From positions 1 through 26,938 of the forward strand of contig QNBZ01000001.1 in the NCBI GenBank assembly GCA_003644295.1: a stretch of DNA of 26,938 nucleotides, given 5' to 3'. This DNA comes from Planctomycetota bacterium (GTDB lineage: Bacteria > Planctomycetota > Phycisphaerae > Sedimentisphaerales > Anaerobacaceae). The position numbers and the translations under genes were made by a program. Each line of letters opens with the position of its first letter. Within the stretch, counting starts at the first letter, position 1. The notes beneath the pieces were generated by a model. It was not told where the DNA came from and searched no databases. It worked only from the letters and a program-made list of their open reading frames with translations. This document shows positions 1 through 26,938 of the stretch, piece by piece.

Positions 1-1
1 G

Positions 2-1369
2 CCTTGGTCTATATCTATCATCATCAGTCCTTCTGTATTGTCCCATATCAGTCGTAGTACTGTAGTCATAAATAGAAACATTAAAGACAGCTTCTACTTC
101 GTCTGTAAAGAACGGTTCTTTCACATCGAACGTCGAAGTTCTGACAGAAGAGGGATACACAAACTGATTCGCGGAAGGATAACCCCTAATATATGCTGAG
201 AAGCGGATTGAATTAGAAGACCAGAATACATCTCCATAACTAACACCATCAATAGACCAGTCTTTGTCAATGTCTGGCTCGCTTGACAAGTCATCAGTAT
301 AATTGACTGAATTAATGTAACCAACTTTCCACCATTTATCGGAATCTGCATCCGGAACTCGAAAGACCAACCAATACTGAACACCTTCATCAAGAGCAAT
401 AGATGATGCAGGTTGCGCCCAAGAAGATATAGTCCCTTCTTCTGAGATTGGGATATCTTCTGCATACCACATAAATTGTTGTTCGGTAATCTTTTCCTCC
501 GGATGAGCAGAGCCTGAATATACCTCGGCTACCATAAGATATGCTGGTGAGTCCGAATGAGTATATCTTCCTCTAACCGCTGTAAGCACGTTCCGATATA
601 AGCTCGGAGGGGTAGCAAAGGCTTGAGCCGCATATTTGCCGGGAGAGTCTAATGTGATAAATCCAGCTGATGAAGGAGCAAACGCTTCAGGAATTACAGC
701 CTCGAAGTTTTGAGAGCCTATAACCACGACATAGTTTTTAATATTATCATCTGCATGCTCTAATGGAGACATCTTTAGGATATCTTCTTCATTAACCGTA
801 AATTGGACAGCATCTGATACCTTGTAATATTGTAGTTTTCCGTTTTCATCAACATAGAAATGATAGCCGTCAAATTTGGAGATTCTCGATATTGCATCTC
901 CAAGCATCATATTCGAAAGGTCTATGTATTCTATGAATGACCCAGTATCTGGCTCGACGTCAGGAGGCTCAACATAATATCCAGAGCCTGAAGCATATGT
1001 TGCTACGAGCGATGATACAAGATATCCAGAATAAACCTGAGAGTATGTGCAGTTCTGTGGCAAAATAACTCTCCATAAATCATATGTCTTGCCTATACAC
1101 TGAATTCGAAGAATGGGTGAACCGAATAATTCAAGTTGCTTCCTAGAGATGTATCCAGCAAACTCCATTGAGTCTTGAATGTAAATCACAACTGGATTGT
1201 TGACTTCCGTTAACTCGTTTATTGTAGTACCCGAAACCATAATACGAAAGACTGCAGATTTGTAGGAACTCTCATATGAATCCGATATCTCAAGATTCTC
1301 TAAATATGACTCATCAAGATGTAATGCATTCTCAGTCCCGCTATTAATATAGATATCTATCAGACTCAT
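2..1369 (-). CDS. Baseplate hub / Tal-like tail tip protein (T4 gp27 / Mu gp44-like fold), 3'-truncated by the window edge
   Basis: Not in the ORF track. ATG at 1369 overlaps the tape measure TGA (ATGA); hand translation is open for 456 codons to the edge: MSLIDIYINSG...MEFAGYISRKQLE...LRIQCIGKTYDLW...LGDAISRISKFDGYHFYVDENGKLQYY...IKNYVVVIG. The FxGxI and GYxFYVDxxGxL patterns and the position after the tape measure fit hub proteins. Confidence 0.75.
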   Translation of the reverse strand, partial: MSLIDIYINSGTENALHLDESYLENLEISDSYESSYKSAVFRIMVSGTTINELTEVNNPVVIYIQDSMEFAGYISRKQLELFGSPILRIQCIGKTYDLWRVILPQNCTYSQVYSGYLVSSLVATYASGSGYYVEPPDVEPDTGSFIEYIDLSNMMLGDAISRISKFDGYHFYVDENGKLQYYKVSDAVQFTVNEEDILKMSPLEHADDNIKNYVVVIGSQNFEAVIPEAFAPSSAGFITLDSPGKYAAQAFATPPSLYRNVLTAVRGRYTHSDSPAYLMVAEVYSGSAHPEEKITEQQFMWYAEDIPISEEGTISSWAQPASSIALDEGVQYWLVFRVPDADSDKWWKVGYINSVNYTDDLSSEPDIDKDWSIDGVSYGDVFWSSNSIRFSAYIRGYPSANQFVYPSSVRTSTFDVKEPFFTDEVEAVFNVSIYDYSTTTDMGQYRRTDDDRYRPR

Positions 1370-4300
1370 ACAGCCGTAGCTCTTGCCTTAAACTTCAATT
1401 CATTGAGAAATTCATCGATATTCGTAACGCCTTGGATAATTATGGGACCGTGAATAACATACTCTTCTCTGTTCTCTTCTATTGGTGTTGGTAGTCTTCC
1501 ACCTACATAAGCACCATATTGGAGTTTTAAATCAGGGAAATAACGAGGAATAATTGATTTAAGTAAGCGTTCACCATATCTCCTATACCGACCACCAAGT
1601 GGTATAACAGCCTCCGGTCCAGCCTCACCAAGAAGTGCATTTACAGGTCCCTTAACTATCGCTTTACCTAGCGTTCTCGGATTAAGTGGCTTTGGAATAC
1701 TTCTTGCAGCATTCATAATAGAGGTAGCCACACCAGCTAATCCGCCAAATGCATAAGGCCAAGGTATCTGTCCAGCTTCCATAAGTTCAGCAAGTTTTTT
1801 CCTCATTAGGTCGACAGCAGCTTGTAAACTCTTCGTCGTTGCAATCACCTGCTCTTTCCCTTGTTGAGAAATAGCAACAACTCCCCAATGTCCTAGCGGA
1901 ATTCCACTCCTACCACCTGGACGCACAACATAGGTCTTGATATAATCGACGGGTGTGGCTGCACCACCGCCACCTGCACCTCCGCCTGCACCACCTCCAG
2001 CTCCTCCGCCTGCACCGCCGCCTGCACCACCAGTCATACCTTCTGTAATGGTTCTAATTATCAGCTCAAGAATCCACTTGCCCATCGGTGATTTTGTGAA
2101 ACCTGCTCTTTCAAGCATTTCTGTAACTCTATTGATGAAATTCTGTGTATCCAAGACTGTATCAATAGTGAGCTCAGGATTGTTTGTGTCGAGAATAATC
2201 TGAAGAGCGCGTAATCTTTCTGGAGTGAGATGATTAAGAAATGTATTCCAATCTTCAGAATCCCATTTTGTAATCACATCAACAGATTGGCCTGATAAAC
2301 TCGAAACAGCTTCTAAGAATTGCCTGCGTTTTTCAACTGTCATAGAATTGATGAATGCGTCCCAGTCTTGGTCATCCCAGGAAGTAGTAATACTGAGTGT
2401 AAAGTCCATATCTTGCGAACGCATATATTTCATTAATTCTTGAAAATCACCATGGAAGCCCTTGAGGAGCATATCTGCAAAGTCATATCGGAGAGCGTAT
2501 TGGAATAAAGCTTCACTGCTTTTGTAATAAAGTGATATCATCTCTTTTAGAGTATCATTCATTGTATTGAGGACATTGGTTAAAGATTCTTTCAAGTCTG
2601 CTAATTCAGTAGTGATATCATACATTGCTTCTTCTTGAGAGTATGCATCTTCGACTGCATCAACAAACGCATCAAGAGATTCGACTTGCAATGCTGTTGC
2701 TATTTGAGCAAGAGTCATGCCATCTGCATACTCTCCAGTGATTTCTGCTATCTTCACTAACGCTGCAGCCGCTATCAATTGAGCATCTGTGAATTCGCTG
2801 AGAGAGTCGTAATTCGTCTGATACAGAGTATTCAATGTCTGGAGTATTTCTTCTGCAGTGCTTCCAAAAACATTCGTAAGATTTAAGCGTGATATCAACT
2901 CATCATATATTGATGCAACATTATCAACTTCTCCTGCTTCGTCCTGAAGAGCTCTTGCCAATCTCGCTATTATACCAGCAACACCATCTATTGACTCAGC
3001 TAAATCTTCACTCACTCCGTACATTTCAAGTTCGTAAGAGATGGCTTCTCCAGTGTTATCAATTAAATCTAAGAATTCTTTAATCACTTCAGCCGAAGCA
3101 GCGCCTATTTCTTCTAGGCTTGATACTAGTGGTGTAAGAACATCTTTGAATGCACCTATAGCATCATTCAATTCCTGCTGCGCTTCTCTGTAAGCAATAA
3201 CTATAGAAAGCTCCTCATCAGTAAGGAAGGTAAGTTCATCCAAACCTTCTCCGGTGTTTATATAGTTGTCAACCAGCTGACGCTGTTCTTCATTTAGACG
3301 TTCATAAACTGCAGCCAACTTCGGATTTAATGCAAGTAATTTACCTTTTGCTCTCATCATCTGTGCATATCCGTCTATAAGGTCCTGATTTATCAAACCT
3401 TCTTCTGCAAGTTGTTTGAACAATTCATCAAGTTGCTCATCTTCTCCAGTTCTCAGTTTATAGAGCTTGTATTCAATTTCATAAAGTTTCTTCCTAGCTT
3501 CATATAGTAATTTAGCTTTTTCTGCTAGAGCTCGTTCACCCTTCTCCAATAAGAACTGATATGCCTGCTCTTTAGCTTCAAGCGATGTTATTTCAGCCTC
3601 AATCTGAATATAACGTTCACGAAGGTCTATTAAATCTTCTGCAGTCCTCAGCAAATCCTTCTGCACATCTGTCAGCATCATAATCGTCTTACCTTCCGCA
3701 GTTTCAACTTCTACGCCATGTTCCATTATATATTGCAATTGTCTACGCAATGTTGCCAATTGTTTTGTAGTTTGTGCATTTTGCTCCTCCAATTGCATAC
3801 GCTCTCGCATTGCAGCAAATAATTTATATTCAGCATTTCTAACCTCATTTGATTGAGCACCATAAATTGCAATAGCATTTGCTAAATCCTTAATTGCTTG
3901 CTCTTCTTCTCTCAATGCAGCATTTAATTCATTTTGAGCAACGAATAATTCATAAGACTGCTGAGCCATATCTTCGAGTAGTCCAACAATCTTATCGAAA
4001 GGACCTGGCAAAGCTCTCATAGCCTGTAGGAAGTTCTTAAGAGAAGTTAAGAAGTCTTTCCGTGCATCCTCAGCTTCACGCTCTGCTTGGACATATGTCT
4101 CTACAGCTTCTCTCACTCGTCTATAATCATCAGCGGCGGTACGAAGAACATCATTTAATGCACTTTGAGTATGCGCTAGCCTGTCATTAGCTTCTCTTAA
4201 TCTAGATACAGAATAACTGAGTCCAACTAACTCTCCGGCAAGCGGACCAAGAATTTTAGCAGCTTCAAAATATGTGGTCTTGAATATCTCTATGAAGGCA

Positions 4301-6381
4301 TCTTTGATTTCCTGATACATCCTCATATCAACTGGATAATATCCACCGGTATATATCACGTTCCATGCAAGTGTAACAACTCCTTCGACTGATACTTCTT
4401 TACCGAGTCTCTTCTCTAATTCGCTAGCAACTTCTTGCCAGACATCCATGTAATCTCTTGCATTCTCAACCATATGTCTAAATGCATGCTTTGCAGCTTC
4501 GTCCATATTTTTCGTCTCTCTCAGATATCTATTGCCAACTTGAATTATTGAATTCCTCCATTCCTCAGAGAAATGAATACTTTCGAGTAGAGTGAGATTC
4601 AGACTCCTAAGTTCATCTTTTGCTTTTCTTGCCGAGCTGCCGAAGAGAATAAAGTAGCTAACTGCGGTGCCTAATGCAATGAGAAGTAGTGTGATAGGAT
4701 TCTTGAGCATTGCCGCATTAAGTGCTCTTTGTGAAAGTGCGGCAGCACCTGTCGCAGCAGCAAGCGTCTGTTGAGCTTTAGCATATAATTCGGCTGCTAT
4801 AGCTGCTTGGAATGTAATTTTCGCATTTCTACTCAATGCAGCAGCTTGAAGGAGCTGGAGACCTATGACGTATTTAGTCATGAAGGAGACGACAGCCATT
4901 GCAGCCTTGTAACCAATCAAAAGCGAAATAAGAATCTTGAGTGGAGGAAGAACTACAGTCTTCCATTTTCTGAAGCCTGCTGATATAGCTTCTATCATTG
5001 GAACAACCTTTGCTCTTATTATACTAGCACCCCACTCGAACATTGGAATGAGTGATTGTCCTAGAGTGATAGAAGCAGCTTGAAGAGCATTAGAAAGCTT
5101 AACTAATGCACCCCAAAGAGTCCTCTCCTGATATTTTGCAACCGATTCTGTGATTCCCTGAGACATTTCGAGCATCGCTGCAAACCGTGCAACATCATCA
5201 GCTGCATCGACGAGAACCATTGCAGATGCAGCCGTCCTAGCCCTGAACATTGCAGCAGCTTCTGTTGCACCAAAACCAGCAGCCTTAAGCTTATAAAGTA
5301 TCTCAACTAAATTATAGTATTTTGGATTTACATCATCTGCAGTAAGTCCTAATTGCTCAAGAGCTTCAGCCGCTTGGTCTGTCGGCTTTAGCAATCTGGT
5401 GAGTATCATATTGAGCCTCTGTCCTGCTTGTGAACCCTCTAAACCTCTATCAACCAATGCCGATACTGCAGCTACGGTTTCTTCGAGAGATAGACCTAAA
5501 GAGCCTGCAGTTGCACCAACATATTTCATAGCTTCTCGTAATCTTTGGAAGTTCATGAAAGACTTTGTTATAGCTGCGGTGAATACATCGACTACTCTTG
5601 CAGTTTCTGACATATCAAGATTGAATGATTTCAATACGGTGAGAACTGCATATGTGGCATCTTCTAATGAAGTTTGGGTTGCAGCAGCATAGTTAAGAAT
5701 TGGGATGAGTTCCTTCTTTGTAAGCTTGGAAACATCATAACCAGCTGATGCAATCTGATAGAAAGCCTTAGCAACATCAGTAGCTGAGAAAACTGTTTCC
5801 TTAGAGAGAGTCAGTGCAAGCTTTGAAAGGTGGTCAACAACTTCATCGAATGCATCGCCAAGATAACCAGAGATTGTCGCAGCATTAACTATTGCTCTCT
5901 GGAATTCTTTAGTGCTTTCAGCCATCTCTCTGAATCCTCGAACAATTGACATTACTAGTTGTACACCAATTGTGAATGTGATATAGTGAGCAATCTTTGC
6001 AATCAAATTCCTAAAGGAGAAGATGATTCTGAGTGTTCCCAATATGGATTCTCGAGACCTGCGATACATCATAGAAAATGCTGCTGGCAGCTCTTTGCTG
6101 ATATCCGTTTTCATCTTTTGTGTTGCCTCTCTGGTCTTTTCTGCGGCTTTATCAATTGCGATTTGAGCTTTAGCAGTAGACTGCGCAGCAGCTTTAGTTA
6201 TATTCTTTACAGCCTTCTCAAATTGCTGTGCAGTGACTCCGAATGGTTTAAAACCTGCTGCGATTTCTTTAGAGATGGCATTAAGTCCAGCTTGGAGTAC
6301 TTTTCTAAATTGCTTTAGCTGTCCTGCAATTCCTCGGAAATCGAGGACTAATCTAACCGATAATTCACCAAGGGAAGGCAT
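1366..6381 (-). CDS. Tail tape measure protein (TP901-type core), 1671 aa
   Basis: Long Ala/Leu/Glu helical protein with the core FSATDVAKAFYQIASAG...LREAMKYVGATAGSLGLSLEETVAAVSALVDRGLEGSQAG, hydrophobic segments, and the C-terminal GEAGPEAVIPL motif typical of tape measures. Confidence 0.95.
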   Translation of the reverse strand: MPSLGELSVRLVLDFRGIAGQLKQFRKVLQAGLNAISKEIAAGFKPFGVTAQQFEKAVKNITKAAAQSTAKAQIAIDKAAEKTREATQKMKTDISKELPAAFSMMYRRSRESILGTLRIIFSFRNLIAKIAHYITFTIGVQLVMSIVRGFREMAESTKEFQRAIVNAATISGYLGDAFDEVVDHLSKLALTLSKETVFSATDVAKAFYQIASAGYDVSKLTKKELIPILNYAAATQTSLEDATYAVLTVLKSFNLDMSETARVVDVFTAAITKSFMNFQRLREAMKYVGATAGSLGLSLEETVAAVSALVDRGLEGSQAGQRLNMILTRLLKPTDQAAEALEQLGLTADDVNPKYYNLVEILYKLKAAGFGATEAAAMFRARTAASAMVLVDAADDVARFAAMLEMSQGITESVAKYQERTLWGALVKLSNALQAASITLGQSLIPMFEWGASIIRAKVVPMIEAISAGFRKWKTVVLPPLKILISLLIGYKAAMAVVSFMTKYVIGLQLLQAAALSRNAKITFQAAIAAELYAKAQQTLAAATGAAALSQRALNAAMLKNPITLLLIALGTAVSYFILFGSSARKAKDELRSLNLTLLESIHFSEEWRNSIIQVGNRYLRETKNMDEAAKHAFRHMVENARDYMDVWQEVASELEKRLGKEVSVEGVVTLAWNVIYTGGYYPVDMRMYQEIKDAFIEIFKTTYFEAAKILGPLAGELVGLSYSVSRLREANDRLAHTQSALNDVLRTAADDYRRVREAVETYVQAEREAEDARKDFLTSLKNFLQAMRALPGPFDKIVGLLEDMAQQSYELFVAQNELNAALREEEQAIKDLANAIAIYGAQSNEVRNAEYKLFAAMRERMQLEEQNAQTTKQLATLRRQLQYIMEHGVEVETAEGKTIMMLTDVQKDLLRTAEDLIDLRERYIQIEAEITSLEAKEQAYQFLLEKGERALAEKAKLLYEARKKLYEIEYKLYKLRTGEDEQLDELFKQLAEEGLINQDLIDGYAQMMRAKGKLLALNPKLAAVYERLNEEQRQLVDNYINTGEGLDELTFLTDEELSIVIAYREAQQELNDAIGAFKDVLTPLVSSLEEIGAASAEVIKEFLDLIDNTGEAISYELEMYGVSEDLAESIDGVAGIIARLARALQDEAGEVDNVASIYDELISRLNLTNVFGSTAEEILQTLNTLYQTNYDSLSEFTDAQLIAAAALVKIAEITGEYADGMTLAQIATALQVESLDAFVDAVEDAYSQEEAMYDITTELADLKESLTNVLNTMNDTLKEMISLYYKSSEALFQYALRYDFADMLLKGFHGDFQELMKYMRSQDMDFTLSITTSWDDQDWDAFINSMTVEKRRQFLEAVSSLSGQSVDVITKWDSEDWNTFLNHLTPERLRALQIILDTNNPELTIDTVLDTQNFINRVTEMLERAGFTKSPMGKWILELIIRTITEGMTGGAGGGAGGGAGGGAGGGAGGGGAATPVDYIKTYVVRPGGRSGIPLGHWGVVAISQQGKEQVIATTKSLQAAVDLMRKKLAELMEAGQIPWPYAFGGLAGVATSIMNAARSIPKPLNPRTLGKAIVKGPVNALLGEAGPEAVIPLGGRYRRYGERLLKSIIPRYFPDLKLQYGAYVGGRLPTPIEENREEYVIHGPIIIQGVTNIDEFLNELKFKARATAV
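1963..2031 (-). repeat. Gly-Ala low-complexity repeat GG(AGGG)5G inside the tape measure
   Basis: Direct translation GGAGGGAGGGAGGGAGGGAGGGG; 12-nt degenerate DNA period. Confidence 0.95.
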
Positions 6382-6532
6382 AATCCATCACAATATTCAG
6401 GAAATTGTCGTAGAAGGCACAGAAATGGCCGTAGGGACGTTTTTCGTCTTTACGAATATAATATGTCTCGGAGGTGCTCGAACTCGTCCCAGAACGCAAA
6501 TATGACGCTTTTAAAGGCATTTCTGGAGACAT
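6365..6532 (-). CDS. Possible 55-aa hypothetical protein (or non-coding structured leader)
   Basis: ATG at 6532, 10 nt after the upstream stop; overlaps the tape measure start by 17 nt like other junctions here; no recognisable motif. Confidence 0.3.
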   Translation of the reverse strand: MSPEMPLKASYLRSGTSSSTSETYYIRKDEKRPYGHFCAFYDNFLNIVMDYAFPW

Positions 6533-6542
6533 TTTGAGCCTA

Positions 6543-6851
6543 TTATTCAATTTCGACAAGCTGAAAGACTTCACGCTGAATTATTTGTCCAGAACCAAGT
6601 GCACCACCAAGGAGAGACCATCCAGACCACTCTACTGTGTATAGACCGAGCATCGCATTAGAAGATGTTTCGATGAAATAGTAGTATTTACCAACATCAG
6701 ATTTGAATGGTACGGCATTATCCACTAGTTTGGTTCCATCTGGTTTATAAACGTTAAGTCTTGGATAGAGAGGGTCAACTAACTGACCAGATGATTTAAA
6801 CTCTGCAGTTACTTTGATGGTTGTTCCGCGTTCGTAACAGTTATAAACCAT
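6543..6851 (-). CDS. Small Ig-like virion protein (BppU N-terminal-like), 102 aa
   Basis: Pattern RGTTIKVTAEF...GQLVDP...LNVYKPDG...GKYYYFI...GLYTVEW matches the beta-sandwich domains seen in phage baseplate/tail accessory proteins. Confidence 0.6.
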   Translation of the reverse strand: MVYNCYERGTTIKVTAEFKSSGQLVDPLYPRLNVYKPDGTKLVDNAVPFKSDVGKYYYFIETSSNAMLGLYTVEWSGWSLLGGALGSGQIIQREVFQLVEIE

Positions 6852-6873
6852 ATCTTCTTAGAGATATTGACAT

Positions 6874-9051
6874 CTAACAGACTGCAGACGCACGTGCAGA
6901 TATTTCCATAATTGGTGACATGGATGTTTCAACTGTATCAATGAAACCGCGTCTGAAGATGTAGACTGTGAACGTATGAGATGCATAGTTTGGTCCTGCG
7001 AGAATTGTCTGAAACGTGTAACTCCGTAGCGGAGCTTCAGGCACAAGATAGGAGTTGATATTATAGGCAATAGAGTATCTCCCTTGAAGAACAGCATCAA
7101 GAACAGCCTGTCTAGCAATTCCCAGTTTTAGGAGTATAGACGCAATCCTATATGTCTCTGAATACGTCTTTAGGAGAAGTGAATCAATGTTTAGTGTTTT
7201 AGAGTTTCGTCTGACTATTAGGGAATCATATGGATAGTTTAAAGAATTAACTGTTATAGCTATCATATTGAAGGGATATGATTGAAGAGTTTCGCGAGAC
7301 ATTATAGCATCAAGGTATATGGAAACAAAGTTTGCAGCTCCAATAACTGCATCGAATCTATGATGTTTTTCCATCTCTATAGAAAGGATGGCGTCTAATA
7401 TTTGTTGAATAGAGATATTGGTAGCCATTAGGAGTGCGTTAATAAACAAGGAACTGCTTTTAATGCCAGATAGTATTACATCGAGAGTGTGTTCTTTACC
7501 GAGAAGAGTGGAAAGAGTAGTGATAAGATGGTAGGATTCTGACATTCTCTTTTGAGTTATTGCATCAATAAGTGAATGTATAGTCTTTGCCGCTTGTAGA
7601 CTCGTATCAAATGGAAGGCTCAATGATTTTAGCGTCTGCAACATTGCATCGATATCGAGCTCTTTTGCATTTATCTGAGAGAGCAGTGAATTGAGAAGAT
7701 ATTCAACTTCAACATTTTGAATTTCACTAATCGCATCAAGTATATAAGAGCGTACGGAAGTTTGTTCTAGAATCGAGTCGAGATACATTGAGACAAATGC
7801 TGCAGCTCCTACGATTGTATCGAATCTGTATTTAGTTGATGTCGTTTTAGATAGAACCGCATCAAAGACATGCTCGATTGAAACAGTCGGTATTGAAAGA
7901 AGTGCATCTAAGAACATTGAAGTTGACTTATATGCAGACAGCAGTGTGTTGAGAAGATATTCCTTGCCTAAAAGTTTCTGAAGAGCAACAATAATATTGT
8001 AGGTTCTTTTAGTCTTCTGTTGCGTCAGTGCATCAAACAAAAGAGAAATCATCTTTGTTGCTTTTAATCTTGTATCAAAGGAAATGTTCAGTTCATTAAG
8101 AGCTTGGAGGATAGAATCAATATTGAGTTCTTCAACATTAGTTTGCTGAAGAAGAGCATCCAATAGCTGTTCAACTTCTAGATTTTGGAGCTCAGCTATT
8201 GCCTGTAGTACGTATGATTTCATCGTTGTCTTTTGCAGGATAGTATTGAGATAATGTTCTGCAAAATTTGACGCACCAACAACGGATTGGAAGCGATACA
8301 TCAATGATTGAACTCCAAGAATAAGCGTATCAATTGAATGTGTCACTTCTTGATTCAGGATAGACAGGAAGGAATCAATCTTTGTGGCAAGAGTATATGT
8401 CTTAAAGATGAGAGCCGAGATATCATGAGATAAAGATGCTGTGCGCTGTAGGAGAGTATTGAATACATGTGATATTGATTTTGTCACCTGAATTAACGTG
8501 TCTATCTTGCTCTTTATATCAAATGTCTTCTCAAGAATGGCAGACAGGTCGTAGGACGCTAACAGATTTCTCAACTCAAGGAGGGTGGAAAGAACTTGCG
8601 AGAGGATATACTCACCTTGCAATAAGGCATCAATAGCCTGCTCTTTGGTTATATTTGGCTGCATAATAATTGTATCAATTTCTTCCGATAATGCCTTGGT
8701 TTGCTGCAATATCGTATCAATCTCAGCAGTAATAGGCGTTGTTTGCTGCAGGAGAGAGTCCAAAGAGTGCTGAATGGCATAGAGTTTAGAAAGGAGTGTA
8801 TCATAATCACAAGCAATCTCCTTGGTTTCTTGGAGAATCGCATCAAGCTTTTTGGAAAGATAAAACGTTTTTTGAAAGAGCGAATTAATTGCATAATGCT
8901 TCTTTTCAAGAGATTGAAGGAGGGATGAAAATGTATGCTGCTTTAAGTTGATTTGTTCAAGAAGCGTATCAATAGAATAGTCTGTAAACTGGCGATTAAA
9001 GTATGAATAATCAAACCGTCCTGTATCAAATAATGCGGAATAAACCGTCAT
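6874..9051 (-). CDS. 14-residue-repeat structural protein of unknown function (~725 aa), probable fibre/whisker
   Basis: About 48 tandem 14-15 aa units with core [LIF]-[DNS]-[AST]-[LI]-L; start moved from 9060 to ATG 9051, which forms an ATGA overlap with the upstream stop. Confidence 0.8.
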   Translation of the reverse strand: MTVYSALFDTGRFDYSYFNRQFTDYSIDTLLEQINLKQHTFSSLLQSLEKKHYAINSLFQKTFYLSKKLDAILQETKEIACDYDTLLSKLYAIQHSLDSLLQQTTPITAEIDTILQQTKALSEEIDTIIMQPNITKEQAIDALLQGEYILSQVLSTLLELRNLLASYDLSAILEKTFDIKSKIDTLIQVTKSISHVFNTLLQRTASLSHDISALIFKTYTLATKIDSFLSILNQEVTHSIDTLILGVQSLMYRFQSVVGASNFAEHYLNTILQKTTMKSYVLQAIAELQNLEVEQLLDALLQQTNVEELNIDSILQALNELNISFDTRLKATKMISLLFDALTQQKTKRTYNIIVALQKLLGKEYLLNTLLSAYKSTSMFLDALLSIPTVSIEHVFDAVLSKTTSTKYRFDTIVGAAAFVSMYLDSILEQTSVRSYILDAISEIQNVEVEYLLNSLLSQINAKELDIDAMLQTLKSLSLPFDTSLQAAKTIHSLIDAITQKRMSESYHLITTLSTLLGKEHTLDVILSGIKSSSLFINALLMATNISIQQILDAILSIEMEKHHRFDAVIGAANFVSIYLDAIMSRETLQSYPFNMIAITVNSLNYPYDSLIVRRNSKTLNIDSLLLKTYSETYRIASILLKLGIARQAVLDAVLQGRYSIAYNINSYLVPEAPLRSYTFQTILAGPNYASHTFTVYIFRRGFIDTVETSMSPIMEISARASAVC

Positions 9052-9440
9052 ACTCCCCAATCAAAGTCTGATATCTTTAAATAAGATTCGGTATCTTTCG
9101 ATGTGAATACATAAGCTTGATTACCGACAGTATGATATGCATTGAGACATTTCTCTCCAGTTGTGATTGTTTCTTGGAGGATGACATCTATACGCTTAGA
9201 TGGAGGAACTAAGCTAACATTCCAAGTTATGTCAGTATGCTCACCAAGATAAGATGCTCTCACATGTAAATCCTGACCTTCTGTAGCGATATTCTGAATG
9301 TTATGAAGATATTTGCCGTTGCTGTCAGAAGTAACTGTCACTTCGGATGTTCCCGAAATCTTCACTGGAAGATTCGGTAGAATGTCCTCATTGGAGTCTT
9401 TAGTTTGTCCATATATCGGAAATGGAATTGGTAGTGTCAT
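9048..9440 (-). CDS. Small beta-sandwich protein (carboxypeptidase-regulatory/transthyretin-like), 130 aa
   Basis: PIPFPIYGQTKD...PVKI...VTSDSNGKY pattern; ATGA overlaps at both ends. Confidence 0.55.
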   Translation of the reverse strand: MTLPIPFPIYGQTKDSNEDILPNLPVKISGTSEVTVTSDSNGKYLHNIQNIATEGQDLHVRASYLGEHTDITWNVSLVPPSKRIDVILQETITTGEKCLNAYHTVGNQAYVFTSKDTESYLKISDFDWGV

Positions 9441-12400
9441 GCTTCAGGTCCAGGTATATTCCACGTTCTGGTGTCACCAACTTTGGTATACACTACAGTG
9501 AACTTATCAATCTCTACATTTAAATTAGAGAAGCCAACAACATATATCTCCCATTCGTAAGTGCTGTTATCCCAATAGCCTATAACTTCGCCGTCTTCTA
9601 AGCCTGCGTCATCAACGATGTCTGATAGCGTTGTAGTTGAGCCAGTATAACCAGTATAGTTAGCTCCTTTATTTGTTGAATTGATTAGAAGGACTGTTCT
9701 TGTAGCGCTGTAATTGATGTAGTTATTGGGAGTTGCATATATCTCAACGGTTCCGGTATCAGTGAGATAAATTCTAATGACATCGTAGGTGTGGATATAG
9801 AAGTCTTCGCCGGTGCCATCACCATAATAGAATATCCAAAGACCATTCTCAGAATCCCAAGTTGTGCCATTCCAGATTGCAATATATTCGGATGCCTCAT
9901 CGAATCCCGGAATGTCTTCAACAGCTTCAGACGCTGTGCAATTCTTTCCAACCCATATGAAATAGTCTTCTCCATCTGCACGAACTACCATGCGGAATGT
10001 GGACTTGACTTGAATATCAGGGTCATTTACTGTTCCATCTTCTCCATCGAAAGCGTAGAACAATATGTCATAGACGCCGGCCTTTAGTGTAGTGGAATAA
10101 GAATATAAGGCTCCGGTTAAATTATCACCAGAAACATATGTCATACTTGCATTTAAATACCATCCAGGTTTAGTGATATTAACTTTTATCTCACTTGGAG
10201 AATCATTATCTGGGTCAGAATATGTGATATTAAAATAGAAAACCGTGCTGCTTGCCTCTCCGACCGATGGTGTCGCTGACGGATTAGATAGTGTTGGCGG
10301 TGTGTTTTCAATAGTTCCTTCAATGTAAAGAGATGTACATCTGATTTTCGGTGATGGTATCGCCATAGCCGGGTCAAAGTAGAAACCAACCTCTAAGTTT
10401 GTCAAATCATTAGCTGTCCAGTTTTCATTTGTGAAGGGGTTCTTTGAAATATAGACGATAAATGTTTGGTAGTTTGTGTTGTCAACCCTTATCTTCGCAA
10501 TTCTTGTTAGTTGAAAGCCGGATTTCAATGTGACATATAGGTGATTATATGTACCACCGGTTGCTCTCGACACTATAACTATCTTCAAATATTTAAGCTT
10601 CGATGTCGTATCTTCAAAATTAAATGTCTCTTCGCCGATACCACCCTCGATGTATGTTGTGTCGCTATCGTGAGAAGAGCCATCATCGATACACTGCCAT
10701 TTGTAAGTTGCACCGTGTGCGGTAATATCATCATCATTGACTGTACCGTTGTCATTTGGAAGGAGAGTAAGGTCTGGTGTTGGATAATTTGTTCTGATAG
10801 TCTTAACAAAAGTCTTAGTTCTTGTCACGCCAGTCGATGAAATAGTATAGCGTAGAGTGTAGTTGCCATAGTCACTCATAAATGTTGTATTACTTATAGT
10901 TATCTGATTCTGCTCAGTGGAACCTACTCCTTCTTCCAGTGTTTGATACTCGCCATCAATTAGGCCTTCATATTTGTAGTAGTATGCATAACTTAATCCA
11001 TCAAGTCGACCATGAATTTGCGGCTGAAGTTGGTCGGTATCATTCTTTTCTATATAGAAGACTGACCAGCTGTTATCATAAGGATGTGTTTTGAACTTCA
11101 TGACTGCTTTGGAAGTGACAGAATCCGCTGTGCAAGTAACATTGATAAGATATGTTGTATCGGTGCTGGAGCATCCTGAGTACAGAGTTGAATAGATTCC
11201 GTAATTTTCCACATCACCATCAGAGAAAGATTTAGCGAGCTGCCAGTTTCCGTCTTTGAAATAAACATCTGCACTATCAATGTCCTTATTGTTGAAATTG
11301 ATAAATTTGAATTTAGCATAGGGATGACCTGGAATGCTGAATGTATTGTTCTTCATCGTGGGGCCGTAAACCTCAATGTTTGTGTATTCTGGATACTTTG
11401 GACGAAGAGTGGGGTCACCAAGTACTGATAATCCAGAAAAGGATGTTGTAAAGCCCTTTTCGTTCAATAAATTCATTATCGCATCACCGAATGTATAATT
11501 ATCTGCGTAGATGTATTGGATACACTGATACACAACAGGACCGCTGATAGTTTTTGTACTTCCAATAGTCATCACAGCCCCACCTACCTGCCAGAGAAGA
11601 ACTGGAAGAGTATCTTGGTTTGGAACATCATCCAGCCAAGCATTATCGCCACAACCGCAGGAAATCACGATAAAGGCTTTTTCTTCTGCACCAGTGTAGT
11701 TAAAACACCCATCATCTGGCGAATGGTCTGGGTCTTCCCACCAGTAACCTCCATGAGCCCTGACGAGATACATATAGAAGCCCTCTGTATAGCCTTCATG
11801 AGTTCCATTAAGATATTCCGTCATTTCGGATGAATTATGCACACTCTCATTAACACAGTGGTCAAAGCCCGGCGATTCCGGTGAGTCTAAGTAACCAACA
11901 TTGTCGAGGATGTTGAGATAGGTGTAATTCAGATAATCAGTCCATATTTCGTCATTCACTTCATATGTGCTTATGTTCATTGAGTACATAATGACGTTTT
12001 TATTAATCTCGGCATCATATGCCCGTGCTTCGTAAGCCTTTGTTTTATTGAACCAAGCATAGAATTGTGAATCTGTCTCGAAAGGAACTCTACCAACTGG
12101 AATATCTATCTTACCATCACTTAAATCGCTTCCGCCTTCACAGAAATAATCATCGTCGTCTTTGTTCTGTGTGCCGTTAAGTGCACCAAAGTACCACATG
12201 TCGACTGTTGCTACATCGTCCCACATTGGCTCTGATTCATAAGTCAACCTGTATGCTGTCTTACCAAATATCAATACAGCTTTGATAGCATTATCATTGT
12301 AAACTTTATCACGAATGAAATTTCTTACTTTACAAGCGGTATCATTGTAACCAGAAGCTGCATTCCAAGAAGACTGAGAAACATACCATGGATTTGAAGG

Positions 12401-14434
12401 ATTTTTGTCACCCCATGTCCCATCTGCCCAATAGTCTTCATCGTTTACAATGCTGTCTATGGTCTTAATGTAAACAACATATTCTGTGTTTGCCTCTTTC
12501 CACTCTTTGTATTCTGTCGCCAAATCATAGTCGCTTGCATCACAAATTACATAGATATGTGGACTGGTGGTCTTAAAATGCCAGATATCAGAAGAAGTAT
12601 TATGGATTGAATCATCAGCATAAACTCGCCAATAATATGTCGTTCCTTCTTCCGTAAATTCACTATAGGTATGAGAATAAGTTGCATTAGGTTCCTTATT
12701 TGTATCCGTTCCATCGTAATACCAAGTTGAGCCATCATAGGAATAGTACCATGAGATATTGAGAGTATCGCCATCTTCATCTGCAAAGTATGCTGAACAT
12801 GTAATACCACTTGGTGAAACAGGGATATCAACTGAGCCGTTTGCGGGATTAGGATTAGAGATGGTAGGTGCTTGGTTTGAAGTTACAGAATAAGTAATTC
12901 TCATTTTGATATAATCAACCTGACTTGCAGCGGATTGACCTGAAGAATTTACTACTCCTTGAGCAAATAGTTTGAAGTTTGAATTCGAGAAATCGTTTGG
13001 AACCCATTTGTGTGTTCCCCATAAATCATTACTACCACCTACAGAGACCGCTTCTTCTGAAGTACTTTCAAACTGTATTATTTTACTTTCGCTCCAGCTG
13101 CTTCCTCCATTCCATGAAAGTTTGACCGATATTCGAGAGTCATCTGGTTGAGGTATTACAAGCAATATATTACCCTCAAATACTACTTCAATACCCTTAA
13201 TAGTTGCATAACTTGGAATGTCAACATCGAATGTATAATAGTCCTCTTCATCCTTATCAGAGGAGCAATATACGATAGCATAATTGGCATCATCTTCTAA
13301 GGCATTTTGCGGATTCGTCCATTCGTTCTTGATGGAACCATAGTTCTCAGGGTCAAACCAATCAGTTGTGTGTGTCTCGCCCTCAGTGTGGAAGTGATAT
13401 GTCTCACTCACGTTTTCTGTTCCATCATCAACATATACCCGCCACCAATAAGTTTGGTCGTATTGATAAAATTCTTCATATGTATGAGAAACTGTTGTGT
13501 TTGCAGAAACGGTTTCTGTTGCGACATTATGCCATTCTCCTGTTGAAGCGTTTGTAGCCCACGTGACTGTGAGAGTGTCTCCGTCTTGGTCGCTGACATA
13601 TACAGAACAAGTAACTCCAGCATCTGATACTGCAACATTAGTAGAACCATTGGATGGATTTTCGTTGGATAATTCAGGTGCGGTGTTTCCGCCTGTAGTA
13701 TAATAGACAGTTATCCTAACATGGTCAATAAGAGCACTTCCACCATCTGGAGCATCTACTTTAGCAGAAATCGCAACACCAAACTTATCATCATTTATAT
13801 CATCAGGTGTCCAACTTGCTCCCCACAAATCATTGTCTCCACCATATGATGCATAGGCATCAGAGTCTGGCCAATGTGTATTAGTATCTGCCTTATCATC
13901 TCCAACAACTTCATCATATTTTATCAACCGTATGCTGTAATCAACTATATATCCATTCTTTAAATCCGCTTTCCTCTCGACTTCCACTTTTATACCATTT
14001 ATAGTCGCACCCGATGGAATGTTAAATCCGTATTGTTGAGTCCATAGATAATGAGTTCGAAAGATGCCCTTATATTCAGCATACGCATATTTATTGTCGG
14101 AGTCACAAGCACAATCTGGGTCTCTCCAGTCTATGGTCCCGACTTCATTATTATTTATTGCCTTATTGGGACTATTTGGTCCCTGAGAGTCCAAAGTGCC
14201 GGCTGTTGGAATTAGGATTGATGATGCAAGTAATGTGCTCGCTATTAGAAATTCTTTCCATCTACGCAATATAATATCCTTTGAAAATATCACTATAAGA
14301 CCTGAAGTGAATGCTGCGACTATAAACCCGAGAAGAGGAGAAATGTGCAGACCTGCTAGGCCAAAAATTCCCAATAATCCGCAGGTTAGGAGACTGAATA
14401 CCGCTATAAGAATTACCAAATCTAGCTTTTTCAT
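9437..14434 (-). CDS. Membrane-anchored/exported multidomain gingipain-like (peptidase C25) cysteine protease, 1665 aa
   Basis: N-terminal hydrophobic segments (aa ~4-78); two jelly-roll-like + Ig-like (NxAPxxSNxNPxNGS...YxWRVYxDD) pairs; C25 domain aa ~626-1012 with KVRNFIR, AVLIFG, DxWYFG, DIPVGRVP, RAHGG (His894), ISCGCG (Cys926), FGDA and LGDPTL; further beta domains; about 37 N-x-S/T sequons by hand count. Confidence 0.88.
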   Translation of the reverse strand: MKKLDLVILIAVFSLLTCGLLGIFGLAGLHISPLLGFIVAAFTSGLIVIFSKDIILRRWKEFLIASTLLASSILIPTAGTLDSQGPNSPNKAINNNEVGTIDWRDPDCACDSDNKYAYAEYKGIFRTHYLWTQQYGFNIPSGATINGIKVEVERKADLKNGYIVDYSIRLIKYDEVVGDDKADTNTHWPDSDAYASYGGDNDLWGASWTPDDINDDKFGVAISAKVDAPDGGSALIDHVRITVYYTTGGNTAPELSNENPSNGSTNVAVSDAGVTCSVYVSDQDGDTLTVTWATNASTGEWHNVATETVSANTTVSHTYEEFYQYDQTYWWRVYVDDGTENVSETYHFHTEGETHTTDWFDPENYGSIKNEWTNPQNALEDDANYAIVYCSSDKDEEDYYTFDVDIPSYATIKGIEVVFEGNILLVIPQPDDSRISVKLSWNGGSSWSESKIIQFESTSEEAVSVGGSNDLWGTHKWVPNDFSNSNFKLFAQGVVNSSGQSAASQVDYIKMRITYSVTSNQAPTISNPNPANGSVDIPVSPSGITCSAYFADEDGDTLNISWYYSYDGSTWYYDGTDTNKEPNATYSHTYSEFTEEGTTYYWRVYADDSIHNTSSDIWHFKTTSPHIYVICDASDYDLATEYKEWKEANTEYVVYIKTIDSIVNDEDYWADGTWGDKNPSNPWYVSQSSWNAASGYNDTACKVRNFIRDKVYNDNAIKAVLIFGKTAYRLTYESEPMWDDVATVDMWYFGALNGTQNKDDDDYFCEGGSDLSDGKIDIPVGRVPFETDSQFYAWFNKTKAYEARAYDAEINKNVIMYSMNISTYEVNDEIWTDYLNYTYLNILDNVGYLDSPESPGFDHCVNESVHNSSEMTEYLNGTHEGYTEGFYMYLVRAHGGYWWEDPDHSPDDGCFNYTGAEEKAFIVISCGCGDNAWLDDVPNQDTLPVLLWQVGGAVMTIGSTKTISGPVVYQCIQYIYADNYTFGDAIMNLLNEKGFTTSFSGLSVLGDPTLRPKYPEYTNIEVYGPTMKNNTFSIPGHPYAKFKFINFNNKDIDSADVYFKDGNWQLAKSFSDGDVENYGIYSTLYSGCSSTDTTYLINVTCTADSVTSKAVMKFKTHPYDNSWSVFYIEKNDTDQLQPQIHGRLDGLSYAYYYKYEGLIDGEYQTLEEGVGSTEQNQITISNTTFMSDYGNYTLRYTISSTGVTRTKTFVKTIRTNYPTPDLTLLPNDNGTVNDDDITAHGATYKWQCIDDGSSHDSDTTYIEGGIGEETFNFEDTTSKLKYLKIVIVSRATGGTYNHLYVTLKSGFQLTRIAKIRVDNTNYQTFIVYISKNPFTNENWTANDLTNLEVGFYFDPAMAIPSPKIRCTSLYIEGTIENTPPTLSNPSATPSVGEASSTVFYFNITYSDPDNDSPSEIKVNITKPGWYLNASMTYVSGDNLTGALYSYSTTLKAGVYDILFYAFDGEDGTVNDPDIQVKSTFRMVVRADGEDYFIWVGKNCTASEAVEDIPGFDEASEYIAIWNGTTWDSENGLWIFYYGDGTGEDFYIHTYDVIRIYLTDTGTVEIYATPNNYINYSATRTVLLINSTNKGANYTGYTGSTTTLSDIVDDAGLEDGEVIGYWDNSTYEWEIYVVGFSNLNVEIDKFTVVYTKVGDTRTWNIPGPEA

Positions 14435-16185
14435 ATTATGCTACCAGCCATGAAGCCTAGACATTTGACATCATCATCGTCGCTTACAGAGGCTCCTGAA
14501 TAAATTATTCGTATGGTGACATTTGAGCCTGCATCGACACTCGCAAGCGGATTGCCAATTTTCACAACATTACTCGATGTTGAATAAATTACGGTGCTTC
14601 CGCTGAGGAGCTCAATCTTTAAATCAGCCACAGAATTGCCATCAACATCTGATATGCAAGCCTGCCAGAGATAGAAGGATTTATTGCTTGGTAATTTGAA
14701 TCGTGCAAGTCTAATATAACGATTTCCTTTGAGACCAACTGCTGGAGAAGCAAACGTCAGGGGAGGAAGTGTATTTTGCCAAGAGCCATCCAAATAAGTG
14801 AGTGTATGTCCATCTGCCTCAGAGTCGATTGAAGTATCGGATAAATCAGACAGTGCATGAGTGTGTGTTGCAGAGGCGAAGGATGATGCATCATAAGAAG
14901 AAGATTTTATTTTATCTTCACCGGAATCATAAACAAGGAATTTGTCTGCTGTGAATGATGAATTGTTTGTTCCACCATTGCTAACAGCAAGAATGCCAGT
15001 AGCATTAGATAAATCTCTGTCAGAAGAGTGGTAATGTAGGTCTGTATCTCCACCACCAGTTAATGCATCTTTCTGAGTGGCAGTTAGGTGGATAGAAGAG
15101 TCCTGAGAGTGGTCATAAGCAGTATTCCAATTGGCAGAGTTGTCTGTTACATAAGAAGTAGAACCACCAGCGATTTTAACTAACCCATCAAAAGACGAGA
15201 CATCAGCGTTGAGGCCTCCACGCTCATATGCCAAAGTTCCAGAGTTTATATCAGAAGCATCATGAGTGTGAGTAGCTGGAGCAAAGGAATTTTCATCATA
15301 TGATGTTGATGCCAGCTTACTACCGTCATACGCAATGAACTTTCCAGTGGTGAATGAAGAATTATTTGTTCCACCATGGTCAATGGATAATATACCTGTC
15401 GCATTTGATAAATCCCTATCACTTGAATGATAGTGAAGTGAGCTATCACCGCCATCTGTCAAATCGTCTCTTTGAGTTATTGTGAGCTTTCCATAAGTCG
15501 TACCATCGGGAACATCATCAAGAGAAACTTGGTTTGTGCCAGTTCCCCAATCTATGTGGCTACTCTTTACTGTATCATTGGCGTCTTGAATTGCACCGAC
15601 TTGAGAATAGGTTACGTTGTGCGGATTGGATGTATTTGTAATATGGTCATGACCCGTAGAAGAGGGGAAATAGTTCTCATCGCACTGACTCTTTGTATAG
15701 TATCTATCATCATGTAAGTGAGAGCCGGAAGCAACTTGGTCGCTGCCGCTACCTATTTTGTTTTCATCAACTAAATCATCATAAGCAGAAAATCTAGCTG
15801 TGGAAAGCGTTCCAGATGTAATATCGCTAGCATCATGCGTATGCGAAGCAGGAGCAAAAGATGAAGAATTATAGGTTGTAGATGCAAGTTTCGTTCCGTC
15901 ATATGCAATGAAATAACCATCTGAGAAGCTCGTATTGTTTGTGCCTCCATGAGAAATGTCCAACACGCCGGTTGCATTTGATAGGTCTCTATCGGCTGAA
16001 TGATAGTGTAATGATGTGTCACCACCACCAGTGAGTTGTGATTTCTGTTCTGGTGTGAGATGAATATTATTATTGGAAGTATGCAATGCTAACTGACCTG
16101 ATATTCCTTCTGTGTAATCCACAAAATCATTCCAGTCTTCAGCAAGTATTATATCGCCTGGAGATTTTGTATCGTTAAATGCCAT
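14431..16185 (-). CDS. Tail fibre-like protein with His-x-His repeats, 584 aa
   Basis: Three ~85-aa repeats (LTGGGDxxLHYHSxDRDLSNATG...GGTNN...HTH), NPHxVTxxQVG motif, eight HxH motifs, distinct C-terminal beta domain. Confidence 0.8.
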   Translation of the reverse strand: MAFNDTKSPGDIILAEDWNDFVDYTEGISGQLALHTSNNNIHLTPEQKSQLTGGGDTSLHYHSADRDLSNATGVLDISHGGTNNTSFSDGYFIAYDGTKLASTTYNSSSFAPASHTHDASDITSGTLSTARFSAYDDLVDENKIGSGSDQVASGSHLHDDRYYTKSQCDENYFPSSTGHDHITNTSNPHNVTYSQVGAIQDANDTVKSSHIDWGTGTNQVSLDDVPDGTTYGKLTITQRDDLTDGGDSSLHYHSSDRDLSNATGILSIDHGGTNNSSFTTGKFIAYDGSKLASTSYDENSFAPATHTHDASDINSGTLAYERGGLNADVSSFDGLVKIAGGSTSYVTDNSANWNTAYDHSQDSSIHLTATQKDALTGGGDTDLHYHSSDRDLSNATGILAVSNGGTNNSSFTADKFLVYDSGEDKIKSSSYDASSFASATHTHALSDLSDTSIDSEADGHTLTYLDGSWQNTLPPLTFASPAVGLKGNRYIRLARFKLPSNKSFYLWQACISDVDGNSVADLKIELLSGSTVIYSTSSNVVKIGNPLASVDAGSNVTIRIIYSGASVSDDDDVKCLGFMAGSII

Positions 16186-16187
16186 AT

Positions 16188-16889
16188 TTATTCATATTTC
16201 ATTTCGACATTACCATTCTCGTCAGCATACAGCATAACTTTATAATTTCTACCAGCAATGGTTTCCTGAAAGCCGACGACATATAACCGCCATCTTCGTT
16301 CGCGAGTATATTGCTTGCTTGTCACTCTTATTAGTTCAAGATAGCCACCACATTTTGGGCAATGACCATGTCCACCCTTCTCAGGTGGAGTGGATTCAGT
16401 AGCGCTGAATAAATCGTATTTCTCTCCACATTGCTTACATTGCCAATAGTCGTGTTTTCCACAATGTGGACAGATTGGAGAACGCCAGTAGGAATCTCCA
16501 AAGAATTTGACGCTTCCAGTAGCCTGAAATTCTTTACCACAATTCTCACAAATTCTAAACTCTTCAATTGAGATAAAATTCCTCATAAAGAGGATAAAAC
16601 GTTTATTCTTATTAATCTCAACTTCAATTTTCGGAAGAAGAGGATTGGAAATTGCAGGTATCCCACGCTTATTCAATTCAACAGCTAAATCATATGGAAT
16701 GGGATACCAACCAATCTTAACCAACTTAGAGTTGTCAATAATCTTAATAGAGTTCTCTTTAAATGTATTCAAATCAAACTGACTTGCATAGGTTCCATCA
16801 TTATAATGTGCTATCCAAAAATATACGAGAGGGCGAGGCTGGGATGCCATTTCCACCGCCTTGTATGGCTTGTAATCTCCAATAAACAT
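16188..16889 (-). CDS. Hypothetical protein with four CxxC motifs (double zinc ribbon), 233 aa
   Basis: CENC, CPHC, CKQC, CPKC at aa 114-180. Confidence 0.8.
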   Translation of the reverse strand: MFIGDYKPYKAVEMASQPRPLVYFWIAHYNDGTYASQFDLNTFKENSIKIIDNSKLVKIGWYPIPYDLAVELNKRGIPAISNPLLPKIEVEINKNKRFILFMRNFISIEEFRICENCGKEFQATGSVKFFGDSYWRSPICPHCGKHDYWQCKQCGEKYDLFSATESTPPEKGGHGHCPKCGGYLELIRVTSKQYTRERRWRLYVVGFQETIAGRNYKVMLYADENGNVEMKYE

Positions 16890-16895
16890 TAAACA

Positions 16896-17522
16896 TTACG
16901 CCTCATCATACACGAACGTTGCAGTCTTCAAGTCCTTCAGGCCCGGTGTAGCTCCTGGACCAACAATAAGCTGTGTAACTACCAGATGTGACTGTCCTGT
17001 CTGAGAGGATGTGAATGCAACTCCAGCTTGTACCATAAGCGCGCTAGACTGCGAGGAGAAGTGTGTTATGCTCGTATACTTTCCAGGCGTAGATGAATAG
17101 TATGAGTGTGTCGTCTCGAGGGGGTCTCCAGTCTCACCTTCCGTACCAGTTGCCTGGTCGTACTGGCTAAATGGACATCCTTGTGTTTTCGTTCTCCAAT
17201 CACTCTCTGAGCTTGAAGAGACACCGACTATTAAATCACCGCCAGTTCCTAACTCCCAGTCATCATGTGGAGAGCTATCCCAAGTCTGATAATATCTGAT
17301 ATCTTTGATGTGTGTAGATGGCGGACTCGTAACGTCTAAACAGTGGCTCTTCCAATAGGAACGATTGGTCCCACTATCTGGAATCGGGATTGGATAGTCA
17401 GTTAGATTGGATTCTGGTCTGTCTGCAGTGTAGTATCTCGATGGATTGGATGTATCCTTCAGTGTGAGTGTGGGAGATGCTTCAGAACCTGTAACTTCCT
17501 TAATATATACCGTTGCAGGCAT
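16896..17522 (-). CDS. Hypothetical Ser/Thr-rich beta protein, probably structural, 208 aa
   Basis: Clean ORF co-oriented in the tail operon; ends TATFVYDEA; no family recognised with certainty. Confidence 0.75.
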   Translation of the reverse strand: MPATVYIKEVTGSEASPTLTLKDTSNPSRYYTADRPESNLTDYPIPIPDSGTNRSYWKSHCLDVTSPPSTHIKDIRYYQTWDSSPHDDWELGTGGDLIVGVSSSSESDWRTKTQGCPFSQYDQATGTEGETGDPLETTHSYYSSTPGKYTSITHFSSQSSALMVQAGVAFTSSQTGQSHLVVTQLIVGPGATPGLKDLKTATFVYDEA

Positions 17523-17578
17523 ATTCCATCTATACTCTATTTAAACATGAAGAGAAACATGAAATATACATCCAGAGC

Positions 17579-17785
17579 TCACTTACGTCTGAACCTCCGC
17601 TTCTTCTGTTCTTGCAGCATCTTCTTATATTGCTGTTCTCTGAGCTCAGCAAGATACAGCAAATATCTTTCTATAAACATCATGCCAATAGGGTCTTCAC
17701 GTCTTAACCGTCCGAGTTGTTTCGGTGTTACCCGGAAGAATTCACAAAGCTTTCCTTCGAGAAGGCCTAAATCACTCTTTACGAA
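17579..17785 (-). CDS. +1 frame extension of the tail assembly chaperone (G-T-like product, ~230 aa in total)
   Basis: Not in the ORF track. 68 open codons FVKSDLGLLEGKLCEFFRVTPKQLGRLRREDPIGMMFIERYLL...KKRRFRRK in the +1 frame; that frame is closed by TAA ~9 codons upstream and has no ATG until codon 35. Confidence 0.75.
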   Translation of the reverse strand, partial: FVKSDLGLLEGKLCEFFRVTPKQLGRLRREDPIGMMFIERYLLYLAELREQQYKKMLQEQKKRRFRRK

Positions 17786-18272
17786 AGGATTCGAGTTCTT
17801 CCTCGCTGATTAATGTGGAGCGTTGAGTAGCTGCTATGAGTTCGAATATGAAATTTTGGAGAGTCGTAAAGGAGACATGTTTTGACCAGAATTCTTCGTC
17901 TAGTTTTTCATCAACGGAAAGCCTAGCAGCAAGCTTAGGCAATTTCTGATATATCTCGGCCATCTTAGCTAAAGAGTCTGGGTCAGCACGTCCTTCGTAT
18001 TTCGCAGCTTCGGCAGAAAGCATCAATATATCTATCATTTCTTGTGGACTTGGCTTCTTTGCCTTTATTGTTCGCTTCGTTTCAGGTGATGTATAGAATG
18101 TCACAAAGATTGTATCTTCCTCATAATCTCTTTCAAGTTTTTCTCTAGTTGCGAGCTGTCTGAGCAGTTCAATTTTCTTCTTTTCTTCAGTCTTCTTCAA
18201 TTTTTCTAGGAACTCCTTCTTTTCCTCTTCACTAACATTTGGTCTTGTTTGGGACGTCTGCTTTTCAGCCAT
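17772..18272 (-). CDS. Tail assembly chaperone, 166 aa
   Basis: Acidic helical protein directly after the tail tube genes; ATG 18272 with AGGAGG 8 nt upstream; ends at a candidate frameshift site. Confidence 0.8.
   Translation of the reverse strand: MAEKQTSQTRPNVSEEEKKEFLEKLKKTEEKKKIELLRQLATREKLERDYEEDTIFVTFYTSPETKRTIKAKKPSPQEMIDILMLSAEAAKYEGRADPDSLAKMAEIYQKLPKLAARLSVDEKLDEEFWSKHVSFTTLQNFIFELIAATQRSTLISEEELESFRKE
17781..17789 (-). promoter_or_regulatory. Candidate +1 programmed ribosomal frameshift site TCC_TTT_CGT
   Basis: In-frame TCC TTT CGT AAA GAG TGA at the chaperone 3' end; TTT to TTC slip keeps Phe; identical to the influenza PA-X +1 motif UCC_UUU_CGU. Confidence 0.7.
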
Positions 18273-18280
18273 CAACAGAA

Positions 18281-18286
18281 CCTCCT
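18281..18286 (-). promoter_or_regulatory. Shine-Dalgarno AGGAGG for the chaperone gene
   Basis: AGGAGG 8 nt upstream of ATG 18272. Confidence 0.7.
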
Positions 18287-18330
18287 AACTATGAGCTCTG
18301 GACATTAAACATATAGGCTCAAATGTAACT

Positions 18331-18774
18331 TCAGAAGTCTTTGATGTATGTTCCACCGCCAGGCAGATATGTCACCGAAGATACTTTGTATGGCATTAGC
18401 AATGAAAAGTCTATGGACCCTTCAGTAATTGTGGACGCATCTCCAATGGATATATCAAATCCTGTTATCTGAGCAGATTTAAAGTAGAAGTGCAGAGATT
18501 TGTCGCCAACGCATCCAGATATTTCAACCGTATTACCATTTATAAGAGCCTCCAATAAAGCTCCAGCAGCTGAATGAGATAACTTTGCAGCTGTTAGAGA
18601 GCCCTCAACGCTGATTGGACCTTGCATATAGAAGTTTCCTTTTTCACCGACCAATGGCTCTTCAATGGTATCTCTTGAAAGAGTCAATGAGAAGTCTGAA
18701 ATACCTAATGCAGCATGAGACAGTCCTTTGATTGTTATGCTCGCATTTTCTCCGGTATAGGTTTCAGTCGCCAT
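18331..18774 (-). CDS. Tail tube protein paralog 2, 147 aa
   Basis: GISDFSLTLSRDTIEEPLVG...SVEGS...FDISIGDA...GSIDF tube-fold pattern; clearly homologous to the adjacent gene. Confidence 0.8.
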   Translation of the reverse strand: MATETYTGENASITIKGLSHAALGISDFSLTLSRDTIEEPLVGEKGNFYMQGPISVEGSLTAAKLSHSAAGALLEALINGNTVEISGCVGDKSLHFYFKSAQITGFDISIGDASTITEGSIDFSLLMPYKVSSVTYLPGGGTYIKDF

Positions 18775-18775
18775 A

Positions 18776-19222
18776 TTACGACGCGTCTGTTATATATCCA
18801 TTGGAGTAGGTCACATTATATGGGTCCATCACTGTAAAGTCGATAGACGCCTCTGATATCGTATCTGCATCGCCTATTGATATGTCATAACCAGTAATCT
18901 GGCATGAGACGAAGTACCAGCGGAGAGAGCCATCAGACACGCAACCAGATATTTGGACGTATTCTGATTCTACGATACTCTTGAGAGAGTCTGCAGCACC
19001 GGAAGCAGCAAACTTACAATTCGTGAAAGAACCTTCAACGGAAAGACCGCCTATTTTGAAGTAGTTACCAGGCATTCCAACGAGCTCCTGTTCAACTGTA
19101 TCTCTCGAAAATGTTAAGGAGAAATCAGATATTCCCCAGAGTTGGTGCCCTTTATTTGGCAAATCTCCGGCAGATGTGGCGATGTAGATTTTTGCGTCCT
19201 TTCCGCTAACTATTCCTGCCAT
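18776..19222 (-). CDS. Tail tube (major tail) protein paralog 1, 148 aa
   Basis: Begins MAGIVSGKDAKIYI (typical GxxA tube start); GISDFSLTFSRDTVE; follows the terminator gene; ATG 19222 with AGGTGA upstream. Confidence 0.85.
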   Translation of the reverse strand: MAGIVSGKDAKIYIATSAGDLPNKGHQLWGISDFSLTFSRDTVEQELVGMPGNYFKIGGLSVEGSFTNCKFAASGAADSLKSIVESEYVQISGCVSDGSLRWYFVSCQITGYDISIGDADTISEASIDFTVMDPYNVTYSNGYITDAS

Positions 19223-19227
19223 ATTAT

Positions 19228-19233
19228 TCACCT
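19228..19233 (-). promoter_or_regulatory. Shine-Dalgarno AGGTGA (GGTGA type) for tail tube 1
   Basis: GGAGTAGGTGA-ATAAT-ATG. Confidence 0.6.
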
Positions 19234-19256
19234 ACTCCATCAACATTGACATACAT

Positions 19257-19661
19257 TCAATCTTCATTAAATTTGACTCTGGTCCATGTAACAATTTTTC
19301 TATATGCGTTGATACTGTCTTCATAGGTGTCGACATCAGCGGTCTTATAATATATACCATCCGCATTGAAGAGAATCTCGCGAATTCTATCTGCTATCTG
19401 AAGAGTTTGCTTTCGAGATTCATCGGAGAATATGTTTATTTGCCAACTTATTCTTTCTTCCCATAATCTCTGACCGCTAGGTGCCGTTGCATATCCTAGA
19501 GAAGCTGAGTCTTCACCTCCAACTTGGACAATAACTATGCAGGGATATGATGTTGGAGCTTTTGTCCATCCAACTATTATGTTTTCTGGATTTACCATTT
19601 GAGTTAACTCTGTATCAGATATCAGCAAATTCCTTAACTCAACGTCTGCTGCCAGCGACAT
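19257..19661 (-). CDS. Tail terminator (SPP1 gp17 / DUF3168-like), ~134 aa
   Basis: LRNLLISD...YPCIVI...WQINIFS...IADRIREIL pattern and position before the tail tube; ATG 19661 preferred to TTG 19667. Confidence 0.8.
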   Translation of the reverse strand: MSLAADVELRNLLISDTELTQMVNPENIIVGWTKAPTSYPCIVIVQVGGEDSASLGYATAPSGQRLWEERISWQINIFSDESRKQTLQIADRIREILFNADGIYYKTADVDTYEDSINAYRKIVTWTRVKFNED

Positions 19662-19663
19662 CT

Positions 19664-20203
19664 TCAAAGCATAGAATATATTATACGTCGCAAAGACGAT
19701 GCAATTACATCTCTAATTTGCTTGCGATTCTTCCTTCCGCTTATGGCATTTGTGAGATAGTGATATCCACTCTGCAAACGTACCATAGCTCTGAACGCAA
19801 CTATAGCTCCCTGCTCTTTGCCTATTGGCCATCCACGATATATTCCACCACGTCTAGGCTCTGCAGCACCAGTTCCCAGAGAAATTTTTATTGGACGTGT
19901 AGAAATAATGGCCCATCCTGGTCTACCAAATTCAACAATTGCTGCATGTTTAGATGTAAACTTAAGCTCTGCTACAGCTCTTGTCGCTTTAGGAGTAGCA
20001 ACAATTCTCTTTGATTCTTCTATTGGGTCTGTTGACTGTCCATATGTTCTCGCTTTCTCTCGAAGATTTTGAAGAGCAATGTCAGCCGTCTTTTCTGCAC
20101 CGTCAATTGCAGCATAAATTGACTGAGTCTTTAAGATATTAAGAAATTTGCGAGATTTGTTGTAGATTGTATCAAATCCCTTAAATTCAACCCTCAATCT
20201 CAC
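19664..20203 (-). CDS. HK97 gp10-like tail completion / neck protein, 179 aa
   Basis: Basic protein with HAAIVEFGR and YLTNAI motifs, located between closure and terminator genes; GTG start. Confidence 0.7.
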   Translation of the reverse strand: MRLRVEFKGFDTIYNKSRKFLNILKTQSIYAAIDGAEKTADIALQNLREKARTYGQSTDPIEESKRIVATPKATRAVAELKFTSKHAAIVEFGRPGWAIISTRPIKISLGTGAAEPRRGGIYRGWPIGKEQGAIVAFRAMVRLQSGYHYLTNAISGRKNRKQIRDVIASSLRRIIYSML

Positions 20204-20507
20204 GTAATATCACCGTTTTATGATGATGAGATGAATCTGAATATACAGCAAGAACTTCAAGAGTCTTATTTCCCCAAATTAATCTATCTTTCTCAGTAAT
20301 GGACGCAGATGATGGAAGAAAGCCCTTATATCTGGCATGCTCATATTCGCCGGATAATGTGAGACGCTCCTCAATGGTTATTGGTACAATTCTAGCTTCT
20401 ATGCTGCTTCCAGAACTCCATGAGTATATACGTTCGCCAAGCTCATTAATTGTCGGTGTTCTTGAAAGAATTGTTACAGTCGTGTTCAATAAGGATTTGA
20501 ACGTCAT
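20187..20507 (-). CDS. Head-closure (stopper, SPP1 gp16-like) protein, 106 aa
   Basis: LLNTTVTIL...NELGE...W...ARI...ITEKDRLIWGNKTLEVLAV...HHKTVILRE pattern. Confidence 0.85.
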   Translation of the reverse strand: MTFKSLLNTTVTILSRTPTINELGERIYSWSSGSSIEARIVPITIEERLTLSGEYEHARYKGFLPSSASITEKDRLIWGNKTLEVLAVYSDSSHHHKTVILREIEG

Positions 20508-20531
20508 AGAGAAATGGTGAGAAGTGAAACA

Positions 20532-20948
20532 TTAAGACTCATTTGAGAGCCTAATCTTCCAAACAGGAGATATTGAATTCAATATGTCGAGAGCGATTTG
20601 CTCCCACGTTTTTGCAATCTCATACGGAGAAACTTTGGTTCTGCTTCTAGGAGAGGAAGCAGCAATTTTGTAAGAGTAGTCACCAAGTTTTTCAGAATCA
20701 ATAGTGAGATAATCTTTGGCGAGTGCAGGAGAATAGATAAGTTTGGACGCTACTAAGAGGAGAATTGGAACCTTAACTTTATCTGCTGGCGGCGTCTTGC
20801 CGCCGAAATATGCATTAATCACAAACTCCTCAACGGCTTGGATTTTTAGGAGTATTTCAGCTTTTGATACTTTATCATAAGGTATTGGCGGTGTAAAGAA
20901 AGTACGAACATCCGCTTCGCTAACAAATTTAGGGGTGTAGTCAACCAT
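20532..20948 (-). CDS. Head-tail adaptor (SPP1 gp15 / HK97 gp6-like), ~138 aa
   Basis: FVSEADVR start, helical core, SEKLGDYSY motif; ATG 20948 with AGGTGA at 20959-20954. Confidence 0.8.
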   Translation of the reverse strand: MVDYTPKFVSEADVRTFFTPPIPYDKVSKAEILLKIQAVEEFVINAYFGGKTPPADKVKVPILLLVASKLIYSPALAKDYLTIDSEKLGDYSYKIAASSPRSRTKVSPYEIAKTWEQIALDILNSISPVWKIRLSNES

Positions 20949-20949
20949 A

Positions 20950-21189
20950 TCAATCACCTATCCAAGGTAATGTCCTAATGTCTATAACTTTTCGCCTACC
21001 AGATGTCGGAAACGGGAATTGTTTTATTTTGTATGTGCTTGGCTTCGTTCGTCCACCGCCTTTGGGGAAGGATATCTCAAGGTATTCAAGTTCTTCTTCA
21101 TCAAATTTTCTTCTATCCTTTAATGCTTTCCTTCGCTTTTCTTCGTAGCTTTTCTTCATCCAAGCCTCGGAGCCTTTACCAGTAAGCAT
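20950..21189 (-). CDS. Small basic hypothetical protein between capsid and adaptor, ~79 aa
   Basis: Lys/Arg-rich ORF (EEKRRKALKDRRK); start at ATG 21189 or 21225 uncertain. Confidence 0.7.
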   Translation of the reverse strand: MLTGKGSEAWMKKSYEEKRRKALKDRRKFDEEELEYLEISFPKGGGRTKPSTYKIKQFPFPTSGRRKVIDIRTLPWIGD

Positions 21190-21262
21190 ATTATGGTTGG
21201 ACGGAATAACATATATCACATACATGAATCACAGCCTAATAGGCTTAGCCGTATCATCCTGA

Positions 21263-22240
21263 CTACTTCGCGAGTATTCTTACTCCAGCCTTGTCGTCCA
21301 CTACTGCAACTCCATATCTCATGGTACACGATATACCGAGCAGGTCGTGTATTGGGTCATCATATTGTTCTATTGTTATATCTCTCCTCATTGCTATGAA
21401 GGCAGCATTCTTGGAATCGAGAACCAATGCATAGTAGTGGTTGTCCGCATCTGTACCATCCCAAGAGTATGTGAATCCGCTTTCAGTTGTAACCGACAGA
21501 GTGTATGGTCTCAGGCCAAGAATTCTCGGCAGTTCTCCAGTCTCGAGGGTTCTGCCCTGACCAGCATATGCAACGTAAACCAAGTTGCTGTCTTTAAGTA
21601 GCTGACCCTCTGCAATTGGATGGGTTATCAGTGTGTCAGGCAGTCTGCCCTCAGACTCAACAAGAGCTCTTGCAGTTGCTAAATCTGTGACTGACAAAGC
21701 AGTACCAGCTGGGTCGACATCCGTGATGCCATCAAGGTCCTTGAGTATTGCCTGGAGACAATCTCTGTTCAGTTTGTTCTCTAATCTGGCACCAGCCTTC
21801 TTCAGCTCGAGCTCAACGACGTCGAAGAGGGCATCCTCAATCAGTTCGTTTGTGATGAGTGGTCTTGTACCTATCTTCTTGATTGTAATGTCAGTCTTCG
21901 CATAAGAAGTTGTATCAATCGGTATCTCAGCTCCCTCAGCTATATCTTCTGCGTATGCATTACCCTGAGATGTGACGACTCTGACGGAGTAGGAATCCGT
22001 CTTTATAACTGGAAGAACATCTCTGAAGCATTTGTATGGCTCAGCGCCTTCGACTACCGTCTTATGAACCTCTTCCTGCAGAAGAGTCGTCTCGGAGATT
22101 GAATCAGACTGCAAAAGTGTCTTATATGTCTTGGAGTCTTTACCGCCAAGGTCGTGAATCACATGCGGGTTATTCAGGAGTCTCTTCCTCTCTGAGTTGC
22201 CAGCGTATGCAAGCTGGAGCAATCTTGTCAGCTTACTCAT
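21263..22240 (-). CDS. Major capsid protein, HK97 fold, ~325 aa
   Basis: IAEGAEIP, TIKKIGTRPLITNELIEDALFDVVELEL, LENKLNRDCL, ITIEQYDDP...SCTMRYGVAVVD motifs; ATG 22240 preferred to TTG 22249. Confidence 0.93.
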   Translation of the reverse strand: MSKLTRLLQLAYAGNSERKRLLNNPHVIHDLGGKDSKTYKTLLQSDSISETTLLQEEVHKTVVEGAEPYKCFRDVLPVIKTDSYSVRVVTSQGNAYAEDIAEGAEIPIDTTSYAKTDITIKKIGTRPLITNELIEDALFDVVELELKKAGARLENKLNRDCLQAILKDLDGITDVDPAGTALSVTDLATARALVESEGRLPDTLITHPIAEGQLLKDSNLVYVAYAGQGRTLETGELPRILGLRPYTLSVTTESGFTYSWDGTDADNHYYALVLDSKNAAFIAMRRDITIEQYDDPIHDLLGISCTMRYGVAVVDDKAGVRILAK

Positions 22241-22295
22241 ATATATCAAACGTCTTTCAAAACATCTTTACATACATACATTAGATGAGAGGAAC

Positions 22296-22676
22296 TTAAA
22301 TGAGAAGCACCTTACCCACGCCAGGGTTGCTAGATGGTGCCTCCACAACGATTCCACAGTTTCTTCCGGTACTATCTCCGGAAAGATAACCTTCCTTGTA
22401 GGCACCGACTGTTGCTCCTACGGATGGTATGCTCGAACCTGATATACCGCATCTAACTATGTTCCCTGCACAGTAAATAGCAACCATCTCGCCATCAGAT
22501 GCATCGTAGTCCGCAATGCCAATTGCATCCTGATTTCCGGCAGACGTAGCTGCTACTGTATTATCGTCTACAAGCCTTACAGCCTGTCCCTTCTCAATAG
22601 AGCCGGATGCCTTGAAGGAAAATGCAAATGTTCCGAGCTGTATACCTATGTCATCATCTATTGTTATAAACGCCAT
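22296..22676 (-). CDS. Head decoration / cement protein (DUF2190-like), 126 aa
   Basis: FSFKASGSIEKGQAV...AIGIADYDASDGEMVAI pattern, directly upstream of the capsid gene. Confidence 0.75.
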   Translation of the reverse strand: MAFITIDDDIGIQLGTFAFSFKASGSIEKGQAVRLVDDNTVAATSAGNQDAIGIADYDASDGEMVAIYCAGNIVRCGISGSSIPSVGATVGAYKEGYLSGDSTGRNCGIVVEAPSSNPGVGKVLLI

Positions 22677-22686
22677 ATTCGCTTAT

Positions 22687-22692
22687 CCTCCT
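22687..22692 (-). promoter_or_regulatory. Shine-Dalgarno AGGAGG for the decoration gene
   Basis: AAAGGAGG 10 nt upstream of ATG 22676. Confidence 0.65.
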
Positions 22693-22730
22693 TTCTTTCC
22701 AACATTAGCGACATATCTAAGATATACTGC

Positions 22731-24449
22731 TTAACATCTATATATCGTGCCGTGCTTTATAACAATATCTGAGTACTCTTCTTCCTCTTCTTCATCCTCT
22801 GACTTATTGATTGTCTCCGGTGGTTTCTCTGCTTTTTCGAGAGCCTCCAATCTCTTCTGCAGTGCATTTATCTGGTCATCCTTTGCTTTAATCTCAAGTT
22901 TTAATTGCTCAATCTCCTTTGCCTTCTCGCTATCGCTTTTAAATGCTTCGTATTTCTCCCAAAGGTCATCAATAGCCTTGACAACAACTTCATGCCACTC
23001 TGCCTTGGTTGGATATGGGTACTTCGATGGGTAAGGATAGCTTGTCGGATATGGGTAAGGATACGGATAATTGCTCCTGCGAAGGTTTGCAACCATATCA
23101 AGAATAGTCTGCAGCTTTGCCTTCGTACTGTCACTCTTTACTTCATCAATTAATTTTGTAAGCGCATCAACAATAGCCCCGACTAATCCACCCTGCTTTT
23201 CGGTTGTCTCTTCACCTTCCTTATCCTCGTCTTCCTGCTTCTCTTCAACAGTCTCTTCTTCCTTTACTTCCTCTTTCGTTTCTTCTTCCTCTTCTTTGGT
23301 TTTACTGTTGACAAGCTCAGATACAATCTTTGTGAGGCTCTCCAACTTTCTCTCTATTTCTTCTTTCCAAGTCTCAATGTCCTCTGTTTCCGTTTTCTCT
23401 TCGCTGACTGTCTCTGTCTGCTCTTCGGTGTTGCACTCTTCATCTTTTACGACACCAGTCTCCAATATGTCTTCAGTCATATTCTCATTTGTCTTCTCAC
23501 ATCCACATACATCTTCTGATTTAGATATCACTATAAAGCCTGAAAGAGGATTAGCTGGAGATTCGCAAACTGAAACCTCATAGATGTTAATCTTATCAAT
23601 TACTGTATAACATTGGTTCTCGTCACACTCTCTATGCGAAAGCAATGCTTCTCCAGCTATAGAAAATGAATTCAATTTACCTTTCAGAATATCTTCCCAA
23701 ACCCTATTTGCTATCTCTAAATCGTCTCTTATTTCTGCAACTATGAAAAGACCCTTATCATCTACATGAGTCTTTAAATTGCCGTATTCTCTAAGGATTC
23801 GGCCAATTTGTATATTCTGATGCTTGACCATAACGTTGGCATAGAACTCATCATTTAAGAGGGTTTTAATTGCATCCTTAAGAACTTCAACTGGAATAAT
23901 TTCATTATCCTTATCAACTATAGCTACGGATGCATAACCTGCAATAATTCTTCGTGACTTCTTTGCTTTGCCATTCGACATGACTCTAAAGTTTCCTTGC
24001 AAATCAAAATGAATGCCATTAGACTTTGACATATGAACAATCTGTGGATTCTTGATTGGAATGAATGTTTCTTCGTATATGGGGACATAAGAAGTAAAGG
24101 GGCCTGCTGATGTATAATGAATGGAAACGTATTTAGGTACCTCATCATATGGAACTCCAAGAATGTCTGCAAACATTCTGTATATTCTGAAGTCAAAAGC
24201 CATCCTCTGCTCTGGAGACCAATCTTCTCCGCGAACAACAATGTCTATATCGTTATTGCTCTCACCATGAACTGCGAGAGAGCCAACAATATATGCAACT
24301 GGCTTTCTAACTGAGAATGGCTTCAACTTATTAAGTATATCTTTAAGCTTTATCTTTTTTCCTTTGTCGCCACGTCCTGAGGGAGGAACTGGAGCGTATT
24401 CTAACTCACCGAGTTGAGATAGCGTTTTCAACTCCTTAGTTTCAATCAT
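22731..24449 (-). CDS. Fusion: Pol-beta-superfamily nucleotidyltransferase-like domain + HK97 prohead protease + acidic coiled-coil scaffold, ~572 aa
   Basis: YIVGSLAVHGESNNDIDIVV (GS...DxD); IIAGYASVAIVDKDNEII, MVKHQ, NSFSIAG, IYEVSVCESPANP (His/Ser protease); Glu-rich helical C-terminus. ATG 24449 forms an ATGA overlap with the upstream stop. Confidence 0.88.
   Translation of the reverse strand: MIETKELKTLSQLGELEYAPVPPSGRGDKGKKIKLKDILNKLKPFSVRKPVAYIVGSLAVHGESNNDIDIVVRGEDWSPEQRMAFDFRIYRMFADILGVPYDEVPKYVSIHYTSAGPFTSYVPIYEETFIPIKNPQIVHMSKSNGIHFDLQGNFRVMSNGKAKKSRRIIAGYASVAIVDKDNEIIPVEVLKDAIKTLLNDEFYANVMVKHQNIQIGRILREYGNLKTHVDDKGLFIVAEIRDDLEIANRVWEDILKGKLNSFSIAGEALLSHRECDENQCYTVIDKINIYEVSVCESPANPLSGFIVISKSEDVCGCEKTNENMTEDILETGVVKDEECNTEEQTETVSEEKTETEDIETWKEEIERKLESLTKIVSELVNSKTKEEEEETKEEVKEEETVEEKQEDEDKEGEETTEKQGGLVGAIVDALTKLIDEVKSDSTKAKLQTILDMVANLRRSNYPYPYPYPTSYPYPSKYPYPTKAEWHEVVVKAIDDLWEKYEAFKSDSEKAKEIEQLKLEIKAKDDQINALQKRLEALEKAEKPPETINKSEDEEEEEEYSDIVIKHGTIYRC
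23010..23069 (-). repeat. Tyr-Pro repeat (YPYPYPYPTSYPYPSKYPYP) in the scaffold region
   Basis: Direct translation; eight YP dipeptides in 20 aa. Confidence 0.9.
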
Positions 24450-24739
24450 GCTCCTAAGATTATTTTCCCGACTAGTCCTAGAAGGAAGACGAACATTACT
24501 CCAAGTAGCCAATAGAGAATTGAAACCTTCATTTTAACGGCGGATATGTCGGATATAAGGTCTTTTATAACACCACTTCGCATCGAATTTACCGCAGCCC
24601 ATATCTCATCAGTCTTGCTGTCGATTTTATCCTCTAGACTTCTTATTCTTACTGATAGTTCATCTTCATTCTTATTTATCGATTCTAAGGTAGCAAGCAC
24701 TCTACCATAGAATTCACGAAAGTTTTCTTCCAGCGTCAT
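24446..24739 (-). CDS. Coiled-coil protein with a C-terminal transmembrane helix, 97 aa
   Basis: Heptad-like N-terminal 70 aa then ILYWLLGVMFVFLLGLVGKII. Confidence 0.8.
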   Translation of the reverse strand: MTLEENFREFYGRVLATLESINKNEDELSVRIRSLEDKIDSKTDEIWAAVNSMRSGVIKDLISDISAVKMKVSILYWLLGVMFVFLLGLVGKIILGA

Positions 24740-24744
24740 AATCC

Positions 24745-24819
24745 TTATTTCGTAAGCTCTTTAAGAATTTTAAAATACAGAATTTTAAGTTCTTCTATTG
24801 CTTTCCCGACTCCATTCAT
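24745..24819 (-). CDS. 24-aa micro-ORF MNGVGKAIEELKILYFKILKELTK
   Basis: Not in the ORF track. ATG overlaps the upstream TGA (ATGA) and its TAA lies 5 nt before the next ATG, exactly filling the gap. Confidence 0.55.
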   Translation of the reverse strand: MNGVGKAIEELKILYFKILKELTK

Positions 24820-25820
24820 GGTTTACATGACAGCTTTTCAGAAAACTTCTCTACAGACATTTCTCTATATGCTTCTCTTCCGAATTTATCGAGCTCTTCA
24901 GCTTTTATTGGATAGTAATGGCCACAATCGGCATGGAGTATTGAATCCATTGGATAAGGGTCATCGTATGCCTTCCAAACCCACCAGCGTTTATCTTTCC
25001 CAGCTCTAAAGCATCTAATTATGAAACGGCCATTAAAGAGTTCTTGATTACGCTTAGGCATGTCCGTGCTTGGATAGAGGAAATATTCATGCAAATCAGG
25101 TCTCTGAACTCCTGCTTTCACCTTACCAAGCCAAATCGCACACATATATGCATTTTTGTATGCGGTGGCACCTACGTCTCCAGCTTCAATGATATACGAT
25201 TTATCAAAGAGGACATATTTCTCTATTAGTTTTGCATCCTCGGGACCAATAATCAAGTCTTCCTTTGCTTTAACCGCCTGAGTAGGTTCCAACGCCGATG
25301 GCTTGACAATTGCAAGTCCTTTTGATGCATTACCTGTCTTTGGGTCCCTCCGACCTATAATTGTATCGAAGTAATCCGGAATATGGTCTTGAGTGATTAC
25401 CCATTGAACGAAGGAATTCTTGAACTTCATTCTCAAATCCACATGAATCGAGTGACCTTGAATTAATTTTGCAAAGGACAACTTACCCTCAAGATATTTC
25501 TTAGTATCGTCTAAATTAAGTCCGCGAATATGCATCTGTGCCCAAGCAATGCCTTCGTCGTAGTCAACATAGCATATCTTTGGAAGCGGCTCCAATTCCT
25601 TCTTCAATTTTTCATAGATATCTTCTGGAATATGCTTGAGAGATAGCCATTCGCAAACATCTTCTTTTGTAATAGCTTTATCCTTGAGTATTTTACGCCA
25701 AGTGTCTGGCACCGCATCTGAATAATAGAGTTTGGTGTACTCGGCCAATGAGAGATTCTCAAGTGAAGATGAGTCTACAAATTGAAGAGAGCCATCTGGA
25801 TATTCAACTAAGACGCGCAT
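24816..25820 (-). CDS. LigD-type 3'-phosphoesterase (PE)-like protein with N-terminal extension, ~334 aa
   Basis: AQMH...HSIHVDLRMKF...QW matches the PE QxH...HxDxR..W metal/phosphate motif; C-terminal VGAT...IWLG...FNGRFIIR...RWWVWK parallels LigD YGAG.V.IWD.G...L.G.W.L...WLLIK. Confidence 0.75.
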   Translation of the reverse strand: MRVLVEYPDGSLQFVDSSSLENLSLAEYTKLYYSDAVPDTWRKILKDKAITKEDVCEWLSLKHIPEDIYEKLKKELEPLPKICYVDYDEGIAWAQMHIRGLNLDDTKKYLEGKLSFAKLIQGHSIHVDLRMKFKNSFVQWVITQDHIPDYFDTIIGRRDPKTGNASKGLAIVKPSALEPTQAVKAKEDLIIGPEDAKLIEKYVLFDKSYIIEAGDVGATAYKNAYMCAIWLGKVKAGVQRPDLHEYFLYPSTDMPKRNQELFNGRFIIRCFRAGKDKRWWVWKAYDDPYPMDSILHADCGHYYPIKAEELDKFGREAYREMSVEKFSEKLSCKP

Positions 25821-26937
25821 CGCCAATCTTAATTATTCTAACATAGGTGTCACCAATTTTGGCAATGTCTTGTTGAATATGTTGCAGCTCTTCAATTGGT
25901 ATTCGTTGCGGCTCAAATGATGATAATTTATCAATAGTTTCCAATGAATCCGTAACATCTTTCTCAGGGATTGGTTCCAACACTCTTCCTATGTAAAAGG
26001 AATACCGTGGATATTCTGGAAATTTCTCGTTATCAAACTTCAGCACTTCTTCGGCCGCTATCCTTATAATATCGCCGATTTTGATTTGTGTTCTCTCTTT
26101 ATGATTATCTGATTTGCCCATCAATGTTACAAATATCACTGAATTATCATTCAGATACTTCTTGCAGTCTTTGCCAACAGCTACAATTTTACCATTCTTG
26201 TAGCAATGAACTTTACCATACCAATCTTTTGTTGTCATATTTAGATACGCTTCAGCATAATCGCGCGGTGTATCATATCCAAGGTAGTAGTTATAAACGT
26301 CCTTAGTGCCTTTCACTAGCTTCTTATCGAGGACTCGCAAGTCAAGCTCATGATAGAACTTCACCTTCATCCAATAATGATTCTGAGGAGACTCGTATGG
26401 ACCATCCAGACGTTTCAGCATTACACCCTCTGCACAGAACTTTGGTCTACCATTCTTAGCATCACGAATAATCTCTGCAGCCTTTAGGATGCAATCGATA
26501 TTAGAACCATCACAAATATATCCATCAGCTTTCTTTTCGAAGGTAGTAGCAATTCTTTCTATCCAAATGTGCTCTGTTGGTTTCAATCGAGAGAGATATT
26601 CTAGACGTTCATGAAGAGGAAGATTGCGTAAATCTTCTCCTTCAAAGTAAATTATATCGAATACGACAATTATTGCATAACGTTCCAGCTCTTCTCCAGA
26701 TGCTTTTGAGTTTAAGAGTGAATTCGCCACCGTCCTATGAAGCATTTCTTTACCATTAGGATGAATAGCTAGAAATTCTCCATCAAGAATGGTATTGTCG
26801 GGAAAGTTGTCTTCGATTTCCTTTATTATAGCCGGTATTCTTTTCGACACATTCGGGTCCTTCTCTTTCACGTCTTCTGGGTCAACAAATGCAAATCCCT
26901 TTCCGTTGACTTTACCAATCGTCATTCTGAGTCCGTC
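25804..26937 (-). CDS. ATP-dependent DNA ligase (adenylation + OB domains), 5'-truncated by the window edge
   Basis: Frame is open past the ORF-track start: 26937-26926 reads D-G-L-R (end of motif I KxDGxR); ILDGEF (III), VVFDII (IIIa), EGVMLK (IV), WMKVK (V), then an OB-like domain with a degenerate motif VI (IPEK for RxDK). Confidence 0.9.
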   Translation of the reverse strand, partial: DGLRMTIGKVNGKGFAFVDPEDVKEKDPNVSKRIPAIIKEIEDNFPDNTILDGEFLAIHPNGKEMLHRTVANSLLNSKASGEELERYAIIVVFDIIYFEGEDLRNLPLHERLEYLSRLKPTEHIWIERIATTFEKKADGYICDGSNIDCILKAAEIIRDAKNGRPKFCAEGVMLKRLDGPYESPQNHYWMKVKFYHELDLRVLDKKLVKGTKDVYNYYLGYDTPRDYAEAYLNMTTKDWYGKVHCYKNGKIVAVGKDCKKYLNDNSVIFVTLMGKSDNHKERTQIKIGDIIRIAAEEVLKFDNEKFPEYPRYSFYIGRVLEPIPEKDVTDSLETIDKLSSFEPQRIPIEELQHIQQDIAKIGDTYVRIIKIGDARLS

Positions 26938-26938
26938 C

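Follow-up and report, generated by a model that had tools for sequence, protein, structure and literature searches.

A conserved TTT_CGT site and probable +1 ribosomal frameshifting in the tail assembly chaperone gene of a family of tailed viruses from vents and sediments

The stretch of DNA analysed here (the window) comprises the 26,938 nucleotides of positions 1 to 26,938 of contig QNBZ01000001.1 (assembly GCA_003644295.1) and contains a tailed-virus structural module, with its genes on the minus strand throughout. The gene order runs from a DNA ligase, a protease fusion and an HK97-type capsid protein through head completion and tail completion proteins to two tube paralogues, the chaperone ORF considered here and more tail genes (Table 1). 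The chaperone ORF reaches 18275 if it is counted from a TTG one codon upstream of the ATG (167 aa); the ATG at 18272 is the start used by its homologues. The 3' end of the gene reads TCC TTT CGT AAA GAG TGA. An earlier note on this DNA had pointed to TCC TTT CGT two codons ahead of the stop and to a 68-codon +1 ORF lacking its own start, and both are borne out by direct reading: the motif occupies 17789-17781, and the +1 ORF consists of 67 sense codons plus a stop, the earliest ATG, GTG or TTG of its frame being codon 43 of 76.

Table 1. Positions of the genes and sequence features discussed in the text
Feature	Coordinates	Strand	Remarks
HK97-type capsid protein gene	21263..22249	minus	
Two paralogous tail tube genes	18776..19231 and 18331..18774	minus	Directly upstream of the chaperone
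Ribosome-binding site AGGAGG	18281..18286	minus	8 nt before the chaperone ATG; direct sequence reading
G-type tail assembly chaperone gene, zero frame	17772..18272	minus	166 aa from ATG 18272
Zone with zero and +1 frames both open	17772..17809	minus	35 nt plus stop, in the window virus
Putative shift site TCC_TTT_CGT	17781..17789	minus	TCC 17789-17787, TTT 17786-17784, CGT 17783-17781
Putative slippery tetranucleotide TTT-C	17786-17783	minus	Proposed P-site UUU, A-site CGU
Chaperone stop TGA	17774-17772	minus	
T segment	17579..17782	minus	67 +1-frame codons from GTA (Val, 17782), stop TGA 17581-17579
Two conserved genes after the chaperone	16188..17522	minus	208 aa; 233 aa zinc-ribbon protein
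Tape measure protein gene	1366..6381	minus	1671 aa; 11 kb downstream of the chaperone

From stop to stop the +1 frame is open over 76 codons (17579..17809), and the -1 frame closes immediately at the site. When TTTC is read as a single step the two ORFs become one open product of 230 residues from the ATG, or 231 from the TTG. This conceptual translation reproduces the junction ESF-VKS that the earlier note had proposed, together with its product sizes of 166 and about 230 aa. A 68-codon open frame has a chance of about 1% at the composition of the window. Contigs from four other public metagenome runs extend over the site (17766 to 17831) without indel or variant, and because these further runs agree at the site the frame break is no assembly error.

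Homologues of the chaperone were collected from public metagenomes (94 proteins of 135-173 aa, with 45-100% identity); all 94 are without annotation, and nearly all begin MAE or MxE. DNA of relatives was available as 77 IMG/VR contigs and three MAG contigs (80 loci). Both tube paralogues lie upstream of the chaperone in 80/80 loci, and homologues of the 208-aa and 233-aa genes occupy the same position in 42 and 38 related loci, respectively. The tube genes have a weak match to the Pfam DUF2001 tail-tube family (E 0.0028, under the Pfam gathering cut-off) as well as PHROG tail protein matches. In the window, fibre-like and surface-protein genes lie between the chaperone and tape measure genes; in L064, L065 and L078/79 a tape measure homologue begins 3-6 nt past the T ORF, and in L039 it comes after the 208/233-aa pair. 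We call the gene a G/GT-type chaperone because it follows two tube genes and, in some relatives, abuts the tape measure gene.

Neither Pfam nor PHROG gave anything significant for the chaperone and 39 homologues, a PDB sequence profile search with the chaperone gave no match, and neither the chaperone nor the tube protein had a tblastn match in 50,697 phage records. The AlphaFold model of G (pLDDT 82) combines a long helix with a beta hairpin and a helical bundle, for which Foldseek against the PDB and a wide VIA-align search returned nothing beyond generic helical matches (Z at most 5.6). In BFVD the best matches to this fold are unnamed viral proteins (E 1e-5 to 3e-4), with named matches lower down to tail assembly or tape measure chaperones that are weak (E 0.06-0.16), and in the ESM Atlas the nearest family-bearing clusters are all Phage_TAC (scores 0.86-0.87, TM 0.40-0.58). 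These neighbours in predicted fold and features are leads to a chaperone identity, not proof of it; combined with synteny and the arrangement in two frames, they allow the assignment to be regarded as sufficiently secure. As in other G/GT pairs, the end of the first ORF is overlapped by a second one that is in a different frame and lacks a start of its own. The window gene departs from the paradigm in having no -1 shift on an X_XXY_YYZ heptamer, and since only the +1 frame is open and conserved, the window virus would represent a +1 variant of it.

The site itself was compared among 64 distinct sequences, or 65 with L068. The in-frame TTT CGT is invariant in 65/65 of these and present in each locus that extends to the 3' end of the gene, even though elsewhere in the chaperone genes Phe is encoded by TTT in 52% and Arg by CGT in only 12% of cases. 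L068 is the sole apparent exception in the set, as its gene contains an extra in-frame TAA, yet it too keeps TTT CGT TGA and the +1 ORF. The hexamer is the only six-column block of the alignment that is fully conserved, the rest being variable. The distance to the zero-frame stop varies, with no codon between CGT and the stop in 42/64 sequences, one in 12/64, two in 9/64 and seven in 1/64. So does the codon preceding TTT, which is TCC in 36, AAA in 20, ACC in five and AAC, AAT or AAG in one each (n=64). The conserved motif is therefore TTT_CGT and not the full heptamer of influenza PA-X; the earlier note had named a PA-X-type TCC_TTT_CGT, of which TTT_CGT is invariant in the family and TCC, although present in the window, is variable. 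Bases five and six of the hexamer (G and T) serve at the same time as positions one and two of a conserved +1-frame Val codon, so that their invariance alone is no proof that CGU is needed at the A site.

The place of the frame change can be narrowed further. In most relatives a +1-frame stop lies just 11 nt ahead of the zero-frame stop, which confines the change to about three codons. In L014, as in the window, the codons for the conserved opening residues of T (V-K-S...) come before the zero-frame stop, and the change must therefore occur at TTT-C, with F followed by V. The 64-sequence alignment contains no conserved block near the site that would resemble a Shine-Dalgarno-like stimulator, and RNAalifold found no consensus RNA structure from 60 nt upstream to 120 nt downstream of the site, where single-sequence folding gave a mean z-score of -0.7.

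A homologous +1 peptide of about 65 aa is kept in all distinct relatives, and the +1 ORF is open for 58-79 codons across all loci. Within the first 54 codons, stops occur in 0/64 sequences in the +1 frame and in 64/64 in each of the other two frames. The synonymous share of codon differences is 33% in the +1 frame vs 10% and 6% in the others, and entropies at the three codon positions of the +1 ORF are 1.14, 0.67 and 1.49, third positions being the most variable. By these substitution patterns, the +1 ORF is protein-coding and under purifying selection in every relative. The peptide has the consensus V.S..G..E...C..L..TP..LG..R..DP.G..F.E, followed by a basic tail, and its conservation starts at the first codon past TTT-C. 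Conservation of TTT_CGN and of the +1 ORF in homologues, and translation of the +1 ORF from a start of its own, were the two points on which the earlier note had wished to be judged; the former is found throughout, and for the latter no start codon is conserved across the relatives. The first ATG, GTG or TTG falls anywhere from codon 0 to codon 44, about 15 loci have none at all in the +1 ORF, and gene callers trim the peptide at many differing points. The T model consists of three helices (pLDDT 89). A Foldseek search of BFVD with it gave nothing significant, the top match being a 74-aa protein of Bacillus phage Finn (E 2), and Pfam and PHROG scans of the peptide gave nothing significant either. 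No natural in-frame G-T fusion occurs among the 94 homologues and no in-frame fused form among 1.84 billion proteins; the 56 T-like matches in the 1.84 billion representatives are nearly all small proteins of 37-113 aa.

From the comparative evidence we consider it highly likely that this G/GT-type tail assembly chaperone is expressed via programmed +1 ribosomal frameshifting. One alternative treats the +1 ORF as a small gene in its own right, with initiation at a canonical or non-canonical start of its own or by reinitiation once ribosomes have terminated on the chaperone gene. Such a gene would agree with the small proteins that gene callers predict from the +1 ORF in some relatives, with the early start found in a few relatives, including GTG as the first +1 codon of L011, L053, L059 and L070, and with the haloviruses HFTV1 and HRTV-4, which have a +1-frame ATG right ahead of the site and are annotated accordingly. 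However, HRTV-29 lacks that ATG and has still kept the site. Nor is the start position conserved: about 15 loci offer no start codon in the ORF, and initiation at the first one in the window would lose most of a peptide that is conserved from the first codon past TTT-C onwards. No Shine-Dalgarno-like sequence lies ahead of the +1 ORF, and independent initiation leaves unexplained why TTT is invariant at a synonymous position. We therefore regard a separate gene as very improbable.

About equally improbable, in our judgement, is that the same frame is entered by another kind of recoding: a -2 shift, a Ty3-like entry of the out-of-frame A-site tRNA with no tRNA slippage, or a stop-dependent +1 shift of the prfB type at the following codon. 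A +1 and a -2 shift do arrive in the same frame, and P-site slippage and out-of-frame A-site binding are inseparable by comparative data, but re-pairing of tRNA-Phe on CCU or AAU, two bases back, is not feasible, nor, for a shift one codon later, is re-pairing of tRNA-Arg on GUN. The stop that directly follows CGT in 42/64 sequences recalls the CUU_UGA of prfB; in the other 22/64, the window among them, it is 1, 2 or 7 codons away, and the stop thus cannot be the common signal. The Shine-Dalgarno-like element that prfB has 3 nt upstream is also absent, and the T residues encoded ahead of the zero-frame stop are conserved. The long form might also be made at the RNA level, transcriptional slippage being a known route to two products of one gene (PMC5009743), or the break might stem from gene decay or from faulty sequencing or assembly. 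Homopolymers at the site do not exceed T3 (A3T3 in some relatives), a length far below what polymerase slippage would need, so that this route is ruled out; the break is shared without indel by 65 independent assemblies as well as the four further runs; and both ORFs are under purifying selection. This last group of explanations we consider the least probable of all, with hardly any chance of being correct.

Our working model of +1 frameshifting is as follows. The majority of ribosomes would decode TTT CGT AAA GAG and terminate, giving the 166-aa G protein. A minority would stall while the P-site UUU is occupied by peptidyl-tRNA-Phe (anticodon GAA) and the scarce CGU in the A site awaits decoding, whereupon tRNA-Phe may re-pair one base forward on UUC, exchanging a G:U wobble for a G:C pair. 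The next tRNA would then read GUA (Val), and translation in the +1 frame would continue for 67 codons to yield a GT protein of about 230 aa that ends in a C-terminal module of three helices and a basic tail. We infer the event to be ribosomal P-site slippage, as the simplest reading. By analogy with gpG and gpGT of lambda, coating of the tape measure protein would fall to G and to the G portion of GT, and recruitment of tube subunits to the T portion, these roles being carried over from that system; the efficiency of the shift would set the ratio of G to GT. In lambda the G:GT molar ratio is about 30:1, and frameshifting at the PA-X site is described as very low (PMC5009743).

Codon usage bears on why this site might be shift-prone. 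In these viruses 67% of Arg codons are AGA and CGN codons are scarce; CGT is not the rarest Arg codon, CGC and CGG being rarer. In-frame TTT_CGN occurs four times in 517 other genes of the family vs 12.4 expected (P = 0.005), the expectation being taken from within-gene codon shuffles and the counts being not fully independent because the genomes are related; TTC_CGN in the same genes is found nine times vs 7.5 expected. This depletion suggests that the TTT_CGN pair is shift-prone by itself and hence avoided. In haloviruses the corresponding A-site codon is CGC, which is a common codon in their GC-rich hosts, and a hungry-codon pause may therefore not fully explain the shift. The window holds no tRNA gene and five large relatives hold just one tRNA-Gln, which makes a virus-encoded frameshift-suppressor tRNA unlikely.

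A frameshift in the tail chaperone is conserved among long-tailed phages, according to the review in PMC5009743 and the work cited there (Levin 1993; Xu, Hendrix, Duda 2004). As in lambda, the window gene would give two products with a common N-terminal part and belongs between tube and tape measure genes in gene order; whereas lambda shifts -1 on a slippery heptamer, the window virus would shift +1 on UUU_C, and its T part is only 67 aa long, with the tape measure gene 11 kb off. Tail-chaperone shifts in the +1 direction are themselves already known, a SEA-PHAGES set containing 350 forward cases (PMC10885494), and UUU_Ynn is +1-prone in bacteria, UCC_UUU_CGU being the PA-X site (PMC5009743). 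The sites of PA-X (UCC_UUU_CGU) and of the amalgaviruses (UUU_CGN), as described through PMC5009743 and PMC7230728 (Firth 2012; Nibert 2016), resemble ours in core sequence, direction, re-pairing from UUU to UUC in the P site, CGN in the A site and the absence of a stimulatory RNA structure, but they operate on eukaryotic ribosomes, in RNA viruses, and on proteins of unrelated sequence and function. UCC matters in PA-X and is freely swapped in the window family; it is also dispensable in amalgaviruses and Haloferuviridae. prfB likewise shifts +1 by P-site re-pairing beside a slowly decoded A site, but requires an A-site stop and a Shine-Dalgarno sequence 3 nt upstream, neither of which is conserved in the window family.

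The closest parallels are found in haloarchaeal viruses. A TTT-CGC/TTT-CGn motif like that of PA-X and the amalgaviruses has been proposed for the HF1 group of haloviruses (Dyall-Smith et al. 2020, PMC7230728), which substantiates the TTT_CGN proposal for some haloarchaeal tailed viruses that the earlier note had mentioned; the authors themselves state that experiments are lacking (PMC7230728). PMC5009743 mentions HSTV-2 as a likely +1 case, and the site of this virus, which we read directly, is TCC TTT CGC, with an annotated join consistent with +1. In this group (Hafunaviridae; HSTV-2 genes 22/23) the chaperone also follows a tube gene and is followed by a start-less +1 ORF, and in HSTV-2 TCC TTT CGN, with the same TCC as in the window, stands a few codons ahead of the stop and is accompanied by no classical slippery heptamer or known stimulator. 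The HF1 group differs from the window virus in comprising myoviruses with hypersaline hosts and GC-rich genomes, in having CGC instead of CGT in the A site and an adjacent tape measure gene, and in its longer T part (about 105 aa); sequence similarity to the window family is undetectable.

The Haloferuviridae siphoviruses HFTV1, HRTV-4 and HRTV-29 have the closest cultured relatives of the window capsid protein (27-30% identity). Their chaperones (HFTV1 gp36 of the pair gp36/gp37, HRTV-4 gene 64 of the pair 64/65, HRTV-29 gp64 of the pair gp63/gp64) again follow a tube gene and end ...GFRK.., compared with ...SFRKE in the window, and all three have GGG TTT CGC near the stop and a +1-frame peptide that is homologous among them. 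Unlike the window, they have GGG before TTT, and their +1 frame opens with GCA (Ala) where the window family has GTN (Val). In hhalign the G and T alignments match HFTV1 gp36 and gp37 in register, at non-significant scores (E 0.4 and 0.15). The public records give the two ORFs of HFTV1 and HRTV-4 as separate genes and those of HRTV-29 as a -1 shift, and the annotated -1 frame of HRTV-29 is not conserved. These curated records appear to be wrong.

The window family consists of non-halophilic vent and sediment viruses of 89-155 kb, present in hydrothermal-vent and marine-sediment metagenomes; one 89,379-bp relative has terminal repeats, which puts its genome at about 89 kb. The MAG to which the contig belongs, and in which no contig is larger, is fragmentary and bears a bacterial-type tRNA-Arg(ACG). 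The MAG has a GC content of 45.7% vs 40.5% for the contig, differs from it in Arg codon usage too, has no sequence in common with it and shows no avoidance of TTT_CGT, and for these reasons we do not trust the bin as host. The MAG labels of three relatives conflict with one another (Saccharibacteria, Desulfatibacillum, Actinomycetota). For the window capsid protein, and for the family B polymerase of large relatives, the first cultured-virus matches are haloarchaeal tailed viruses. Other pointers to the host are weak: five large relatives lack both MCM and PCNA, and sigma-70-like promoters and intrinsic terminators are not enriched. On this evidence an archaeal host is fairly probable.

The window family is very probably a new and well-supported example, from non-halophilic viruses, of the TTT-CGn device proposed for haloarchaeal viruses. 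It is tempting to speculate further that UUU_CGN is an ancestral, structure-independent +1 device for G/GT expression across a large share of archaeal tailed viruses, linking Hafunaviridae, Haloferuviridae and the window family, although we hold this only as a tentative and rather doubtful proposal. If it were true, the 65 site variants and the depletion of TTT_CGN would reflect an inherent tendency of archaeal ribosomes to shift on UUU_C ahead of CGN, and the family would be the best-defined candidate for a first experimental proof of +1 frameshifting in Archaea, where it has never been demonstrated experimentally according to a 2021 review (PMC8211752). A six-base signal without accessory structure, with 65 natural variants, would in any case make an easy test cassette for archaeal and bacterial reporters. 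The loss of TTT_CGN, and not of TTC_CGN, suggests that the pair alone is error-prone in the host and could become a sequence-only clue to host translation. For annotation, every gene caller misses or shortens the T part in the window family. As regards tail biology, the chaperone appears to be separable from the tape measure gene, the two lying 11 kb apart in the window with the frameshift architecture kept.

The sequence GGG TTT CGC AAA is present at the end of the chaperone gene in all three Haloferuviridae records (HFTV1, HRTV-4 and HRTV-29), and the +1-frame ORFs of these chaperones are homologous to one another. The −1 frame annotated for HRTV-29, by comparison across the same three viruses, is not conserved. 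On sequence grounds, the correct reading of the Haloferuviridae chaperones is likely to be a +1 shift at TTT_CGC, rather than the separate genes or −1 join of the existing annotation (see table).

Chaperone +1 ORF regions of Haloferuviridae and a small ORF of the window
Feature	Record	Position	Strand	Remarks
HFTV1 (MG550112.1) chaperone +1 ORF region	L088	9157-9309		annotated as separate gene
HRTV-4 (KC292023.1) chaperone +1 ORF region	L090	980-1153		annotated as separate gene
HRTV-29 (MZ334526.1) chaperone region	L089	11892-12571		annotated as −1 join
Small ORF	window	6365-6580	minus	start-bearing, ATG at 6532, ~55 codons

Outside the chaperone, the other genes of the family, ~94,000 codons in all, contain only three in-frame TTT CGT pairs (viral loci L009, 2033; L010, 2460; L027, 2514). 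One of the three lies in a 106-aa head-completion-like gene, 13 codons upstream of its end. The chaperone gene of a further related locus, L068, contains an in-frame TAA at ~4380-4400, where other relatives have a Ser codon, yet both the TTT CGT site and the +1-frame extension are retained, as is the remainder of the gene. This TAA could be an error of sequencing, a nonsense mutation that arose recently, or a codon that is read through.

In the window, the chaperone and tape measure genes are separated by ~11 kb of intervening genes (6382-17578), whose products measure 208 aa, 233 aa (zinc-ribbon protein), 584 aa (fibre-like protein), 1665 aa (surface protein), 130 aa, 728 aa (repeat protein) and 102 aa. 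The small ORF, which no family annotates, occupies the 160 nt that separate the tape measure gene from the 102-aa gene, and it also overlaps the beginning of the tape measure gene. The relatives form a graded series of arrangements leading to this long form, from loci in which the tape measure gene adjoins the chaperone (L064, L065 and L078) and including the order chaperone-208-233-tape measure (L039).

The metagenome-assembled genome that includes the viral contig (348 contigs) has a bacterial-type tRNA set, Arg-ACG included. Its GC content is 45.7%, that of the viral contig 40.5%; its Arg codons are used evenly, whereas AGA makes up 50% of those in the contig; and the two have no sequence in common; the viral contig is probably mis-binned. 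The full record of L010, a relative with an 80% identical chaperone, is 89,379 bp long with direct terminal repeats, and this genome is therefore complete at ~89 kb. Sequences from other relatives are as long as 115-155 kb and carry a gene for a family B DNA polymerase; MCM and PCNA were not found in the five large relatives inspected.

The first ~62 residues of the fibre-like protein (14431-16185) reappear in relatives (L016, L023, L044, L051, L053, L056 and L067) at the N-terminus of longer proteins, of 737 to >1200 aa, encoded directly after the chaperone. From this sequence similarity, the N-terminal ~60 residues look like a common anchor module on exchangeable fibres.

Follow-up and report, generated by a model that had tools for sequence, protein, structure and literature searches.

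A probable DNA-end repair kit—ligase, LigD-type phosphoesterase fold and nucleotidyltransferase-like domain—in the head module of a probably archaeal virus

Why should a virus keep a DNA ligase, a 3′-phosphoesterase (PE)-like protein and a nucleotidyltransferase (NT)-like domain among the genes for its head? The genes in question lie between the portal and capsid genes of what is probably a tailed virus of archaea, on a contig of 26,938 nucleotides that was analyzed whole and is referred to here as the window; all of its genes are on the minus strand (Table 1). The original prediction pictured three end-processing domains chained by overlaps. The domains are there, but the chaining is incomplete: the gene for p97, a coiled-coil/transmembrane protein, intervenes, a 76-nt gap separates it from the PE gene before it, and overlaps exist at two junctions only, 17 nt between ligase and PE and 4 nt (ATGA) between p97 and protease. 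Close relatives likewise have p97 in this interval, after PE and before the protease gene; homologues occur in L005-L011, L018 and L032.

Table 1. The end-processing genes of the window and the head genes that follow them
Feature	Position	Strand	Basis
Ligase protein, C-terminal 377 codons of a 906-aa MBL-like/ASCH/helical/ATP-dependent DNA ligase	25804..26938	-	PF01068 E 3.5e-17
Protein of divergent LigD-type 3′-phosphoesterase (PE) fold, as modeled, 334 aa	24816..25820	-	AlphaFold model, fold search, conserved motifs
p97, 97-aa coiled-coil protein with C-terminal hydrophobic helix	24446..24739	-	translation; homologues
NT-like/protease/scaffold protein, 572 aa	22731..24449	-	PF04586, alignments, fold matches
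NT-like domain, residues 1-145 of the 572-aa protein	24015..24449	-	alignments, fold matches
HK97-type prohead serine protease domain (Peptidase_S78)	23532..23981	-	PF04586 E 1.9e-12; PHROG head maturation protease families
Acidic C-terminal part of the protease protein, coiled-coil and scaffold-like	22731..23531	-	translation; PHROG protease-scaffold families reach into the region
Downstream head genes, whole span	21263..22676	-	PF09956, PF05065
Cement/decoration protein	22296-22676	-	Pfam (PF09956 / PF05065 matches of head genes)
HK97-fold major capsid protein	21263-22249	-	Pfam (PF09956 / PF05065 matches of head genes)

The ligase gene is truncated at its 5′ end because the window is the whole contig. 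What remains spans the OB domain as well as motifs III, IIIa, IV and V. The lysine of motif I (KWDG) falls two codons past the contig end, and is present on a near-identical contig of 88.9 kb (L002). There the gene is complete, and its product (P0036) comprises metallo-beta-lactamase-like (MBL-like), ASCH, helical and ATP-dependent ligase domains, with Pfam matches to PF01068 (E 1.9e-19) and PF12706 (E 7.9e-7). Against a gathering cut-off of 26.2 bits, PF01068 scores 63.2 bits with the window fragment and 70.6 bits with the full protein. Motifs I, III, IIIa, IV and V—KWDGLR, LDGEF, FDxxxxxG, EGVMLK and WMKVK—are kept across 25 homologues; of motif VI, in the OB domain, only the variant YPRY..Y...vL.PvPEK..D is conserved among them. 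The ASCH domain has a fold match with a TM of 0.75, and the MBL-like domain lacks most of the canonical metal-binding histidines. Both belong to the same module as the ligase, and both had been overlooked.

The PE-like protein, 334 aa from its ATG or 336 aa from a TTG at 25826, has no match in Pfam or PHROG and no PDB HMM match, and 18 members of its family gave no Pfam match at all, PF13298 included. Aligned by hhalign with six PF13298 proteins it gives E-values of 0.035-0.055 at ~1% probability, its HVDLR pairing with their HWDFR. Its AlphaFold model (pLDDT 88.9) matches LigD-type phosphoesterases well, and nothing else: 3p4h_A with a Z of 9.4 (112 of 118 residues aligned) and 3n9b_A with 7.7, the next match falling to 3.4. 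Foldseek, too, places a phosphoesterase first (3p43, probability 1.0), and among AlphaFold database clusters the model first retrieves proteins that bear the names ligase, XkdF protease, MBL and adenine methyltransferase, and after them one with a LigD PE domain. As modeled, then, the protein has the LigD-type PE fold that had been proposed for it. The barrel core occupies residues ~91-286, preceded by ~90 mostly helical residues and followed by a C-terminal tail. In 336-aa numbering, Q97-x-H99 lies on the strand 91-103 and H128-x-D130-x-R132 on the strand 126-135; these five residues and H246 are at least 90% conserved in 25 diverse homologues. We take the Gln-x-His and His-x-Asp-x-Arg residues to form the metal/phosphate site, with roles assigned after work on the Pseudomonas LigD PE. 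An equivalent of that enzyme's catalytic His84 was sought, as was one of Tyr88; the strand equivalent in sequence, LAIVKPS, has no His, and a conserved cluster, R242/D244/H246/E247, sits on a different strand.

The NT-like domain forms the N-terminus of the protease-scaffold protein, much as the original prediction had it when it spoke of a nucleotidyltransferase fused to the prohead protease; in a 593-aa reading from a TTG, the S78 domain is residues 178-327. The signature of the NT-like domain is VGS-x9-DIDIV, of the general, invariant form G[GS]x9DxD; it fits the hG[GS]x9-13Dh[DE]h pattern of the Pol-beta-fold superfamily, and G56, D67, D69, R88, R91 and T119 do not vary among 40 diverse members. 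The third carboxylate would be E126 in the window protein, in a column that is acidic in 27 of the 40. The structural model is only moderate (pLDDT 61.8), and its fold matches are headed by MNT and minimal nucleotidyltransferases at Z 5.6-6.0, barely above unrelated alpha/beta folds; Foldseek gives 8xeh_E at 4.4e-3. Sub-threshold Pfam matches to NTP_transf_2 and Polbeta occur in 9 and 5 of the 40 members (best E 0.0016), and in HMM comparison the profile attains E 0.16 against PDB and, weakly, E 0.67 against the minimal ASFV Pol X. These scores, weak as they are, suggest an MNT-like fold, that is, a minimal Pol-beta-fold nucleotidyltransferase-like domain, and one that is present in 343 representative proteins.

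The ligase, PE and NT-like parts are linked, and the proposal that they co-occur in related viruses is borne out, repeatedly within one polypeptide. Ligase is found in 29 of the 30 related loci that have upstream sequence, and ligase and PE share an ORF at 18 of the 29 related viral loci that possess both. A census of 145 representative proteins containing the NT-like domain finds it joined to LIG in 59, PE in 25, the S78_2 protease in 39, the S78 protease in 21 and a D12 methylase in 21; in 42 it lies immediately N-terminal of LIG, across linkers of mostly 23-90 aa. The published archaeal virus ANMV-1 carries all three in a single protein of 866 aa, NT-like (14-141), LIG and PE in that order, encoded directly after the portal gene. 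Other architectures include MBL-ASCH-LIG-PE (L007) and MTase-NT-PAPS reductase-LIG-protease (P0068). The link to the head module holds as well: the set keeps its position between portal and protease even in distant relatives, as in the L016 run of portal, MuF, MBL-LIG-PE, methylase and helical-domain-XkdF protease, and many of the NT-like fusion proteins end with a prohead protease (S78/XkdF). Of the three parts, the NT-like domain alone shares a chain with the protease in the window, ligase and PE being encoded apart from it. Inteins usually home to essential, conserved sites. They occur here, with LAGLIDADG endonucleases, in the ligase (LHRT|C) and in the PE (SIH|CDLR and GEVG|S), and at L029 one lies within the HxDxR motif itself.

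Because relatives join ligase, PE and NT-like domain in one protein, the set is probably a DNA-end repair kit in the virus head. We put at about one in two the chance that what the window carries is, in split form, a widespread, head-module, multi-enzyme polyvalent protein, the core of which is a Ku-independent, LigD-like, heal-and-seal set, probably loaded into the head. The earlier idea of a LigD-like triad with a Pol-beta-type domain in place of POL stands in the parts that can be computed: PE fold, co-occurrence, fusions and link to the head. From folds, motifs, fusions and gene position we infer the activities, a DNA substrate, and when and how the enzymes are packaged and act, as follows. 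The PE domain, with its predicted His-His-Asp metal site and Arg, would strip 3′-phosphate or 3′-ribonucleotide blocks, and the ATP-dependent ligase, whose nucleotidyltransferase motifs are all intact, would close the 3′-OH/5′-P nick that this leaves. The NT-like domain might supply a nucleotidyl-transfer step—at its simplest, extending the 3′ end by a few nucleotides—and the MBL-like and ASCH domains of the ligase protein probably aid in trimming or recognizing ends. Since the protease-scaffold protein includes the NT-like domain, and ligase and PE are fused to protease in many relatives, the enzymes probably enter the procapsid, to be freed there by the protease and then to work on viral DNA. 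The most likely task would be the sealing or joining of genome ends and nicks at, or just after, delivery to the host, with the Dam-like methylases of the fused versions acting alongside. Fusion in polyvalent proteins, whose domains are shuffled, says less about a common pathway than it would in ordinary enzymes.

A bolder version can be offered tentatively. In tailed viruses, archaeal here and bacterial phages elsewhere, the kit may be carried in the capsid and injected alongside the genome, which it would seal, join or circularize, independently of Ku, before host nucleases act; its parts would be a ligase that might already be adenylated, a 3′-end cleaner of LigD type and a minimal Pol-beta-fold nucleotidyltransferase, with the prohead protease anchoring the parts and freeing them. 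P1 DarB is reportedly a tested case of a head-packaged anti-restriction enzyme. If the injected kit is real, it is a virion-borne DNA repair system, distinct both from cellular NHEJ and from the packaged anti-restriction proteins that are known.

Perhaps nothing is delivered by the virion at all, and the three activities work late, in the cytoplasm, mending nicks, gaps and blocked ends in replicated concatemers so as to give the terminase intact DNA to package; the protease fusion would then serve just to hold them at the growing head or to co-regulate them. T4 packaging is impeded by nicked or branched DNA, and ligase and endonuclease VII matter for it. The genes occupy a packaging/head operon, with the terminase-portal genes on one side and the capsid gene on the other, and the window's ligase and PE are separate proteins with neither protease nor scaffold part, both of which would suit this account. 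We find it doubtful, however: ligase and PE are covalently joined to the prohead protease time and again, which places both in the procapsid, where that protease acts, and the co-fused Dam-like methylases and Tad3 anti-Thoeris domain suit early counter-defense more than late maturation.

The NT-like domain might also stand apart from the other two, leaving a repair unit of ligase and PE only. It could modify proteins of host or virus by AMPylation, as MNT antitoxins do, or it could be a non-catalytic domain for head assembly. For the Pol-beta nucleotidyltransferases of polyvalent proteins, indeed, Iyer et al. (PMC5512222) predicted protein substrates. The closest solved folds, albeit with weak scores, are the protein-AMPylating MNT antitoxins and minimal nucleotidyltransferases; fingers and thumb to grip a primer-template are absent; and in the window the domain accompanies the protease rather than the ligase. 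Its place directly before the ligase in the 42 fused representatives and in ANMV-1 nevertheless makes this separation unlikely, as does its faint profile contact with ASFV Pol X, and the invariance of two Asp, two Arg and a Thr argues for catalysis. Repair of RNA instead—restoring tRNAs or other RNAs cut by host defense ribonucleases, in the manner of T4 Pnkp/Rnl1—is very unlikely: RNA repair by phages is well known, the LigD literature has PE enzymes acting on 3′-phosphate and ribonucleotide ends, and related architectures include ASCH and 2H/LigT domains, but the ligase is of the DNA_ligase_A_M type with an OB domain, the domains that it is repeatedly fused with are DNA adenine methylases and one resembling PAPS reductase, and a 5′-kinase was not seen.

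In the literature searched we found no description of a ligase/PE/NT-like set in a head module. The nearest cellular counterpart is bacterial LigD (POL-PE-LIG, with Ku), which likewise combines an ATP-dependent ligase, a PE-fold domain and a nucleotidyl-transfer domain, in one chain as in the viral relatives. The PE beta-barrel and its QxH...HxDxR motifs are shared with LigD and with stand-alone archaeal PEs (3N9B, 3P43, 3P4H); the viral protein, however, is ~3 times larger, with a helical insert of ~22 residues between the two motif strands and additions at both termini, and it escapes PF13298. Where LigD has an AEP primase-polymerase, the viral set has its probable minimal Pol-beta-fold domain, and Pfam scans of the set's proteins found no family of AEP/primase type. 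Ku is missing from the window, as had been noted, and Ku (PF02735) is missing from five related virus records, too, two of them with terminal repeats. Again unlike LigD, the set is viral, sits in a head module and is accompanied by MBL-like and ASCH domains. With the MNT antitoxins of HEPN-MNT systems (8XEH, 7AE2, 1NO5) and ASFV Pol X, the NT-like domain shares hG[GS]...DxD and, probably, the small Pol-beta fold; it differs in lacking a HEPN partner, in its weak scores to solved structures, and in conserved elements of its own: an N-terminal YAPxxPSG, FRxxR and GPFT.

ANMV-1 is another of the closest systems known. Its AJP62006.1 (KP703175.1, 'ATP-dependent DNA ligase') has the same three domains as the window, fused into one protein, and its PE motif reads HGDLM, the Arg being replaced. 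Of the three domains, the KP703175.1 record annotates only the ligase; it labels the portal a MutT-like hydrolase.

Phage polyvalent proteins can carry assemblin-like proteases at their C-termini and are predicted to be packaged into the head (Iyer, Burroughs, Anand, de Souza, Aravind 2017, PMC5512222). 'DNA ligase' does not occur in the text of that paper, a LigD-type PE is not described there, and Pol-beta nucleotidyltransferases are assigned to proteins of conjugative elements only (PMC5512222). The window differs from these proteins in that its set is split over three genes, a scaffold region follows the protease, and the virus is probably archaeal. Its relatives nonetheless display the marks of a polyvalent protein: several unrelated effector domains within one polypeptide, a setting among virion genes and, where a protease is present, an assemblin-like one at the C-terminus. 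As in the polyvalent proteins, many enzymatic domains stand in one chain or in adjacent genes, in the neighborhood of portal, MuF and protease; fused relatives have the protease at the C-terminus; the partners include adenine methylases; and packaging, with co-injection, is what would be predicted.

The window makes up the whole of a 26.9-kb contig, C1 of the MAG, and every gene lies on the minus strand (table). The ligase is only a fragment here; its KWDG lysine falls two codons past the end of the window and is seen on L002, a near-identical 88.9-kb metagenomic contig that encodes the same protease protein. The complete order on L002 is terminase, Alba, portal, a 175-aa weakly S78-like protein, a 102-aa protein, the 906-aa ligase, the 334-aa protein, a 97-aa protein, protease-scaffold, cement and capsid. 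The original prediction had the end-processing genes chained by overlaps. This holds for the ligase and 334-aa genes, which overlap by 17 nt, but 76 nt separate the 334-aa gene from the next, the 97-aa gene, which intervenes before the protease gene and overlaps it by 4 nt (stop/start ATGA). Programmed frameshifting from the ligase into the 334-aa frame was considered; the latter is in the +1 frame, and a slippery site is not evident. Among the L002 genes beyond the window are one for an Alba chromatin protein, between terminase and portal and conserved in close relatives, and, only just outside, that for the 175-aa protein, after the portal and conserved in relatives, which makes a second protease-like gene besides protease-scaffold.

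Coordinates of features in the window and in related viral loci
Feature	Source	Coordinates	Strand	Remark
Ligase fragment	window	25804-26938	-	PF01068, E 3.5e-17
334-aa protein	window	24816-25820	-	No Pfam or PHROG match
97-aa coiled-coil/transmembrane protein, C-terminal hydrophobic helix	window	24446-24739	-	Conserved between 334-aa and protease genes
572-aa protein, S78 prohead protease and scaffold-like tail	window	22731-24449	-	
Cement protein, then HK97-fold capsid protein	window		-	After protease-scaffold in transcription order
Alba protein	L002	3647-3892		PF01918, E 6.5e-14
175-aa protein	L002	5110-5637		Peptidase_S78, E 6e-4
HNH endonuclease	L004	7334-8038		
Ligase intein	L005	7364-8446		
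Helical domain before XkdF protease	L016	14132-15238		Similar in other viruses
D12-class adenine methyltransferase domain	L019	3858-4643		
Intein in 334-aa homologue	L029	3926-4933		
Intein in 334-aa homologue	L032	10247-11254		
Portal	ANMV-1 (L051, KP703175.1)	1913-3193		Phage_portal_3, E 3e-22
866-aa three-domain fusion	ANMV-1 (L051, KP703175.1)	3200-5800		NT-like, E 3e-43

Judged from its predicted structure, the 334-aa protein is a divergent 3'-phosphoesterase (PE) fold of the LigD type, as had been proposed. The AlphaFold model, built with 18 homologues, is confident (pLDDT 88.9). Exhaustive structural comparison placed the archaeal PE 3P4H first (Z 9.4, with an alignment over 112 of 118 residues), then 3N9B, the LigD PE of Pseudomonas, at Z 7.7, against 3.4 for the next hit; Foldseek found only one convincing match in the PDB, the archaeal PE 3P43. 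The model carries Q97-x-H99 on barrel strand 1 and H128-x-D130-x-R132 on strand 2 (numbered on a 336-aa reading), with a helix insert of about 22 residues between the two motif strands. Conservation reaches 90% or more across 25 diverse homologues for ten residues: Q97, H99, H128, D130, R132, K175, R242, D244, H246 and E247; a counterpart of the second catalytic histidine of PE was not located. Membership rests on fold and motif because sequence profiles miss the relationship: Pfam matched none of 18 homologues, phmmer and hmmsearch against the PDB gave no PE link, and hhalign detected none with six PF13298 proteins from related genomes.

The ligase looks functional from its sequence, with motifs I, III, IIIa, IV and V kept across 25 homologues and motif VI a variant. 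The 906-aa protein begins with a metallo-beta-lactamase (MBL)-like domain (PF12706, 29.3 bits), and also has an ASCH domain (structural TM 0.75 in the Atlas). The sequence does not support a canonical MBL active site, HxHxDH being reduced to xxDxDH and the histidines of motifs 3 and 5 missing. Residues 345-500, before the ligase domain, form a helical domain that may be a linker, a targeting module or a processing module; in other viruses, the same domain stands directly before the XkdF protease domain. Other loci also carry insertions: in the distant relative L004 an HNH endonuclease gene inside the ligase part splits the ligase-PE gene into two ORFs, and in L019 a single polypeptide has its ligase and PE domains separated by an inserted D12-class adenine methyltransferase domain.

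Where inteins insert, the site is usually a conserved and needed one. L005, a virus with 99% identity to the window, has an intein of about 350 aa with a LAGLIDADG endonuclease in its ligase, at LHRT|C in the conserved LHRT motif; the window's own copy has none, so intein presence varies between near-identical viruses. PE inteins, in L029, L032, L033 and L034, occupy three different conserved sites: the HxDxR motif (SIH|C DLR), the position after GEVG (GxVG motif), and a position near residue ~300.

The N-terminus of the 572-aa S78 protein was predicted to be a nucleotidyltransferase, and we accept it as a Pol-beta-fold nucleotidyltransferase-like (NT-like) domain with the signature VGS-x9-DIDIV. 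The model is moderate, with pLDDT 61.8 overall and about 75–88 at residues 30–120, and the best structural matches, to minimal nucleotidyltransferases and MNT antitoxins (Z 5.6–6.0, Foldseek E 4.4e-3), do not stand out much from unrelated folds. When 1.84 billion representative proteins were searched with a profile, 343 had the domain. In 40 diverse members six residues never vary (G56, D67, D69, R88, R91 and T119), 27 have an acidic residue at the position of the candidate third carboxylate, and sub-threshold Pfam matches are to NTP_transf_2 in nine and Polbeta in five. A main rival is that the domain modifies proteins, or is structural, instead.

The proposed triad recurs in related viruses. 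There are 34 related IMG/VR loci, 30 with upstream sequence; ligase accompanies PE in 29 of these 30, and the two share one ORF in 18 related loci, as in the 1177-aa MBL-ASCH-ligase-PE protein of L007. When GenBank phage records were searched with PE, the single match was the archaeal virus ANMV-1. Its 866-aa 'ATP-dependent DNA ligase' is, by sequence matching, a fusion of three enzymes—NT-like, then ligase, then PE-like—and the preceding 'MutT-like phage hydrolase' is on the same grounds the portal; both annotations are corrected here. Among 145 representative NT-like proteins, ligase accompanies the domain in 59, PE in 25, an XkdF-type protease in 39, an S78 protease in 21 and a Dam-like methylase in 21, and the AFDB clusters agree. 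The domain lies immediately N-terminal to ligase in 42 of the 145, usually with a linker of 23–90 aa; other fusions run methylase/NT/PAPS-reductase/ligase/protease (1529 aa) or methylase/NT/Tad3/protease. The type of ligase and the methylases among its partners favour DNA as the substrate; RNA repair is the rival here.

The link to head genes extends to distant viruses, where the ligase-PE gene is still found between portal or MuF and prohead protease, and where the protease gene begins with a methylase, an NT-like domain or the same helical domain. Distant loci lack matches to the window-type NT-protease, as if ligase-PE were independent of the head genes and of NT-like; Pfam portal, MuF and XkdF protease matches nearby, and the domain census, led us to reject this.

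Contig C161 of the bin carries a bacterial 16S rRNA, but we reject the host assignment that the bin implies. In tetranucleotide composition no contig of the bin deviates more than this one (r 0.53, the median being 0.94), and its GC is 40.5% against 45.8%. An archaeal host is favoured by the viral Alba gene, PCNA in a related virus, kinship with ANMV-1, and relatives that fall in Guaymas MAGs of archaea; the contig has probably been binned wrongly. Ku, noted earlier as missing from the window, was not found in five related virus records either.

Iyer et al. (2017; PMC5512222) described phage polyvalent proteins, noted C-terminal assemblin-like proteases in them, and predicted that they are packaged in the head. 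We read the window as holding a split version, probably from an archaeal virus, of such a protease-anchored protein, with a LigD-like, Ku-less heal-and-seal core. The analysis establishes folds, motifs, fusions and gene position; that the enzymes are active, work on DNA, are expressed late and are loaded into the capsid is our inference, as is their biological role. One main rival is that they repair concatemers late, in the cytoplasm, ahead of packaging. If the proposed reading is true, the LigD PE superfamily would gain a large viral branch invisible to sequence searches, an unnamed nucleotidyltransferase-like domain spanning hundreds of protein clusters would be defined, and it would become clear by what means incoming viral genomes are protected or circularised in hosts without NHEJ. 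Compact ligases and enzymes for end polishing might also be drawn from this family. No paper describing a ligase/PE/NTase head module was found in the literature searched, and Iyer et al., whose text on polyvalent proteins is without DNA ligase, place Pol-beta NTases only in conjugative elements. Were these enzymes active and carried in the capsid, virions would have a cargo of a new class, made up of enzymes that repair and join DNA and not of polymerases, methylases or inhibitors.

What the first reader, a model, noticed from the sequence alone, without database searches (positions are those of the whole stretch)
23517..24449. Nucleotidyltransferase-like domain fused to the prohead protease, with Lys-Ser sites at both domain borders
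Seen: GS...DID motif domain (aa ~55-152 of the 593-aa track ORF) precedes the protease; the expected third carboxylate strand reads VSIH, followed by GP and PxY. MSKS (24032-24021) and ISKS (23528-23517) lie at the NTase/protease and protease/scaffold junctions; TKA, FKS, EKA and NKS occur in the scaffold. Known: the HK97 protease cleaves its capsid protein at a Lys-Ser bond. Inference: a polyprotein that releases the NTase inside the procapsid.
Basis: partly seen in the sequence, partly recalled or inferred. Interest (0 to 1): 0.7.

Follow-up and report, generated by a model that had tools for sequence, protein, structure and literature searches.

The report
Nucleotidyltransferase domain fused to head protease
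A tailed virus binned with an archaeal genome joins a small, undescribed nucleotide-transferring domain to its capsid-maturation protease and scaffold; the domain always travels with a neighbouring DNA ligase and DNA-end-cleaning enzyme, so the virus probably loads part of a DNA-end repair kit into its capsid.

Summary
Gene 22731-24449 (minus strand, 572 aa from the ATG) has three parts: a ~140-aa N-terminal domain (NTD) with GS...DID, an HK97-type S78 protease (H210/S263) and an acidic coiled-coil scaffold.

- **Fold:** the NTD models confidently (pLDDT 85.5). Its best structural matches, though weak, are minimal nucleotidyltransferases. Its profile matches MNT and PolX motifs about as well as those two match each other. 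No Pfam, PHROGs or NCBIfam model reaches significance on it.
- **Spread:** at least 257 cluster representatives, often directly before a LigD-type phosphoesterase or an ATP-dependent DNA ligase, sometimes in giant proteins ending in a prohead protease.
- **Context:** in 39 related viral loci, an intact NTD and an upstream phosphoesterase gene (ligase too in 14 of 15) are present or absent together. Two loci without those genes carry decayed NTDs, and one NTD holds an intein at its invariant GPF|T motif.
- **Lys-Ser sites:** both start predicted flexible linkers. Only ISKS is conserved; MSKS is not. Cleavage and release in the procapsid remain untested.

The scan has reported fully fused versions of this kit in other genomes. 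This window holds a split version, with only the NTD on the protease.

The parts
22731..24449 (-). Whole gene: NTD + S78 prohead protease + scaffold (572 aa plus stop)
   Evidence: ORF list and translation. The ATG at 24449 overlaps the upstream stop. 108 homologues found, with the fusion conserved.
24027..24449 (-). N-terminal nucleotidyltransferase-like domain (NTD), aa 1-141
   Evidence: AF2 pLDDT 85.5. Top Foldseek and VIA matches are minimal NTases. hhalign to MNT gives 75% and to PolX 67%. 257 relatives at E<=1e-3.
24375..24407 (-). Conserved N-terminal motif ELEYAPVPPSG (aa 15-25), role unknown
   Evidence: Majority-conserved across about 160 members: A 124, S 123, G 123, P 98, Y 86. 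Lower model confidence, pLDDT 62-79.
24279..24284 (-). G56-S57, at the end of strand beta1
   Evidence: G56 is present in 161/161 and position 57 is G or S in 159/161. It aligns with the FGS of MNT and the aGS of PolX.
24243..24251 (-). D67-I-D69 on strand beta2, the two metal-binding carboxylates
   Evidence: D67 in 158/161; D69 in 158/161, with E in the other 3. It aligns with the DIDLLV of MNT and the GDIDIL of PolX.
24177..24191 (-). F87-R88-x-x-R91 on helix alpha3, family-specific conserved arginines
   Evidence: R88 and R91 are each present in 160/161.
24114..24128 (-). Strand beta3, VSIHY (aa 108-112), followed by T113
   Evidence: Strand assignment. The wider family has D or E at 113 in 80% of members. 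The protease-fused subgroup has none there and carries H109/H111 instead.
24093..24104 (-). G116-P-F-T119 motif
   Evidence: T119 is present in 157/161. In locus L050 a LAGLIDADG intein is inserted exactly between GPF and T.
24072..24074 (-). E126 on strand beta4 (YVPIYEETF), candidate third carboxylate
   Evidence: D or E at this position in 74% of the family. A low-confidence global hhalign pairs it with the VD of the PolX third-Asp strand. This is an inference.
24021..24032 (-). M140-S-K-S at the end of the NTD
   Evidence: M140 is conserved in about 90% of members, including copies internal to giant proteins and copies at C-termini, so it is not a start codon. K142-S143 is not conserved.
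23961..24026 (-). Low-confidence linker, aa 142-163, containing the conserved K161-A162
   Evidence: pLDDT below 50. K161-[SA] is present in 21/30. The segment IPxxLxGNF also occurs in homologues without the NTD, so it belongs to the protease.
23520..23960 (-). HK97-type S78 serine protease, aa 164-310, with H210 (23820-23822) and S263 (23661-23663)
   Evidence: Pfam PF04586 E 1.9e-12. TIGR01543 E 1.5e-12. H210 and S263 are invariant in alignment A1.
23517..23528 (-). I308-S-K-S311, the end of the last protease strand and the start of linker 2
   Evidence: K310 is present in 28/30 and K-[SA] in 17/30. The segment with pLDDT below 50 starts at residue 311.
23478..23507 (-). Conserved C315-x-C317, then M324 six residues after the second Cys (6-9 residues in relatives)
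   Evidence: The pattern VCxxC-x(5-8)-M recurs in about 45 related loci. M324 may be an internal start for the scaffold or simply a linker feature. Shine-Dalgarno evidence is inconsistent.
22734..23480 (-). Acidic coiled-coil scaffold, aa 324-572, with YPYP repeats (23022-23069) and a C-terminal hairpin (22734-22778)
   Evidence: AF2 helices at 353-390, 421-458 and 485-540, and strands at 562-571. The YPYP block is conserved in A1.
24816..26937 (-). Upstream partner genes: ATP-dependent DNA ligase (25804-26937, open at the 5' end) and LigD-PE-like phosphoesterase (24816-25826)
   Evidence: Pfam DNA_ligase_A_M E 7e-17. These genes co-occur with an intact NTD in related loci and form one ORF in most relatives.

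Best explanation
The gene encodes a three-part head-assembly protein.

**What each part is**
- The N-terminal ~140 residues are a minimal nucleotidyltransferase domain of the DNA-polymerase-beta superfamily. It belongs to a family that no Pfam, PHROGs or NCBIfam model matches at a significant level.
- The middle part is an HK97-type serine protease.
- The C-terminal part is the scaffold that binds the capsid interior.

**What the NTD belongs to (shown by comparison)**
- The NTD is one member of a recurrent viral trio: ATP-dependent DNA ligase, LigD-type 3'-phosphoesterase and NTD.
- The trio follows the logic of bacterial LigD (polymerase, phosphoesterase, ligase), with a Pol-beta-type domain in the place of the LigD primase-polymerase.

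**How it probably works (inferred)**
- Because the NTD is fused to the protease-scaffold, dozens of copies would be co-assembled inside each procapsid.
- When the protease fires, the scaffold is degraded. The folded ~16-kDa NTD, alone or still attached to the protease, would stay trapped in the head.
- It would then leave with the DNA at infection and act with the ligase and phosphoesterase on the ends or breaks of the incoming genome, adding nucleotides to 3' ends.

Cleavage at the Lys-Ser bonds is possible but is not supported as a family rule.
For: **Fold and motifs**
- The AF2 model is confident (pLDDT 85.5) and has the order beta(GS)-alpha-beta(DxD)-alpha-beta-beta.
- The top six VIA matches are all minimal NTases, at Z 4.2-4.8. 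The top Foldseek rows are MNT antitoxins, with probability up to 0.93.
- hhalign of a 161-sequence NTD profile against 30 PF01909 MNTs gives probability 75%, P 2.5e-5. Against 27 PolX palms it gives 67%, P 5e-5. The control, MNT against PolX, gives 71%, P 3.6e-5.
- G56 is invariant, and D67, D69, R88, R91 and T119 are present in 96-100% of members.

**Link to the ligase and phosphoesterase (PE)**
- Of 53 non-S78 relatives, 23 carry a DNA ligase domain, 13 a D12 methylase and 9 a C-terminal XkdF-type prohead protease.
- The NTD lies directly before PE or ligase in at least 25 cluster representatives.
- In IMG/VR loci with at least 3.5 kb of upstream sequence: NTD+/PE+ 15, NTD-/PE- 22, NTD-/PE+ 0. 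The two NTD+/PE- loci have NTDs that lost G56, D67, D69 and GPFT.
- An intein sits at GPF|T119 in L050.
- In the ANME-1 virus ANMV-1, the annotated 'DNA ligase' is an NTD-ligase-PE fusion.

**Packaging**
- The fusion to protease and scaffold is conserved in more than 40 homologues.
- Iyer et al. 2017 note that assemblin-like peptidases always sit at the C-termini of polyvalent proteins and predict that they process these proteins during virion assembly.
- Philosof et al. 2017 recorded an unexpected ligase inside the structural module of archaeal magroviruses.
Against: - Pfam NTP_transf_2 and Polbeta hits are below threshold (E 0.13 and 0.15).
- An hmmsearch against PDB sequences found no NTase.
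- The structural Z scores (at most 4.8) are barely above unrelated beta-alpha-beta folds such as tautomerase/MIF (Z 4.0-4.1).
- In this subgroup the acidic residue after strand beta3 (D113 in 80% of other members) is replaced by T or N, so catalysis may be altered or lost.
- The domain has no fingers or thumb to hold a primer.
- Nothing shows that the ligase or the phosphoesterase of this virus enters the capsid.
- The NTD/protease linker can be only 1-2 residues long in homologues, so release of a free NTD may not happen.
- The co-variation of NTD and PE rests on only 2 independent pairs when restricted to well-supported branches.
Confidence: 0.55

Rival explanations
1. The NTD-ligase-phosphoesterase set repairs RNA, not DNA. 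It would restore tRNAs cut by host anticodon nucleases, with the NTD rebuilding 3' ends as a CCA-adding enzyme does.
For: Three of 53 relatives also carry a 2H (2'-5' RNA ligase/LigT-type) phosphoesterase and one carries an RNA_ligase domain. CCA-adding enzymes appear among the weak Foldseek rows. LigD-type PE acts on 3'-ribonucleotide ends (established knowledge).
Against: The ligase domain is the DNA_ligase_A_M type in 23/53 relatives. D12 DNA adenine methylases are the second most common partner, in 13/53. The NTD has no tRNA-binding body or tail domain.
Confidence: 0.15
2. The NTD is a protein-modifying enzyme like the MNT antitoxins. It would AMPylate a viral or host protein, or it is only a nucleotide-binding regulator of the protease, and it is never released.
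For: The closest solved structures are MNT antitoxins that AMPylate HEPN toxins. The linker to the protease is very short in some homologues. The subgroup lacks the acidic residue at position 113.
Against: This reading does not explain the strict co-occurrence with, and frequent direct fusion to, phosphoesterase and ligase. It also does not explain the decay of the NTD where those genes are missing. No HEPN partner was seen.
Confidence: 0.12
3. The fusion is only a way to co-express the parts. Internal starts, such as M324 after the conserved VCxxC, make a separate scaffold as in lambda C/Nu3 or Mu I/Z. The Lys-Ser sites are not cleavage sites, and the NTD acts in the cytoplasm late in infection, for example on genome ends before packaging.
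For: A Met 6-9 residues after VCxxC is conserved in about 45 loci, within an otherwise variable linker. K142-S143 is not conserved. Nested protease/scaffold genes are established in lambda and Mu (established knowledge).
Against: Shine-Dalgarno-like sequences before that Met are inconsistent. Any full-length product still carries the scaffold and would enter procapsids. The giant relatives place the same enzymes in front of a C-terminal prohead protease.
Confidence: 0.12
4. The NTD is a decaying or purely structural remnant with no function of its own in this virus.
For: The acidic residue at position 113 is lost in the subgroup. Truly decayed copies exist in L052 and L078.
Against: In the window protein, and in 45/45 protease-fused homologues, G56, D67, D69, R88, R91 and T119 are all kept. 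Decay is seen only where the ligase and PE genes are gone. An intein targets its most conserved motif.
Confidence: 0.05

Closest known systems
Polyvalent proteins of phages and conjugative elements (Iyer, Burroughs, Anand, de Souza, Aravind 2017, PMC5512222)
   Same: Enzymatic effector domains are joined in one polypeptide with a virion-assembly (assemblin-like) peptidase. These proteins are predicted to be packaged in the head and processed there.
   Different: Here the chain is short: one effector, the protease and the scaffold. The protease is internal rather than C-terminal. The Pol-beta NTase that the paper describes is a different family, from firmicute conjugative elements and fused to ArdC-N. 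The paper's text mentions ligase only three times, and the passages shown concern ATP-grasp RNA ligases. It does not mention LigD.
Bacterial LigD (POL-PE-LIG non-homologous end-joining enzyme)
   Same: A nucleotide-adding domain, a 3'-phosphoesterase and an ATP-dependent ligase are combined, often in one polypeptide. In relatives the orders NTD-PE...LIG and NTD-LIG-PE both occur.
   Different: The LigD polymerase is an archaeo-eukaryotic primase-fold domain of about 300 aa. This NTD is a ~140-aa Pol-beta-type minimal domain. No Ku partner was sought, and the setting is a viral head module.
Minimal nucleotidyltransferases (MNT, Pfam PF01909; for example MntA/HEPN-MNT 8xeh, 7ae9; HI0073 1no5)
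   Same: Size, strand and helix order, and the hG[GS]...DxD motif are shared. These are the best structural and profile matches.
   Different: No significant sequence match (E 0.13). There are extra conserved FRxxR and GPFT motifs, an N-terminal EYAPxPPSG segment and a conserved C-terminal Met. There is no HEPN partner.
Family X DNA polymerase palm (Pfam PF14792)
   Same: The motif aGS-x7-ETxGDIDIL resembles the family consensus VGG-x5-TxGDIDIL. hhalign gives 67%, the same level as MNT against PolX.
   Different: Only the first 40 columns align. The fingers, thumb and 8-kDa domains are absent.
T4 internal proteins and Alt, and SPN3US/phiKZ ejection proteins cut by the prohead protease
   Same: These are head-packaged proteins, trimmed by the maturation protease and ejected with the DNA (established knowledge; PMC5512222 introduction; PMC10052503 abstract).
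   Different: Those cargoes use short targeting peptides and are separate genes. Here the cargo is fused to the protease-scaffold itself.
Lambda C/Nu3 and Mu I/Z nested protease-scaffold genes
   Same: Protease and scaffold lie in one reading frame, and a conserved internal Met sits at their border.
   Different: Internal initiation has not been shown here, and those proteins carry no N-terminal enzyme domain.

Membership tests
[quoted passage not shown] | hG[GS] at the end of the first core strand | tested here: met
   G56 is present in 161/161 and position 57 is G or S in 159/161. It lies at the end of strand E45-55.
[quoted passage not shown] | Dh[DE]h on the second core strand, 9-13 residues after the GS | tested here: met
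   D67-I-D69 lies on strand E68-72 with a spacing of 9. D67 is present in 158/161 and D69 in 158/161 (plus E in 3).
[quoted passage not shown] | Third carboxylate on a later strand of the same sheet | tested here: inconclusive
   The family has D113 (80%) and D/E126 (74%). The window protein has T113 and E126.
[quoted passage not shown] | Alpha-beta-alpha-beta-alpha-beta core fold resembling solved members | tested here: inconclusive
   The top six VIA rows are MNTs, but at Z 4.2-4.8, with unrelated folds at Z 4.0-4.1. The best Foldseek E-value is 0.067.
[quoted passage not shown] | Sequence or profile match to a curated family model | tested here: inconclusive
   Pfam PF01909 gives E 0.13 and PF18765 gives E 0.15, both below cut-off. 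hhalign gives 75% to MNT and 67% to PolX, the same level as the MNT-PolX control at 71%.
Peptidase S78 (HK97-type prohead protease) | Match above Pfam's gathering score | tested here: met
   PF04586 scores 48 bits against a cut-off of 21, E 1.9e-12. The TIGR01543 equivalog cut-off of 59 bits is not reached (47.9 bits).
Peptidase S78 (HK97-type prohead protease) | Conserved catalytic His and Ser | tested here: met
   H210 and S263 are invariant in 30 homologues.
Peptidase S78 (HK97-type prohead protease) | Cleavage after Lys, as at HK97 K103/S104 | not testable with these tools
   The HK97 site is confirmed in PMC10275583. Here only positions and conservation can be given.
Polyvalent proteins (Iyer et al. 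2017) | Two or more effector domains in one polypeptide of a phage or conjugative element, in a virion or transfer context | tested here: inconclusive
   The window protein has one effector domain plus the protease and the scaffold. Relatives have 3-7 domains.
LigD | Primase-polymerase (AEP) POL domain | not tested
   I did not search the window or its relatives for an AEP polymerase domain. The NTD that occupies the nucleotide-adding place is Pol-beta-like and only ~140 aa, so I treat the set as an analogue of LigD and not a member.
LigD | ATP-dependent ligase plus 3'-phosphoesterase | tested here: met
   The ligase matches Pfam at E 7e-17. The PE-like gene lies next to it, is fused to the ligase in relatives, and one relative matches LigD_N.

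The most novel reading that the evidence does not exclude
Tailed viruses of archaea and bacteria carry, inside the capsid, a self-contained three-enzyme DNA end-repair kit: a new minimal PolX-like polymerase, a LigD-type phosphoesterase and a ligase. The kit is loaded by fusion to the prohead protease-scaffold and ejected with the genome. It would reseal or heal the incoming DNA after attack by host nucleases, or join the genome ends. In that case the NTD would be the smallest known nucleic-acid polymerase module and a functional replacement for the LigD primase-polymerase.
Probability: 0.3. Interest if true: 0.8.

Novelty: new variant of a known kind. Interest (0 to 1): 0.6.

Why it matters
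- **How archaeal viruses survive entry.** If the domain is packaged and active, this would be a clear case of a virus delivering DNA-repair enzymes with its genome. For viruses of uncultivated sediment archaea, how incoming DNA survives entry is unknown.
- **An unannotated enzyme family.** The domain has at least 257 cluster representatives at 50% identity and no significant match to any Pfam, PHROGs or NCBIfam model. In published genomes it sits inside proteins annotated only as 'DNA ligase', as in ANMV-1.
- **A possible minimal enzyme.** A ~140-aa Pol-beta-type domain that works with a ligase could be a useful minimal end-modifying enzyme.
- **Open experiments.** The window protein is small enough to express, so cleavage mapping and activity tests are straightforward.

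Tried and rejected
- **Internal start at M140: rejected.** The Met is kept in about 90% of members, including copies in the middle of 1000-2000-aa proteins and copies 4-8 residues from a C-terminus. No ribosome-binding site precedes it.
- **Shared C-terminal capsid-targeting tail on ligase and scaffold (IIKIGDARL against VIKHGTIY): rejected.** The ligase tail is not conserved, and in most relatives ligase and PE are one ORF with a different, basic tail.
- **Four-Cys zinc site (C275, C280, C315, C317) that would place ISKS inside the fold: not supported.** AF2 models residues 311-356 at pLDDT about 30. The question stays open.
- **Shine-Dalgarno test for an internal scaffold start at M324: inconclusive**.
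- **hmmsearch of the family profile against PDB sequences:** only coiled-coil noise.
- **BFVD viral fold search:** no usable match.
- **Independent-pairs test of NTD/PE co-variation:** only 2 pairs on well-supported branches, so no significance can be claimed.
Full report
**1. What is at the coordinates**

The finding lies in one minus-strand ORF. The ORF list gives 22731-24512 (593 aa from a TTG). The ATG at 24449 overlaps the stop of the upstream 97-aa ORF as ATGA, and homologues start at the equivalent Met. I therefore take the gene as 22731-24449, 572 aa.

- GS at 56-57, DID at 67-69, VSIHY at 108-112, GP at 116-117, PIY at 123-125.
- MSKS at 24021-24032, ISKS at 23517-23528.
- SFSIAG, with the serine at 263.

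The middle of the protein is an HK97-type prohead protease:
- Pfam PF04586 gives E 1.9e-12, 48 bits against a cut-off of 21.
- TIGR01543 gives E 1.5e-12.
- H210 and S263 are invariant in 30 homologues.

The neighbours place the gene in a head module. A cement protein and an HK97-fold major capsid protein lie downstream. An ATP-dependent DNA ligase and a LigD-PE-like gene lie upstream.

**2. Is the N-terminal part a nucleotidyltransferase?**

By itself the motif proves little. I estimate that G[GS]-x9-13-Dx[DE] would appear by chance in about one in five proteins of this size. The curated models do not reach significance: NTP_transf_2 E 0.13 and Polbeta E 0.15, a PHROGs 'nucleotidyltransferase' family E 0.21, and nothing relevant in NCBIfam.

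The case rests on four other lines.

(a) *Conservation.* A phmmer search of 1.84 billion cluster representatives found 257 proteins at E<=1e-3.
- In 161-165 aligned domains G56 is invariant, and position 57 is G or S.
- D67, D69, F87, R88, R91, G116, P117 and T119 are present in 92-99% of members, with the catalytic and arginine positions at 96-99%.
- Position 126 is D or E in 74%.

(b) *Predicted fold.* AlphaFold2 on a 68-row alignment gave pLDDT 85.5. GS lies at the end of strand 45-55, DID on strand 68-72, then a long helix (79-97) and two more strands. This is the order of the Pol-beta core.

(c) *Structure search.* The top Foldseek rows are MNT antitoxins and other minimal nucleotidyltransferases (best E 0.067, probability 0.93). 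In the exhaustive VIA search the six best of 48,161 chains are all minimal nucleotidyltransferases (Z 4.2-4.8, 64-72 residues aligned, rmsd 2.9-4.1 Å). Tautomerase/MIF folds follow at Z 4.0-4.1, so this line is weak on its own.

(d) *Calibrated profile comparison.* I built alignments of 30 PF01909 proteins and 27 PolX palms taken from genomes with the genome search.
- NTD family against MNT: probability 75%, P 2.5e-5.
- NTD family against PolX: probability 67%, P 5e-5.
- In both cases the alignment is exactly on the GS...DxD block.
- Control, MNT against PolX (two undisputed members of the superfamily): 71%, P 3.6e-5.

My conclusion is that this is a distinct, unmodelled family of the Pol-beta superfamily (about 85% confidence).

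The third carboxylate is unsettled.
- In the wider family it is followed by D113 (80%). The protease-fused subgroup has T or N there and histidines at 109 and 111.
- E126 on the next strand (D/E in 74% of the family) is the better candidate. A low-confidence global alignment pairs it with the third-Asp strand of PolX. That is inference, and I could not measure distances in the model.

**3. What the domain keeps company with**

The same ~130-aa module occurs at internal positions of proteins of 1000-2190 aa.

Pfam scans of 53 relatives that lack the S78 fusion gave:
- DNA_ligase_A_M in 23
- D12 DNA methylase in 13
- a C-terminal XkdF-type prohead protease (S78_2) in 9
- 2H phosphoesterase in 3
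- Tad3 in 2
- inteins in several

Single-sequence searches with the window's own ligase and phosphoesterase place one or the other directly after the NTD in at least 25 representatives. Eleven of them have a gap of 30 residues or less between NTD and PE.

In GenBank phage records the only hit is the ANME-1 virus ANMV-1. Its annotated 'ATP-dependent DNA ligase' (866 aa) is NTD(11-136)-ligase-PE.

**4. A natural experiment in related viruses**

An IMG/VR scan returned 52 loci with a related protease. The usual gene order is ligase-PE (usually one ORF), a small ORF, NTD-protease-scaffold, cement, then capsid.

Among the 39 loci with at least 3.5 kb of upstream sequence:

| NTD on the protease | PE gene upstream | Loci |
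|---|---|---|
| intact | yes (ligase too in 14 of 15) | 15 |
| absent | no | 22 |
| absent | yes | 0 |
| present but decayed | no | 2 (L052, L078) |

The Fisher test gives 5e-9, but the loci are related, so that figure overstates the evidence. In L052 and L078 the NTD has decayed or is truncated: G56 to K, D67 to K or N, D69 to N or K, and GPFT lost.

On a protease-domain tree the two states are intermixed. The best tree needs 8 changes, and always both traits change together. Only 2 independent pairs sit on well-supported branches, so I claim a consistent pattern and not a significant one.

In L050 a LAGLIDADG intein, with canonical Ser1 and ...HN|T ends, is inserted exactly between GPF and the near-invariant T119. 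Inteins usually sit in the functional cores of proteins that matter.

Together these results tie the NTD functionally to the ligase and phosphoesterase. They also argue that the NTD is under selection as long as those genes are present.

**5. The Lys-Ser sites and the domain borders**

The full-length AF2 model (mean pLDDT 65.7) has confident blocks at 1-141 and 164-310. The low-confidence segments run 142-163 and 311-356.

Conservation separates the two sites.
- K142-S143 is present only in the nearest relatives. In some homologues just 1-2 residues separate M140 from the conserved IPxxLxGNF segment, which also occurs in proteases without an NTD.
- K310 is present in 28/30, and K-[SA] in 17/30.
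- Three further K-[SA] positions are conserved: K161 just before the first protease strand (21/30), and K521 (21/30) and K539 (18/30) in the C-terminal coiled coil.
- K-[SA] dipeptides are twice as frequent as expected (13 against 6.5, p about 0.009). The shuffle ignores local composition.

HK97 does cut at K103/S104 (PMC10275583), so Lys specificity is a fair hypothesis, but nothing here tests it.

There is an alternative for the second border. After ISK, about 45 loci share VCxxC followed 6-9 residues later by a Met, in an otherwise variable linker. This may mark an internal start for a separate scaffold protein, as in lambda C/Nu3 and Mu I/Z. Ribosome-binding sequences there are inconsistent.

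M140 itself is not a start codon. It is kept in copies buried in giant proteins.

**6. Most likely mechanism**

*Shown by comparison:* the NTD is the third member of a ligase / 3'-phosphoesterase / NTD set, and relatives often weld that set to a prohead protease.

*Inferred:*
- In this virus the NTD rides into the procapsid on the protease-scaffold.
- The scaffold is then degraded.
- The folded domain stays in the head, leaves with the DNA, and acts with the ligase and phosphoesterase on DNA ends. This parallels the polymerase-phosphoesterase-ligase logic of LigD, with a Pol-beta-type module in place of the primase-polymerase.

The frequent D12 DNA methylase partners favour DNA over RNA as the substrate.

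*Unknown:*
- whether the domain is cut free;
- whether this virus's ligase-PE also enters the capsid;
- whether the subgroup's altered beta3 changes the chemistry.

**7. Host and setting**

The window is the whole of contig C1 of a 1.82-Mb, 82%-complete bin. That bin encodes ribosomal protein S24e, which rang only in the archaeal control genomes. Binning does not prove the host. It does agree with the inteins, with the ANME-1 virus relative, and with the ligase reported inside the structural module of archaeal magroviruses (PMC5434244).

**8. Novelty**

The general principle is published: effector domains joined to a virion-assembly peptidase, packaged and processed (PMC5512222).

I did not find the following in the searchable literature:
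- this NTD family;
- its obligate partnership with ligase and phosphoesterase;
- its fusion to the N-terminus of a protease-scaffold.

Earlier follow-ups in this scan reported fully fused NTase-PE-ligase-protease polyproteins in several other genomes. I reached the same family independently through. This window holds a split variant, with ligase and PE as separate genes and only the NTD on the protease. It also provides the co-loss and decay evidence. I rate it a new variant of a known kind, with interest 0.6.

Noticed in passing
L050:6636-8075: A LAGLIDADG intein of about 320 aa is inserted in the NTD exactly between GPF and the near-invariant Thr (...NSGPF|SVHPD...LVHN|TAYIPIYEE). Other family members carry inteins in the protease part (P0077, P0091-P0095).
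   Followed up: partly
window 25804-25826: The ligase and the PE-like gene overlap by 23 nt in different frames here and in the 99%-identical L031. In most related loci they are one continuous ligase-PE ORF with a conserved basic tail (KFGREAYREES..KKL). The split could be a real gene fission, a frameshift or a sequencing error.
   Followed up: partly
window 23478-23507 and 23610-23627: There are four conserved cysteines: C275 and C280 in a protease hairpin, and VC315xC317 just after ISKS. A Met follows 6-9 residues later and is conserved in about 45 loci. This could be a zinc site, an internal start for the scaffold, or both. AF2 leaves the CxxC unstructured.
   Followed up: partly
window 23022-23069: The scaffold contains a YPYPYPYPTSYPYPSK(YPYPTK) repeat block that is conserved across the family (consensus YPYPxPxxYPxPSKYPYP), usually followed by K-[ASD]. 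I know of no such motif in scaffolding proteins. It may be the capsid- or portal-binding element.
   Followed up: no
window 22800-23528: Short repeats lie around Lys-Ser bonds. I[SN]KSED occurs twice (aa 308-313 and 547-552) and KSDS[TE]KAK occurs twice (aa 438-445 and 504-511). The first copy of the octapeptide is not conserved in the closest homologue.
   Followed up: partly
window 24446-24739: A 97-aa ORF with a coiled-coil N-terminal half and a C-terminal transmembrane segment lies between the PE gene and the NTD-protease gene. Its stop overlaps the next start (ATGA). It is conserved in the nearest relatives only (L031-L037, L051). Its function is unknown.
   Followed up: no
L115 (KP703175.1) 3200-5800: The published ANME-1 virus ANMV-1 encodes an 866-aa protein annotated 'ATP-dependent DNA ligase'. 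It is really NTD(11-136)-ligase(192-468)-PE(487-662) plus about 200 unassigned residues. It follows a MutT-like hydrolase gene.
   Followed up: partly
L053, L056, L057, L061, L064, L074, L076 (about 2 kb upstream of the protease): Several relatives that lack the NTD, ligase and PE carry a second gene resembling the major capsid protein upstream of the protease, in addition to the normal capsid gene downstream.
   Followed up: no
P0133 (79-315), P0236 (445-701): Two large proteins carry tandem duplicated NTDs.
   Followed up: no
L042, L049, L063, L065, L067: The number of cement-protein paralogues between scaffold and capsid gene varies from one (this window) to four in related viruses.
   Followed up: no
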